Source: a bacterium (GTDB lineage: Bacteria; Patescibacteriota; Doudnabacteria; UBA920; VMFF01). From it: DNA of 54,137 nt. Under the pieces are notes generated by a model. The model made no database searches and was not told where the DNA came from. It saw only the letters and a list, made by a program, of their open reading frames with translations. The stretch covers positions 1 to 54,137 of the forward strand of contig JAJZOG010000011.1 in the NCBI GenBank assembly GCA_021811585.1, read 5' to 3'. How positions within the stretch are numbered: the stretch's first letter is position 1; each line of letters opens with the position of its first letter. Positions 1 through 54,137 of this stretch are shown in pieces. A program made the position numbers and the translations under genes.

Positions 1-33
1 ATTCTAATAGGTTTATAAACTTTTACTGCCATA

Positions 34-408
34 TTACCTTTCCAGTCCTTGTATTATTTCGCCTTTTCTCAGAGTGACGACCGCCTTTTTCCACGGAGAA
101 GTTCTACTGGTAATTCTCCCGAAATTCTTTGGCTTGCCTTTTACGGAAATCATATTAACCCTCGCGACTTTGACGCCGAAAACTTTTTCCACGGCATTGC
201 GCACTGAAATCTTATTTGCCTTCCGGCTCACTTTAAAAGCATACTTGCCGCTTTCGCCAAGTTTGTAGGATTTTTCCGTGACAAGCGGCTTAATCAAAAC
301 CTTGTAAGCGTCGCCGGTATTCTGCAACGGCTTTAATCCGCCGTTGCGCTCAATTGCCGCCGGCACCTGATCTTCTTCTTTATTCTTTTTTCTGGACAAT
401 AATGCCAT
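34..408 (-). CDS. rplW: 50S ribosomal protein L23, with N-terminal extension
   Basis: PLVTEKS...YAFKV...ANK..V..AVEKVFGVKV...WKKAVVTL; follows rplD. Confidence 0.96.
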   Translation of the reverse strand: MALLSRKKNKEEDQVPAAIERNGGLKPLQNTGDAYKVLIKPLVTEKSYKLGESGKYAFKVSRKANKISVRNAVEKVFGVKVARVNMISVKGKPKNFGRITSRTSPWKKAVVTLRKGEIIQGLER

Positions 409-411
409 AAA

Positions 412-1053
412 CTATTTTAAATACGTCTTTTCAATAATTTCAATCGAGGTCTTCGGCAAGATGACGCTGTCGTAATTTATCAAATCAACGACATTCAAGC
501 TGTTTGCCTTAATAACCTTTGCATAGCGCAGATTCCTCGCGGATTTTTCTATGGTTTCGTCCTTTTTCGGGATGACAAAAAGAAATTTCTTGGAAGAGCC
601 CGCCAATTTCCCCTTTACGTTTTCCAAAAAAGCGGACATTTCCCTTGTCTTGGCTTTCGGCAATTCCAACTCGGAAAAAATCAAAAAATTATTCGAGGAT
701 GCCTTGTCGCTAAGCACCATGTAAAGGGCTTTGCGCCACTGCTTCTGATTCATTTTCAAGGAATAATTGCGATTGGAACGCGGCCCGAAAGTAATGCCGC
801 CGTGCCTCCAAATAGGAGACCGTATGGAGCCGGCGCGCGCATTGCCGGTACCTTTTTGTTTCCACGGCTTTTTTCCTCCGCCGCGCACTTCGCCGCGGGT
901 TTTTGTATGCGCGATCGCCTGCCTGGAATTCGCCATCTGCATCCTGACCGCCTGCTCTATCAAACCGGCATCCGGCACAATTTCAAAAATCTTCGGATTA
1001 AGATCCAGATCTCCCGCTGCCTGTAAATTTTTATCGTATACTTTCACTTTCAT
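412..1053 (-). CDS. rplD: 50S ribosomal protein L4
   Basis: HTKTRGEVRGGGKKPWKQKGTGNARAGSIRSPIWRHGG signature. Confidence 0.98.
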   Translation of the reverse strand: MKVKVYDKNLQAAGDLDLNPKIFEIVPDAGLIEQAVRMQMANSRQAIAHTKTRGEVRGGGKKPWKQKGTGNARAGSIRSPIWRHGGITFGPRSNRNYSLKMNQKQWRKALYMVLSDKASSNNFLIFSELELPKAKTREMSAFLENVKGKLAGSSKKFLFVIPKKDETIEKSARNLRYAKVIKANSLNVVDLINYDSVILPKTSIEIIEKTYLK

Positions 1054-1062
1054 GGCTGTTTA

Positions 1063-1719
1063 TTATTTCTTGCTTTTCTTTTCCACAACCTGTTTGGCTT
1101 CCAAATCCTTGATTTTCCCGGTGGAAATGATTTGAACCAGGCCTGACCTTGCACCCGGAATCGCGCCTTTTAAAGCAATGAGGTTTTTTTTGGGATCAAT
1201 ATCAATTACCTGCAAATTTTTTACAGTAACAGAAACGCCGCCCATTCTTCCTGCCATGCGCAATCCTTTTCTGGTATGCTGGGGAAATCTTTGGCCAATG
1301 GAGCCGACTGCGCGCGGCTTATCATGGCCGTGAGACGCAGGCATGCCGCTGAAGCCATGCCGCTTAACAGGCCCGGCATAGCCGCGGCCCTTCATCACGC
1401 CGACAACATTTACCATTTCTCCTATTTGAAAATCGGAAATATCTATTTTTTTGCCGACTTCGTATCCGGCAATATCATCCACGCGGAATTCCCTCAAAGC
1501 AGCAAATTTGCCGGCGCCTTTTAAATGTCCGGCAGACGGCTTATTAACGTTCTTTTTCTTTCCAAAACCCACTTGAACCGCCTGATATTTGTCTTTATCC
1601 GCTGTTTTAAGCTGCGTGATAACAACAGGGCCTGCCTGTAAAACAGTAACAGGAACTATTGTTCCTGATTGCAGGAAATGGGAGGTCATATTAAGTTTTC
1701 TTGCTAGGGTAAATTTCAT
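1063..1719 (-). CDS. rplC: 50S ribosomal protein L3
   Basis: VPVTVLQAGP, KGRGYAGPVKRHGF, KGAIPG motifs. Start moved to ATG 1719 (MKFTLARK) because the upstream extension lies in a hairpin. Confidence 0.97.
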   Translation of the reverse strand: MKFTLARKLNMTSHFLQSGTIVPVTVLQAGPVVITQLKTADKDKYQAVQVGFGKKKNVNKPSAGHLKGAGKFAALREFRVDDIAGYEVGKKIDISDFQIGEMVNVVGVMKGRGYAGPVKRHGFSGMPASHGHDKPRAVGSIGQRFPQHTRKGLRMAGRMGGVSVTVKNLQVIDIDPKKNLIALKGAIPGARSGLVQIISTGKIKDLEAKQVVEKKSKK

Positions 1720-1723
1720 ACAA

Positions 1724-1978
1724 AACCGAGATGACCCATCAGGCGCATCCGCCATGGGCGGAGGCCTGGTAAACCATCTCGGTTCAATAAGGGTTCGTAT
1801 TTTTTATCAGCTTTTCGGGCTGAAATTTGAAAATTATATGTACTTTGTCGGTTTGCTTCGTTCAGAGGTTATCTTTTCCGCAAAAATATATTTCGAAAAT
1901 TAGAGGGCAGCCCGCCCGGAAGCAATAATTTTCCCAATATATTTTTACGGAAAAGAACCAATCTGTATGAAGGAAACC
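1724..1978 (-). other. Two long intergenic stem-loops between rpsJ and rplC (candidate structured RNA)
   Basis: Inverted repeats 1724-1733/1775-1784 (inner 1748-1753/1757-1762) and a rod 1850-1902/1926-1978. Confidence 0.6.
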
Positions 1979-1985
1979 AACCCGA

Positions 1986-2306
1986 CTAACTCATTTTAAT
2001 TTCTACATCAACGCCGGCGGGAAGGTTCAGGTTTGTTAGGGCATCAATTGTTTTTGGGGTGGCGTTGTTGATATCGATTAAGCGCTTATGCACGCGCATT
2101 TCGAATTGTTCTCTGCTATCCTTGTGCACAAAAGTGGAACGAAGCACAGTGTACTTTGTCTTGTCTGTCGGCAAGGGTATTGGCCCTGTAATTTCCGCGC
2201 CATTTCTCTTTGCGGTATCAACAATCTGCTTCGCGGACTGGTCTATGAGCTTGTGATCGTACGCCTTTATCTTTATTCTGATCTTGCTTTTAACTGCCTG
2301 TTCCAT
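1986..2306 (-). CDS. rpsJ: 30S ribosomal protein S10
   Basis: [37 protein letters not shown]. Confidence 0.98.
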
Positions 2307-2352
2307 TGTGGGGACGCTTTTTTAAGTTGCGATTAATTGATAATGCTTGATA

Positions 2353-2381
2353 ATTTTAAATGATTTGCGCCGATTTGTCAA
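2353..2381 (-). promoter_or_regulatory. Sigma70-type promoter for rpsJ
   Basis: Minus strand TTGACA (2381-2376), 17 nt, TAAAAT (2358-2353). Confidence 0.7.
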
Positions 2382-2403
2382 AACATTTCGTTGCTTTTAG
2401 CGC

Positions 2404-2441
2404 AATAAAGGTCTGGCTCATTTTAGAGCCAGACCTTTATT
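2404..2441 (-). terminator. Hairpin/terminator after tuf
   Basis: Perfect 16-bp stem AATAAAGGTCTGGCTC/GAGCCAGACCTTTATT just after the tuf stop. Confidence 0.75.
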
Positions 2442-2446
2442 AAAAT

Positions 2447-3634
2447 TTATTTGAGGATCTTGGTAACAACACCCGCGCCCACGGTGTGGCCGCCTTCGCG
2501 AATAGCAAAGCGCAGCTTTTCTTCCATGGCAACGGCTGTAATAAGCTTAACCGTAATTTTTACGGTATCGCCCGGCATAACCATTTCTTGGCCTTCCGGC
2601 AAAATAACTTCTCCGGTAACATCAGTGGTCCTAATGTAGAACTGCGGTTTATATCCTTTAAAGAACGGGGTATGCCTGCCGCCTTCTTCTTTTGTTAAAA
2701 TATAAACTTCGCCTTCAAATTCAGAGTGAGGCGTAACTGTTCCTGTTTTCGCCAAAACCTGGCCGCGTTCGACTTCATCTTTTTTGGTGCCGCGAAGCAA
2801 AATGCCTGCGTTATCCCCTGCCTGGCCTTCATCCAATGATTTATTGAACATTTCAATGCCCGTTACAACTGTCTTTGTGGTTGGGCGCAAGCCGACAATT
2901 TCAACTTCATCATTTACTTTGATTATGCCTCTTTCAATTCTGCCGGTCACAACAGTGCCGCGGCCTTCAATTGAAAAGATATCTTCAATAGGCATTAAGA
3001 ACGGCTTATCGGTTTCGCGGACAGGATCAGGAATATAGGTATCCAATGCCTCAACCAGCTTTAGAATGGAAGGTTCGCCGATTTCGGATTGGTCGCCTTC
3101 CAAGGCCTTTAGCGCTGAACCGCGGATAATTGGAGTGTCTTTGCCCGGATATTCATATTTGGTCAGTAAATCGCGGATTTCTTCTTCAACAAGATCCAAA
3201 AGTTCCTTATCCTGAACCATATCAACTTTGTTCATGTATACGACAATGTAAGGAACGCCCACCTGACGTGCGAGCAAAATATGTTCGCGGGTTTGCGGCA
3301 TTGGGCCGTCGGTTGCCGAAACGACAAGAATCGCGCCGTCCATCTGAGCAGCGCCTGTGATCATGTTTTTAATATAATCGGCGTGTCCCGGGCAATCTAC
3401 GTGAGCATAGTGCCTCTTTTCCGATTCATATTCGGCGTGAGAGGTATTAATCGTAATGCCGCGTGCCTTTTCTTCCGGAGCATTATCAATGGTGTCGTAT
3501 GCGCGCGCTTTTGCAAGCCCTTTTTTCGCAAGGACAGTTGTAATCGCCGCGGTCAAGGTGGTTTTGCCGTGGTCAACGTGGCCCAATGTGCCAACGTTCA
3601 CGTGCACCTTTTTTCTTTCGAATTTCTCTGCCAT
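2447..3634 (-). CDS. tuf: Elongation factor Tu
   Basis: [33 protein letters not shown]. Confidence 0.99.
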
Positions 3635-3813
3635 TTTGTGCTTTTCCCTTTAGGATTGCCGCATTCCGAGCCTGCCGCACAGGCGCGCTTGCCGAAAATG
3701 AGCAATTCCTTATGCCCGAGTATTACTCTTTTTTCCCATTCGGGAGCCAGGGCGAATTAATTAATAATTGTTTTAATTAAATAAACGTTTTTCGACGCTT
3801 ATAATGCCTGAAA

Positions 3814-3842
3814 ATATTAACAAAATTACCATGCGCTGTCAA
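3814..3842 (-). promoter_or_regulatory. Sigma70-type promoter for tuf
   Basis: Minus strand TTGACA (3842-3837), 17 nt, TAATAT (3819-3814) with extended TG. Confidence 0.7.
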
Positions 3843-3936
3843 ATTTTACAGAAAAAATTTATGAAGCCGCGATTTTGTAGGCGAATTCGTGAAAAATGTA
3901 AGATTTAGAGGGTTTTTAAGTGATTTGGAAAAATGG

Positions 3937-3964
3937 TTGACAAAATGCAACTTTATGATATATT
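3937..3964 (+). promoter_or_regulatory. Sigma70-type promoter for the ORFan at 3993
   Basis: TTGACA 3937-3942, TGnTATATT 3956-3964, then AGGAGG at 3983-3988. Confidence 0.6.
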
Positions 3965-3992
3965 GAAGTTTGTCAAATTCCCAGGAGGAAAT

Positions 3993-4592
3993 ATGAGAAC
4001 CCTTTTATCTGTTGGTGTTTTGGTTGTCGTCGGAATTTTTGTGATTGGTTTAATCCTGGCGCTTGGGATTGGTTCATTACATTTAAGATATGGATTAAAC
4101 CAACAACATTCCAAAATTGGCGATATTTATGTGGTTACCCATACTGTCGCGGGATTTACGTGCACCAATTGCGACCCAAATAAAGTCGCGCGAGGCAAGG
4201 AGCCATTAATGGCGCCGACCACAAAGGTGCTGTTACCCGCAAACACTCACATAAGGGCGGCTCAAGCCCTAATGAATATAGATGGGACGACTTTCCTGCC
4301 CGCGTATGCGGCAGGACCGAATGGCATATACAACACAACCAAATTAATTTTGGTTCCAGTATCCGCCTTAGAACGAAACACGGAACCTTCACCAAGCGGA
4401 GCCGTGACTCTAGACCAAGTGCTTAAGCTTTCCCCAATACCTGCACATCCGCCGACCCATAAAATAAAAAAGCACCGCGCAGCGCCTACGGTACACCCTG
4501 TACCGTTTAATCAAGATTTGCCACAATTACAATATTGGTCCTGTATAAATTCAAACACCGTTCCTATTGAACATCATAGGAACGGTGTTTAA
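3993..4592 (+). CDS. Hypothetical N-terminally membrane-anchored protein (CxxC, Pro/Lys-rich tail, FNQDL motif)
   Basis: AGGAGG before ATG 3993; hydrophobic N-terminal helix; own promoter. Confidence 0.75.
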   Translation: MRTLLSVGVLVVVGIFVIGLILALGIGSLHLRYGLNQQHSKIGDIYVVTHTVAGFTCTNCDPNKVARGKEPLMAPTTKVLLPANTHIRAAQALMNIDGTTFLPAYAAGPNGIYNTTKLILVPVSALERNTEPSPSGAVTLDQVLKLSPIPAHPPTHKIKKHRAAPTVHPVPFNQDLPQLQYWSCINSNTVPIEHHRNGV

Positions 4593-4608
4593 CTTTTGCG
4601 TTTTAATT

Positions 4609-7600
4609 TTATTTCTTTTCTGCCCGAATTTTCTCAAGGATTTTTTGGAAGATGAGGAGCTTTATAACCTTAATCTCATCATACTTTTCTTTATTCGTTT
4701 TTGCGTCTTGCAGCAAAGATTCAATGCGTCTTTGCAATGATGCCGCGGTTTTATCAAAGTTTCTAAAGCTTGTCATCTTAAAAGGCAAAAATCCGTGGTT
4801 TTTCAGAGCCATACTGAAAATATTAATATCCTTTTCGGGGGTTCCGGTTAATTGAATGTCCATTCTCGCAATCTCTACGAACTTGTGGTAAGGAGCAAGC
4901 TCCCTTTCAGCATGCATTTTGCCTAGTTGCTTGCTGACACGGTCAAATTTTCCTAGCACTCTTTCGCTTGTAATCATTTCCGCCAAATCCTTTAAATTAT
5001 TATCAACCGCTTTTGCATCCTTTCTATCTTTTATCTCAGCATATGGCCAATAGTTCTTTAAAGCTTCAATATCACTCTCTAACTTTCCAATTTCCACATT
5101 TGACACTGATTTAATTTTGACGTCAACAGATTTCTTACTTTCAGATCCGGTTTTTAAAACGGAATCTATTTTCTTCTCTAATTGCTTTTTTACATCTTGT
5201 TCAAAAGCTTTAATTGCCGCTTCTTGTTTGCGCTTCCTTACATTTTCTTTTGTTTCGTTTATTTGCCTGCTAATTCTATCCAGTATTTGCGAATAAACAA
5301 AAATCTTAGCAACATCTGAGACCTTTGCCCCTATCGCATAAGCATGCTCTATCCAAGAATCTATATCAGATTTAAGCATACGTGCTGCAATGCCTGGGTT
5401 TTTACGAACATAGTTAGCAAAGGAGATGTAGTTCCTTACAAACCCTTTCTGTTTATTCAAAATTTTATCCAACTCCAACAAATCCTCAGAAATGTTTCCC
5501 CGGAATGGGAAATCCATATTTGCAACTGATTCCATATCCTTGCCTGTTAACTTCCAATCCTGTTCAGCGTACGTATGCAAAACTTGTTTAATCGCATCAT
5601 TCTTTTGTTCTTCGGGACTCCTGGCTTTCTTTGCGCTATTTACCATAAATTTCTCGGCAATTGCCAAATTCGCAACTTTCTTCGCAGCTGATTTCAAATA
5701 TTCAATCGATTTACGGCTCGTGGAATACCCCGCCTCAGTTAAATATTTGTATAAAGCCCTCGAAAGTGGATCAAGTCCCGCCATAACTTCTTGCGTCTTC
5801 TTTTTTACGCCTTCTTGGGCGGCTTGCAGCTTATCCGACGTTTGTTGGACGGCTTTTGATTTTGCTTCCCGCACCTGCTGAAGAATGCTTTCCTTTTTCG
5901 AAGATTTTTCAACAGGATGAACCTGGGATGCCTGCGGCTCTTGTAATTGCGCTGAAGTTTCCAAAATCTGCGCTTTTTTTCCGGTTCGCCGCTCAAAATC
6001 TTCTTTCCACTTCTGTTGATATTTTTTCAGCCATTTCGCAAATGCCTCCCGATTTGTAATCTTTACACCGTTCGGAGTCGGTTCAAACTCCACGCCCATG
6101 CTTTCCAAGGCCTGACGTTTTGCAGGAGTATCAACAGGGCTTTTAGAAATTGTTTCTTCAAGATGGTCAATAATTTTCCGTACTTCTTTTTCATCATCAA
6201 GATTCGGCAGCGGCGTTTTTGCAAATTCCTTTGTACGCAATTCGTCGAAAGCTCCCCACTCGATTTCGGGACTCCATTGATCGAGTACATTAATTCCCTT
6301 CTCTTTAGCAGCGTTCATTCTTCGCGTTGACGTATAAATTATGGATTCTGTTCCGGTGCCGCGGATTGGCTGTGAATGTTTTTTTGTTCCCGCCCTGGCC
6401 ACGACAATTCTAAGTCCTAAATTTACATCTTCACCTTTGCCTAAGCTCGGATCGAATCCGCCCACCGCAGAAAGGATACTTGCCCTTAAGGCAGTATTGG
6501 CCCCAGAGGTTGGGATTGGCTTTTTTGCTATGCGCTCATACACAAGCGAGTTCTGTTCAAAACGCTTGTCCAAAAAGGAAGCAGGGTCTCTGGCAAAAAA
6601 CTCCGGATCCCAATCAATATGCCCCACAAAACTGTCAGCTTCCGGGTTTTTATCAAATTTATCCAAAAAATTAGAAACATACCGTGGGGAAATTCCAAGC
6701 GTATCGGCATCATTGGTTACCACTATCAACTCCGGCGCTTTTCTACCTCTGGCCATTTGCCGCATCAAAACAGCATCAGCAAGTATTCGCCTGACCTTGC
6801 CTATTACATTTTTGCCATTTTCTATTTCATCGTTCGGCAACTTTCTATGAAATACCCTGATATTAAGTTTGGGGTTATCCTTCTTAAACCTTTGTATTTC
6901 TGCCAATGTTTCTTCCGAATCCAATAATGCTCCTGTTTTTGCATGGGTTTCCGGGTTATTCACAAATAAAACTATCTCAAACAGCGAAGGGTCCAATGGT
7001 TGGCCTTTCATATCTGTTTGTGAAGTATAAGTTTCCAGTGTCCTATAAATATTTTTACTTTCCTGATGGCCGGCAACAGGTATCATTATGGACATGCGGC
7101 AACCATATTTCATTGGCGGCAGTTCCGCGGAAATTTCGCGAATCATTTTTTTATGCTCAGGCGACAATCTGTCCAAATATTGCTTTATTTCAGAATATTG
7201 GTCCAAATCAGCGTCAGGATTTTCTCGCAAAGTCCTCGATAAAACTGCCCTGAATTTTTCAAAATTCTTTTCGGTAAAAAATTGCCCATATCCTTCATAA
7301 CCATAACCGCCATAACCGTATGCGTAGGGATTTATATATGGCTCCGGTTTCGACAGAACCGGTTCCGGCGGAGTTGGCGTTGGAGACGGTGTTATGTTGG
7401 GTGTGGAATCAGGAGTGTAAGTTGGTTCAAGCGGCGTTCGGCCCATAATTGGCAGCCAAAGCGGCGGATCAATACGATAATCCGCATTATGCCCAATAAT
7501 GGTTGTGGAAAACTGTTTAATAGCCAGGCCCGGATTTTTTATTGAATTGGCGCCAACGTCTGTGGCTAAGGTTCTTATATGCTCAACGCCAGCTTTATCA

Positions 7601-10032
7601 ACTCCGGTTGTTTGCACAACTTCCGCATAAGCGCCTTTAAAAACGCTATCATTAGCTTTGAAATGATAACCGTGGGTTATGTGTTCCAGATGCACGCGCG
7701 CATCAGGGCTCAAATTTTTAAATTTTCCAAATAACAGATGCGCCAGCGGGCTGTCGTGCTTAAAAACGATTTGCCCATCATGCTGAATAGGAATTTTAAA
7801 CACATAATTCTGGGAATTGCGCGAGACGGAAACAGCCAAAGAGAGCTTGCCTTGATGCATTAATTCCTGGGCGTCCACGCTTAGCCCTGCGTGGTACGAA
7901 CCATCCGGGGTCATATGGCTGATATCGTAAACATAATCGCCGTGCGCATTAACTGCAGGCCCGCCATGGCCAGTACCCCAGAGCCGCAATTCATTTTTAT
8001 CAAAAGCTTTAGTGTCATTATCAAACCACATATCGTGCTTGATATGTTCCATATGCTGGTATGGCGCGCCGCCATGTTCTGTGCCAGCCCCAACAAGAGA
8101 CGCGTGGGTGGTATTTGTTGCTGTCATGCCGTGTTCAGCTAAAAGTCGCCGCGCGTTTTCGGCTAAATCTCCGTGTGCGTTCGCTATATGCGCAGCGACA
8201 ATCTCATTTCCACGCATTAAATTAAAATAACTGGCATGATCTTTTGTAAGAGAATAGCCAAGGGGAATTTTAAAATCATGCCCAGCGAAATTAACCTCAT
8301 GCATGGCTGGGCTCACTTTTCCCGCTTCACCGTGCAGCCATCTTACAAAGCCCCCAAGAGGAGTGTAGTGCTGGCCCACCCTTTGCGGCTTGCCGCGAAT
8401 CCAATCCAAAGCGGCGCCAATGACGCCTTCCTGATGCCCGTGGCTCAATGGCACTGTTAATAATTCCTGCGCTGCAGCTCCAATGCCAAGGCCAATCCAA
8501 AACGCTCTCGCTGCGGCTTTGCCAACCTGCTTTTGCTTCATTTTTTTGAATTCCAGGTTTTTCTTTTCCAAACCCTCTTCGCCTTCTCGCCCGTTCACAA
8601 TTATATCCCGCATCAAGTCCGCCTGTTTTTGAATTTCAAAATCAATTGGCAAATTCGCGGCGCCCGGCATGTTCTGCACCAATTCGCGCAACCTCACTTT
8701 TGCCTGTTCAAGCGCAAGCGAAAGCCGCGTATTTTCCCGCTCGGTTTTTCGCGCATCGGAATAATGGATCAGATCAATGCCATGCTGATCGCCATAGCTT
8801 ACTCTTGCTTGCACTTCGCCGGCCTGAAGCAAGGCGGCTCTGAATTCTTCTTCGCTCAAATTTTTCTGCTCGGCTTTCTGGGAAATATCCTCAAGAGCCG
8901 AGGCAAGCTCGTTTGCGCCCTTTGTTTCCGCGCGATATTGTTCCATTTCCGCGCGCCGCGGCGATTTTGCGGCTTCAAATTTTTTGCCCTTGGCCATTTC
9001 CCTGCCGTGCAAGCGGCGCTCTTCTTCCAAACGCGCGCTTTCTTTTGCCGCGGCAACAGCCGAACCCACGCCCGCAGCCACGCCAAAAGTTGACCATCCA
9101 AAAGCGCGGCTAATGCCGCTTTGCGAACCGCGAACAGCAAGCGTATATGCGATGGCCACTCCGCCAGCCAAAGTGGTTTCATTTACCCAACATCCGGCCC
9201 AGCTGTTCTTTAATTTTTCAACTATCTTATCTACCTTGTTAAAATTCGCCTCAGTGCGCACCGCGGATTTTGCCCTGCCGATTATCAAATCAAAATCCAA
9301 ATCCAAAGCATCCAGTGCCCTGCCGTGGTCAACAGCGGCTTTTGCTTCCTTGGCCATTTCCAAAATATTTGAAGCGTAGAGTTCGCCGCGGCCGATTAAT
9401 TCCTTGTTCGCGCCTTTTATTCTGGAAAAAATTCTTACCTTTTCTTCTTCGAACGCGTCCTGGTTGTTAATTTTGCCTTCAGCATAATCGCATATCAAAG
9501 CGCGCAGTTCGGCTTTTATTACAGGGTCATTAAATTCTTCCTTTTGCTCCGATTTTTTTTCATTCCCGTTTTGGCGCAGGGCATTATCGTATTCCTGGGC
9601 AAACCTTTCTATTATCGCATTCATTTCCTGCTCATGCTCAGCGGCGGAATCTGCACCAGCTCCGCTGGCAATGTTTTCTTGGGCCGCGTTTTTGCCGGCA
9701 GCGTTTTTGCCGGCAGCATTTTTTCCTACAGCGAAAAGGTTTTGGCTTTCCTTCATTTTTTTGCGCGCAGAGGCAAGCTCTCTTTGGCGATAAAACTCTC
9801 GCCAAAGGTTGTATTTCCAAACGCGCTTCGGTAAATTTTTCCAACCCTTAATTTCCGCAACGTCCGCTGTTAACTTTGCTTCTGCCGCATCCCGCGCTTC
9901 CTGTTCCAAATGATGCGAAACATCAATAACATAAAGTTTGCGCTTGCTTTTGAAGCCAGCGCCTTTGTTTGCGTTTTCCTGTTGGGGATTTTGCCCTTCT
10001 GCCTCCGGATTGTATCCAAATCTTTCAGGCAT
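4609..10032 (-). CDS. 1807-aa multidomain protein: coiled coils with hydrophobic helices, His/Gly-rich region, Pro/Thr linker, GT-A (family 2-like) glycosyltransferase, helical C-terminus
   Basis: Long ORF; SIMIPV...FEIVLFVNN...TNDAD (DxD)...GANTALR...VGGFDP...GED in about 7100-6250. Confidence 0.85.
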   Translation of the reverse strand: MPERFGYNPEAEGQNPQQENANKGAGFKSKRKLYVIDVSHHLEQEARDAAEAKLTADVAEIKGWKNLPKRVWKYNLWREFYRQRELASARKKMKESQNLFAVGKNAAGKNAAGKNAAQENIASGAGADSAAEHEQEMNAIIERFAQEYDNALRQNGNEKKSEQKEEFNDPVIKAELRALICDYAEGKINNQDAFEEEKVRIFSRIKGANKELIGRGELYASNILEMAKEAKAAVDHGRALDALDLDFDLIIGRAKSAVRTEANFNKVDKIVEKLKNSWAGCWVNETTLAGGVAIAYTLAVRGSQSGISRAFGWSTFGVAAGVGSAVAAAKESARLEEERRLHGREMAKGKKFEAAKSPRRAEMEQYRAETKGANELASALEDISQKAEQKNLSEEEFRAALLQAGEVQARVSYGDQHGIDLIHYSDARKTERENTRLSLALEQAKVRLRELVQNMPGAANLPIDFEIQKQADLMRDIIVNGREGEEGLEKKNLEFKKMKQKQVGKAAARAFWIGLGIGAAAQELLTVPLSHGHQEGVIGAALDWIRGKPQRVGQHYTPLGGFVRWLHGEAGKVSPAMHEVNFAGHDFKIPLGYSLTKDHASYFNLMRGNEIVAAHIANAHGDLAENARRLLAEHGMTATNTTHASLVGAGTEHGGAPYQHMEHIKHDMWFDNDTKAFDKNELRLWGTGHGGPAVNAHGDYVYDISHMTPDGSYHAGLSVDAQELMHQGKLSLAVSVSRNSQNYVFKIPIQHDGQIVFKHDSPLAHLLFGKFKNLSPDARVHLEHITHGYHFKANDSVFKGAYAEVVQTTGVDKAGVEHIRTLATDVGANSIKNPGLAIKQFSTTIIGHNADYRIDPPLWLPIMGRTPLEPTYTPDSTPNITPSPTPTPPEPVLSKPEPYINPYAYGYGGYGYEGYGQFFTEKNFEKFRAVLSRTLRENPDADLDQYSEIKQYLDRLSPEHKKMIREISAELPPMKYGCRMSIMIPVAGHQESKNIYRTLETYTSQTDMKGQPLDPSLFEIVLFVNNPETHAKTGALLDSEETLAEIQRFKKDNPKLNIRVFHRKLPNDEIENGKNVIGKVRRILADAVLMRQMARGRKAPELIVVTNDADTLGISPRYVSNFLDKFDKNPEADSFVGHIDWDPEFFARDPASFLDKRFEQNSLVYERIAKKPIPTSGANTALRASILSAVGGFDPSLGKGEDVNLGLRIVVARAGTKKHSQPIRGTGTESIIYTSTRRMNAAKEKGINVLDQWSPEIEWGAFDELRTKEFAKTPLPNLDDEKEVRKIIDHLEETISKSPVDTPAKRQALESMGVEFEPTPNGVKITNREAFAKWLKKYQQKWKEDFERRTGKKAQILETSAQLQEPQASQVHPVEKSSKKESILQQVREAKSKAVQQTSDKLQAAQEGVKKKTQEVMAGLDPLSRALYKYLTEAGYSTSRKSIEYLKSAAKKVANLAIAEKFMVNSAKKARSPEEQKNDAIKQVLHTYAEQDWKLTGKDMESVANMDFPFRGNISEDLLELDKILNKQKGFVRNYISFANYVRKNPGIAARMLKSDIDSWIEHAYAIGAKVSDVAKIFVYSQILDRISRQINETKENVRKRKQEAAIKAFEQDVKKQLEKKIDSVLKTGSESKKSVDVKIKSVSNVEIGKLESDIEALKNYWPYAEIKDRKDAKAVDNNLKDLAEMITSERVLGKFDRVSKQLGKMHAERELAPYHKFVEIARMDIQLTGTPEKDINIFSMALKNHGFLPFKMTSFRNFDKTAASLQRRIESLLQDAKTNKEKYDEIKVIKLLIFQKILEKIRAEKK

Positions 10033-10042
10033 GATTTTTATT

Positions 10043-10357
10043 TTATGAAAATAAATAAATTTGCCGGAAATCCATCAAAGTGGCGCCGACAAGCGCATCC
10101 AAATCCGGGATATTTTTCGCGCAAAATTCCTGGATAGAATGCGAATCTTTCGTATCCAAAATGCCGTTAAATTCATCCAGCTTTTCTTCAGGCATCTTGG
10201 CAAGGATTGCCGCGTTAATGCGGTCCTCTATCCTATCTATAAGGTCTTTTTGGACCTGGTCCAAAATATCCTTATCCAAGGCATTTAAGCCCTTTTCTTC
10301 CGTTAAGCGCCTGGCGAAATCCTCTAAAGTGGCTATTTGTTGTGTTTTTTCGCTCAT
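10043..10357 (-). CDS. Small acidic helical protein, DUF5663-like
   Basis: L..RIEDRIN..IL..MPEEKLDEF...IPDLD pattern; ends 10 nt upstream of the giant gene. Confidence 0.7.
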   Translation of the reverse strand: MSEKTQQIATLEDFARRLTEEKGLNALDKDILDQVQKDLIDRIEDRINAAILAKMPEEKLDEFNGILDTKDSHSIQEFCAKNIPDLDALVGATLMDFRQIYLFS

Positions 10358-10399
10358 TTGTTTCAAATTTAAAGAATGTACCTACATTATAACATGAAT

Positions 10400-10465
10400 C
10401 TGGAATCTGGGTTCAACCCAACTCCCTAACCCAGATTCCAGGTTAGGGTATTGGGTTCAACCCAA
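10400..10465. repeat. Nested inverted repeats with two GGGTTCAACCC palindromes
   Basis: CTGGAATCTGGGTT 10400-10413 pairs with AACCCAGATTCCAG 10428-10441; TTGGGTTCAACCCAA at 10451-10465. Confidence 0.7.
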
Positions 10466-10540
10466 CTGTAATTTTGGCTATTGGCAAATTGTGCCCTGGC
10501 AAGCAAAATAGCCACAAGAAGGCAAAGGAGGATTGCCGAG

Positions 10541-10849
10541 ATGACAGCCAAAAACATTTTTATTGGCGGCTTGGTTCTGATGCTTGTTGGCATGGGAATT
10601 TGGATTCACAGAATCCGCACAGAAAATAGCGCGCCCGCGCCTGGGCAACAAAAAACGCCGCAAACTCTCGAGATAAAGCCAACGCCATCAGCGCAAAACT
10701 TTACCATTCCTGCTGTGGGCGCGAAGGCAACTGGCCCAAAGCAATCTGTTCGAAAACCAAAATTAAAGAGGCGCGTTTATGGAAATGCAACGCGCTATCC
10801 CCAAAACAGCGCGCCGCCTCTGAACTTCAACCAGGATCTTCGGCGTTGA
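10541..10849 (+). CDS. Hypothetical membrane-anchored protein (Pro/Lys-rich, FNQDL motif)
   Basis: AGGAGG upstream of ATG 10541; N-terminal TM helix; followed by a terminator. Confidence 0.7.
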   Translation: MTAKNIFIGGLVLMLVGMGIWIHRIRTENSAPAPGQQKTPQTLEIKPTPSAQNFTIPAVGAKATGPKQSVRKPKLKRRVYGNATRYPQNSAPPLNFNQDLRR

Positions 10850-10858
10850 AAGCAAATC

Positions 10859-10890
10859 AAAAGCGCGGAATTCCAATATCCCGCGCTTTT
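10859..10890. terminator. Bidirectional intrinsic terminator
   Basis: AAAAGCGCGG...CCGCGCTTTT between convergent genes. Confidence 0.75.
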
Positions 10891-10907
10891 CCATTCACAT
10901 TGTAAAT

Positions 10908-11237
10908 TTAATCTTCGAAAGAAAAAGTCGAATCAATTATTTCGCTTTTCAGGTGATCCTGCTCCTGCCGGCGCAGTTCCCTTTCGCGCTCCTTCTCGCG
11001 TTCCCTTTCGCGTTCCCGCTCGCGTCCCAAATCCGCCTCTTCCTGCTTTTGCGCCTCAATTATTTTTTTATTGATTTCCTCAACGCTTGCCGTTTGCTTG
11101 TGCACCGCGCGCAAAAGCACTTCCTGATATTGCTCGGTTGTCATTATCACCAGAACCGGGTCGCCATTTTCATCAATAACAAAAAATTTTCCGCCGTCCG
11201 CCTTTGCAAGCTCGATTAATTTTTTTATGCCTTCCAT
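10908..11237 (-). CDS. Hypothetical protein with a Phd/YefM-like N-terminus and an (RE)n tract
   Basis: KFFVIDENGDPVLVIMTTEQYQ resembles the Phd/YefM fold; REREREREKERERE. Confidence 0.65.
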   Translation of the reverse strand: MEGIKKLIELAKADGGKFFVIDENGDPVLVIMTTEQYQEVLLRAVHKQTASVEEINKKIIEAQKQEEADLGREREREREREKERERELRRQEQDHLKSEIIDSTFSFED

Positions 11238-11245
11238 AAAATTAG

Positions 11246-11328
11246 AAGTTAATAGTTGATAGTTGGTAGTTAGGCAAATGATGTGGGCGTTTCGATTCTT
11301 AACCGCTGCCTTCTAACGACCAACTATT
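11246..11328. repeat. Inverted heptamer (TAGTTGG-type) repeats forming a hairpin after fusA
   Basis: ATAGTTGGTAGTTAG at about 11259-11273 pairs with CTAACGACCAACTAT at about 11313-11327. Confidence 0.6.
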
Positions 11329-11344
11329 ACCTGCTGTCTATCGC

Positions 11345-13456
11345 TTACTGTCCTTTTCTGGCATTCACTGCGGCGCGGGATTCAATAATTCCAGCCGCAA
11401 TGTTGCGGGGCACCTCGTCATAATGGTCAAATTCCATGGCATAATTGCCCTGGCCCTGGGTCATGGAACGCAAAGCAGTGGCATAGCCGAACATTTCCGC
11501 AAGCGGAATGTAAGAATCAATAATTTTCAGGTTGCCGCGGTCATTCATTTCTTTAACCTGTCCGCGCTTGGAGTTTATATCGCCGATAACATCGCCCATG
11601 AATTGTTCCGGCACAGTCACTTCAACTTTCATTATCGGTTCAAGCAAAATAGGGTCTGCGCTGCGCACTCCGTCCTGGAACGCCTTTGAGGCCGCGATCT
11701 TGAACGCAAGCTCCGACGAATCCACTTCATGGAAACTGCCGTCGTAAACCGCGCAAAAGAAATCTATCACCGGATAGCCGGCAATAACGCCGTTTTCAGC
11801 GGCTTCTTTGACGCCTTTTTCAATAGGCGCAATGAATTCCCGCGGAATAACGCCGCCGACAATCTCGCTTTCAAACGTGAACCCGGCGCCGGGTTCGCGC
11901 GGTTCCAGGCGGATCCTGCAATGGCCGTATTGGCCTTTGCCGCCGGATTGCCTGATGTATTTGCCTTCGGATTCCACAATTTTTTTGAATTTCTCTTTGT
12001 AAGCAACCTGTGGCTTGCCGACATTCGCTTCCACTTTAAATTCCCGCTTCATGCGATCGACAATAATTTCCAAATGCAGCTCGCCCATTCCCGAAATAAT
12101 TGTCTGGCCTGTTTCCTCGTCGCCTTTGATATGGAAAGTCGGATCTTCTTCGGCAAGGCGCGAGAGGGCAATGCCCATTTTTTCCTGGTCTGCTTTTGTC
12201 TTCGGCTCAATGGCCATGGAAATAACCGGCTCGGCAAATTTAATTGATTCCAGGCGGATGGGATGGTCCAAATCGCAAAGCGTATCGCCTGTTACGGTCT
12301 CTTTCGGGCCCACCAAAGCGGCAATGTCTCCGGCATAAACTTCTTTAATATCCTGCCTGTCATTGGCTTTCATCAGCACAATTCTGCCGACGCGCTCTTT
12401 GTTCCCGGAACGCGTGTTCAGGATGTACGAGCCGGCTTGCAATGTTCCGGAGTAAACCCGAAAAAATGCCAGCTTGCCCACAAAGGGGTCGTTGGCAATC
12501 TTAAATGCCAGCGCAGTGAACGGCTCGGCATCATCGGGTTTGCGGATAATTTTTTCCGCGCCTTCAACTTCCGCTTCCTTAACTTTCGGATTCACGCCGA
12601 CAATATTCTGCTTATCAAGCGGCGAAGGCAAATACATGTTAATGGCATCCAGCAAAGTATGCACGATGACTCCGCGCCCGTCTCCGCCGAGAACCGGATA
12701 AAAATTTCCGCCAATGGTTGACTTGCGGATTGCTTCCAAAAGTTCCGCCTCGGTGAGTTCTGTCCCTGCCAAATATTTTTCCATTAAGGCATCGTCAATC
12801 TCCACGACTTTTTCAATTAACTTCTGCCTGTATTCCTTGGCTTTTTCCGCGAGGTCAGCTGGAATTTCTTCTTCGGTAAGCGCTTTGTCTTTGAATTCTT
12901 TATATGTATAGGCCTTCATCTTAACAAGATCAATAATGCCGCGGATGTCTTTTTCAAAACCGATCGGGATTTGAATGGGATATGCGTTCGGCGAAAGTCG
13001 CTTATGGATTGAATCCAGGGATTTATAAAAATCGCCGCCTGTCTGGTTTATTTTGTTGATAAAGCAGACGCGCGGAACGCCGTATTTATCGGCCTGGCGC
13101 CATACGGTTTCCGACTGCGGCTCAACGCCCATTTTGCCGTCAAAAACAACAACCGCTCCGTCGAGCACGCGCAAAGAACGTTCCACCTCAACCGTGAAAT
13201 CCACGTGCCCCGGCGTATCAATAATATTTATTTTATTGCCTTTCCAATAGCACGTAACAGCGGCCGCGGTAATGGTGATGCCGCGCTCGCGCTCCTGCTC
13301 CATCCAATCGGTTACGGTTTCCCCTTCATGGACCGCGCCTATATTGTGGGTAACTCCGGTTTCATAAAGAATACCTTCGGTAATAGTGGTTTTACCCGCG
13401 TCAATGTGGGCAATAATTCCGATATTTCTTGTTTTATCTATCGCGTATTCTCTCAT
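11345..13456 (-). CDS. fusA: Elongation factor G (atypical G4/G5 motifs)
   Basis: [44 protein letters not shown]; downstream of rpsG. Confidence 0.98.
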
Positions 13457-13458
13457 TT

Positions 13459-13971
13459 TTATCTCCTGCTGAACCTTGCGAAATGCGCAAAGGCCTTATT
13501 GGCTTCTGCCATCCTGTGCGTATCTTCGCGCTTCTTAATGGCTGCGCCCATCTTATTGTAGGCATCGATAATTTCGGATGAAAGCTTCAGATGCATCGGT
13601 GCGCCTTTTCGCGCGCGCGCCGCGGCAATAAGCCATTTCATTCCCAAGGCGGTTTTGCGCGGCTCGACAACTTCCATGGGCACCTGATAGTTGGCGCCGC
13701 CGATTCTGCGGCTTTTAATTTCAACCATCGGGGAAACATTCTTCAGCGCCAAATCAAAAATCTGGACGCCTGTCATTTTCTGGCCCGAAGTGGAATTTTG
13801 GGATTCCATTTTCTTGCCGACCTCGTCAATGGCCATGTAAAAAATTTTCTGGGCAACGGATTTCTTGCCGCGCTCCATCAAATAATTAATAAATTTTCCA
13901 TATCTCGCATTGCCGAATTTCGGATCCGGCTTAATGGGAGTTTTTGTATATGATCGTGCTTTTCTTGGCAT
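13459..13971 (-). CDS. rpsG: 30S ribosomal protein S7
   Basis: [39 protein letters not shown]. Confidence 0.98.
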
Positions 13972-13990
13972 AAAATTTCACCACTATGTC

Positions 13991-14398
13991 TTAACTCTTT
14001 TTCATTCCGTATTTGCTTCTGCCGCGCTTACGACCGTCAGCGCCAAGGGTATCCAATTTGCCGCGCACAATATGGTAGCGCACGCCGGGAAGGTCTTTTA
14101 CCCTGCCGCCGCGGATCATTACCACAGAGTGCTCCTGCAAATTATGTCCGATTCCCGGAATGTAAGCGATCACTTCCATGCCGTTGGTAAGGCGGACTTT
14201 CGCTACTTTTCGAAGGGCAGAGTTCGGCTTTTTGGGCGTGGTGGTGTAAACCTTCAGGCAAACTCCACGCATAAAAGGGCTCGGAGCCGCAATTGCCCTG
14301 CCTTTAATTAAATTGATGCGCCTTTGCAAAGCCGGGGTTTTGGATTTAACCCTGGCTGTTGTGCGCCCGCTGCGAACCAGCTGATTGATTGTGGGCAT
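13991..14398 (-). CDS. rpsL: 30S ribosomal protein S12
   Basis: MPTINQLVR start at 14398; [23 protein letters not shown]. Confidence 0.98.
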
Positions 14399-14649
14399 TT
14401 CTGTTGAGGCCTGTTTTGAAACTTTGCAGGCCAATTCCTTAACTAAACCGGCCGCGCAAGCGCGCTTTCACCGCTTTTGAGAACAAAGCGATTACTCCGT
14501 TTAGCAAATTAATTTCAAATTAAAATTCCGCTTCTCTACGGAATGCATAACTCAAGTGTAAAGTTATTTGAATATATTATACGGGAGCCGGGAAAATCTG
14601 TAAAGTCGAATTCCTTACTTTTGTTCCAAGTCAGTTAGGTTGAGCATTT

Positions 14650-15285
14650 TTACGCCGGAATCCCGAATAATCTGAAGAAAAAAGCGATCACCGGCATCAT
14701 AATGTTCTGAAATCCGGCGCTGGAGAACAAGATAAAGATCAAAACAATAAACGGCAATAAACCCCAAATGCCCCTGTACTCGAGCGCCGTGATTTTGTTT
14801 ATGGCTCTTTCGCCCAAAAGCGCGGCAATAACTTTCGAACCGTCTATCGGCGGAATGGGAATCATGTTAACCACAGCCAGAAAAACATTTATTTCCGCAA
14901 TGCCTATAAAAAGATTTTGCACGGGCTGGGAAACCTGCATGAATCGCATGGGCAAAGTAAAGACAAATGCCAAAAATAAATTAGTGAGTATTCCGGCAAT
15001 GGAAACCCAAAAAACTCCCCACCTGAAATTGCGCAAGCGATAATAATTTACAGGCACCGGCTTTGCGGCGCCGAAAATTACGGGAGAGCCGAATAGGAAT
15101 AATGACAACGGCAAAAGAATCGTCAGAAATGGATCAATGTGGCTTATGGGATTAAGCGTGATGCGCCCCATCATGCGGGCAGTATCGTCGCCAAAATATT
15201 CGGCCGCAACGCCGTGCGCGATTTCATGCAAAATCGCGGAGAAAAGCAAAATTATTAAAAATAAAATTACCGGTATTCCAAGCAT
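14650..15285 (-). CDS. Site-2 protease family (M50) membrane metalloprotease
   Basis: HEIAHG (HExxH), GRITLNP, NMIPIPPIDGS. Confidence 0.93.
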   Translation of the reverse strand: MLGIPVILFLIILLFSAILHEIAHGVAAEYFGDDTARMMGRITLNPISHIDPFLTILLPLSLFLFGSPVIFGAAKPVPVNYYRLRNFRWGVFWVSIAGILTNLFLAFVFTLPMRFMQVSQPVQNLFIGIAEINVFLAVVNMIPIPPIDGSKVIAALLGERAINKITALEYRGIWGLLPFIVLIFILFSSAGFQNIMMPVIAFFFRLFGIPA

Positions 15286-15382
15286 TACCTTTATCTTAAT
15301 TAATTTTGTCCTTGATAATTATAGCAATTATTGATAAAATAAGTAAGATTAAATATAATTTTTAACTAATCTTACGAAATCT

Positions 15383-15568
15383 ATGCCAAGAATGTGTGCA
15401 ATTTGCGGAAAAGGATACTCAAAAACAATCAAGCGCAGCCATTCCATGCGCGCGAGCATCAGGCGCCTTTCGCCAAACCTGCAGTGGGTAAAATACCGGG
15501 GCAAAAGGATTAAGGCCTGCACCCGCTGCATAAAAACCCTGGGCAGGAAAGAAACGATTGCTGCCTAA
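15383..15568 (+). CDS. rpmB: 50S ribosomal protein L28 (Zn-binding type)
   Basis: CAICGK...RSHS...RR..PNLQ...CTRCIK. Confidence 0.93.
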   Translation: MPRMCAICGKGYSKTIKRSHSMRASIRRLSPNLQWVKYRGKRIKACTRCIKTLGRKETIAA

Positions 15569-15627
15569 AAGCGCAGCTTAAAGCCCGCCAAATACTGCTC
15601 CAAACTAAAAACGCTGCTAAAAAATTT

Positions 15628-15648
15628 AAAACCGCGAAAGCGGTTTTT
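15628..15648. terminator. Bidirectional terminator between rpmB and parB
   Basis: AAAACCGC-GAAA-GCGGTTTTT. Confidence 0.75.
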
Positions 15649-16622
15649 TAAACAGTGAACCCGCCCGGGAAATCATCGCCCGCATTACTGGCAGCGTTTG
15701 CGGTGCGGGCGCCTTCAATCTTACCTATCAATTCCTGAAGTTCTTCATCCGAAAAAAATTCGATCATGATTTTTCCGCCCCTGCCGCTCTTTTCGATTTT
15801 CACCCTTGTGCCGAGCTTTGAGCGCAGCTCGTTTTCCATTGCCATTGTCAGAGAATCCGGCCCCGCCGCTTCCAGCCGCGGCCTGGCAACAAGCTGGCGC
15901 ACCCTGGCTTCCACCTGGCGGACATTCAAGCTCTGATCCAAAATCATTTTAAACAAAGCCAGCTGGCGCTCCGGCCCGGGCAAGCCGAGAATGGCGCGCG
16001 CATGGCCTTCTGAAATTTTCTTTTCAACAATGCCGCGCTGAATATCCGCGGGCAGATTAAGCAAGCGTACTGTATTGGCAACCGCGGGCCTGCTTTTGCC
16101 GACTTTTTGCGCGACTTTTTCCTGGGTTAGGCCGAACATTTTCATAAGCTTGTCATAAGCCATGGCCTCTTCAATGGGATTAAGGTCCTGCCTTTGAATA
16201 TTCTCGATAAGCGCAACCTCAAGCTTGGTTTGGTCGCCCATTCCGGATTTCACGATGACCGGCACTTTTTCAAGCCCGGCAATTTGGCTGGCGCGGAACC
16301 TGCGCTCGCCGACCACAAGCTCATAACCGCGCTCAGTCCTGTTAACCACAAGCGGCTGGATTACGCCGTGCTCTCGGATAGAATCAGCGAGCTCCCGCAG
16401 CTGCTGCTCGTCAAAATTCCTGCGCGGCTGATAAGGGTTGGGAACTATTTCGGCAATCAGGACTTCCAAAATCTGGGCATCGTCATAGGAAATGCGGCTT
16501 TGCGCGGGTGGCGGCGCGGTTTCAGGAACCGCCAGCTCCGCCGCAAATATCCGCTCCGCGGGAATCTCCTGCTTCCCGCTTGCCGGCACTTCCGAAATTT
16601 TTATGGGCTGGTCGTCAAACAT
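15648..16622 (-). CDS. parB: ParB/Spo0J chromosome partitioning protein
   Basis: PNPYQPR, GVIQPL, GERRFRA, ENIQRQDLNPIEEA, HTH GKSRPAVANTVRLL. Confidence 0.95.
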   Translation of the reverse strand: MFDDQPIKISEVPASGKQEIPAERIFAAELAVPETAPPPAQSRISYDDAQILEVLIAEIVPNPYQPRRNFDEQQLRELADSIREHGVIQPLVVNRTERGYELVVGERRFRASQIAGLEKVPVIVKSGMGDQTKLEVALIENIQRQDLNPIEEAMAYDKLMKMFGLTQEKVAQKVGKSRPAVANTVRLLNLPADIQRGIVEKKISEGHARAILGLPGPERQLALFKMILDQSLNVRQVEARVRQLVARPRLEAAGPDSLTMAMENELRSKLGTRVKIEKSGRGGKIMIEFFSDEELQELIGKIEGARTANAASNAGDDFPGGFTV

Positions 16623-17166
16623 TTTTTTTCTGTATGTTTAAATTTTCATTTTGCATTTCCGGCGTGAAAAAAATTTCCTTGGCCGCGATATTGCCGCTTC
16701 CTTTGGCGGCGAGTTTCTTTTTTTTGCCCCTCTGGTAAATAAAATACATCATCAATGCCGCAACCGCTATTACCGCAAGCGAATTGGCAGTGTTAAAAAC
16801 CCAAATGCTGTTTACCGAAAGGTATGTAATGGAACCGAGCCAAAGGATAAATTCATCCATCACAAAACCCAGGCCAATGCCGTATATCATGGCGGCAATG
16901 CCCGGGGCGATTTCCACGTTGAGAATAAAAGTAAGGAAGCCGAGAACTGTCAAAATAATATTGCCGTAAACAAAATGATGCAGGCGGTATCCGTGAATAT
17001 CCACAAAAACGCTCGCAGGCAAAACATGCCCGTCTATAACCAGAAAACCCACGAGCCGCGAAAGAAAAACGCTCACAAGAAAAGCCATCAAGCCAACCTT
17101 AAGCGGATCGGCGCCCCCGATCTCCTTAAAAATATTTTTTGATTTTTGATTTGCCTGGTCCGGCAA
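16615..17166 (-). CDS. Integral membrane protein of unknown function (LHH.VYG...GIGLG..MDE)
   Basis: Four hydrophobic segments. Probable TTG start 17166 with GGAG upstream; the longer ORF would overlap the tRNA. Confidence 0.7.
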   Translation of the reverse strand: MPDQANQKSKNIFKEIGGADPLKVGLMAFLVSVFLSRLVGFLVIDGHVLPASVFVDIHGYRLHHFVYGNIILTVLGFLTFILNVEIAPGIAAMIYGIGLGFVMDEFILWLGSITYLSVNSIWVFNTANSLAVIAVAALMMYFIYQRGKKKKLAAKGSGNIAAKEIFFTPEMQNENLNIQKKNV

Positions 17167-17180
17167 TTGATTTTCTCCTC

Positions 17181-17267
17181 TGGTGCCGGTGGTGGGAGTT
17201 GAACCCACATGAGAGTAATCCCACACGATTTTGAGTCGTGCGCGTATGCCAATTCCGCCACACCGGC
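17181..17267 (-). tRNA. tRNA-Leu(CAA), CCA end encoded
   Basis: GCCGGTG acceptor stem, anticodon arm CACGA-CTCAAAA-TCGTG, long variable arm, GGTTCAACTCC T-arm, ACCA end. Confidence 0.95.
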
Positions 17268-17332
17268 TTAAATACTAAAATATTTTACCAATTTTGATGG
17301 GTTTTGAGCAAATGTATGATTTAAAAATAAAA

Positions 17333-18577
17333 TCAGGCCGGCACCGGAAAATCCACGCTGAACCGCTTCACCTTGCGCGCCAGATTCTCCAATTCCGCGG
17401 CATTATCTTTATTGGCCAGCGCCGCATCAATAAATTCCGCGACAGTATCCATATGCGCTTCTTTCATTCCGCGCGTGGTAAGCGCGGCCGTGCCCAAGCG
17501 GATGCCGGACGGATCGAGCGGCTTGCGCGTGTCGTACGGAATCATATTTTTATTTATGGAAATTCCGATTTCCTCCAAAACGTGTTCCGCTTCTTTTCCG
17601 GTAATATTTTTGCTGCCAAAAACATCCACAAGCATAAGGTGATTATCCGTGCCGCCCGAGATTATCCGAAAGCCGCGGTTCGCAAGCGCCTGCGCCAGGC
17701 GTTGCGCGTTTTTAATAATTTGCGCGCTGTAATCGCGGAATTCCGGCCTCAGCGCCTCGCCGAAAGCAACGGCTTTCGCGGCGTTGATGTGGTCGTGCGG
17801 GCCGCCCTGAATTCCAGGAAAAACCGCTTTGTTTATTGCAGGCGCAAATTGCTCCCTGCTCATTATTATGGCGCCGCGGGGGCCGCGGAGAGTTTTGTGG
17901 GTTGTGGTGCTGACAACGTCAAAATACGGCACAGGGCTTTCCAACTGCTTGCCGGCAATGAGCCCGGCGATATGCGCAATGTCCGCAAACGTATGGGCGC
18001 CGATTTTGTCGGCAATTTCTTTGAAACGCTTCCAATCCATATTCCGCGAATACGCGGAGAAACCCGCCAAAATCATTTTCGGCTTTTCGCGAAGCGCAAT
18101 CGCCTCTACTTCATCCATATCAATCAATTCATTTTCTTTTTTCAAAAAGTACGGGATGATCTGATAAAGTTTCCCCGAAAAATTCAGCGGATGCCCGTGC
18201 GAAAGATGTCCGCCCTGGTCCAAGGAAAGCCCAAGCACTTTATCGCCGGGATTAAGCAATGCCATATAGACAGCCATGTTCGCTGGGCTGCCCGAAAGCG
18301 GCTGGACATTTACCGCCTCGGCTCCGAAAAGCTCTTTGGCGCGTTCTATTGCCAAATTCTCCGCCTCATCTATAACCCGGTTACCTCCGTAATAGCGCTT
18401 GCCAGGGTAACCCTCTGAATATTTATTCGTCAAAACACTTCCCATGGCTTCCAAAACAGCCGGACTGACATAGTTTTCCGAAGCAATCAATTCCAAACCC
18501 TCTTTTTGGCGCGCTTCTTCCGCCTTAATTATTTCATAAAGCTTTGGGTCTTGAATTTTGAGATGGGGATATTCCAT
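17333..18577 (-). CDS. glyA: Serine hydroxymethyltransferase
   Basis: LELIASEN, NKYSEGYPGKRYYGG, TTTHKTLRGPRG. Confidence 0.98.
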   Translation of the reverse strand: MEYPHLKIQDPKLYEIIKAEEARQKEGLELIASENYVSPAVLEAMGSVLTNKYSEGYPGKRYYGGNRVIDEAENLAIERAKELFGAEAVNVQPLSGSPANMAVYMALLNPGDKVLGLSLDQGGHLSHGHPLNFSGKLYQIIPYFLKKENELIDMDEVEAIALREKPKMILAGFSAYSRNMDWKRFKEIADKIGAHTFADIAHIAGLIAGKQLESPVPYFDVVSTTTHKTLRGPRGAIIMSREQFAPAINKAVFPGIQGGPHDHINAAKAVAFGEALRPEFRDYSAQIIKNAQRLAQALANRGFRIISGGTDNHLMLVDVFGSKNITGKEAEHVLEEIGISINKNMIPYDTRKPLDPSGIRLGTAALTTRGMKEAHMDTVAEFIDAALANKDNAAELENLARKVKRFSVDFPVPA

Positions 18578-18665
18578 GCGGGAATTATATATGATCCGGC
18601 GGATTTGCGGAAATAATGAAAAGGCGGATTAACTTTCCAAAATTTTTTTCCTAATTTTAAAATTT

Positions 18666-21086
18666 TCACTGTTTGGCAACAAAATTAAGCAAGCGCCCGG
18701 GCACGAAAATTATGCGCATAATTTGCTTGCCTTCCAAATTGTTTGCGACCGCGCGGATTTTTTTGGCCTCCAGTGCGACTTGCTCTTGGCCCGCGTTTCT
18801 GGGCATCTCCAAATTCGCGCGGAATTTTCCATTTACCTGAATTACAAATTGCGCTGTCTGCATTTCAATTTTCCGCGGATCATATTGCGGCCATTTTTGT
18901 GAACTTACCAGGCCCTTGTTCCCGAGCATTTGCCACAATTCTTCGCAGATGTGCGGCGCAAACGGCGCGAGCACGATCAAAAATTTAGAAAATATTTCTT
19001 TGGAAACCTGCTTGCCTTCAATGCCGTTCAAAAATTCCATAAATGAAGACACCGCGGTATTGAATTTTCTCTCCTCTATGTTCTCCCCGATCTTTTTTAT
19101 GAGGCGACCGATGGCCGCGTCTGCCTGCATCTCCGCAGGCGCACCGGCTTTCGCGGCGGAAACCGCGGCGGCGAGCGACCAGACCCTTTCCAAAAACCTA
19201 CGAGCGCCGATAACGCCTTTGGCATTCCAGGAAACCACCTGCTCGTACGGCCCCAAAAACATTTCGTACATGCGCAGCGTATCCGCGCCATACTGCCTGA
19301 CAATATCATCGGGATTAATGACATTCCCGCGCGACTTGCTCATTTTTTCGCCGTCAGGGCCGAGAATAATCCCGTGCGGCTGGCGCTTTTTATACGGCTC
19401 TTTCACCGGGACAAGGCCGCGGTCATTCAAAAACAAATTCCAAAACCGCGAATACAGCAAATGCAAAGTGGTGTGCTCCATTCCGCCGAAATAAATGTCC
19501 ACCGGAAGCCAGTATTTCATTTTTTTCATGTCCGCGAATCTCGCTTTATCGCGCGGATCGGCATAACGCAAAAAATACCAGGAACTTCCGGCCCATTGCG
19601 GCATTGTATTGGTTTCCCTTTTTGCGCGCCCTTTGCATTTCGGGCATCTCACATTCACCCAGGAAGAAACCGCCGCAAGCGGCGATTCGCCTGTTCCGGT
19701 TGGCTGGTATTTTTTTACTTTCGGAAGGCGCACAGGCAAATCCTTTTCGGGGACAGCGACAACTCCGCACTTTTCGCAATGGATAAGCGGAATCGGCTCG
19801 CCCCAATACCGCTGGCGCGAAAAAACCCAATCACGCATTTTATATTGAATTTTTTTCCTGCCGAATTGTTCGGTGATCGCTTTGGCGCCTTGCTCGATGC
19901 TCAAGCCCGTAAAAATTCCCGAGCCCACAAGCTTGCCGTTTTCAATGGCAACGCGCGCCGGCAAATTATATTTTTTTGCAAACTGCGAATCGCGCTCATC
20001 ATGCGCGGGCACTGCCATAATCGCGCCCGTGCCGTATCCCGGCAAAACGTAATCAGCAATCCAAACCGGCAGCTTGCCCTTTGTCGCCGGATTAACCGCA
20101 AAAACGCCCTGCATCCTGACCCCGGTTTTTTCTTTTTCAATCCCGGACCTCTGCAAATCGGTTTTATTCTTTGCGGCAAAGACATAATTTTCAACTTCGC
20201 CCCAATTTCGCACGTGCGCTTTCAATTTTCCGACAAGCGCCGCCTCGGGCGCCAGAACCAGGTAAGTTGCGCCGTAAATGGTGTCCGGCCGGGTGGTAAA
20301 AACAGTTGCGGAAAGTTTTTTTGCCGATTGCGCGGCCGGCCCCTCTGAGGTTGCTCCGCGGCTCGCGCCGCCTCCTTCTATGCCGATTTCAAATTCTATT
20401 TCCGCGCCTTGGCTTCTGCCGATCCAATTCTCCTGCTGGATTTTTACCGCTTCCGGCCAATCCAAATCCTTGAGGCCGTCAAGCAATTTTTGCGCGTAAT
20501 CCGTAATCTTTAAAAACCATTGGCGCAAAAATTTCTTCTCCACAGGCGTGCCGCAGCGCTCACAGCATCCGTCAACCACTTCCTCGTTGGCAAGCCCTGT
20601 TTTATCTTTCGGGCACCAATTGATTGCGGCTTCGGCTTCATATGCCAGGCCGGCTTTGAAGAATTGCAAAAAAATCCATTGCGTCCATTTATAATAAGCA
20701 GGATCCGTGGTCTTAACTTCGCGGGACCAATCAAAACTCAGGCCCCAAGAATTAACCTGCTTTTTGGCGTTTTTGATGTTCCGCACAGTGGAGACCTGCG
20801 GCTGAATCCCCATTTTGATGGCATAATTTTCCGCGGGCAAGCCAAAAGCATCCCAGCCGAAGGGGTAAACAACTTCATTGCCGCGCGCGCGCAAATAGCG
20901 CGAAGTGATATCCCCTGCCACATACGAACGCACATGGCCCACATGCAGACCGGCGCCGGAAGGATAAGGAAATTCCACTAAAATGTATTTTTTCGCTTTT
21001 TTGGATCCGGTTTTTGCCTGAAATGTTTTTTTGGCAAGCCAGATTTTTTGCCATTTCTTTTCGATTTTTTGGGGATTGTATTTCAT
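18666..21086 (-). CDS. leuS: Leucyl-tRNA synthetase
   Basis: FPYPSGAGLHVGH, FTTRPDT, SRQRYWG, KMSKS. Confidence 0.97.
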   Translation of the reverse strand: MKYNPQKIEKKWQKIWLAKKTFQAKTGSKKAKKYILVEFPYPSGAGLHVGHVRSYVAGDITSRYLRARGNEVVYPFGWDAFGLPAENYAIKMGIQPQVSTVRNIKNAKKQVNSWGLSFDWSREVKTTDPAYYKWTQWIFLQFFKAGLAYEAEAAINWCPKDKTGLANEEVVDGCCERCGTPVEKKFLRQWFLKITDYAQKLLDGLKDLDWPEAVKIQQENWIGRSQGAEIEFEIGIEGGGASRGATSEGPAAQSAKKLSATVFTTRPDTIYGATYLVLAPEAALVGKLKAHVRNWGEVENYVFAAKNKTDLQRSGIEKEKTGVRMQGVFAVNPATKGKLPVWIADYVLPGYGTGAIMAVPAHDERDSQFAKKYNLPARVAIENGKLVGSGIFTGLSIEQGAKAITEQFGRKKIQYKMRDWVFSRQRYWGEPIPLIHCEKCGVVAVPEKDLPVRLPKVKKYQPTGTGESPLAAVSSWVNVRCPKCKGRAKRETNTMPQWAGSSWYFLRYADPRDKARFADMKKMKYWLPVDIYFGGMEHTTLHLLYSRFWNLFLNDRGLVPVKEPYKKRQPHGIILGPDGEKMSKSRGNVINPDDIVRQYGADTLRMYEMFLGPYEQVVSWNAKGVIGARRFLERVWSLAAAVSAAKAGAPAEMQADAAIGRLIKKIGENIEERKFNTAVSSFMEFLNGIEGKQVSKEIFSKFLIVLAPFAPHICEELWQMLGNKGLVSSQKWPQYDPRKIEMQTAQFVIQVNGKFRANLEMPRNAGQEQVALEAKKIRAVANNLEGKQIMRIIFVPGRLLNFVAKQ

Positions 21087-21090
21087 GGAG

Positions 21091-21185
21091 GTTGGTAGGT
21101 AGTAGTTGGTAGTTAGTAGTTGGTAGTTAATAGGTGGTAGTTAGTAGTTAGTAGGTGTAGATGGTAGTTAGTAGTTGGTAGTTGA
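21091..21185. repeat. Degenerate heptamer tandem array (TAGTTGG/TAGTTAG/TAGGTGG)
   Basis: About 13 units between tatD and leuS; flanked by ATGGAGGT at 21085-21092 and 21188-21195. Confidence 0.9.
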
Positions 21186-21230
21186 CAATGGAGGTGGCGT
21201 TGGCGAGGTGGTTGGTAGCGCGGCCTGGCC

Positions 21231-22052
21231 TTAGCTGTTTGCTAAAAATAATTTTTTTGCATTCTCAAATGTTTGGTCCGCAATCTCTGCGAGCGTTGCG
21301 CCGCGAATTTCCGCAATTTTCTCGGCAACGTGCTTTACGAAAACCGGCTCGTTGCGCTTGCCGCGGTGCGGAACAGGCGCAAGATACGGCGCGTCCGTCT
21401 CCAATACAAATTTATCTTCCGGGCAAAGCGCAACCGCTTTCGCCGAATTTCCGGTCTTATCGAAAGTAATTATACCATTGAAGGCAATATGCGCGCCAAG
21501 CGCCAAAAACTCCTCGCAGACGCACGGGCTGGCGGTAAAACTGTGGACCAAAATTTTTTTTGCAGCGCCATTTTTTAAAATTTTTAACGCCTCCGTATAA
21601 GCATCTTCGGTGTCCTTGCTCGCGCGGCAATGCACAATCAACACCTTGCCCGAAGCGTTCGCAAGTTCAATGTGCTTTTTGAAAACCTCTACCTGTTTCT
21701 GCCGCACATCTTCCAAATTCATACCGGCTGGAATCCGATAATAATCCAAGCCGCATTCGCCGATGCCGACAACTTTTTCTTCGCGCGCCAAGCCGGCGAA
21801 GAAATCGTAATCAAATTCTTCCCTGCGCCCGTCCGCATCACTGCCGGAAACAAATCCCGGATGCAACCCCACTGTGGCATAAACCCCTTCGCCGTGTTCG
21901 CGCGCAATGAGGACATTCTCGCTGCTGTCTGCTTTGTTCGTGCCGATATTATTAAACCAAACGCCCTCGCTTTCGGCGCGGGCAATTACTTTTTCGTATT
22001 CGTCGCCGTATTCCGGCGAATTCACATGCGCGTGGGTGTCGTAAAATTTCAT
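21231..22052 (-). CDS. tatD: TatD family DNase
   Basis: DTHAH, GLHP, IGECGLDY, VHCR, LETDAPYLAP. Confidence 0.95.
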   Translation of the reverse strand: MKFYDTHAHVNSPEYGDEYEKVIARAESEGVWFNNIGTNKADSSENVLIAREHGEGVYATVGLHPGFVSGSDADGRREEFDYDFFAGLAREEKVVGIGECGLDYYRIPAGMNLEDVRQKQVEVFKKHIELANASGKVLIVHCRASKDTEDAYTEALKILKNGAAKKILVHSFTASPCVCEEFLALGAHIAFNGIITFDKTGNSAKAVALCPEDKFVLETDAPYLAPVPHRGKRNEPVFVKHVAEKIAEIRGATLAEIADQTFENAKKLFLANS

Positions 22053-23536
22053 TCAATCCTCGGAAATAAATCGTTTATTTTCCCTATTTTCCCGCTTTCA
22101 AAGGTTTTGCGCATGCGCTCGGCCGTGTGCGGCAAAAACGGAGCAAGCTTATGGGCAACAGCCAGGATGTGCGCCGACAAAAGCGATAAAATCTCCCGCG
22201 TTTTTTTTAAATCGGTTTTCGCCAGAACCCACGGTTTGGCGCCGTCTATGTATTGATTCGCCCAAGCAATGCTTTCCCAAATTTTTGCAAGCGCCTCGTG
22301 AAAACGCAATTCTTCTATAAGTGCGCCAACCTCTTGCAGCGGCGACAAAGCGCTTTCCGGCAGATCCGATTCGCGCAAAATTTCAGGCACCTGCCCGTCG
22401 CAATATTTTTCAATCATGTTTGTTGTCCGCGAAACCAAATTGCCAAGCCCGTTTGCCAGATCGCCTTCATAACGCGCGAGCAATTTCTCCTCCGAGACGT
22501 CGCCGTCCTGCCCCCACGGCACTTCGCGCATCAAAAGATAACGCACCGCATCCGCGCCGTATTTTAAAACCCAGCCGTTCGGGTCAATGACATTTCCCAA
22601 ACTCTTGCTCATTTTTTCTCCGTTGACGGTAAACATGCCGTGCACGACAACCTCTTTCGGAAGTTCCATGCCGGCTGCAAGCAGCATTGCCGGCCAGATT
22701 ATGCAATGGAATTTTACAATGTCCGCGCCGATTACGTGCACATCCGCAGGCCAATATCTCTCAAATTCGCCGCGGTCCAAAACAAATCCCGCGCCGCTGA
22801 GATAATTTATCAAGGCGTCAATCCAAACATAAACCGTCTGCTCCGGATCCCACGGCGCCGGTATTGCCCACTTGACGTTCGGGCGCGTTACGGAAACATC
22901 GGTAAAGCCCTGCTCAAGCCAGCTTAAAATTTCATTGCGCTTCTGCTCCGGCCAAATCTTAAGCCCGCCGCTTACGGCGCCTTCACCGTTTTCATCACCC
23001 TCGCTTCGTTCAATGCGCTTTTTTATATCGCCCGTAAAAGCCGAAACCTCAAAAAACCAGTTTTTTTCTTTGACAACTTCCGGCTTGGTTTTGTGGTCCG
23101 GACACACGCCGTTCACCAATTCTTTTTCGGTTATAAACGCCTCGTGTCCCACGCAATACAATCCCGTATATTCGCCTTCGTATAAATAGCCGTTATCTTT
23201 TATTTTTTGCAAAATTTCTCCCACGGTTTTTACGTGGTCTTCATCGGTCGTGCGGATAAACCTGCTTGGCGAAATTTCCAAATTCTGCCATGTTTTTTGG
23301 AATTTCGCCGCAATTTCATCAGTGAATTCCTGCGGCGCCTTACCGGCTTTTTCCGCGGCAGCCGCGATTTTTGCGCCGTGCTCGTCCGTGCCTGTGAGAA
23401 AAAAAACGTCCTCGCCGCGAAGCTTGTGCCAGCGCGCCAAAACATCGGCCGCGACTTTCTCGTAAGCGTGCCCGATATGCGGATTGCCGTTGGTATAATC
23501 AATGGCAGTGGTGATGTAAAATTTTTTCGTTTCCAT
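22049..23536 (-). CDS. metG: Methionyl-tRNA synthetase (short form)
   Basis: YITTAIDY..G.PHIGH, GTDEHG, YVWIDAL, KMSKS. Confidence 0.96.
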   Translation of the reverse strand: METKKFYITTAIDYTNGNPHIGHAYEKVAADVLARWHKLRGEDVFFLTGTDEHGAKIAAAAEKAGKAPQEFTDEIAAKFQKTWQNLEISPSRFIRTTDEDHVKTVGEILQKIKDNGYLYEGEYTGLYCVGHEAFITEKELVNGVCPDHKTKPEVVKEKNWFFEVSAFTGDIKKRIERSEGDENGEGAVSGGLKIWPEQKRNEILSWLEQGFTDVSVTRPNVKWAIPAPWDPEQTVYVWIDALINYLSGAGFVLDRGEFERYWPADVHVIGADIVKFHCIIWPAMLLAAGMELPKEVVVHGMFTVNGEKMSKSLGNVIDPNGWVLKYGADAVRYLLMREVPWGQDGDVSEEKLLARYEGDLANGLGNLVSRTTNMIEKYCDGQVPEILRESDLPESALSPLQEVGALIEELRFHEALAKIWESIAWANQYIDGAKPWVLAKTDLKKTREILSLLSAHILAVAHKLAPFLPHTAERMRKTFESGKIGKINDLFPRIE

Positions 23537-23545
23537 AAATTTTCG

Positions 23546-24583
23546 CTAAGCGCCGAGTTCTTTCTCCGAGCCCAAAACCTTATATTCCTTCAATATCACG
23601 GTTGCCGCGGCGGCAATAGGCACTGCCAAAAAGACCCCGAAAATTCCGGCAACCTTAAGGCCGATTAAAACCGCAACCAAAATTATAAGCGGAGAAACGC
23701 CGACTGTCCGATGCATAATTTTGGGAACCAAAACATATCCTTCTGTCTTTTGGATGGCAACATATAAAATAAGCACCGCGATTGCCAAAGGAGGATTTTG
23801 CGCATAAGCCATTATTAACGCGGGTATTGCCGAAATAATCGGGCCTATAAAAGGCACGAGCTCCAAAAATCCGGCTATAATTGCCAAAACCAGCGCGTAT
23901 TTTACGCCGAGCAGAAAAAGCCCGAGCCAAACCAAGCCAAAAACAACAGCCGAAAGGATCAGCTGGCCTATCATCCAGTACCCTATTTTGCGCTGAATTT
24001 TTATAGTCAAATTTAAAGCAAGCTCCTGGCGCTTTGCAGGCACAAACGAGAGAATAAAATTTTTCATGCCGTTGCGTTCGGCGACCAAATAAAAAGAAAC
24101 TACAAGTATGGTGATTATTTCAATCACCCCGTTAAAAACGCCTATGGTTTTTTGCAAAAAACTCCCAGACGCGCTGGTTACCTGATGCAAAAAAGATTGA
24201 AAGCTATACGCAACCAAAGAAAGGAAATTAACTCCTAAAAATGTGCCTTTCTGGAAGGCCTGCGAATTTTGCCGGCTTAGGGCGCCGGCATAATGCGAAT
24301 TAATTTGCTTAAATTCTCTGAGCAGCGGCGGGAAAATCAGATAGCCCATTAAAACCGCGATACCGATGGCAAGAATGTAAACGGAAAGCACGCTCACCGC
24401 GCGCGGCACTTTTCTCTTATCCAAAAAATCCACGAACGGTTCCAAGCCAGAAGCAATAATTACGGAAATTAAAAGGAGCAAAACAATATCGCGGATAACC
24501 CACAGCAAAAAGAGCACCAATGCGGTGCCGGCAATTTTTAAAATGGAAGCGCTTGAAATATTGTGTTCGATTTTTTCGGGCAT
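23546..24583 (-). CDS. AI-2E family transporter
   Basis: Multi-TM; LELVPFIGP, EGYVLVPKIM...VGVSP. Confidence 0.9.
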   Translation of the reverse strand: MPEKIEHNISSASILKIAGTALVLFLLWVIRDIVLLLLISVIIASGLEPFVDFLDKRKVPRAVSVLSVYILAIGIAVLMGYLIFPPLLREFKQINSHYAGALSRQNSQAFQKGTFLGVNFLSLVAYSFQSFLHQVTSASGSFLQKTIGVFNGVIEIITILVVSFYLVAERNGMKNFILSFVPAKRQELALNLTIKIQRKIGYWMIGQLILSAVVFGLVWLGLFLLGVKYALVLAIIAGFLELVPFIGPIISAIPALIMAYAQNPPLAIAVLILYVAIQKTEGYVLVPKIMHRTVGVSPLIILVAVLIGLKVAGIFGVFLAVPIAAAATVILKEYKVLGSEKELGA

Positions 24584-24596
24584 GGATTTTTCGGAA

Positions 24597-25457
24597 TCAA
24601 GAAGCTGCCTCCCGGATCCCTTTTAATTTCGCTATGTCTGCCATAACTTTATCATGTTCGGTCTCCAAAATCAAAGGCATTTCCGCGCCGTTTGCACTCT
24701 CCAAGCGCGCCATGAATTTTAAAAATTCCAGAAACCCGCCCTCGCCGATGAGGCCCTCGCCAATGTGGCTGTGCCTGTCTTTTTTGCCGCCAAGCTCTAT
24801 TTTGGAATCGTTGACATGCGACATGCGCAAATATTTCAAGCCGATCTCGCCATCAAATTCGGCAAAAGTTTTATGCGCGCCTTCAGTTGTATTTATGGCA
24901 TAGCCGGAAGCGAAGGCGTGCTGGGTATCAAAACAAATTCCGCCGAATCCTTTGCATTTAATTAAATGTTTTGAAATCGCACCGAGATTTTTAAAATTGG
25001 AACCGATTACCGCCCCCGCGCCGGCTGCGATTTCCAAAAGAAATTCCGTTTTGCCGCTGTAGCCATCCAATGCTTTTTGCAGGCCTTCGACAACCTGCCC
25101 AAACCCTTTTTCTTCGCCGATTTCCCTGTATGTGCCCAAGTGCGTCATCATAAAGCGCGCGCCGAGAAGATTGGCGCGTTCCAGCTCTTCTTTAATTATT
25201 GAAATTGAGCCGTGATATGTGCGGGGATTTGCGCTGCCAAAATTTATAAAATAAGGGGCGTGCACGACGAATTGCGAAAAACCGCAGCGCTGCATTTCGG
25301 CGTTGAAATCCGCGATCTGCTGCTGCGAAATTTTAGGCGCAGGCCCGCCCTGCGGCGAACGCGTAAAAATTTGGAATGTCTCGCAGCCCAGTTCCAAGGC
25401 GCGCGCAGGGGCGTTTTCCGCTCCTCCGGCAATGGAAACGTGGCAGCCAATCTTCAT
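24597..25457 (-). CDS. nfo: Endonuclease IV
   Basis: IGCHVSIAGG, HAPYFIN, CFDTQHAFASGY, HVNDS...DRH.HIGEG, ILET. Confidence 0.95.
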   Translation of the reverse strand: MKIGCHVSIAGGAENAPARALELGCETFQIFTRSPQGGPAPKISQQQIADFNAEMQRCGFSQFVVHAPYFINFGSANPRTYHGSISIIKEELERANLLGARFMMTHLGTYREIGEEKGFGQVVEGLQKALDGYSGKTEFLLEIAAGAGAVIGSNFKNLGAISKHLIKCKGFGGICFDTQHAFASGYAINTTEGAHKTFAEFDGEIGLKYLRMSHVNDSKIELGGKKDRHSHIGEGLIGEGGFLEFLKFMARLESANGAEMPLILETEHDKVMADIAKLKGIREAAS

Positions 25458-26722
25458 ATGACCAAAGTTCGCTTAAATGCCGCTTTGTCTTTGAACGGCC
25501 CTATGGCCGCCAAATTCAGCCGATCGTTTTTGAAAAGCCGGTTGCTGACGCGCAAAATATCCTCGGCCGTAATCGTATCGTAGCGGGCGTAAACTTCTTT
25601 CGGCAGTGCCGTCTCGCCGTAAAAGGCGAAACGTTCCATCAGCCATTCCAATTTATCGTGGCTGTCTTCCAGAAAAAGCGCGGTGCGGCCCTTAATGAAT
25701 TCTTTGGCGCGCGAAAGCTCTTCCTGTGGAATTTTTTCACTCTTCAGCCGCCGGATTTCATCCATTATGGCGCCCAGCGCCTGCAAAGAATTTTCGATCT
25801 TAAGGCCCGCGTGGATTGTAAAGTTGCCGGCATCCATATAACGATTATTGTAGGCGCTCACGAAATACGCCAAGCCGCGCTTTTCGCGGATTTCCACAAA
25901 GAGGCGCGAGCTCGATCCGCCTCCCAGGATGCTGCCTATCAAACTTGCCGCCTGGCTGTCCGGATCAGTATAATCAAAACCCTTGAAGCCGATGGCAAAA
26001 TGCGCCTGCCTGGTGTCCTTAAAAGTAATCTCAAGTTCCGGCGCTTTCTGGACCTCCAAATTTTTTTCCGAAAGCGGCGCGCGCGCGGACGGCAGCCGCC
26101 CCCAGGAATCCGCGATCTTCCGCATTAATTTTTTTTCGTCAAACACGCCCGAGAAGCCGAGAATTATGTTCGCGGGAACGTAATGCCTTTTTTTAAAATC
26201 CAAAATTCGCGCGCGCGTAAAACCGCGCACAGTTTCTTTCGTGCCCAGGACAGACCTGCCCAAAACCCCCTGAGGCCACATGATTTTTTCCAAATCATCT
26301 TCCACCTGCGCGCCGGGATTATCCTGGTACATGTTTATTTCCTCAATGACCACGCCTTTTTCCTTTTCAATTTCTTCCTTTGCCAGCAAAGGATTTAAAA
26401 GCATGTCGGTTGTAATTTCGAAAATAAAATCAGCGTGTTTTTTTGCGGCGCGAATGTAAAATTCCGTGCTCTCTTTGGAAGTGAGCGCGTTAAAATCCCC
26501 GCCGATTGCGTCGATGGCGGTGAAAATATCGGTTGGGCGCGGGTATTTTTTGCTGCCTTTGTAAAAAAGATGTTCCAGGAAATGCGCAATGCCCATGGAT
26601 TTTTGATTCTCATTCCTGGTGCCTGCTTTCACAAAGACGTTAAAAACAACCGATTCCGAATCAGGTATCGGCAAAGAGAAAACATTCAAGCCGTTTTTTA
26701 GAGTGCGGTGAGAAAACTGCAT
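25454..26722 (-). CDS. M16 (pitrilysin) family Zn peptidase
   Basis: HFLEH (HxxEH), NALTS, EKGVVIEEI, SSRLFVEIREKRGLAY. Confidence 0.95.
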   Translation of the reverse strand: MQFSHRTLKNGLNVFSLPIPDSESVVFNVFVKAGTRNENQKSMGIAHFLEHLFYKGSKKYPRPTDIFTAIDAIGGDFNALTSKESTEFYIRAAKKHADFIFEITTDMLLNPLLAKEEIEKEKGVVIEEINMYQDNPGAQVEDDLEKIMWPQGVLGRSVLGTKETVRGFTRARILDFKKRHYVPANIILGFSGVFDEKKLMRKIADSWGRLPSARAPLSEKNLEVQKAPELEITFKDTRQAHFAIGFKGFDYTDPDSQAASLIGSILGGGSSSRLFVEIREKRGLAYFVSAYNNRYMDAGNFTIHAGLKIENSLQALGAIMDEIRRLKSEKIPQEELSRAKEFIKGRTALFLEDSHDKLEWLMERFAFYGETALPKEVYARYDTITAEDILRVSNRLFKNDRLNLAAIGPFKDKAAFKRTLVI

Positions 26723-26780
26723 GCTTTTAATTTATTAACCTCCATTTAATATCTCGAAACCGGCGCACAGCGGTTTTTGT

Positions 26781-28178
26781 TTAACTGCCCAATTTCCCCT
26801 CAAAATATTTTACCAACCCCGTTATATTAACCCTTTCCTGCTGCATGGTGTCGCGGTCGCGCACAGTGACATCGCCTTTTTCCAGGCCTTCAAAATCCAC
26901 AGTCACGCAATAGGGAGTGCCTATTTCGTCCTGCGCATAATAGCGTTTCCCTATGTTGCCGCGGTCATCCCAGGCAACCATAAAATTCTTGCTCAAAAGC
27001 CCGTAAATTTCCTTGGCTTTTTCAACCAAAGCCGGCTTGTTTGCCAAGAGCGGAAACACCGCCGCTTTATACGGCGCGAGAGCGGGCTTAAGCTTAAGCA
27101 CGATGCGGCCATTTTCTTCGGCATAAGCATCAAGCATAACCATTGCCATCAGGCGGTTGATGCCGACCGCCGGCTCAATGACATGGGGCACGAATTTGCG
27201 GCCCGAGAGAGGATCTGTGTAGGAAAGGTCGACTCCGGAAAATTTCATGTGCTGGGTCAAATCATAATCCGTCCTGTACGCCAAACCCCAAAGCTCTTTG
27301 AAGCCGAACGGGAATTTATATTCCAAATCCTCGGTACGCTTGCTGTAAAAGCTGCGCTCTTCATCGCCGTGCTCGCGCCAGCGGAGATTTTCCGCGCGCA
27401 CGCCCAGCCGGCCCGTAACAAATTTCCAAAGCTCGCCTTTCCATTCTTCAAATAACTTTTGCCAATCGCTTGCCTCCGGATCAAAAAAATATTCTATTTC
27501 GCCCTGCTCGAATTCCAGGGTGCGGTAAATAAAATTGCCTTTTGTGATTTCATTGCGAAAGCTCTTGCCTATCTGGCCGACGCCAAACGGCAGGCGCAGG
27601 CGCGTGGAATCCAAAATATTTTTAAAAGCCACGAAAATGCCTTGCGCGGTTTCTCCGCGAAGGTATGCTTTTGACTGGTTCTCCGGCACAATGCCTATAT
27701 TGGTTTCGAAAAGCAGGTTGAATTTGCGCACAGGAGTCCATTCGCGCTTGCCGCAAACAGGGCATGGAATTTTATTTTCACGGATAATTTTATCCAATTC
27801 CTCAACCGACTTTCCTTCAACGCTTGCCTTCTCCCCTTTTGCCTCGAAAAAATTTTCAATAAGATGGTCGGCGCGGGTGCGATTTTTGCAGTGCCTGCAA
27901 TCAATCATGGCATCGGCGAGATTGGCCGTGTGCCCGGATGCTTCCCAAACCTTGGGATGCAGAATTATGGAAGAATCCAAGCCAACCATATCCTGGCGCG
28001 CGCGCACAAAAGTATTCCACCAGGCGTTTTGGATATTGCGCTTAAGCTCCACGCCCGCCGGGCCGTACTCGTAAGAATTCGCCAGGCCGCCGTAAATTTC
28101 ACTTCCGAGGAAAACAAAGCCGCGCCTTTTCGCCAGCGAAGTGATTTTTTCCATGAGGTTGTTTTCTTTTTCCGCCAT
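26781..28178 (-). CDS. glyQS: Glycyl-tRNA synthetase (homodimeric, eukaryote/archaea type)
   Basis: LAKRRGF, YLRGETAQGIF, QIGKSFRNEI, PHVIEP, IGKRYYAQDEIGTP. Confidence 0.96.
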   Translation of the reverse strand: MAEKENNLMEKITSLAKRRGFVFLGSEIYGGLANSYEYGPAGVELKRNIQNAWWNTFVRARQDMVGLDSSIILHPKVWEASGHTANLADAMIDCRHCKNRTRADHLIENFFEAKGEKASVEGKSVEELDKIIRENKIPCPVCGKREWTPVRKFNLLFETNIGIVPENQSKAYLRGETAQGIFVAFKNILDSTRLRLPFGVGQIGKSFRNEITKGNFIYRTLEFEQGEIEYFFDPEASDWQKLFEEWKGELWKFVTGRLGVRAENLRWREHGDEERSFYSKRTEDLEYKFPFGFKELWGLAYRTDYDLTQHMKFSGVDLSYTDPLSGRKFVPHVIEPAVGINRLMAMVMLDAYAEENGRIVLKLKPALAPYKAAVFPLLANKPALVEKAKEIYGLLSKNFMVAWDDRGNIGKRYYAQDEIGTPYCVTVDFEGLEKGDVTVRDRDTMQQERVNITGLVKYFEGKLGS

Positions 28179-28241
28179 ACTTTAAAAATTATACTTTATC
28201 CCCGGCGCTCGCGCAATTTGCGGCGGGCAGCCGGATGGGTT

Positions 28242-29390
28242 TCATATGTTTTTGAAATTCTCGCAAAGCTCTTCAAAATAGTCGTATTCGATTGCGGTGC
28301 GGATCTTTTTCATTAAATTCAAATAAAATTTGAGATTGTGCATGGTCGCCAGGCGGATTGCCAGCGGCTCTTCCGCGGAAAAAAGATGGCGCAGGTATGC
28401 GCGCGTATGGTTCAGGCACCCGTAGCAATCACAGGTGGAATCAACGGGCGCAAAATCCTCGGCAAATTCCTGCTTGCGGATATCCATGGTCGAGTAGGCG
28501 TCTTTTCCGTTTTCTGTTTTTGATGAAATATAGAGCCGCCCGTGCCTTGCCTCGCGCGTCGGAATCACGCAATCAAAAGTGTCGCAGCCGCGCGCGGCTG
28601 CCCGGACAATATCATACGGCGTGCCCACGCCCAGCAAATGCTTTGGCTTCTCTTCTTCCAGGTGCGGCACGGCATATTCAACCGCTTTGAGCATTTCTTC
28701 CGCCGGCTCCCCGACCGCAACCCCGCCAATGGCGTATCCGGGAAAATCCAATGCGCGCATTTGCTCCGCGCTTTTTTTGCGCAAATCCGCAAAACTCGCG
28801 CCCTGCACAATTCCCCAAAGTTTTTGCCCTGGGTTCAAAGGATCGCCGCTTTTCATTATCCGCGAATTTTCCGCAAGCGCGCGCTCCGCCCACGCGCGCG
28901 TGCGCTCGATTGCTTCCAATGTCCTTTGCCGCTCAAACGGATACCCCGGAAAATCATCCAAAATTAAAGCGACATCGCTTCCCAAGTTCGCCTGTATATC
29001 AACGGAAATTTCCGGCGAGAGCATGCTTTGCCTGCCGTCCAAATCAAACTGGAATAAAACCCCGGCATCGGTTGTCTTGCGCATTTTCGCAAGCGAAAAA
29101 ACCTGGTATCCGCCGCTGTCGGTGAAAATGGCGTTCTTCCAGTTCATAAACCTGTGCAATCCGCCGGCTTTATAGATGAGGCCGTCGCCGGGCCTTTGCC
29201 AAAGGTGGTAAGTGTTTGCCAAAATCATGTCAGCGCCCCAGAATTTTAGCTCCTCGGAAGTGACGCTTTTGACAGTTCCTTTTGTGCCGATGGGCAAAAA
29301 CGCCGGCGTCTGCACATCGCCGTGCGCAGTATGCAAAACCCCGCGCCGCGCGCGGGATTTGCTGTTGGTTTTTAAAATTTCAAAATACAT
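28242..29390 (-). CDS. tgt: tRNA-guanine transglycosylase
   Basis: ILANTYHL, TDSGGYQVFSL, GIVQG, FDCVIPTR, CDC..C Zn site, HNL. Confidence 0.95.
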   Translation of the reverse strand: MYFEILKTNSKSRARRGVLHTAHGDVQTPAFLPIGTKGTVKSVTSEELKFWGADMILANTYHLWQRPGDGLIYKAGGLHRFMNWKNAIFTDSGGYQVFSLAKMRKTTDAGVLFQFDLDGRQSMLSPEISVDIQANLGSDVALILDDFPGYPFERQRTLEAIERTRAWAERALAENSRIMKSGDPLNPGQKLWGIVQGASFADLRKKSAEQMRALDFPGYAIGGVAVGEPAEEMLKAVEYAVPHLEEEKPKHLLGVGTPYDIVRAAARGCDTFDCVIPTREARHGRLYISSKTENGKDAYSTMDIRKQEFAEDFAPVDSTCDCYGCLNHTRAYLRHLFSAEEPLAIRLATMHNLKFYLNLMKKIRTAIEYDYFEELCENFKNI

Positions 29391-29398
29391 GAATTAAG

Positions 29399-29935
29399 TT
29401 AAAGGCGCGCCTCGCGAGTGTCGCGTTCGGCGTCTCGCTGTTTGCCCCTTTGCGTTTGCCAATACCTTTCTTCGCGCAAATTTGGCTTGTAAGCTTCGCT
29501 TTTTGCCCGCTCAATCTTATCCGTATTCGGCCGGTCTAAAAGTTCCTCGCGCATGTCCTCTTGTTCTTGCTCTGTGGTATGCTCCTGGCCAACCGCCATA
29601 TTAAACGCTTCAAGTTCGCCCGCAAATTGCCGCGGATCAATTTCTGAAACCGGCTTTGCCTCGGCCTCAAAAAGCTTATCCATCATTTCTTTGGCTTTAT
29701 GACTCCTGAATTGCGCGCTTATTAACTTACGGGCAACTTCCATTACCGCGCTCGGATTTTTTAAAGCATCCCGCAAAGTCCTTATCTTATAAAGCAGTTC
29801 CATCCTGTCTTCCTGCGGCAGTTCCGCGAATTGGTTAGCTGCTTCCCTGAATTTCGGGCCAAGCTTCTTTGATTCGCTGTCGCTTAACTGCCCCGTGGGA
29901 TTAAAGGGCGCTTCCCTTCGAAAGAAATTTCTCAT
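29399..29935 (-). CDS. Hypothetical charged helical protein
   Basis: Fills the pnp-tgt gap on the same strand; no recognisable motif. Confidence 0.65.
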   Translation of the reverse strand: MRNFFRREAPFNPTGQLSDSESKKLGPKFREAANQFAELPQEDRMELLYKIRTLRDALKNPSAVMEVARKLISAQFRSHKAKEMMDKLFEAEAKPVSEIDPRQFAGELEAFNMAVGQEHTTEQEQEDMREELLDRPNTDKIERAKSEAYKPNLREERYWQTQRGKQRDAERDTREARL

Positions 29936-29968
29936 GCATTTTTATTTAATGGTTATCTCAATTTAATT

Positions 29969-32272
29969 TTACTCTTTTCGCCTGAAAAAGCCACTGCGCC
30001 GCCCGTTCTGCCGGTCTTGCTGGCGGTCTCTGGGGTCCCTATCATAACGCCTGCCATTGCCATTGCCGCCGGCATCATTCCCGCCGCGGCCATTCCCGTT
30101 TCCCGCATCTTTTGCAAAAGGCCTGTGCGTAAGGTTAATCCTGCCTTGCGAATCAATTTCTTTTACCAGGACTTTTATGATATCTCCGACATGCACAACA
30201 TCATGAACATTCTCTACCCTGCTGTTCGCAAGCTCGGAGACATGCACCAGGCCTTCCTGCCCGGGCACAAGCTCCACAAACGCGCCAAAATTCATAATGC
30301 GCGTAACTTTTCCGTCGAAAACCTCGCCCGGCGCTATTTCCCGCACAATATTCTTAATCCATGCGACCGCTTTTTCGGATGCTTCGGGATTTGTGGAAGT
30401 CACCATCACCAAGCCGCTGTCTTCAATATCAATTTTAACTCCTGTCTCCGCGATAATGCCGTTGATTGTCTTTCCGCCCGAGCCGATAACCTCGCGGATT
30501 TTTTCCGGATTAATGGTAAAGGAAACAATTCTCGGCGCATAAGGGGAAAGGTCTGGCCGCGGCGCGCTTATTGCTTCTTTCATCTTGGAAAGAATATGCA
30601 TGCGCCCGGGCTTTGCCTGCCTTATAGCATCGCTTAAAATTTCGAAAGGCAAACCTTTTACTTTCATATCCAATTGCAAAGCAGTAATCCCGTTTTCGCT
30701 TCCCGCAACTTTAAAATCCATATGCCCGTTGAAATCTTCAATGCCGGCAATATCCGTGAGCACTTTATACTTGCCTGTTTCCTCGTCATAAACCAAGCCC
30801 ATGGCAACGCCGCCAATCATTTCGCGAATTTTTACGCCAGCGTCCATGAGGGCAAGCGTTGAACCGCATGTTGAAGCCATGGAAGTTGAGCCGTTCGAAG
30901 AGATTGCCTCGGAAACCAGGCGCATGGTGTAAGGAAATTCCTCTTGAGGGGGAATCACAGGCAAAAGTCCGCGCTCGGCAAGGGCGCCGTGCCCGATTTC
31001 CCTGCGGCCCGGGCCGCGGATAGGAACAACTTCGCCCGTGGAATATCCGGGCATATTATAATGGTGGATGTAACGTTTGGGCGTTCCGGCTTCCGGATCT
31101 TCCATGCCGTCCAAGAGCTGTTCATCGCCCTTGGATCCGAGCGTCACGGTTGTGAGCACCTGGGTTTCGCCTCTTGTGAAAAGCGCGGAACCGTGCGTGC
31201 GCGGCAGAACGCCGACTTCGCAAGCCACTTTTCTGGTTTCATCCAATTTGCGGCCGTCCACGCGGCGCTCATGTTCCAAAATATTTTTTTGGAGCACTTT
31301 TTTCATGAGCTTATCCAGTGATTCGGCAACTTCTTTTTTCAGTTCTTTTTCTTCCAAAAGTTCGGAGGCATCAATCGCCGAAGGGGCTTTTGTGCCGTCG
31401 TTTGCGCCTTTCAGGAATTCGCTTTTAAGCGCCTCGTAAATTTCATCTTCAAATTTCTTGGTGTTCTGCTCGCGCTGGTCCTTATCGGCAACATACAAAA
31501 CCGCCTCAATTTTTTCGCGGCCTGCCAGGGCCGAGACCTTTTCAAAAATAACCTTATTAATTTCCACGCGTACAATTTCAGATTTCGGCTTGCCCGCCTC
31601 TTTGGCAAAATCATTTTGCAGTTTGCAAAGCTCGCCAAGATATTTGCGGGCAAAATCAAGGCCGCCAATCATATCCTCTTCGGGAATGATATTTGCCCCG
31701 GCTTCAACCATGACTATCCGTTCTCCGGTTCCGGAGACAATTAAATCCAAAGCAGAGGTCTCCAATTGCGCGCGGCTCGGGTTCAAAATATATTCTCCGC
31801 CAATCTTCCCGACGCGCACCGCGGCAATAGGGCCGCCAAACGGGATGTCGGAAATTGCCAGCGCGGCGGAAGCGGCATTCACCGCCAAAATATCGGCCTC
31901 GTTTTCTCCGTCAATGGAAAGAATCGTGGCAACAACCTGCACGTCATTGCGCATGCCTTCGGGAAACATGGGGCGAATGCTTCGGTCAATGACGCGGCCC
32001 GAGAGAATCGCCTCTTCGCTGGCCCTGCCCTCGCGCTTAACCCACCTGCTTCCTTTTATTTTTCCCGCGGCATAAAGGCGCTCTTCGTAATCAACCAAAA
32101 GCGGGAAAAAATCCATGCCGTCGCGCGGATTTGGCGACATTACCGCTGTCGCCAAAACAACCGTATCTCCGGTGCGCGCAAGAACAGAGGCATTGGCCTG
32201 CTTGGCCATGCGCCCTGTTTCAAACTGCACTTCCTTATCTCCGATTTTCGAAGATATTTTTTTGACGTCCAT
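29969..32272 (-). CDS. pnp: Polyribonucleotide nucleotidyltransferase
   Basis: DFFPLLVDY, RTHGSALFTRGETQ, RREIGHG, SNGSTSMAS, KH and S1 domains; start MDVKK at 32272 with AAAGGAA upstream. Confidence 0.97.
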   Translation of the reverse strand: MDVKKISSKIGDKEVQFETGRMAKQANASVLARTGDTVVLATAVMSPNPRDGMDFFPLLVDYEERLYAAGKIKGSRWVKREGRASEEAILSGRVIDRSIRPMFPEGMRNDVQVVATILSIDGENEADILAVNAASAALAISDIPFGGPIAAVRVGKIGGEYILNPSRAQLETSALDLIVSGTGERIVMVEAGANIIPEEDMIGGLDFARKYLGELCKLQNDFAKEAGKPKSEIVRVEINKVIFEKVSALAGREKIEAVLYVADKDQREQNTKKFEDEIYEALKSEFLKGANDGTKAPSAIDASELLEEKELKKEVAESLDKLMKKVLQKNILEHERRVDGRKLDETRKVACEVGVLPRTHGSALFTRGETQVLTTVTLGSKGDEQLLDGMEDPEAGTPKRYIHHYNMPGYSTGEVVPIRGPGRREIGHGALAERGLLPVIPPQEEFPYTMRLVSEAISSNGSTSMASTCGSTLALMDAGVKIREMIGGVAMGLVYDEETGKYKVLTDIAGIEDFNGHMDFKVAGSENGITALQLDMKVKGLPFEILSDAIRQAKPGRMHILSKMKEAISAPRPDLSPYAPRIVSFTINPEKIREVIGSGGKTINGIIAETGVKIDIEDSGLVMVTSTNPEASEKAVAWIKNIVREIAPGEVFDGKVTRIMNFGAFVELVPGQEGLVHVSELANSRVENVHDVVHVGDIIKVLVKEIDSQGRINLTHRPFAKDAGNGNGRGGNDAGGNGNGRRYDRDPRDRQQDRQNGRRSGFFRRKE

Positions 32273-32310
32273 CAAATTCCTTTCAATTTTCCTTGTCCTC
32301 CGCAATTCTC

Positions 32311-32398
32311 TTCGAAAACGGAGCCGGACGTCATTTGCAATCATGTTTGGCTTTAGGGCAAAAGCCAAACATGGCTGCCAACAACGCCCGTTTTAGAA
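32311..32398 (-). promoter_or_regulatory. Long rpsO-pnp intergenic hairpin (possible RNase III site)
   Basis: CATGTTTGGCTTT 32342-32354 / AAAGCCAAACATG 32361-32373, plus an outer AAAACGG/CCGTTTT stem. Confidence 0.55.
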
Positions 32399-32433
32399 AA
32401 TTCAAGCCGCGGCAAATTGCAGCGGCTCCTTAA

Positions 32434-32700
32434 TTACTTTTTAAGCTTCAATTTTTCAGCCAATTTTTCGTACCTTTTCTCGTCTTCGGATTTAAGGTAG
32501 CGAAGCAAGCGCCTGCGGTTGCCGACCATCTGCAAAAGCCCTCTGCGGCTGTGGTTGTCCTTGCGGTGGACTTTCAAGTGCTCGGAAACCTGGTCAATCT
32601 CTTTTGTTAAGATTGCGATTTGCACTTCAGGAGATCCGGTGTCATCTTTGTGAACCTGAAATTTCCTGATAAGCGCGTCTTTTTCTTTTTTCGAAAGCAT
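32434..32700 (-). CDS. rpsO: 30S ribosomal protein S15
   Basis: [36 protein letters not shown]. Confidence 0.98.
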
Positions 32701-32910
32701 GTCGCTCCAATATGCGGGAATCGCCTGCGCCTTGTGCTAAAGCGCTGCGGACATTCCGCGCCTGTCTGCACGATTAATCGCGTAAGCTGCCGGCCAGATT
32801 GCCCGTAAGCCGCAGCAACGAAATTAACGTGGAATTAAATAATTGTTAAAAGCATTTCAATGCCGTCTATATTTTAACACGAATGCCGCCCGGGTTGCAA
32901 ATCACGGCTT

Positions 32911-32939
32911 TAGACAAATCTTTTTTTAATTCCTATACT
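32911..32939 (+). promoter_or_regulatory. Sigma70-type promoter of the xer gene
   Basis: TAGACA 32911-32916, 17 nt, TATACT 32934-32939. Confidence 0.65.
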
Positions 32940-32981
32940 ACCCATGTCGCATAATATTTTCGAACCTAAGCCGAAACCTGC

Positions 32982-33986
32982 ATGCCTAAAACCAAGACAA
33001 TATCCCAACTCCTGACGGATTTTCTCGAATACGCGGAAATTGAAAAAAACCGCAGCGCACTGACCTTGCGCAATTATCATCATTACCTGAAAAGGTTTGT
33101 GGAATTTGCGGACAAAAACAAAGTCGCCGATGCCGCGGATATTTCTCTTGAACTCGTGCGCAAGTATCGCCTATACGTAAATCGCCTTCCGGATCCGCGC
33201 ACAGGCAGGCAGCTTAAGCAGGTTACGCAAAATTACCACATTATTGCTTTGCGCGCGTTCTTAAAATATTTAGCGCGGCATGACGTGCAAACTCTGGCAG
33301 CGGAAAAATTAGAGCTTGGAAAAACTCCGAGCCGAAGCGTGGAATTTTTGGAAAAGGATGAGGTCGAACGATTAATCGGCGCGACTTCATCCGAAAAAGA
33401 CGAAATTTTAATGCTGCGCGACCGCGCTATTTTGGAAACGCTTTTTTCCACGGGCCTGCGCGTTTCCGAGCTTTGCTCCCTGAAGCGCGACCAAATTAAT
33501 TTTAAGCGCGGCGAATTTACGGTGCGCGGCAAAGGGGACAAATTGCGGCTGGTATTCTTATCGGCGGAGGCATGTGCGGCGGTTCAGGAGTACCTAAAAA
33601 AACGCCGGGACAATTCCAAATTTCTCTTCATCAGCCATTCGGGAATCGGCCAAAAAGGGAATAAAATAGAAAAAGAGATGCGGAGTTTCGGGAGGGACTC
33701 CGGCAATTCCGGAGCAGGTGCGGCGGGCGGCCTAACCCCCAGATCTGTGCAGAGAATCGTAAAAAAATATGCCTTGCTTGCGGGAATTGTAAAAAGCGTG
33801 CACACGCATTCATTGCGGCATACTTTTGCAACCGATCTGCTCCGCAACGGCGCGGATATCCGAAGCGTGCAAAGCATGCTCGGGCATTCTTCCATTACAA
33901 CCACGCAAATCTACACGCACATAACCAACCAGCAGCTGCGCGAGGTGCACCAAAAATTTCACAACAGAAAAAATAAAAATTCCTAA
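32982..33986 (+). CDS. XerC/XerD-family tyrosine recombinase
   Basis: RDRAILETLFSTGLRVSEL, GKGDK, HSLRHTFAT, LGH, TTQIYTH (R-K-H-R-H-Y complete). Confidence 0.95.
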   Translation: MPKTKTISQLLTDFLEYAEIEKNRSALTLRNYHHYLKRFVEFADKNKVADAADISLELVRKYRLYVNRLPDPRTGRQLKQVTQNYHIIALRAFLKYLARHDVQTLAAEKLELGKTPSRSVEFLEKDEVERLIGATSSEKDEILMLRDRAILETLFSTGLRVSELCSLKRDQINFKRGEFTVRGKGDKLRLVFLSAEACAAVQEYLKKRRDNSKFLFISHSGIGQKGNKIEKEMRSFGRDSGNSGAGAAGGLTPRSVQRIVKKYALLAGIVKSVHTHSLRHTFATDLLRNGADIRSVQSMLGHSSITTTQIYTHITNQQLREVHQKFHNRKNKNS

Positions 33987-34699
33987 ATAATATCTTCTTT
34001 GCGCACAAACTTGTGTTTTCCGGGCGGCAAATCGCCAAGCGCAAGCTTATTCATGCGGATGCGCTTCAAATTCTTAACCTTAAAGCCGATTGCCTCAAAC
34101 ATGCGCCGAATCTGGCGTTTTTTTCCTTCATGGATGGTCATTAAAATATACTGGCCCGATTGTCCTTCCGCGCCCCGCCCGGTGCGCACCTTTAATTTTG
34201 CAGGGCTGGTTAAAACGCTTTCGCCAATCTCCACGCCGCGGCGCAAGCGGTTGAGCTCCGCGTCGCCAATCGGCTTGCTCAAGACAACCTCATATTCTTT
34301 GTCGTGCTCAAATTTCGGATGCGCGACCTTCTGCGTCAAATCCCCGTCATTCGTGAAAACAATAAGTCCCTCGGTGTTAAAATCCAACCGTCCGATGCTC
34401 CAAACCTTGTCGCGCAAATTTTGCGGAAGCAAATCGTAAACGCTGCGCCGCTTTTGCGGGTCGCGACGGGAAGAAATATATCCGCGCGGCTTGTTCAGGG
34501 CAATATAAAAAAGCTCGCACACAGGCGCAACCCTTTTGCCATTATATAAAACCACGTCCTTTTCGGCGTTAACCTTATCGCCAATCGCGGCGATTCGCCC
34601 GTTAATTTTAACAAAGCCTTTTTTTATAAGCGCTTCCGCGCGGCGGCGCGAAGCCACTCCGGCGTTGGATAAGAATTTTTGCAGCCGATCTTCTGGCAT
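33983..34699 (-). CDS. RsuA/RluB-family pseudouridine synthase
   Basis: S4 domain RLQKFLS.AGVASRR, NKPRG, GRLD, EGKKRQIRRM. Confidence 0.93.
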   Translation of the reverse strand: MPEDRLQKFLSNAGVASRRRAEALIKKGFVKINGRIAAIGDKVNAEKDVVLYNGKRVAPVCELFYIALNKPRGYISSRRDPQKRRSVYDLLPQNLRDKVWSIGRLDFNTEGLIVFTNDGDLTQKVAHPKFEHDKEYEVVLSKPIGDAELNRLRRGVEIGESVLTSPAKLKVRTGRGAEGQSGQYILMTIHEGKKRQIRRMFEAIGFKVKNLKRIRMNKLALGDLPPGKHKFVRKEDII

Positions 34700-34751
34700 A
34701 AGCCAATTATACAGCTTACCGCGCCGGAAATAAAACGCCGCTCAGCAAACT

Positions 34752-35213
34752 TTACTGCGCCCCGGGGGCCGAGGGACGAATATCAACCGCATCGGCGCTA
34801 ATGCTGCCGTCCTGGTTTGCAGTGCCGCTGATAACCACGCTTTCACCCTGGCTTAAATCGCTTGCCGAACCCGCAACGGATTTGTTTATTTTGGTGGCGC
34901 TTGAAAGCAAAATTATTTTCGTGCTTCCATTAGGCATTTTTATGACAATATTATTTGCGCTGGCGCTTAAAATTTGTCCGGCAGCAAAGCTTCCGGAAGA
35001 GCCCAAATGCATTGCCCCGCCTTTTAAGAAATACCTGCCTCCAGCGCCTGCGCCGCCGGTGCGTGCGAAGTTGCCGCCAAAAGAACCGGCGCCTAAACCG
35101 CCATTTGCCGTTTTCAAGGCATTGGCTTTGCCCGCAGCCATACCAGAAAAGAAACCCGCGCCCCCGGCAACCAAGGCAATAACTATTGCCCAAATTACAA
35201 ATTTTTTTCCCAT
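34752..35213 (-). CDS. Membrane-anchored OB-fold protein, DUF5666-like
   Basis: N-terminal TM, Gly-rich linker, GQILS...T.I.K...SDL..GE.V.I.G..N.DGSI.A. Confidence 0.75.
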   Translation of the reverse strand: MGKKFVIWAIVIALVAGGAGFFSGMAAGKANALKTANGGLGAGSFGGNFARTGGAGAGGRYFLKGGAMHLGSSGSFAAGQILSASANNIVIKMPNGSTKIILLSSATKINKSVAGSASDLSQGESVVISGTANQDGSISADAVDIRPSAPGAQ

Positions 35214-35258
35214 ATTATCCTTTCTTATTCTTATTTTTTTATTTGATTTGATGCCAAA

Positions 35259-36497
35259 TTATTCAAACCTCAGCGCCACAATCGGATCCAGCTTTGATGC
35301 CCTTAGGGCAGGGTAATATCCGAAAGCAATGCCGATGAAAGCGGAAACGCCGAACGCCAAAATTATTGAAGACGTATTCACCTGCGCCGGAAAAGATAAG
35401 AAATGCGCGGCAGCCAAGGCAATAAGCCAGCCCAAAACAATGCCTATAAAGCCGCCGAAAAAAGTTAGAATTACGGATTCAGCCAAGAACTGCAAGTTAA
35501 TATCGCGGCGCGTGGCGCCGATGGCTTTGCGCAGGCCGATTTCACGCGTGCGCTCGGTAACTGTTGTGAGCATCATATTCATAATCCCTATTCCGCCCAC
35601 GACCAGCGAAATTCCGGCAATGGACGCAAGCAAAATAGTAAATGTTCCTGTAACGCTGGATGCTGCCGAAACAATGCTTGCCTGGTTCTGAACAGTAAAA
35701 TCGGCTTGCGAAGGATCTGTAATCTTATGCCTTTGCAAAAGCAAATTAGTAACTTCCTGCTGTACGGCTGACATGCTGTTTTGGTCCACAGCCGAAATGC
35801 TAATATCGCTCACATACGGCTGGCCATTGCTGTTTGGGCCTGCCAAATAATGCTGGGCAGTGGAGATCGGAATTATAACCATGTCATCCTGGTTAAAAAA
35901 TCCGCTGCCGCCTTTGGATTGCATCACTCCTATGATTTTAAAATCAATGGAATTAATTTTTATTGTCTGCTCAATGGGATCTGCAATATTCGGGAAAAGG
36001 TCGCTTGCGGTTGTCGGGCCAAGCACCGCGACTTTTGCGTTCGAAGAGACCTCTTGCGCGGTGACAAATGAACCGTCCTGCATATTTACATTGCGCACAA
36101 TCGGATAATTCTGGTTTGTGCCAATTACCTGAGTATGCGTATTTGTACCTTTGGCAGTAATTTGATACGGCTTGGAGAGCTCCGGCGCGACTGCCTGTAT
36201 GGAAGGCACCTGGCTTGCAATTGCCTGATAATCCGCCATGGTTAAATTTTCCGCGCTGCCGCGTCCCAAGCTTATAAATGCGCCCGGGCCTTTTTGAACG
36301 CCAGGAGTGACTACAATAAGATTGGACCCGATTGATTGTATATTTGCCTGCACCATTGCCTGCGCGCCCTGGCCGATTGCTATCATGGCAATGACAGAAG
36401 CAATGCCTATAATTATCCCGAGCATTGTCAAAGTGGAACGCACTTTGTTTACCGCGAGCGCACTGTAACTTTCGCGCATTAAATCATTGGTTTTCAT
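35259..36497 (-). CDS. MacB/FtsX-like ABC permease
   Basis: RSTLTMLGIIIGIASV, VGGIGIMNMML..V.ERTREIGLRKAIGA, YPA.RA..LDP..ALR.E. Confidence 0.95.
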   Translation of the reverse strand: MKTNDLMRESYSALAVNKVRSTLTMLGIIIGIASVIAMIAIGQGAQAMVQANIQSIGSNLIVVTPGVQKGPGAFISLGRGSAENLTMADYQAIASQVPSIQAVAPELSKPYQITAKGTNTHTQVIGTNQNYPIVRNVNMQDGSFVTAQEVSSNAKVAVLGPTTASDLFPNIADPIEQTIKINSIDFKIIGVMQSKGGSGFFNQDDMVIIPISTAQHYLAGPNSNGQPYVSDISISAVDQNSMSAVQQEVTNLLLQRHKITDPSQADFTVQNQASIVSAASSVTGTFTILLASIAGISLVVGGIGIMNMMLTTVTERTREIGLRKAIGATRRDINLQFLAESVILTFFGGFIGIVLGWLIALAAAHFLSFPAQVNTSSIILAFGVSAFIGIAFGYYPALRASKLDPIVALRFE

Positions 36498-36506
36498 GTT
36501 TGGCTT

Positions 36507-37301
36507 TTAATGCTCAATGGTATTTTTACTCTCAATGGCATCCTGATTTTCAACGGCACCATGATTCTCAACAACATCCCGATTTTCAACAACACCACGA
36601 TGCTCAATGACAGCCCGCCTGTGCGTATTTTTTTCGTCGCTCAAAACTTCTCCGTCTTTAATATGAATAATGCGGTTGGCGTGCTCGGCAACATACGGCT
36701 CGTGCGTTATTAAAACAATGGTTCTGCCTTGCTCGTTTAAATCCTGAAAAGTGCCTAAAACAATATCGCCTGTTTTTGTATCCAAATTTCCCGTGGGCTC
36801 GTCCGCGAGCACAAGAGCGGGATTGTTTACCAGCGCCCGTGCAATTGCCACGCGCTGCTGCTGGCCTCCTGAGAGTTGGTTGGAAAGATGATAAAACCTG
36901 GATTCATCCAAGCCGGATTGCAAAAGCGCGCTTTTTGCCATTTCTTCGCGCTTACTCCTTTCAATCTCGGCGTAAACCAAAGGCAAGGCAACATTGCGCA
37001 CGACAGTGGCGCGCGGAAGCAAATTAAAAGATTGGAAAACGAAACCGATTTTTTTCCTGCGGATTTCGGCAAGGTTATCATCCGAAAGCGTGGAAACATC
37101 GTGCCCGTCTAAAATATATTTGCCGGATGTCGGGCTGTCCAAAGCGCCGAGGATGTGCATAAGGGTGGATTTCCCGGAGCCCGAAGGTCCCATGATGGCG
37201 ACAAACTCCCCTTCCTCAATGCTGAAATTTATATTTTTCAAAACCCGGGTTTCAATGCCTTCATTAAAATACGATTTGAAAATATTTTGAAGTTGAATCA
37301 T
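36507..37301 (-). CDS. MacB/LolD-like ABC ATP-binding protein
   Basis: [34 protein letters not shown]; hexapeptide-repeat C-terminal tail. Confidence 0.96.
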
Positions 37302-37315
37302 AAATTAATGCGCAA

Positions 37316-38974
37316 TTACCCTCCGAAAAAAAATCTTCCCCCGCCGGCCTTTGGGCTGGCGTTGCCGCGGACCGCGCCGGTAGGCGCCGAAACCGCCGCT
37401 GCCTGGGATCCAGAAATTGTCTGGACCACAACTTGCGCGCCTTCGGAAAGGCCGCCTGTAATTTCCGTATCAGTATCGTTGGACGCGCCGACCTGAACCG
37501 GCTCTTGCTGCGGTTTTCCATTTACAAGCACTTGCACATAATTTGCCCCGGACGAATCGGATTTTATTGCGGAGTTTGGAACAGTTAAAACATTGTTATC
37601 AACTTGCGTGATAATGCTAGCATTGGTGCTCATGCCCGGCTTTACCTGGCTGTTCTGCGCATCCAGCGCAATTTCAACATTATACGTAACAACTCCCTGG
37701 CTCACTGTGCCGACAGTATCAATTTGCGCCACTTTTCCCGTTAAAGTCAGGCCGTCTATGGCATCGAAGGTTAATGTCGCCTGGTCGCCGAGCTTAATTT
37801 TGGGAACATCCACTTCATTTAAAGAAATATCTGCAACCTGGTTGTTGGCAATTTCAGTTGCAATTGCCGTGCCGGTGCTGGCCTGGTCCCCGGGGTTTAC
37901 GCTTAAGGTTGCGATCGTGCCGTCAAACGGAGCTTTTATAATATTATTCTCATATGCCAAATCAGCGTTGGCAAGGGATTCTTTTGCGGAATCAAGCTGC
38001 GCCTGGGCCGCTTCAATCTCCGCTTGGGTTGGCGGTGAAACGGTTTGATCCAATTGCACTTGCGCCTGCGACAAGGCGTTTTGGGCGGAATCAATTTGCT
38101 GTTGCGCTGTCTGCAAATCCTGTGCCTGGGTTTGCAGCGCAGAATTATATGCATTCAAATTTGTAAAATAACTGCTTCCCGAAGTGTTGGGCACCTGAAT
38201 TGTCCAAACCGTTGTTGGAGATATGGTGCCGCTTGTACCGAAAGTTATGTATAATCCATCCCCTAGCGGCAATTCCACGCCGCGCGTTATCACTCCGTTT
38301 TCATTGCCAAGGCCGGAAACAGTGTATGCCGATCCGCCTTCGGAATTATACGTGCTAATCGTATAAGTGCCTTCGGAACTCCCGGTATAATTGCCGCTTA
38401 ACGTTACTGTTGCGCTTGTCTGTGCATCGCTGGCGGAAAGCGCCAGATCCGAATTAAGCAAAGTCGTGTAATCATTGCTGACATCCTGCTCCTGCGTTTT
38501 TTGCACGTTAGTATAGTTCTGCTTGGCATTATCAAGCGATTGCTGTGCCGAATCCACCGCAAGCTGTCCAAGTTTTACCTGGTCGCTCGTGGAACCGGCA
38601 ATAACATTATCGTAATTCGCCTGTTGCTGTTCAACTTGCGCCTTTGCGGTGTTGATGGAATTGATCGCCGATGTCTCGTCCAACATCGCAATCACATCTC
38701 CGGCGTTTACTTGCTGGCCCTGCTGCACTTTAACCTGGGTTACAGAACCGCTGGCCTGCGGTTTTATATCCACCTGGTCTGAGGAAGAAATCTGTCCGCT
38801 TCCGGTTACTGTCACGGTCAAATCTTGTTTTTTTGCCGCCTGTGTTATATATCTTACAGCAGCCGAGGCATTATGCGTTTTTTTATACCAAAAATATCCG
38901 ATGGCAATAATAATTATGACAATGATTATTGAGGCGGCTCTGTGTTTTTTACAGTAATCAAAAAATTTTTTCAT
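37316..38974 (-). CDS. Membrane fusion/periplasmic adaptor protein (MacA/YknX-like) with an internal beta-rich insert
   Basis: TM anchor, lipoyl halves (SGSVTQVKVQQGQQV; IKAPFDGTI), KPGMS, VPNSAI. Confidence 0.9.
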   Translation of the reverse strand: MKKFFDYCKKHRAASIIIVIIIIAIGYFWYKKTHNASAAVRYITQAAKKQDLTVTVTGSGQISSSDQVDIKPQASGSVTQVKVQQGQQVNAGDVIAMLDETSAINSINTAKAQVEQQQANYDNVIAGSTSDQVKLGQLAVDSAQQSLDNAKQNYTNVQKTQEQDVSNDYTTLLNSDLALSASDAQTSATVTLSGNYTGSSEGTYTISTYNSEGGSAYTVSGLGNENGVITRGVELPLGDGLYITFGTSGTISPTTVWTIQVPNTSGSSYFTNLNAYNSALQTQAQDLQTAQQQIDSAQNALSQAQVQLDQTVSPPTQAEIEAAQAQLDSAKESLANADLAYENNIIKAPFDGTIATLSVNPGDQASTGTAIATEIANNQVADISLNEVDVPKIKLGDQATLTFDAIDGLTLTGKVAQIDTVGTVSQGVVTYNVEIALDAQNSQVKPGMSTNASIITQVDNNVLTVPNSAIKSDSSGANYVQVLVNGKPQQEPVQVGASNDTDTEITGGLSEGAQVVVQTISGSQAAAVSAPTGAVRGNASPKAGGGRFFFGG

Positions 38975-39122
38975 CGTATTTTATATACCTTTTATACCCT
39001 GCCCTGATTAAAATTTTATTAAATGCGCGGCCTCCACCTGTTCACGCTATATTTCACATTATATTACAACCTTATCGCCAAATTTATTTCAAATGCCCCC
39101 AAAAACAGCTTAGCAGACGGGA

Positions 39123-39172
39123 TTTTAGGTTTTAGGTTGGGGGTTTGGGTTGGGGGTTTGGGTTGGACCCTA
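39123..39172 (-). repeat. GGGTCCAACCC-headed 13-mer repeat element, copy B
   Basis: Minus strand TAGGGTCCAACCCAAACCCCCAACCCAAACCCCCAACCTAAAACCTAAAA; the TAG is the stop of 39170..39958. Confidence 0.9.
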
Positions 39173-39958
39173 ATGAAACCAATGCAAGAGGGTTTGCCAG
39201 AAACCTTCCCAAAAACCTCGCCGGTGCGCGCCGGTATTTCGAATAATTTTTATCATGCGCTCCTGGATCGCATTACCTTGCTTGGGTCCAAAAATTATTG
39301 CCATGCGGCTGTCTTTAAGCCCGCCGGGAACAGGCATGGATGCCAATGGCTCCGGAAAATTCTCCTGCATTCCGCTCGAGGATGCCGAGGAATAAACATA
39401 TACCTTTGTGCCGTTATCGGTGATTGCCTGCCATCTGCCGCTGCCGTCAGGGACAATGTCCCGGACCACGGCAATATTGCTGCTGTCAAAATCTTTTCCC
39501 CGATAGGCGCGATAAAATTGTCCGAAAACCGGCACATCATTTTTTCTCGCAAATCTGGAAAATCTTTCGTGGAAAGAAATTATATGCAAGGCAATGCTCG
39601 CAAGTGTTATAAGCGCGATGATAATCACCGGCAAATATAACAGCGGCTTCCTGTATGCAAACGAGTAGCGCCGCAGAAGCCATCCTATTATAAATGTGAA
39701 AACCAGGGCGACAAGCACGTGAGTCCACGGGAAGAGCAGGAAAAATATCAGCAAGCCCGGCCTGCCGAACATGGGCAAAAACCTGATGTTGCTCTCCCGA
39801 AGAATATAAAAAATAAAGCTCACGGAAAAGATGGAAATTACAAAAAGCAAAATCGTCGCCAAAATTACGAATGCAGTCCGCAAAGCAAAATAAATTTTCG
39901 GGCGCTTTTTCAATTCGCCTTTTTTTATTTTATCGATTATGTCTTTTTTAATATCCAT
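39170..39958 (-). CDS. Membrane protein downstream of the ECF sigma factor (possible anti-sigma partner)
   Basis: Three TM helices; directly follows the sigma gene. Confidence 0.7.
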   Translation of the reverse strand: MDIKKDIIDKIKKGELKKRPKIYFALRTAFVILATILLFVISIFSVSFIFYILRESNIRFLPMFGRPGLLIFFLLFPWTHVLVALVFTFIIGWLLRRYSFAYRKPLLYLPVIIIALITLASIALHIISFHERFSRFARKNDVPVFGQFYRAYRGKDFDSSNIAVVRDIVPDGSGRWQAITDNGTKVYVYSSASSSGMQENFPEPLASMPVPGGLKDSRMAIIFGPKQGNAIQERMIKIIRNTGAHRRGFWEGFWQTLLHWFH

Positions 39959-40021
39959 GTTGTTTTAAATAATCTGCCGCTTGATGCTTAATATCCATTT
40001 CATTTCACTAATGCTGCCGCT

Positions 40022-40573
40022 TTATGCCAATTTATCATATTCTTTTTTTAAATACTGCCTGCCGCGAGCCAGGCGCACGCCCACCGTGGCAACCGGTATT
40101 CTTAAAATATCGGCTATCTCTTTGTAATCAAAACCCTCGATGTAATAAAGCACCAGCGGCTCGCGGTATTTTATATCCAATTTTCGCAGCGAGGAATCCA
40201 AAATTTCCTTTGACTGGCGCAGGTTGATCTCGTCTTCGTGCTTTTCTTTCGGAATCTGCGGGAACAAAACATCAAGGTCGAAAAACGGAATTTTCTCGAG
40301 CTTGTTCCTCTTCAGGAAATTCACGCATTCATTATGCGCTATCCTGTATATCCAGGAAGAAAATTTTCTGCCCGTGTCAAAACTTTCTATGTTCCTGTAG
40401 GCCTTGATGAACGTTTCCTGGACAACATCTTCGGCGTCCCGGGCATCAAATAAAAATTTTGCCGCATAGCGCTGGAGCTTGCCTTCATACCTTTGCATCA
40501 GGACTGAAAATTTTTCATCCCTTCCGCGCTGAACGTCTGCGGCCGCGGATTCGTCGCTTTGCTCAATTATCAT
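40022..40573 (-). CDS. ECF RNA polymerase sigma factor (SigW-like)
   Basis: DAEDVVQETFIKAY, FSSWIYRIAHN, YKEIADILRIPVATV..RL.RG. Confidence 0.95.
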   Translation of the reverse strand: MIIEQSDESAAADVQRGRDEKFSVLMQRYEGKLQRYAAKFLFDARDAEDVVQETFIKAYRNIESFDTGRKFSSWIYRIAHNECVNFLKRNKLEKIPFFDLDVLFPQIPKEKHEDEINLRQSKEILDSSLRKLDIKYREPLVLYYIEGFDYKEIADILRIPVATVGVRLARGRQYLKKEYDKLA

Positions 40574-40639
40574 TATGTCTTACGAACTATATTACAAAAT
40601 TATGCAGCCGCTTATTTCAAGCGGTAATTGGAAGTATAT

Positions 40640-40673
40640 AAAAAACACCCGCGTTTGGAAAGCGCGGGTGTTT
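40640..40673 (-). terminator. Intrinsic terminator
   Basis: AAACACCCGCG...CGCGGGTGTTTTT on the minus strand. Confidence 0.7.
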
Positions 40674-40704
40674 GAAAACTTTGTTTTTCACTTATAACCG
40701 GATT

Positions 40705-40788
40705 ACTCCATGGCATCTATCCGATCTACTCCATGGCATGTGTCCGGCCTATTCCATGGCATCTATCCGACTCATTTCATGGCATGGC
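40705..40788. repeat. 23-bp degenerate tandem repeat (about 3.6 copies) with a CCATGG core
   Basis: ACTCCATGGCATCTATCCGATCT / ACTCCATGGCATGTGTCCGGCCT / ATTCCATGGCATCTATCCGACTC / ATTTCATGGCATGG. Confidence 0.85.
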
Positions 40789-40847
40789 CAAAGGACCCTA
40801 AAATTTTCTTTCATTTGCCGTTTATTTTTTTCACGGCTCCGGATTGC

Positions 40848-41675
40848 CTACTGGCCTTGGCTTTGGGCTCCGGATTGGCTTGAAGAATTTTTATCGCCTG
40901 ATCCTGCCGGGAAAGCCGCCCTCAAAGCCGCAACAGCTGTTTTCAAAGCATTTTCATAAGTTTGCACTGCCTGCGCCAGCGCTTCGTTGCGCGTATGCAC
41001 AAGCGCTGAAACCTGTGGGCCAACTTTATCCACGCTACGCATGGCCTGCTGCCTTGCTTGCCTTGCGGAAGCAAGTGCCGCAAAAAATGTCTGCCTTACT
41101 TGGGAAGGCGCGGTGCCTGCCGCGCAGCTGCTTTGTGCCTGCGTTATTGCTGCTTGCACTGCTGTCAAATAATTTTCAAACGCCTGGTCAATTGCAGTCC
41201 TGTGCCCGATAATAATCTGCTCCAGCCCCTGCCAAAACGCAGTGCGTGCCGCATCCACAGCGGATTCCCGCGCACTTGCAGCGCTCTCTATTGCCTGCTG
41301 AAACGCCGCGACCGCTTGTTTTTGCTCTGTTGTTGCCGCGCGAGCGCTCAAATGGGCATAAATTTTTTGCCTGTTCTGCTCCCAGTTCGCGCGCTGCTGA
41401 TCCAAAGTTTGCGTCTCTTGCGTTTGATGCTCCTGCGCCTGCGAATCCTCGCGGCTTATTCTGTCTTTTAAATTGGAAATTTGCCGGCTGATTGCCGCGG
41501 CATAGGTTTGCCCCCTCGCGGACAATGCCGTACAAAAAGCCGAACCCGCGGTTCGCGCAGATGTATTGGCTTCTGCCGATGCCGTGGCAACCTGATGCCT
41601 TGAGGCCGCAAGCGCCGGAGCTGCAACCAACGCCAAAGACAACGCGATTGATGAAATTAATTTTATCTTTTTCAT
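40848..41675 (-). CDS. Secreted Ala/Gln-rich coiled-coil protein
   Basis: Signal peptide MKKIKLISSIALSLALVAAPALA; two Cys; helical. Confidence 0.8.
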   Translation of the reverse strand: MKKIKLISSIALSLALVAAPALAASRHQVATASAEANTSARTAGSAFCTALSARGQTYAAAISRQISNLKDRISREDSQAQEHQTQETQTLDQQRANWEQNRQKIYAHLSARAATTEQKQAVAAFQQAIESAASARESAVDAARTAFWQGLEQIIIGHRTAIDQAFENYLTAVQAAITQAQSSCAAGTAPSQVRQTFFAALASARQARQQAMRSVDKVGPQVSALVHTRNEALAQAVQTYENALKTAVAALRAAFPAGSGDKNSSSQSGAQSQGQ

Positions 41676-42007
41676 TGTATTGGATTATTTACTGAATCAA
41701 GCGAAGAATTGGAGCTCGAACCGTCGGTCGAAACGCTCTGCGCATCCGATGCGCCATCCTGCGAAACCGTTGCATATGAATTTGTGCCTTCAGTTCCCAA
41801 GGAATTCAAATCAACTCCTGAGACAGAACCCACATTCGCCGCCTGCGGCGCAGGAACCTGCGACTGCCCGGCTTGCGAACTTTCAACCGAATTCGAATTA
41901 CTGCCGGTTTGGGCATATTGCCCGCCGTTGCTGCTCCTAATAAGAACCGAGGCGACAACCGCCAAGGCAATTATTACAACTGCCCAAATTATGTATTTTG
42001 TTTTCAT
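41672..42007 (-). CDS. Small membrane-anchored Ser/Gln-rich protein
   Basis: N-terminal TM; ATGA-type overlap with the next gene. Confidence 0.75.
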   Translation of the reverse strand: MKTKYIIWAVVIIALAVVASVLIRSSNGGQYAQTGSNSNSVESSQAGQSQVPAPQAANVGSVSGVDLNSLGTEGTNSYATVSQDGASDAQSVSTDGSSSNSSLDSVNNPIQ

Positions 42008-42248
42008 GTTTAATTATTATATTTAATAATGCTTTGCCTCCCGAATCGTGCAAGCATTAAAAGGCACGACCTCCCTTTTAATGCCAAACTTAAACGCATT
42101 ATAGGGCCTTTGCAAATCGTGCGCAACAAAAGAATCCACAGGCATTCGCAAAAAATTTCTTTTTTCATGCAAATGCTCTAAACTACATATAAACATATAT
42201 TATATGAATGATGCTCTATAAATGACGGCGAATGACACCGACATATAA

Positions 42249-43864
42249 ATGATAGTGCAAAGATACAAAAAATTGCTTTTTATATGCCTGGCGGTTTTGC
42301 TGGCAACCCTTGATGCGGCAAGCGCATTTGCTGCCGCCAAAATTGCTTCTGCCAAAAATTTTAATCTTCGGGTTTCTGTAAACGGACAATTATTTTCAAT
42401 AGATTCCGATAATGCTGGCGCGCCGCGAAATGCCGCGCAAATCCTCAAAAGCATCTGGACAGGCGCGCCCTTATATTCCGCCAAAGCGCTAAAGCAAACC
42501 ATTGCCAGCATAGCGACAAAAACAGACGTGCCTCCCAAAAATTATTCCATTTCTGCTGCAAACGGCAACGTTTATGTGGACACGGCAACTGCTCCTGGAA
42601 AAATTCTTAACCAGCAAACGGCTTTCCTGAAAATAACCGCGGCCATTGAAAACCATGAAAAAAAAATGGCCTTGGACTCAACTGTCCTGGAGCCGCAGGT
42701 GAGCATAACGAATGCGCAAAAGGCCGCGGCACAGGCAAACCTGCTCCTTGAAAAAGATTTATGGATTTCTTATAACGGGCATGTTATGCAAGTGCCGCGG
42801 CAAACAATCGCCGGATGGATTGGTTCTGTCCCCAGCGGCGCTGATGACCTGGAAATTTATCTCGACAAAAACAAGGTCGCCCAAACCCTGCGTTCGCTAA
42901 CGGAACAATATGATTCCGCTCCAAAAGAAATGGTTTTGGATCTGAACAGCCAAAATAAAAATTCGAATTTCATACCGCCTGTCACCGGAACGCAGGCAAA
43001 CACAAGCTTGGGGTCTGATCAAATTATAAATCTCTATTCGGAAGCGCTCGCGAGGAAAACTTCGGATTCGGGAAACAAAAATTCTCCGTTGAACATTGAG
43101 CTGATTACAATCCAGCCGCCTGTTCCTGATTCAGCCGCAAAATTAGGGATTGTCTCTGAAATCGGCACAGGCGCAACCACTTTTTACGACAGCTCAAATG
43201 CAAGAATACACAACATTAAAATCGGCGCAAATGCGCTTAATAATATTTTAATCGGCCCGGACAAGAATTTTCAACTCTAAATGCCCTTGGCGCAATAAAT
43301 GCGGCGCAGGGTTATGTGCCGGAACTTTCCATAATCGGAAACCAAACAATTCCCGAATACGGCGGCGGCTTATGCCAAATTGCGACAACGCTGTTTAGGG
43401 CAGTGTTAAACACTGGCCTGCCCGTAACTGATCGACAAAATCATTCTTACCGCGTTTCTTATTACGAACGCGACGGCAATGGCAAGTACATTGGCCCGGG
43501 GCTTGATGCCACAATCTATTCGCCTGCACCGGATTTCAAATTTGTGAATGATACAGGACACTGGATTCTTCTCACAAGCAAAGTGCAAGGCCTTCAACTT
43601 TCATTCACAATGTATGGAACTCCGGATGGCAGAAAAGTGCAAATTGACGGCCCAAAAATTCTTTCATCCTTGCCCGCGCCGGCGCCGGTTTACGAATACA
43701 CTTCAAAACTCCAGCCAGGCCAAACAATACAAACCGATATAGCACATCCCGGAGGCAGAACGACTGTTACCTATACTGTCACACATGCTGACGGCACCGT
43801 AAAAAAACAAATTTTCAACAGTTATTACGAGCCCTGGCCCGCAAGATATTTGGTTGGAAAATAA
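42249..43864 (+). pseudogene. VanW family protein, frameshifted near 43255 (true pseudogene or sequence error)
   Basis: ORF1 ends ARIHNIKIGA..LNNILIGP; the other frame continues GQEFSTLNALG...GYVPEL...YGGGLCQIATTLFRA...RQNHSY...GLDATIY. Confidence 0.85.
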
Positions 43865-43894
43865 AAACCCGTTCCACAAACAGCGTGGAACGGG
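43863..43894. terminator. Terminator between convergent genes
   Basis: CCCGTTCCAC/GTGGAACGGG stem with an adjacent A run. Confidence 0.7.
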
Positions 43895-43936
43895 GAAATT
43901 CAGAAGGTGTGGCAGGGCTTACATCACGTTACCTCA

Positions 43937-44413
43937 CTAGTTAGCCACTAGTAAGATAGGTATGCAAGCAAACGCAAAGCCGGACACTTTTGTAAGCAGG
44001 GCGCGATCCCTGCGCCCCACCGACATTACTGCCGGCATGACCACTTCTCCGTATTGGTCTTCTGCCAGCGTTCCCGGCGCAGCGCACCAGGTTTCAAGGC
44101 CAAATAAAGAATAGGCCTTTTTAATTTGTAACAGATGCCAATAATGCCCATAAGACAGGTTCTTGGGTAGCATGGCCGCTGTATTTACCCAATCAAAGCT
44201 GGGTTCGGTTTTCATTATAATGCACTTAAACGGGCTGAGCCGCGAGCCGGACGGCAGCGAAATTTGTTTTTTGTTTATTTCAGGCACTTTAAAAAATGGT
44301 CTGAATAAACTTTCGCTATGATCTTCGACTTCGTCAAAGGCCATAATCATTTCCCGTTCATCGCTCAGAACGGGTTGGACGATAAATTCGTCCAAAATAG
44401 TCATTACCGACAT
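43937..44413 (-). CDS. Hypothetical protein (ORFan)
   Basis: AAGGAGG upstream of ATG 44413; terminator downstream. Confidence 0.6.
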   Translation of the reverse strand: MSVMTILDEFIVQPVLSDEREMIMAFDEVEDHSESLFRPFFKVPEINKKQISLPSGSRLSPFKCIIMKTEPSFDWVNTAAMLPKNLSYGHYWHLLQIKKAYSLFGLETWCAAPGTLAEDQYGEVVMPAVMSVGRRDRALLTKVSGFAFACIPILLVAN

Positions 44414-44543
44414 ATTCCCTCCTTGTCTTTTCATTCACTGAAAACTTGCCAAAACCAATTATACCTTAACTACTTCAATTTGTCCACAAAGAAGCACCGT
44501 GGTAAACTATTAAAAATGCCGAACGTACTTTAGCGCAAACGAA

Positions 44544-46436
44544 ATGAAAACAAAAAACAAACAAACCGGCTTCACTCCAATTCAACAAAGCTTCATTCCG
44601 ACGGAACAAAGCTTCAATCCAGTCCAACAAAACAGCTTCACACTAACGGAACAAAGTTCCACTCCAATTCAACAAAACGGTTTCACTCTAATTGAAATTG
44701 TGGTAAGCATAGGAATTTTCGCCATACTTCTTGTTGGCATAATCAGCGCCTACAATTTGATGGCGCGCGGGGTTCGCGCTTTTCGGGAGCAGGCAACAAT
44801 TGCCGCGCTCGCGGACCAATACCTGGAAACCGCGCGCAATCTTCCCTATTCGCAAATAGGGACAACAAGCGGCAACCCGCACGGCAACCTTCCGGACCAA
44901 ACAGACCCGGCAACAAACAGCATCAATGGCGTGAATTATCAAATTTACTATGACATTGCCTACATTGACGATCCGGCTGATGACGCCACAGATACCTATC
45001 CCAACGATTACAAACAAGTGAAAGTTTATGTAAAAAATGAAAACACAGATGCGCTTGAAAGTTTTATTACCACAATCGCGCCGCAAGGCGAAGAAAGTTT
45101 GGCTTCAGGCGGCGAATTGCAGATTTCGGTTATTAACGCGGTGGGCCAGCCTGTTGCCGGCGCTTCGGTCCAAATTACAAATACTTCCATTTCTCCAAGC
45201 ATTAATGTTACACGGACAACGGACGCAAACGGCAATTGGGATGAAGCCGGCCTGCCTGACAGCGTCAACGGCTATCATATTGTTGTCACAAAATCAGGAT
45301 ATTCCATTGACCAAACCTACCCCATAACGCCGCAAAATCCAAACCCAGTTAAACCGGATGCCACAATTTCAAACGGCCAAATTACACAGGTAAGCTTTGC
45401 CATTGATTTGCTCAGCAATCTTACGATTGAAACTTTAAACCAGAAATGTTCGGCGATTTCCGGAGTCGGCACAAATGTACAAGGCGCAAAACTGATTGGC
45501 ACAAACCCCAATATTCCGAAATTCGATAATACTTTCACTTCCGATTCCAGCGGCAGCATAAATATGAATGGGATTGAATGGGATACTTACACTCCCACGC
45601 TCACTGATCCCGCGTATATGATTTACGGCTCATCGCCAATCCAGCAAATAAGCTTACTGCCAAACACCAGCGCGCTTTTCACTCTTATATTAGGACCCGC
45701 GACCGCCAACAGTTTGCTTGTAATAGTAAAAGACGCCGGCGGCAATCCCGTGGAAGGCGCCAATGTTGATTTGCAAACCATAACTCCGGCCAGCGACACC
45801 AACCAAACAACAGGCGGAAGCGTTTGGCTGCAAAACGATTGGTCCGGCGGATTCGGACAAGCGGATTGGTCAAGCCCTTCCATGTACTACCAAGACAGCG
45901 GCACAGTAAACACCGCAACAGCCGGACAAGTGGCGCTTTCACAGGCAAGCGGCGGAGGCGGAGGCACATATTCAAGTTCCGGGTGGCTGGAGTCCTCGTC
46001 TTTTGATACCGGATCAAGCCGCACATCTTATACTACTTTGGATTGGCAGCCGACTTCCCAAAATCCTTCCACCAGCATCTCTTTCCAAATAGCGACAAAT
46101 AATGACGATAAAACCTGGAATTTTTTGGGACCAAACGGGACTACCGGCAGTTTTTACACTGTGCCCGGCACAACCATAAGTTCAGCGAACAACGGAAACC
46201 GGTATGTGCGCTACAAAGTTTATTTTTCGACAAACGACACCTCCAAAACGCCCGTACTCACGAGCGTGGGCATAAATTATGTTTCCGGATGTTTCACTCC
46301 AGGGCAAACCATTTTCCCGGGCCTCACAGCAGGGTCCAATTACAATGTTATTGTGAGCGCGACCGGATATACCACGCAAACCTTCAATAACGTGGATATT
46401 AACGGATACAATGTTTTGGATGTGACACTGCAGTAA
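44544..46436 (+). CDS. Large type IV minor pilin-like protein with carboxypeptidase-regulatory-like beta-sandwich domains
   Basis: G|FTLIE plus hydrophobic helix; GQPVAGASVQI, TTDANG, GNPVEGANVDL. Confidence 0.88.
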   Translation: MKTKNKQTGFTPIQQSFIPTEQSFNPVQQNSFTLTEQSSTPIQQNGFTLIEIVVSIGIFAILLVGIISAYNLMARGVRAFREQATIAALADQYLETARNLPYSQIGTTSGNPHGNLPDQTDPATNSINGVNYQIYYDIAYIDDPADDATDTYPNDYKQVKVYVKNENTDALESFITTIAPQGEESLASGGELQISVINAVGQPVAGASVQITNTSISPSINVTRTTDANGNWDEAGLPDSVNGYHIVVTKSGYSIDQTYPITPQNPNPVKPDATISNGQITQVSFAIDLLSNLTIETLNQKCSAISGVGTNVQGAKLIGTNPNIPKFDNTFTSDSSGSINMNGIEWDTYTPTLTDPAYMIYGSSPIQQISLLPNTSALFTLILGPATANSLLVIVKDAGGNPVEGANVDLQTITPASDTNQTTGGSVWLQNDWSGGFGQADWSSPSMYYQDSGTVNTATAGQVALSQASGGGGGTYSSSGWLESSSFDTGSSRTSYTTLDWQPTSQNPSTSISFQIATNNDDKTWNFLGPNGTTGSFYTVPGTTISSANNGNRYVRYKVYFSTNDTSKTPVLTSVGINYVSGCFTPGQTIFPGLTAGSNYNVIVSATGYTTQTFNNVDINGYNVLDVTLQ

Positions 46437-46437
46437 C

Positions 46438-46491
46438 GGGTCCAACCCAAACCCCCAACCTAATACCCCAACCTAATACCCCAACCTAAAA
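46438..46491 (+). repeat. GGGTCCAACCC-headed 13-mer repeat element, copy C
   Basis: GGGTCCAACCCAAACCCCCAACCTAATACCCCAACCTAATACCCCAACCTAAAA, 1 nt after the TAA stop. Confidence 0.9.
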
Positions 46492-46570
46492 TTTTCAGCG
46501 CCCATATTTCTCGCTTATCCAAGCCGAAAATTATCCATATTAATCAAATCATCACAAAAATTTAATAAAA

Positions 46571-47182
46571 ATGAAAGAAAAAGGATTTACATTAATAGAG
46601 GTGATTGTTTCTATAGCAATTTTTGCGCTGTTATTTACCGGGGTTGTAGAATTAGTGGGGAAAATTTTTACCCAGGCTGGCGGACAATCGCTACTTCTAA
46701 GCAACGCGGATCAGGCGCGTAAAATAGTTTTCGCCTTTGCGGATGAAATTCGGAACGCCACATACGGGAATGACGGTTCATATCCCGTCGCCGAAGCGAA
46801 CGATCAAGAAATAATTTTTTTTAGCAGTGAGCCGCAGAACCCGCAAATAGCTGATAAAATCCGTTATTACATTTCCGGAAACGCCCTGTATCGCGGAATT
46901 ACAGTACCGAGTGGGAGTCCACTTTCCTACAATGGCGCAAACGAACAAAGCACCAAAATTGAGGATACCGTCGCAAACGGGACGACGCCACTGTTTTATT
47001 ATTATGACGGAAATTATGATGGTACAACTTCGCCGCTCACGCAACCTGTAAATTTGACCCAAATTAGATTTATCAAAATAAATATGGTAATTCCCAATCC
47101 TGCCGGCACGCAAACAAACAATACTTTCCCGATAACAGGAGGGGCAACTCTCAGAAATTTAAAGACAAATTTAGGCGATTAA
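46571..47182 (+). CDS. Type IV minor pilin/pseudopilin (PilW/GspJ-like)
   Basis: MKEKG|FTLIEVIVSIAIF; C-terminal LRNL. Confidence 0.9.
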   Translation: MKEKGFTLIEVIVSIAIFALLFTGVVELVGKIFTQAGGQSLLLSNADQARKIVFAFADEIRNATYGNDGSYPVAEANDQEIIFFSSEPQNPQIADKIRYYISGNALYRGITVPSGSPLSYNGANEQSTKIEDTVANGTTPLFYYYDGNYDGTTSPLTQPVNLTQIRFIKINMVIPNPAGTQTNNTFPITGGATLRNLKTNLGD

Positions 47183-47186
47183 TTAA

Positions 47187-48668
47187 ATGAAAATTAAATT
47201 TAACAAAAATAAAATAAAAACTAAAGCCAAAGCTGCCAAAAACTGCCAAACCAATATTCAGGTTAGGGGTTCAGGTCGGGGGTTCAGGTCGGGGGTTTGG
47301 GTTGGACCCCAATGCGGAAGCATGCTCATCTATCTGGTCGTCATTATTTTTATTTTTTCCTTGGTGATGCTCCCCATTTTGAGCAACATCGTCAAAGAAA
47401 TGCAGGTTCTGCGATCTTCAACTTACCGCGAAGAAGCGCTGCAAATCGCCGACGCCGGCGTAAATTATTACCAATGGCACCTCGCGCATTTTCCCACGGA
47501 TTATCAAGACGGCACGAACGCGCCGGGCCCATACGTGCACAATTATGTAGACACATCAACCCAGCAAACCATCGGCGAATTCAGTTTAAGCATCACCCCG
47601 CCTCTCGCTGGCTCCACAATCGTCACAATCATATCCACGGGCTGGACAAACAGCGATCCAAATATTAAAAGAACAGTAACCGCGCGCTACGGAATTCCCT
47701 CTCTGGCGCGCTACGCATTCCTCAGCAACGATGTTGTCTGGATAGGCAGCCAGGAAAATGTCTCGGGCACGCTCATGTCCAACAACGGCGTTCGCTTTGA
47801 CGGCACTACAAACGCGCCGGTTGAATCGGCAAAATCAACCTACACGTGCCCTGCTTCCCAGGGAACTCCATGCCCGGCAACTGAAAACGGCGTTTGGGGC
47901 GCAGGCAATTCAAATTTCTGGCAATATCCCGTTCCTGCCGTTGATTTCTCCAGCTTAACCGCAACAATGGCAAACCTGCAAAACCTGGCGCAAAGCGGCG
48001 GAATATTTTTGCCGCCTTCAAACGCACAGGGCTATTCCCTGGTTTTCAACAGCGACGGCACTGTGAGCGTCTACAAAGTTACCAGCTTGCAAGGCAATCC
48101 CCAAGGATGGGATGTCTACGGCAGGCCTCAACACCAGAACACAGATTACAACAACAGGACGCTTCTTTTTACAGACCCAATCCCATCCAACGGAATAATT
48201 TATGTCGAAGATACAACTTGGGTTGAAGGCACGGTAAACGGCCGCGCAACGGTTGCCGCGGGGATGCTGCCGTACAATCCGAATTCATCTCCTTCAATTT
48301 ATATTCCCAACAGCATAACCTATGCGGCAAAAGACGGCTCAGATGTCCTTGGGTTGATCGCCCAAAACAATCTTGCGCTCACATACCACGCCCCGGCGAG
48401 CATGGAAGTTGATGCTGTCCTTGTTGCTGAAAATGGGAGCGTACAATTCTTTTATTACCCCGACAATGTTAAAAATACGCTCACGGTTTTCGGTTCCATA
48501 ATCACTTACGGGCAATGGACGTGGACCTGGCTAAATGGCCAAGGCCAGCCGCAAGCAGGATATGAAACCACTTATGATACTTATGATGCAAATTTGCTAT
48601 ACAGTCCTCCGCCAAGCTTTCCGCTTTCAAATTCAGGGTATCAACTCTTAAGCTGGTCAAGCAATTAA
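47187..48668 (+). CDS. PilX/GspK-like minor pilin with a large C-terminal domain
   Basis: G|SMLIYLVVII lacking Glu5; EEALQIADAGVNYY; last pilin of the cluster. Confidence 0.8.
   Translation: MKIKFNKNKIKTKAKAAKNCQTNIQVRGSGRGFRSGVWVGPQCGSMLIYLVVIIFIFSLVMLPILSNIVKEMQVLRSSTYREEALQIADAGVNYYQWHLAHFPTDYQDGTNAPGPYVHNYVDTSTQQTIGEFSLSITPPLAGSTIVTIISTGWTNSDPNIKRTVTARYGIPSLARYAFLSNDVVWIGSQENVSGTLMSNNGVRFDGTTNAPVESAKSTYTCPASQGTPCPATENGVWGAGNSNFWQYPVPAVDFSSLTATMANLQNLAQSGGIFLPPSNAQGYSLVFNSDGTVSVYKVTSLQGNPQGWDVYGRPQHQNTDYNNRTLLFTDPIPSNGIIYVEDTTWVEGTVNGRATVAAGMLPYNPNSSPSIYIPNSITYAAKDGSDVLGLIAQNNLALTYHAPASMEVDAVLVAENGSVQFFYYPDNVKNTLTVFGSIITYGQWTWTWLNGQGQPQAGYETTYDTYDANLLYSPPPSFPLSNSGYQLLSWSSN
47257..47310 (-). 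repeat. GGGTCCAACCC-headed 13-mer repeat element, copy D (inside the pilin leader coding region)
   Basis: Plus strand TTCAGGTTAGGGG TTCAGGTCGGGGG TTCAGGTCGGGGG TTTGGGTTGGACCCC. Confidence 0.88.
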
Positions 48669-48704
48669 ACGAAAATAATTCAAGAAATTAATTAGATACG
48701 CTCC

Positions 48705-49103
48705 ATGAAAACTCTCCAACCAATCCAGTCGACAAATTTTAATAATTCCGCGCTCCAGCCGCTTCCTTTTAATATCGTTCCAAATATTTCGGGAAATATA
48801 AACTACACGGCGCCAGGCAGTTCAAACCAAAGTGCAGGCGCTACCGGATCGGGCACTTCCGGCTCGGGCTCGGGCGCAACAACCGGCTCAAGCGCAACCG
48901 GCGCAGGAAACGGGATTTCGGGCGCTCAAATGCAAAATGAAAATTCCGGGAATGCACAGCAAACGGCAAATTCCGCTGCCGCGGAAATTAAAAATCTAAG
49001 CAGTGCGATAAAAAAACCCGCCAACTATCCTTGGATCATAATAGGGCTTATGGCAGCTCTTTTGATTCTCGCCTATATTTTGAAGAAAATCGAAAAAAAA
49101 TAG
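48705..49103 (+). CDS. Gly/Ser/Thr-rich protein with a C-terminal membrane anchor
   Basis: Low-complexity linker; YPWIIIGLMAALLILAYILKK. Confidence 0.7.
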   Translation: MKTLQPIQSTNFNNSALQPLPFNIVPNISGNINYTAPGSSNQSAGATGSGTSGSGSGATTGSSATGAGNGISGAQMQNENSGNAQQTANSAAAEIKNLSSAIKKPANYPWIIIGLMAALLILAYILKKIEKK

Positions 49104-49110
49104 TTCACGC

Positions 49111-49692
49111 TTACTCCAATTTTCTAAACACATAACCTTGCCGGGCAAGCTCCGGCAGGCAAATTCTCAGCGCTTCGGCAGTGCGGCCGCGTTTTGCATG
49201 AACAAGTGTTTTTTCGCCGTCATGTAAAAGGATAATTGCCCCCGGGCCGGCGCGTTTAACAATCCTCCGCGCCATCCATTGCGCGCTTGGCTGCCACCAA
49301 TCATAAGCATGCAAATCCCAGGAAAAAAATTTATAACCGGCGCGCTCCAGTTTCCGGCGCGCTGATTTAGGAATTTTTCCCCACGGTGCGCGCAGCAAAC
49401 GCGGCGCAAACCCGATGATTTGGCGCAAGGCCTCTCCTGTTTTTAAAAATTCCCGCGCAAGCGCGCGTCCGAAAAAAATATTGCGCCAGGCATGCGCATA
49501 AGAATGGTTGCCCAAAGCATGCCCCTGTGCGGCAATCCGCCTCACAAGCTCGGGGTTTCTCAACGCATTTTTTCCGCAGACAAAAAAAGTCGCCTCAGCT
49601 CCGTTTTGCGCCAAAATTTCCAAAATCTCCTCTGTGCATGGCGGGTTTGGCCCGTCATCAAAAGTGAAATATAAAATTTTCCGCCCGTTCAT
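49111..49692 (-). CDS. Polysaccharide deacetylase (NodB/CE4)
   Basis: TFDDGP, ATFFV, GNHSYAH, RAPWG, DW, IILLHD. Confidence 0.95.
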   Translation of the reverse strand: MNGRKILYFTFDDGPNPPCTEEILEILAQNGAEATFFVCGKNALRNPELVRRIAAQGHALGNHSYAHAWRNIFFGRALAREFLKTGEALRQIIGFAPRLLRAPWGKIPKSARRKLERAGYKFFSWDLHAYDWWQPSAQWMARRIVKRAGPGAIILLHDGEKTLVHAKRGRTAEALRICLPELARQGYVFRKLE

Positions 49693-50779
49693 TTTGCCCT
49701 TTCATTTCCGCTCGTTCATTTTTGCCTGCCATTTTGCCCTGCCATTTTGCTCGTTCATTTTTTGGCCTGCCATTATTCAAATTGCCAAGCCGCCTCAACC
49801 GCTGCTTAATGGCAGGATGAAAATTCCAACGCAAATCTTTTACTCCGCGATCAACCCTCAAATCCACGTTTCGCGCGCCGGCATCCAAAAAGGCGTCGGC
49901 GCCGGCGCCGGCTTTTTGAGCGCCGAGATAAATCCTTTCCGCCCCGCTGCCGCCGAATTTCGCCGCGCGCGCAAAAATTGCGCCGTGCGTAAATACCGTG
50001 GCAGCCGCCAAAACCACTGCCAAAGGCCACGCATAAGCAATCGGCGAAATTGATTCATGCCTGATTGGCGGCAATTCATTTTTATAATTCTTACCAAAAA
50101 AATCGCGCGAGACAACGTTGGGAACATATCCGTAGGCAGCGGCCCAAAACCCTTTTCTATACCTGCGGCCAGAGGTCGCCACAATCAGCTTCTTATCCAG
50201 GACAACCTTGCCATAGCGTGAAAGTTTTTTTGAAAGCTCGCCGTCTTCGCCCATTTTCAAATTAGTATTAAAACCGCCGGATTTTAGAAAAACATTTTTT
50301 AGTACAGCCATATTTGCGCCCGGGAGAATCCAGCAGCCGGTCCATCTTTTTTCCAATTTCCAGGCATAGTATGCTCCGCGCGGAAATAACATTCGGGTCA
50401 AAAGCGGTCCAGAGACGAGCTTGTAGAGGCCGCCATAAGCGACGACATTCCTTTTTGCGGAAAATTTTGCCGCGATTTTGGAAAGCCAGTTCTCGGGCAA
50501 AATTGTATCCGCGTCGGTGGTTGCGATGATTTCGCCGCGCGCGCATTCAAAACCTTTTTGGCGCGCATAAGCCACGCCGGCCCTGGTTTCAAAAACAACT
50601 TTTGCCCCGCCGCGCAAAGCAATGTGCGCGGTTTTGTCCGTGGAATTATTATCAACAACAATAACCTCGAAATTCTTATAATCCTGCCTGGCAACACTTG
50701 CCAAGGTCCTGGCCAGGAAATGCTCTTCGTTAAATGCGGGGATCACTATTGAAATTAAAGGATTTCTCCGGTTTTTCAT
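49658..50779 (-). CDS. Glycosyltransferase family 2 with a C-terminal TM segment
   Basis: SIVIPAFNEE, VVDNNSTD, TDAD, GANMA, GGF...GED; alternative GTG start at 50797. Confidence 0.93.
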   Translation of the reverse strand: MKNRRNPLISIVIPAFNEEHFLARTLASVARQDYKNFEVIVVDNNSTDKTAHIALRGGAKVVFETRAGVAYARQKGFECARGEIIATTDADTILPENWLSKIAAKFSAKRNVVAYGGLYKLVSGPLLTRMLFPRGAYYAWKLEKRWTGCWILPGANMAVLKNVFLKSGGFNTNLKMGEDGELSKKLSRYGKVVLDKKLIVATSGRRYRKGFWAAAYGYVPNVVSRDFFGKNYKNELPPIRHESISPIAYAWPLAVVLAAATVFTHGAIFARAAKFGGSGAERIYLGAQKAGAGADAFLDAGARNVDLRVDRGVKDLRWNFHPAIKQRLRRLGNLNNGRPKNERAKWQGKMAGKNERAEMKGQNERAENFIFHF

Positions 50780-50883
50780 AACTAAACTGTTTTTCACAAC
50801 TAAACTTAATTTTAGGGTTTAAAAATTATGGTTTTAGGCTTTTAATATTGAGGATTTAGGTTGAATTTAAGTAAAATTTGCAT

Positions 50884-51037
50884 TTTGGGTTGGGGGTTTG
50901 GGTTGGGGGTTTGGGTTGGGGGTTTAGGTTGGGGGTTTGGGTTGGACCCTACTGCATGGGGGTTTGGGTTGGACCCTACTGCATGGGGGTTTGGGTTGGA
51001 CCCTACTGCATGGGGGTTTGGGTTGGACCCTACTGCA
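50884..51037 (-). repeat. GGGTCCAACCC-headed repeat element, copy E: four perfect 27-bp units plus 13-mers
   Basis: Plus strand TGGGGGTTTGGGTTGGACCCTACTGCA x4 (50930-51037), preceded by TTTGGGTTGGGGG x3. Confidence 0.95.
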
Positions 51038-51620
51038 GGATTCGCTGGGCCAGACCTGTCCTCACGAAAATAAGATACAAAATTATAACCATAATGACAA
51101 CCCCAAACGTTATTATGCCCAAATAAAAATTCAAATGCGCGTAGGCCTTGCCAAAATAATATCCTGCAACAATTAATACTGCACTTTTAATTGCCGTTGA
51201 AATGGAATTCGCGGCCGCGACTTTTTTGTAGCCCACATTGGCAATGCCAGCGGCCGCCAAAGTCACAGCACCAAACCCGTGCAAAAATTTAGCTACAAAC
51301 AACGTTTTAAAAGAATGCTTTTTAAAATGACTTTCCAATTTCGCAACCCTGTCCATTGTTACCCCGATGTAATGGCCTTTTGTCCTGATAAACTTTTCCC
51401 TGCCAAACCTGCCCATGGAATAATAAAGCAAATCGCCTATAAAATCCCCGAGCGCGACCGTAATATAGGCGAGAAAAATATTCATTAAGCCGATGGACGC
51501 CAAAAATCCCGAGAAAAAAGTAATAACCGGCCCTTCAACAACGGCAATGGAAAAAATAATCAAATATTTAAATTTTAAAAACCAGGAAATATGCGATAAA
51601 TGCCCGACATCAATAAGCAT
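51030..51620 (-). CDS. DedA/VTT family membrane protein
   Basis: EGP..T..SGFLA, GD..GDLLYYSMGR, LFVAKF, AAG. Confidence 0.9.
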   Translation of the reverse strand: MLIDVGHLSHISWFLKFKYLIIFSIAVVEGPVITFFSGFLASIGLMNIFLAYITVALGDFIGDLLYYSMGRFGREKFIRTKGHYIGVTMDRVAKLESHFKKHSFKTLFVAKFLHGFGAVTLAAAGIANVGYKKVAAANSISTAIKSAVLIVAGYYFGKAYAHLNFYLGIITFGVVIMVIILYLIFVRTGLAQRILQ

Positions 51621-51621
51621 A

Positions 51622-52851
51622 TTATTTCTCCTCGAGCCCGGACGGCTCCGGAACCAACATCAAAAATTCATCTTTTTGCCTTGAAACAGACCAAGCGAAC
51701 ACAAACAAAACAAACATGCCGATTATCACCGCGCCAAAGCTTGCGGCAAAAATATCGGCTGAAAACATCAGCGCCAAATACAAGAGCGCGCGCAAACCCA
51801 TGCGCGTGAGATTGCGGTATGTCACGGCGTTTAAAATTCCCCTCTGGGTTCCGCGCTCAAATGTCGCCACATCCAAAGGAATGTCTATGAAGATCGCCAT
51901 AATGGCAATTAGAAAAACGCTTGCATACGAAACCACCGGGTTATTTATAAACGAAACGCGTAAAATCCAAACCGCAAAAACCGCGAGCGCTCCAAAAGCT
52001 ATCATTCTATAAATGTTCCGCCGCACGCTGAATTTGCCACTTATGTATGTAAAAATGAGGCCGGCAAGGGAAATAATTACCGGGATGTATGCCGCGGCGC
52101 GAATGCTCACAAACAGAAAAAAAATAAAAAACGGCCAGATTGTATCTTCCACTTCCGCCTGCAAAGCCGCAAAAGCTCCCATAAGATAATTGATCTTTTC
52201 CAATGGCCTGGAAAAAAATTCTTTTGCGCGCGAAGGCGCAACATCCGGCTTGAATTCGGCGTGCTTCATCATGGAAAGCGGAATAAGCGAACCCAGCATC
52301 AGGAAAGTTGTTGCGAAAATCAAAGTTTTTTGCCCCGCGGCAATGAGCAATAAGGCGCCAATGGCCGGCGCAAGCAAGCCGCCGATTGTGCGGACAATGT
52401 TCAGAGCCGAAACGTCCCCGCGCATTTTCTCGGTTTTGTGCGCTGCCTGCGCAAAAATATAGAGGTGTGAAACCCAATAAAAAGAATCAAAAATCGCCAT
52501 GAAAAAAGCCATGGCAGCAAGCCAGGCAAAGCTGTGCGAAAGGTTGAAAAAAATAATCAGAAAAATCAGTTCGGCAATAATGGAAAAAATCAGCGCGGTT
52601 TTCGCGCCCATTCGCACAATCACCTTGCGGGCCGCCAAATTAAAAGGGACATCAATGGCATTAAATAAAAAATAAAAAGCCATTATTTGGAAAATGGGAA
52701 ACCCGATCATCCACAAAATTATGGGGACAAAAACCGAAATCAGCGATTGCGCAAATGCCTGTATCCAAACGCTAAGCTCGAAGAGGTGCATATCAGTGCC
52801 AAACAATTCTCTCAGATGTTCGTTGTAGGAGTAAAAGTAACGAAGATTCAT
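51622..52851 (-). CDS. MFS-like transporter
   Basis: About 12 hydrophobic segments; GGLLAPAIGA. Confidence 0.8.
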   Translation of the reverse strand: MNLRYFYSYNEHLRELFGTDMHLFELSVWIQAFAQSLISVFVPIILWMIGFPIFQIMAFYFLFNAIDVPFNLAARKVIVRMGAKTALIFSIIAELIFLIIFFNLSHSFAWLAAMAFFMAIFDSFYWVSHLYIFAQAAHKTEKMRGDVSALNIVRTIGGLLAPAIGALLLIAAGQKTLIFATTFLMLGSLIPLSMMKHAEFKPDVAPSRAKEFFSRPLEKINYLMGAFAALQAEVEDTIWPFFIFFLFVSIRAAAYIPVIISLAGLIFTYISGKFSVRRNIYRMIAFGALAVFAVWILRVSFINNPVVSYASVFLIAIMAIFIDIPLDVATFERGTQRGILNAVTYRNLTRMGLRALLYLALMFSADIFAASFGAVIIGMFVLFVFAWSVSRQKDEFLMLVPEPSGLEEK

Positions 52852-53058
52852 ATGGAAATCCTAAAACTTTTAAGCGTTAATATCATTTAATATTATGGAA
52901 TGCTATTTGGCGTTCGAAAACTTGCCCGATTAATTTGCATATTATGCGTCTTATGCGTCGCCAATACGCATCGCCAAACTTGCATATTATGCGGAATTAA
53001 TGATTATACGGAGTTAATAACATTTTAACATAAATAAAATATTATTGGCATTTGTCTA

Positions 53059-53110
53059 TTATATTAAAGCATTTATATTAAAGCATATTAAAACATTTAT
53101 ATTAAAGCAT
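53059..53110. repeat. AT-rich 14-bp tandem repeat TTATATTAAAGCAT
   Basis: Full copies at 53059, 53073 and 53097, with a partial copy at 53087. Confidence 0.8.
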
Positions 53111-53285
53111 TCTGCAACTATTAAGATATGAAAGCTATTTATTAAAGCTATTAAAGATATTCCTGGAATTTAGCGCTCCACCGCATTTCTGCAGGATGGT
53201 TTGTGATTTGCACAAATTTGCGGGTTTTGGCATAATTGGTGCAAGTTTGCAGTTTCAAACTCAAGTTCAAGGGGGAACATAATAC

Positions 53286-53615
53286 ATGATGGTTCAAGCG
53301 GCGACAGCGGTACGGATGGCACGCGTCATACAAAACCCGTCCGGCCTGCCGGACAGTTTTATATGGAATGGACGCAGAGGCCTTGTTATGTATTCGCCAG
53401 AATTTTCTCGAGCATTTGCGAGGATCACTGACGAATCACAACAAGCGAGTGCAGAATTTCGGGCCAAACTCGGGCAATTGTGCCTGGTTGGACCAAACGC
53501 ATTTTGCACGCGTAAAAACATAACGCGCGTGCATAAGCGGTTTTCTGTTGAGTGGAAGCATCAAGGAGGAATCTTAATGATGCTTTCAATTATTTCGGGT
53601 GTTCATCAATCTTAA
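53286..53615 (+). CDS. Hypothetical protein (ORFan)
   Basis: AGGGGG upstream; ends just before the next RBS. Confidence 0.5.
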   Translation: MMVQAATAVRMARVIQNPSGLPDSFIWNGRRGLVMYSPEFSRAFARITDESQQASAEFRAKLGQLCLVGPNAFCTRKNITRVHKRFSVEWKHQGGILMMLSIISGVHQS

Positions 53616-53629
53616 AAGGAGGATTGTGC

Positions 53630-53989
53630 ATGTACTTGGCGTGGGCAGCGACGTTGGGAATTGGTGTGGGATGGCTCACAAGTATTTATTCTCGATTGAG
53701 CGGCCATCCATTTGTTGTGACCTTTTTGCTAACTATGGTATGGGCCACGTTAGTTTTCCGGCTCGCCATAGTAGCAAAAAACAAATTTCAACTAGTTACG
53801 GGCGGAATCGGGGGATTCTTAATCCTCGGATTCCTACTCCGAAATGTCCCCATATCTCCGTGGGGCCTCGTGACCCTGACCGGCCTTTATGGCGGCTTTG
53901 TTGTCGCCGTATGGGTCCACAACATTGATACAAATTTTTCTACCAGAGAGAAGCAGGCCGCCGGCTCCTCAACTCATCCTTCGGGATGA
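53630..53989 (+). CDS. Small hypothetical membrane protein (about four TM)
   Basis: AGGAGG before ATG 53630; hydrophobic; terminator at the stop. Confidence 0.65.
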   Translation: MYLAWAATLGIGVGWLTSIYSRLSGHPFVVTFLLTMVWATLVFRLAIVAKNKFQLVTGGIGGFLILGFLLRNVPISPWGLVTLTGLYGGFVVAVWVHNIDTNFSTREKQAAGSSTHPSG

Positions 53990-53998
53990 GTTTTTTTT
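53971..53998 (+). terminator. Intrinsic terminator
   Basis: AACTCATCC-TTCG-GGATGAGTT followed by a T run. Confidence 0.85.
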
Positions 53999-54010
53999 GA
54001 TCAGGGCCCA

Positions 54011-54078
54011 GGGTCCAACCCAAACCCCCAACCTAAACCCCTGATCCAAACCCCCAATCTAAAACCCTAACCTAAAAA
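54011..54078 (+). repeat. GGGTCCAACCC-headed 13-mer repeat element, copy F
   Basis: GGGTCC AACCCAAACCCCC AACCTAAACCCCT GATCCAAACCCCC AATCTAAAACCCT AACCTAAAA. Confidence 0.9.
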
Positions 54079-54137
54079 ATAATGCACTTTTAAAGGACTT
54101 TTTATTAACTTCTTCTTAAATACTTAACAAAAAACCC

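Follow-up and report, generated by a model that had tools for sequence, protein, structure and literature searches.

The window analysed here, a 54,137-nucleotide stretch of a Patescibacteria genome, contains a gene for an 1807-residue protein directly preceded by a gene for a small acidic protein. What would such a pair do for an episymbiont? The original prediction was that the large protein is a glycosyltransferase (GT) effector directed at a host, with the acidic protein as its chaperone or immunity factor. The 1807-residue ORF without a classical signal peptide and the small acidic upstream partner were both confirmed, every sequence motif quoted in the prediction was found in the protein, and the setting in an episymbiont lineage (Patescibacteria) was supported.

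The two-gene locus and its conserved carrier

The stop codon of the DUF5663 gene lies 10 bp ahead of the ATG of the giant gene (Table 1), and the pair is flanked by two genes that we take, from their sequences, to be fusA and tuf. The genome is about 0.75 Mb, and both the giant gene and its partner are single-copy. The partner has a pI of 4.6 and matched PF18908 in the Pfam scan with an E value of 1.6e-8 (35.4 bits vs a cut-off of 23.7); the Pfam entry PF18908 (DUF5663) records no function. A 219-residue ORF with a hydrophobic N-terminal segment (3933-4592, forward strand) converges with the giant gene 16 bp away and has no Pfam match. A 109-residue ORF after the presumed fusA (10908-11237, reverse strand) contains an (ER)n run, its only match being a weak one to FYDLN_acid (E=0.007). 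Type IV pilin-like N-methylation motifs occur in genes at 44544-49103 (forward strand); Ig-like and carboxypeptidase-regulatory-like domains are fused to one of these.

Table 1. Features of the DUF5663-carrier locus, in window positions.
Feature	Positions	Strand	Remarks
DUF5663 (PF18908) small acidic gene	10043..10357	(-)	104 aa from ATG 10357; 107 aa from TTG 10366
Carrier-cargo giant gene (P0001)	4609..10032	(-)	1807 aa; no signal peptide; single copy in genome
Helical N-terminal half of carrier, residues 28-570	8323..9951	(-)	Kept across family; helical in AF2 model
Gly/Ala-rich weakly hydrophobic hairpin, residues 282-331	9040..9189	(-)	
Second Gly/Ala-rich hydrophobic helix, residues 503-531	8440..8526	(-)	Near-invariant G514, G518, Q522, E523
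Beta-rich carrier domain, residues ~575-850	7483..8310	(-)	AF2 strands 577-848; profiles M1/M2
Junction motif PPxxxPxxGRxPLE, residues 857-869	7426..7464	(-)	Carrier end, cargo exchange point
Pro-rich and Tyr/Gly-rich linker, residues 870-924	7261..7425	(-)	From sequence
GT-A (GT2-like) cargo, residues 925-1345	5998..7260	(-)	
Variable AT-rich, all-helical basic tail, residues 1346-1807	4609..5997	(-)	

The giant protein consists of three parts: a conserved carrier (residues 28-870), a fixed junction motif and an exchangeable cargo. The AF2 model of residues 1-880 had a mean pLDDT of 83.7, with low confidence at hairpin residues 293-313 in this monomer. For the predicted N-terminal coiled coils, a crude scan found four heptad-like stretches, but the region is otherwise mostly a helical bundle in the AF2 model. 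The predicted Gly/Ala hydrophobic helices are present but weak, with a 19-residue hydropathy of 1.0-1.3 here and family medians of 1.24-1.44; values above 1.6 occurred in just 4-24% of about 83 family rows. Because of this weak hydropathy, they are not ordinary transmembrane anchors. The His-rich region that had been pointed out (8-11% His here) marks the beta-rich domain, but the His content is specific to this member, the family median being 3-4%. The carrier matched no Pfam family and had no clear fold match, and neither the carrier nor DUF5663 had a significant sequence match to solved structures. No repeat or autoprotease domain was detected in the giant protein by Pfam, and none of the 161 carrier proteins had a signal-like N-terminus. 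Profile search showed no relation between the carrier and the genome's longest ORF, which has 3850 residues (G000 C7:28445-40051).

Searching with residues 1-900 gave 26 proteins, and a profile of 15 carriers matched 1364 clusters at 50% identity. The profile matched 30 of 401 Patescibacteria genomes, and a single-protein query found the carrier in one of nine other genomes of the same taxonomic family, low and patchy counts that are partly due to incomplete genomes. GT patterns led to 55 named loci: 33 with Patescibacteria names, 13 titled uncultured Gammaproteobacteria, five from unnamed bacteria, two titled Planctomycetales and two with archaeal titles. The archaeal loci (L129 and L133) and one of the Planctomycetales loci had the GT clade and no detected carrier, and the other Planctomycetales locus had a weak carrier match. 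In records titled Planctomycetales, open-ended ORFs of 3912 and 5168 residues (L140:2-11737 and L147:3-15506) carry this GT clade. The insertion site varies: seven loci, all of one family, have the genes ahead of ftsZ, and others have them elsewhere. In an order-level relative, long ORFs and DUF5663 are flanked by a corA-like gene on one side and a coupling ATPase gene on the other; this genome has no genes inserted at that site. At L192:2496-6059, an intein interrupts gyrB. Our literature search found no description of the carrier family, though supplements might still contain one, and a full-text search for DUF5663 returned no papers.

Exchange of cargo and tail behind the junction motif

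For the cargo census, 161 of 168 database proteins were kept (a full carrier followed by at least 150 residues) and seven were dropped; the proteins compared are the best-scoring 12% of the carrier family and not a random sample. GT-A cargo was found in 107 of the 161, and the other 54 cargos formed 22 BLAST clusters. These included 11 GT9-like GT-B cargos, 11 of one unknown type, three HExxH zincin-like cargos, a seven-member cluster with five DHH motifs and one metallophosphoesterase-like motif, and two HPD J-domains below the Pfam cut-off. The names of the DHH, zincin-like, metallophosphoesterase-like and J-domain motifs are assignments that we assume.

The junction motif was present in 130 of 154 full-length carriers, and carrier-matched pairs lose identity at the motif. 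P0136 (GT-A) and P0141 (GT-B), whose GT folds differ, share 96-100% identity in each stretch of 50 residues from 1 to 500 and 54-98% over 501-800; the motif ends at residue 818, and past residue 850 identity is 12-38%. On a FastTree carrier tree built from the best 150 of the 1364 matches and 26 earlier ones, the GT-B label required 11 changes for 11 rows and the GT-A label 30 changes, 25 of them forced by starred branches. As judged from these sequences, the cargo is swapped between relatives at a fixed junction. The 54 non-GT-A cargos and the matched-carrier pair bear out the expectation of a conserved N-terminus with variable C-termini; the architecture is not invariant, the cargo having been exchanged repeatedly.

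In the 1807-residue protein, the predicted GT-A domain with NDAD at about 7100-6250 holds for the fold and the intact DxD, but the domain is longer (nt 7260-5998). Its motifs are NDAD at residues 1107-1110 (nt 6714), ED at 1201-1202, RR at 1237-1238 and QW at 1252-1253. The DxD and catalytic-base aspartates are well kept (D1108 in 68/71, D1110 in 71/71 and D1202 in 65/71), and at least two Tyr occur in 101 of 106 GT linkers. The domain missed the Pfam GT2 cut-off (PF13632, 25.6 bits vs 27). In the structural comparison, its nearest folds were GT2 glycan enzymes, namely SpsA, TarS, TarP, chitin synthase and hyaluronan synthase. The GT cargo is classed, on sequence, as a divergent GT2-like clade. 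By analogy with such folds, its acceptor may be a glycan or lipid carrier and not a protein.

The AT-rich tail had been taken for a swapped module. The spot counts behind that proposal (19 G+C of 60 at 5041-5100 and 32 of 60 at 8941-9000) are exact. With a GC of 0.374, the tail stands at the 0.4th percentile among the genome's 227 coding windows, and amino-acid content (expected GC 0.417) accounts for this low value in part only. GC3 is low in both the tail (0.377) and the GT (0.394); that of the N-terminal half, 0.50, is typical. Among the segments compared, the tail resembles only that of P0003. Elsewhere in the family, the tails behind the GT are shorter than 100 residues in 48 of 97 proteins and at least 200 residues long in 30 of 97, and the 52 tails compared made up 23 clusters. 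The tail types include Ser/Thr kinase (nine tails, plus P0009, P0025 and P0049), PP2C, APH-like kinase, L,D-transpeptidase and a second GT. The L,D-transpeptidase tail of P0014 lies behind a hydrophobic segment and would act outside a membrane. The proposal of a swapped tail is supported.

GT genes that lack a carrier come after the giant gene in L121, L139 and L151, and after a further giant gene bearing a GT in L127 and L144; no such downstream gene was found in this window. Tandem modules occur in L080 and L182. The array at L182:1652-20000 consists of tandem DUF5663 genes and long ORFs with identical N-termini and differing cargo, on a different carrier; the cargo includes a GT-A of this clade and a phosphoesterase-like domain, and the array is directly upstream of PrgI and VirB4 genes. 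A conserved 335-residue ORF follows the giant gene at L110:7121-8131, L112:12675-13682 and L150:10364-11365, and one tail family is common to all three loci.

The DUF5663 partner and type IV secretion genes

The proposed linkage to DUF5663 was recovered in 65 of 69 testable loci, where DUF5663 lies upstream of the carrier, mostly within 50 bp; in two of the four misses it lies downstream. The partner is kept whatever the cargo (47/48 GT loci and 14/16 non-GT loci). In pairwise comparisons over 41 loci, partner identity correlated with carrier identity (rho 0.70; 0.69-0.73 for carrier residues 28-500) more than with GT identity (0.23), with partial values of 0.68 vs -0.03, a pattern that could arise by physical linkage alone because the partner is nearest the carrier N-terminus. 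The 38 co-oriented ORFs downstream, from 64 testable loci, included no cargo-linked immunity-like small-protein family. Since the partner stays upstream as the cargo changes and diverges in step with the carrier and not with the GT, it appears chaperone-like, and the immunity-factor half of the original prediction is not supported. DUF5663 is likely a chaperone or adaptor of the carrier.

DUF5663 is spread more widely than the carrier, being found in 80 of 401 genomes of the phylum and in none of 14 control genomes. In 24 of the 40 DUF5663 loci that have no carrier beside them, a different long ORF in the same orientation is the neighbour. These long ORFs are not detectably homologous to the carrier, and 20 of the 24, some partly scanned, had no Pfam match other than a weak phosphoesterase match and the GT2-TPR gene of L182. 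A Gly/Ala hydrophobic helix was found in 17 of the 24, compared with 10 of 90 control ORFs, at a threshold set after the data were seen. The other 16 of the 40 loci have no such long neighbour, and many lie between genes that we read from sequence as infB and fmt. In L165-L178, L206, L207, L213, L214 and L216, DUF5663 follows the presumed infB (IF-2) and is convergent with what we take to be fmt/def; at some of these loci, an orphan of 500-650 residues, usually with a Gly/Ala hairpin, stands between infB and DUF5663. The same layout is seen in SEML1_0161-0163 of S. epibionticum. In the Tn-seq tables of that organism, the orphan SEML1_0161 and the adjacent DUF5663 gene SEML1_0162 are listed as essential and SEML1_0163 as growth-defective, and a third DUF5663 gene with small neighbours as non-essential (PMC10633639 Tables S1-S2); in Table S2 the name DUF5663 appears merely as an annotation. 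Polarity and obligate host dependence limit the meaning of this essentiality, SEML1_0161 being likened to those orphans by gene layout, and it would suit a structural or housekeeping function no less than an effector.

The genome encodes PrgI and VirB4 on contig C7 and four VirD4-like coupling ATPases (C5, C6, C7 and C15 of the 0.75-Mb G000; L218). The VirD4-like gene on C5 is preceded by a 137-residue acidic ORF, as are copies in L011, L081, L084, L204 and L205. Of the 77 carrier loci, 7 had a co-oriented VirD4-like ATPase gene within 2.5 kb, compared with 11 of 352 control ORFs, and the corresponding p=0.01 is overstated because the seven loci include relatives and one weak carrier match. 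The coupling ATPase is absent nearby in the remaining 70 of the 77 carrier loci, this window among them. Other DUF5663 loci adjoin VirD4-like, VirB4 or PrgI genes (L180, L182, L183, L194 and L201). The Patescibacteria type IV secretion system (T4SS) is described as essential in the one genetically tractable species and without a relaxase, and as one that may export proteins (PMC10633639); protein export is likewise suspected in PMC12857230. Our literature search found no named substrate of this system. Toward the question of how Patescibacteria live off their hosts, the carrier family offers concrete candidate T4SS substrates.

Interpretation and comparison with known systems

We propose that the two-gene module encodes a chaperoned, T4SS-delivered effector that modifies the host, a reading that we hold to be evenly poised between right and wrong. 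DUF5663 would bind the N-terminal half of the carrier and shield its Gly/Ala hydrophobic hairpin, and the complex would be passed to a VirD4-like coupling ATPase. The hairpin would then insert in the host membrane and hold the cargo on the cytoplasmic face, where nucleotide sugars and ATP would be available, and the GT may modify a host envelope glycan or a lipid-linked precursor. As a host modulator and not a self-toxic poison, such a GT would not need a cognate immunity gene. A broader version of this proposal, which we regard as somewhat doubtful, is that DUF5663 is a phylum-wide chaperone marking Patescibacteria T4SS substrates, with the carrier as a modular effector platform inside bacterial hosts. 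If so, DUF5663 would escort several unrelated hairpin giants into the host membrane, and the carrier family would install GTs, kinases, phosphatases, proteases and J-domains in the hosts, a Legionella-like arsenal aimed at bacteria.

The folds of the cargo count against a host effector, however, since GT2 and GT9 folds build a bacterium's own envelope elsewhere. It is unlikely, but deserves weight, that the carrier docks on the inner membrane face of the epibiont itself as a scaffold with DUF5663 as a subunit, so that GT-A/GT-B swaps would vary the epibiont's surface glycan in evasion of phage or host defence and the kinase and phosphatase tails would regulate. Surface-glycan genes are also under diversifying selection, and the GT2-like (SpsA, TarS, TarP, synthases) and GT9-like cargos, the missing signal peptide, the single gene copy and the lack of a conserved immunity-like gene among the 38 downstream ORFs of 64 loci all agree with this. 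On the other hand, the flanking neighbours listed are translation and division genes and not glycan clusters, the zincin-like, DHH, J-domain and metallophosphoesterase-like cargos have no common role in glycan synthesis, and DUF5663 is found beside T4SS genes and hairpin proteins of other kinds as well. A family of 1364 clusters that lacks a Pfam entry, and whose carrier has no clear fold match, would be notable in this case too.

The conserved, weakly hydrophobic hairpins, and the hairpin-bearing long ORFs beside DUF5663 in many lineages, would also suit a host-contact or feeding apparatus, in which the hairpin would serve, like a translocator, as conduit or anchor within the host membrane, with the enzymes as accessories at the contact site. 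SEML1_0161 and its DUF5663 neighbour SEML1_0162 being called essential in the Tn-seq table (PMC10633639 Table S1) is in line with this. We nevertheless think such an apparatus improbable, because the carrier family was found in just 30 of 401 genomes and shows no detectable homology to the proteins encoded beside DUF5663 elsewhere. A released, self-translocating polymorphic toxin against competing bacteria, processed at the junction motif, is highly improbable: the carrier-junction-cargo layout and the downstream orphan cargo genes may recall Rhs/CdiA, but there are no cognate immunity genes changing with the cargo, the partner follows the carrier, and neither a signal peptide nor a repeat or autoprotease domain turned up.

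Besides candidate substrates, the family supplies DUF5663 as a simple genomic marker, and a junction motif. The essential orphan and DUF5663 genes listed for S. epibionticum make the idea testable with existing genetics (PMC10633639 Table S1).

Polymorphic toxin systems such as Rhs, CdiA and LXG combine a conserved N-terminal carrier, a junction motif, recombined enzymatic C-termini and downstream orphan cargo. The carrier family shares with them the conserved N-terminus, the junction motif and the recombined C-terminal enzymes. Unlike them, it has a constant partner upstream and no cargo-specific immunity gene, its carrier matches no Pfam family, and its cargo is mostly transferases and kinases. 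By this comparison, the module would behave like a polymorphic effector with a chaperone, without the immunity gene of polymorphic toxins.

Among GT2 enzymes, SpsA (1h7l), TarS (5tze), TarP (6h1j), chitin synthase (8k52) and hyaluronan synthase (8smm) are 12-18% identical to the cargo GT, which differs in having no multi-pass membrane channel and in being fused to a carrier. In the large clostridial-type glucosylating toxins of family GT44, the GT is N-terminal, with autoprotease and delivery domains after it, whereas here it is central (residues 925-1345) behind the carrier; tested for a GT44-type catalytic domain, the GT cargo had its best structural matches to GT2 enzymes, and Pfam found no protease domain in the giant protein. 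The giant multi-enzyme proteins of Omnitrophota, as far as the cited texts describe them, belong to host-associated bacteria, carry glycosyltransferases, kinases and peptidases, and mostly have many domains and true transmembrane helices or signal peptides (PMC12419801, 10.64898/2026.06.07.730766). They resemble the present proteins in size and enzyme content, and the same GT clade occurs in the open-ended ORFs of 3900-5200 residues in L140 and L147; the carrier family differs from them, so described, in that a single carrier is joined to one main cargo and has a partner of its own.

The T6SS Eag/TMD effectors and the T3SS class II chaperone-translocator pairs are chaperoned, membrane-inserting substrates. 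CagF-CagA of the Cag T4SS is, in the text cited, a chaperone-substrate pair (PMC12857230). With all three the present locus shares a small acidic gene directly upstream of a gene for a large protein. At the level of genes, the giant protein is also like chaperoned secretion substrates in lacking a signal peptide and in carrying weak Gly/Ala hydrophobic helices.

Follow-up and report, generated by a model that had tools for sequence, protein, structure and literature searches.

Repeat loci in the window and the family across the genome

The window, by which we mean the whole 54,137-nt stretch of DNA analysed here, carries five loci at which an 11-nt head, GGGTCCAACCC, is followed by units of 13 nt to form what we call an arm. 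All five had been placed correctly in the initial annotation, but three of them run head-to-tail on the minus strand, which corrects its account. Ten matches to the head with at most one mismatch occur in the window, against 0.51 expected, and 10 or more were reached in none of 100 shuffles. Eight are exact, at 39170(-), 46438(+), 47309(-), 50949, 50976, 51003 and 51030 (these four on the minus strand) and 54011(+), and the remaining two, at 10409 and 10453, are matches to a variant head that had been overlooked. Tandem Repeats Finder recovers 13-nt arrays at all five loci and reports 50930-51037 as a perfect array of a 27-nt unit (4.0 copies). The repeats and their neighbours are as follows.

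10409..10463, no strand assigned: candidate mini-doublet, diverged, bearing the variant head GGGTTCAACCC (nhmmer E-values 0.4 and 1.1)
39123..39172, minus strand: solo arm, head at 39160-39170, then 2-3 units of 13 nt
39139-39162, plus strand: canonical G-quadruplex motif within that solo arm
39170-39958, minus strand: 262-aa gene, its TAG completed by the first G of the head
44544-46436, plus strand: pilin-like gene, 630 aa; the arm at 46438 begins 1 nt past its TAA
46438..46491, plus strand: solo arm, head and three units, two of them identical
46571-47182, plus strand: prepilin-type gene, 203 aa (N_methyl, 33.4 bits)
47257..47309, minus strand: solo arm, in the opposite orientation to that at 46438; units 1 and 2 have private base changes in common
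ATG at 47322: 448-aa gene, with an arm head 12 nt upstream
50884..51037, minus strand: four-headed arm, a perfect 27-nt x 4 array followed by four units of 13 nt
50887-50909: canonical G-quadruplex motif within the four-headed arm
51030-51620, minus strand: VTT-domain gene, 196 aa, its TAG overlapped by the outermost head
54011..54137, plus strand: long arm plus core belonging to a type A doublet that breaks off after 127 nt, where the contig stops

The 27-nt unit of the four-headed arm comprises 7 nt of flank, the head and the start of the first unit. The fifth copy, previously taken to end at 54078, instead reaches the contig end at 54137; these 127 nt are the opening part of a type A doublet of 178 nt and agree with a full copy at 125 of 127 positions. 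The short arm that is lacking here lies at one end of contig C2 or C17. The mini-doublet at 10409..10463 is without significance by itself in the nhmmer search.

A scan of the genome (G000; 748.7 kb in 19 contigs, 91.5% complete) finds 30 arms and bears out the description of a dispersed, polar, non-autonomous family at gene ends. The arms are laid out as eight complete doublets, at least four halves at contig ends, three gene-bracketing pairs, one of them around a transposase gene, and solo arms. Most sit in inverted doublets of 178-194 nt, with two arms, heads outward, about a core of 60-80 nt, and these fold into a long hairpin (z-scores -8.8 and -7.6, with none of 200 shuffles equally good). 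The arms of a doublet are unequal, with 2-3 units on one side and 4-6 on the other. Type A doublets (n = 4, 178 nt) are 96.6-99.4% alike and type B doublets (n = 4, 181-194 nt) 88.7-99.4% alike, in both cases at unrelated sites, and no target-site duplication was found at any of the eight complete doublets. A single arm has a stem of just 4 bp (GGGT/ACCC), not a palindrome of about 20-40 nt, and solo arms fold no better than shuffled sequence (z -1.4 to +0.3). The commonest 16-mers of the genome belong to this family, the top one at 31 copies, and the top 11 (23-31 copies) all derive from the arms that flank the transposase gene at C2:29413-29997. The family also breaks assembly, with four contig ends falling inside a type A element.

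The decay of the units with distance from the head holds genome-wide: mean matches to the consensus over units 1-5 are 12.4, 10.2, 9.7, 5.6 and 3.8 of 13, with a background of 3.2, in a set of 30 arms that does not amount to 30 independent cases because many are copies of one another. Unit number varies from 1 to 5 per arm, and the local change in unit number that had been proposed is visible in private variants common to neighbouring units. The exact repeat is present in none of 40 relatives and has no match in two public collections. Neither empty sites nor excision products turned up in the same relatives, those collections or Logan contigs, and no clean deletion of an element was found in the Logan contigs; mobility and function are inferred. 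Two further genera of this bacterium's family show the 13-nt register as well, in the surroundings of their RAYT genes, with repeat sequences that differ. The relative G004 holds 34 copies of a head with 13-nt units, of other sequence, and the relative G003 holds three.

Docking at the ends of reading frames

Of the 30 arms, 19 adjoin a start or stop codon, at a distance of at most 2 nt in 15 cases; by position, 11 lie at stops, eight at starts and 11 at neither. Counted as insertion events, 13 of 21 fall within 2 nt of a frame end, where uniform intergenic insertion predicts 4.9%. Docking this tight is commoner for short arms than for long ones (10/12 against 2/10, p 0.008), under a looser criterion the figures are 10/12 and 5/10 (p 0.17) with no significant asymmetry between the ends, and the p-values are generous because the flank motif is post hoc, the gene models are crude longest-frame calls and the copies share ancestry. 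The similarity of the 5′ flanks first noticed in the window extends to the genome: a motif set after the data had been viewed is present at 14 of 27 loci, against a background of 3.7%, and TA lies within the last 4 flank nucleotides of 16 of the 30 arms, against 14%. An insertion 0-2 nt ahead of a start should part the gene from its ribosome-binding site.

The gene junctions described earlier in the window are sound, with TAG stops overlapping the head at 39170 and 51030, a TAA 1 nt ahead of the head at 46438 and a terminator-like hairpin (53971-53992) preceding the fifth copy. Relatives of the 262-aa minus-strand frame that ends at 39170 are found in 2 of 20 kin genomes as open frames of 258 and 256 aa, and this agreement in length argues that the insertions respect gene ends; a plus-strand frame overlapping the same gene has a relative in none of the 20. 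The arms at 46438 and 47309 bracket the 203-aa prepilin-type gene with heads outward, which is also the layout of the transposase unit on C2. For G004, a frame of 58 to at least 494 codons has its stop 11-16 nt before the hairpin in 7 of the 13 copies examined.

The transposase and known repeat systems

Three genes outside the window bear on the enzyme involved.

C2:29413-29997: Y1/HUH transposase, 194 aa, the genome's only Y1_Tnp match
C3:6989-7585: RVT_1 gene; C3 carries no arm
C7:1101-1712: RVT_1 gene; the nearest arm on C7 is at 13341

The initial annotation had pointed to REP elements and their RAYT/HUH enzymes, and this was the right lead: the sole Y1_Tnp gene is bracketed by inverted copies of the repeat, two arms each about 50 nt long (C2:29278(+) and 30082(-)) with heads outward. 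Its product scores 48.9 bits against Pfam PF01797 (Y1_Tnp; cut-off 23). An alignment of 30 relatives shows no variation at H60 and H62, the HUH histidines, or at Y120, the tyrosine of a Y-I-H-x-N-P motif. By profile the closest solved structure is 4er8 (TnpA-REP, E 5.8e-6; ISDra2 0.19), and the fold search likewise puts 4er8, from E. coli, at the top (E 2.9e-7, TM 0.58/0.67), with 2xma, 2vjv and 2a6m ranked after it. The sole NCBIfam match is REP_Tyr_transpos, at 48.9 bits and thus below the equivalog cut-off of 80, and relatives are named at source 'REP element-mobilizing transposase RayT'. No TnpB-type gene was found in the genome.

Rather than an undescribed class, as was first proposed, the family fits published REPIN/RAYT and TIRtron kinds (PMC3116915, PMC3733652). 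In the REPIN-RAYT literature (Bertels & Rainey 2011, PMC3116915; Bertels et al. 2017, PMC5581495), a single-copy Y1/HUH transposase gene is flanked by the most abundant 16-mers of its genome, the repeats are extragenic, hairpin-folding inverted doublets are the conserved unit, singlets occur too, and tandem clusters that include flanking sequence are described. The present system resembles that portrayal in its single-copy Y1 gene with the top 16-mers in its extragenic flanks, in its hairpin doublets, in its solo arms, in the extragenic placement of its repeats and in a 27-nt x 4 array that takes in flank sequence. It departs from the same portrayal in an arm built as a 4-bp mini-hairpin with 1-5 phased 13-nt units and not as a 20-40 nt palindrome, in doublet arms of unequal unit number, and in a host whose genome, of candidate phyla radiation type, measures 0.75 Mb. 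Two classical REP features fail: the arms have no palindrome, and of the terminal tag of REPs, GTAG (or CGTC), the GTAG form stands at 2 of 30. A literature search found no publication tying REPINs or RAYTs to candidate phyla radiation bacteria. To our knowledge, work on REPINs and RAYTs has so far been almost confined to Proteobacteria and a few other cultured groups.

TIRtrons, as outlined in the available part of Di Nocera et al. 2013 (PMC3733652), consist of a RAYT-like (TIRYT) gene between long inverted repeats that have no relation to GTAG REPs; these TIRs are moderately abundant and occur as a family of singles, dimers and groups. The inverted arms around the C2 gene and the dispersed singles, dimers and groups of the present family are of the same kind; however, the GGGGWSAS of some TIRs is present at none of the 30 arms, and neither a 13-nt internal register nor docking at starts and stops is mentioned in that part of PMC3733652. 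TIRtron is nonetheless the closer label, because single arms are not real palindromes. With IS200/IS605 elements such as IS608 and ISDra2 the system has in common the HUH/Y1 fold, the absence of target duplication and a conserved short motif flanking just one element end. The target motif of IS608 is TTAC. Unlike those elements, the transposase gene here is single-copy and not itself multiplied, no TnpB-type gene accompanies it, and the ends are inverted copies instead of two different subterminal hairpins. The REP/BIME sequences of E. coli sit in 3′ untranslated regions near stops and their hairpin is bound by a RAYT (TnpA-REP, 4er8), likenesses set against the scarcity of GTAG in our arms, the lack of a stable single-unit palindrome and the many copies that precede start codons. 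Liang et al. (2015) reportedly described regulation by REPs near stop codons.

What is found here is a small complete system, with one enzyme gene, 30 arms and two doublet types, in a streamlined genome of roughly 0.75 Mb in which each intergenic base is costly. It offers a compact test case for substrate and target choice by HUH transposases, and for repeats as tolerated parasites versus useful gene-end modules; the features that recommend it are phased half-site arrays across genera, asymmetry of the doublet ends and docking at 0-2 nt.

Interpretation and alternatives

The arms most probably make up a REPIN-like (or TIRtron-like) non-autonomous family that is served in trans by the sole HUH/Y1 REP-associated tyrosine transposase of the genome. 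The mobile unit would be the inverted doublet, whose single-stranded form folds up as one long hairpin. On the model of IS200/IS605 and of E. coli TnpA-REP, the transposase would recognise the foot of this hairpin, that is, the head and its TA-rich outer flank, and would cut and rejoin single strands without target duplication. The short-arm end may land directly downstream (3′) of a motif of the kind T-(G/T)-C-A-(G)-T-A-Y, and in a genome that is about 90% coding the survivors would be insertions at the very ends of reading frames; the heads, we propose, stand 0-2 nt from stops and starts because such insertions alone survive. Solo arms, which account for four of the five window loci, may be remnants or one-ended products. 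In the 13-nt tail the 3′ half of the small palindrome of the head recurs in phase, and the tail grows and shrinks in place by local tandem duplication. The selection argument leaves seven tolerated insertions, 0-2 nt before starts, unexplained.

A more specific version of transposase-driven spread, which we hold to be quite unlikely, supposes a RAYT lineage in ultra-small bacteria whose substrate is the phased array itself (mini-hairpin plus 3′ half-sites in a 13-nt register) and whose insertion is by target choice, and not by survival alone, at the first or last codon of genes. Since the register is kept in three genera while the sequence has changed, the enzyme may read it, perhaps as an oligomer, or may make it, conceivably by cutting and rejoining again and again, each time one register along. 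If true, reading-frame ends would be what this mobile element recognises, and its copies would punctuate the operons of a genome that is 90% coding.

Compatible with transposase-driven spread, and itself unlikely, is the idea that the host has selected the arms as punctuation, keeping them at frame ends for their action as RNA or DNA. After stops they may be C-rich 3′ UTR modules for mRNA 3′-end protection, attenuation or ribosome stalling at termination, and before starts they may be G-rich 5′ leaders acting on initiation. The tightness of docking beyond uniform intergenic insertion speaks for this, as do its recurrence in G004 with a different sequence, the full length of the gene ending at 39170, the natural-looking N-termini given by start codons beside heads (for example SmpB-like MKTLVTNRKARFNYE) and a promoter-like site just outside the long arm that points through one type B element to smpB. 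However, a search of type A and type B elements turned up neither promoter-like nor terminator-like sites within them, the fold of solo arms is not significant, the 11 undocked arms abut nothing, and target preference combined with purifying selection in a 90% coding genome would give the same picture.

The reading first offered, an undescribed element with templated, telomerase-like or reverse-transcribed tail addition acting as a G-quadruplex or C-rich attenuator, now appears very improbable. The head-to-tail polarity and the unit register are real, unit number varies with private variants common to neighbours, the genome does hold two RVT_1 genes, and canonical G-quadruplex motifs do lie in two window copies. 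Yet neither RVT_1 gene adjoins an arm, the arms instead bracket a tyrosine transposase, no RNA family match to the repeats was found, and the G-quadruplex motif, present in 4 of 30 arms and nine times in the whole genome, is not a family property. Moreover, arms of different doublets are near-identical, which argues that elements are copied whole and not made anew at every site. We give equally little credence to ordinary MITEs of a DDE transposon, whose TIRs an rve-type or some other DDE transposase would recognise in double-stranded form: the doublets do look like MITEs, with a length of 178-194 nt, long inverted ends and an AT-rich core, and two rve-domain genes exist, but these are on C12 and C15, contigs without arms, no DDE_Tnp_1 or Transposase_mut match was found in the genome, target-site duplication is absent at 8 of 8 complete doublets, and the Y1 transposase is the sole DNA-mobility enzyme gene in an arm-bracketed transposon layout. 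An assembly artefact, with the assembler having produced the copies or the 27-nt array as chimeric joins, is scarcely credible. The four contig ends noted above fall inside a type A element at exactly 127 nt (or 119 nt), and Logan contigs break at each repeat, with repeat-induced joints appearing; against this, a 57-nt Logan unitig at the 27-nt array has a depth of 75.6 against 30-41 in the flanks, which suggests more than one unit, the unitigs leaving the exact number unconfirmed. The eight doublets and the solo arms of the window have unique flanks on both sides within contigs, an independent assembly of run X1 repeats the flanks with 0-1 differing letters, and the locus at 47257-47309 is bridged by Logan contig 4 of that run and by a contig of low depth from run X2.

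The repeat family and its arrangement

The repeats at five loci in the window, read by the initial annotation as a "telomere-like" family and a new class of element, belong to a REPIN/RAYT-type, TIRtron-like family whose own transposase gene lies on another contig. Each arm consists of an 11-nt head followed by 13-nt units. With at most 1 mismatch, the head GGGTCCAACCC is matched 10 times in the window against 0.51 expected, a count reached by 0 of 100 shuffles, and Tandem Repeats Finder returned the 13-nt period at all 5 loci, so that the coordinates and the head-then-units polarity proposed earlier stand; the minus-strand reading at three of the five loci had gone unmentioned. Exact heads in the window number eight:

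39170 (-), one head
46438 (+), one head
47309 (-), one head
50949-51030 (-), four heads
54011 (+), one head

The source genome assembly comprises 748,701 bases in 19 contigs and is 91.5% complete, with the window as the whole of contig C14. Across it, the head scan (at most 1 mismatch) gave 37 matches, 33 of which run on into a first unit and resolve into 30 distinct arms and 3 extra tandem heads. Most arms are laid out as inverted pairs with heads outward around a core (doublets), of which there are two types.

Arrangement of arms in the source genome
Type A doublets: four, 178 nt, copies 96.6-99.4% alike
Type B doublets: four, 181-194 nt, core different from type A, copies 88.7-99.4% alike
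Contig ends lying 127 nt (or 119 nt) inside a type A element: four, including the 3' end of the window
Wider heads-outward pairs around genes: three, C2:29278/30082, C7:13341/15993 and window 46438/47309
Solo arms: C1:6618, C9:7369 and window 39170
Four-headed arm: window 50949-51030

Because the window ends inside a type A element, its fifth copy is half a doublet, the rest of which lies on another contig. Doublet copies sit at unrelated sites, and a target-site duplication was found at 0 of the 8 complete doublets. Folded as single strands, the doublets form one long hairpin (z -8.8 and -7.6; 0 of 200 shuffles as good), and their ends are unequal, with a long arm of 4-6 units and a short arm of 2-3.

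The tail decays with distance from the head: mean consensus matches per 13 positions are 12.4, 10.2, 9.7, 5.6 and 3.8 for units 1 to 5, against a background of 3.2, although many arms are copied from few masters and these means do not represent 30 independent decays. Private variants are common to neighbouring units at four arms; local tandem duplication therefore alters the unit number within the arm itself:

Window 47309: the same two changes present in each of two units
Window 46438: an identical pair of units
Window 50949: three units, all identical
C10:11377: two identical units

Each 13-nt unit closes with the 3' half of the small palindrome in the head, and thus the array amounts to one full mini-hairpin followed by phased half-sites. 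At 50930-51037 the window also holds a perfect 27-nt x 4.0 array, each repeat spanning 7 bases of flank, the head and the beginning of unit 1; PMC3116915 describes tandem REPIN clusters in which flanking sequence is included.

Two public sequencing runs were compared through their Logan contigs. One holds 99% of the sampled words and may be the source sample; its contigs recover the flanks, break off at every repeat, as is usual for repeats, and span the copy at 47257-47309, as does a low-depth contig of the other run. Within these Logan contigs no empty site or excision joint removes an element cleanly, the joints present having short sides (20-41 nt) or linking repeat to repeat. The 27-nt array has a unitig depth of 75.6 against 30-41 in its flanks, a figure from unitigs that do not fix the number of units. 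The single RNA run compared gave one 35-nt piece, at less than 90% likeness.

The transposase and the class of the family

The lead to REP elements and HUH enzymes in the initial annotation was sound, and the enzyme lies outside the window, on C2, where inverted arms (C2:29278/30082) bracket a gene of 194 aa (C2:29413-29997) that alone in the genome matches Y1_Tnp (48.9 bits; cut-off 23). Its sole NCBIfam match is the model for REP-associated tyrosine transposases, at a score of 48.9, which is below the equivalog cut-off of 80. Aligned with 29 relatives, the protein keeps both HUH histidines and the tyrosine of Y-I-H-x-N-P as invariant residues. The alignment-profile search placed E. coli TnpA-REP (4er8) at E 5.8e-6, with the ISDra2 transposase behind at 0.19, and a fold search with the AlphaFold model (pLDDT 88.4) again ranked 4er8 best (E 2.9e-7, TM 0.58/0.67), with the ISDra2 and IS608 transposases next. 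The closest protein among 5.8 billion has only 43% identity; named relatives carry the label "REP element-mobilizing transposase RayT" or "transposase" and come from cyanobacteria and several candidate phyla radiation groups. No TnpB partner gene was found. We infer that this transposase would drive mobilisation of the arms, by a single-strand mechanism.

An arm pair in the same layout, C7:13341-15993, encloses, heads outward, two genes (488 aa and 214 aa), which from their sequences we take to be methyltransferase-like and 6-phosphogluconolactonase-like, respectively; a degenerate extra head lies directly before C7:13341.

The REPIN-RAYT signature in PMC3116915 and PMC5581495 is a single-copy RAYT gene beside the commonest 16-mers, together with hairpin-forming inverted doublets. 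The source genome shares each of these features: its RAYT-type gene is single-copy, the commonest 16-mers (31 copies) belong to the arm family and flank that gene, and the inverted doublets form hairpins. A classical REP is a 20-40 nt palindrome, which a single arm is not: only a 4-bp stem, GGGT/ACCC, forms, solo arms fold like shuffles (z -1.4 to +0.3), and the GTAG tag occurs in 2 of 30 arms. The closer description is the TIRtron of PMC3733652, a RAYT-like gene between long inverted repeats that are also dispersed as singles, dimers and groups, though the GGGGWSAS motif common to some TIRs is found in 0 of 30 arms.

Other candidate enzymes and structures were rejected. The initial annotation had proposed G-quadruplex formation, but canonical motifs number 9 genome-wide and fall in only 4 of the 30 arms (two of them in the window, at 39139-39162 and 50887-50909), which is not a family property. 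A reverse transcriptase was considered, and neither of the two RVT_1 genes adjoins an arm; these lie at C7:1101-1712(+) and C3:6989-7585(-), in frames of 361 and 376 aa. As for DDE enzymes, DDE_Tnp_1 and Transposase_mut were unmatched, and the integrase-core (rve) genes on C12 and C15 are without arms nearby. The rve matches are at C15:46070-46345(+) and C12:20099-20332(-), the latter with an internal TAA and near a contig end. No Rfam family was matched in the repeats of the window or of four loci with doublets and the transposase unit; the sole Rfam match in the window is a tRNA gene at 17184-17267(-). Any function of the arms in RNA would be putative.

The 19-nt repeat pattern was present in 0 of 40 relatives, a set that contains no genome of the same genus, and searches of genome_contigs and metagenome_contigs for the exact 23-nt string of head and unit each gave 0 matches. 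The transposase has relatives in 10 of 40 kin genomes and, counting the source genome, in 3 of 10 genomes of the family. Both other family members with the gene, from two further genera, flank it with inverted arms of the same design and a different sequence. In one (G003), which has 3 copies in its genome, the 3' half of the head AGGTTCAACCT recurs in the two units behind it at a spacing of 13 nt; in the other (G004) the head GAGGGTGCCCCTC precedes 2-4 decaying units of type GATGGCACCCTCG, with 34 copies. Four genomes from other families within the order carry short palindromes of the ordinary kind, with no tail, around the gene. In a scan of 92 RAYT loci, 13-nt arrays next to the gene were confined to three entries of this family (the source genome and one relative listed twice), while some cyanobacterial and other loci carry arrays of 15-20 nt whole-hairpin units. 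Because the 13-nt spacing was kept while the sequence turned over, comparison of the three genera argues for a register that would be under constraint.

Apart from the passing KEGG annotation of one preprint, the literature search found no paper joining REPINs or RAYTs with candidate phyla radiation bacteria. Three features seem new enough to record: the arm design of a mini-hairpin with phased 13-nt half-sites, kept in three genera; the unequal doublet ends; and, in a genome of very small size, docking 0-2 nt from the start or stop codon.

Docking at the ends of reading frames

A head-strand frame of at least 100 codons stops at the head in 11 of the 30 arms (eight end -2 to +1 nt of the head, one 8 nt before it and two inside the element). 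At 8 further arms an opposite-strand ATG begins an outward-reading frame of 70 codons or more, seven of these ATGs lying 0-2 nt from the head and that at window 47309 lying 12 nt away; the other 11 arms are at neither a start nor a stop. Start codons at heads open natural-looking N-termini, for example SmpB-like and GTPase-like. The gene ending at window 39170 encodes 262 aa, compared with open frames of 258 and 256 aa in relatives, and a search for relatives of the competing plus-strand frame there found none. Other genes neighbouring arms encode HlyD-like, family 2 glycosyltransferase and VTT-domain proteins and two prepilin-type proteins.

Measured on gene models that are crude longest-frame calls (741 genes, 90% coding), 13 of 21 insertion events lie at most 2 nt from a frame end, against 4.9% of intergenic insertion points. 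Docking within 2 nt distinguishes short arms (10 of 12) from long arms (2 of 10; p 0.008), as does docking at start codons over doublets, contig-end halves and the transposase unit (7 of 12 against 0 of 10; p 0.005), but under a looser criterion the gap is not significant (p 0.17).

The outer flanks suggest a candidate target motif. TA occurs in the last 4 flank nt of 16 of 30 arms (background 14%), and 14 of 27 loci (background 3.7%) carry a (G/T)CA(G)T-type motif that ends 0-3 nt away from the head, this motif having been defined post hoc and overlapping the reverse complement of ATG. CTGCAGTA was rejected as a dedicated target, since only 2 of its 13 occurrences in the genome adjoin a head. 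In G004, 7 of the 13 copies examined have a frame (58 to at least 494 codons) with its stop 11-16 nt before the hairpin, which places these stops 0-4 nt before a conserved 5' extension, four of them as a TAA at exactly -15; another two stops fall at -2 and +1, and a single start codon is found 13 nt away. Enzymes of the IS200/IS605 type likewise produce no target duplication and a conserved flank at a single end, a pattern that may be compared with the TTAC target of IS608.

Regulatory signals and other repeats

A simple scan found no promoter-like or terminator-like site inside type A or type B elements. To the right of the type B element at C7:50997-51177, a promoter-like site, TTTTCA-17-TAGAAT (positions 1524-1552 of the extracted locus, L003), is found 4 nt beyond the outer edge of the long arm, facing smpB through the element. 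Without the element, the -10 box would stand about 6 nt before the smpB ATG, a distance that would fit a leaderless transcript.

Arrays of a heptamer, GTTRRTA, make up a second dispersed repeat family and are frequently arranged as inverted doublets (C6:24119-24199 is one). With 20 copies, the 16-mers of this family rank second in frequency across the genome; its arrays are not beside the transposase gene and have no linked enzyme. The loci are:

Window 11248-11268, GTTRRTA array
Window 21091-21184, GTTRRTA array
At least 27 further loci, on 13 contigs of the source genome

Another array of 13-nt period, at window 49678-49774, has about 6 A-rich units whose sequence is not related to that of the REP units; placed where a glycosyltransferase gene, 49658-50797(-), meets the following gene on the minus strand, it codes for a C-terminal tail of low complexity. 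Near the 5' end of a pilin-like gene of 630 aa, window 44569-44686 contains tandem repeats of 21 and 45 nt, upstream of the N-terminal methylation motif at residues 44-66 of the product. The protein may carry a repetitive leader, or its start may have been annotated too far upstream.
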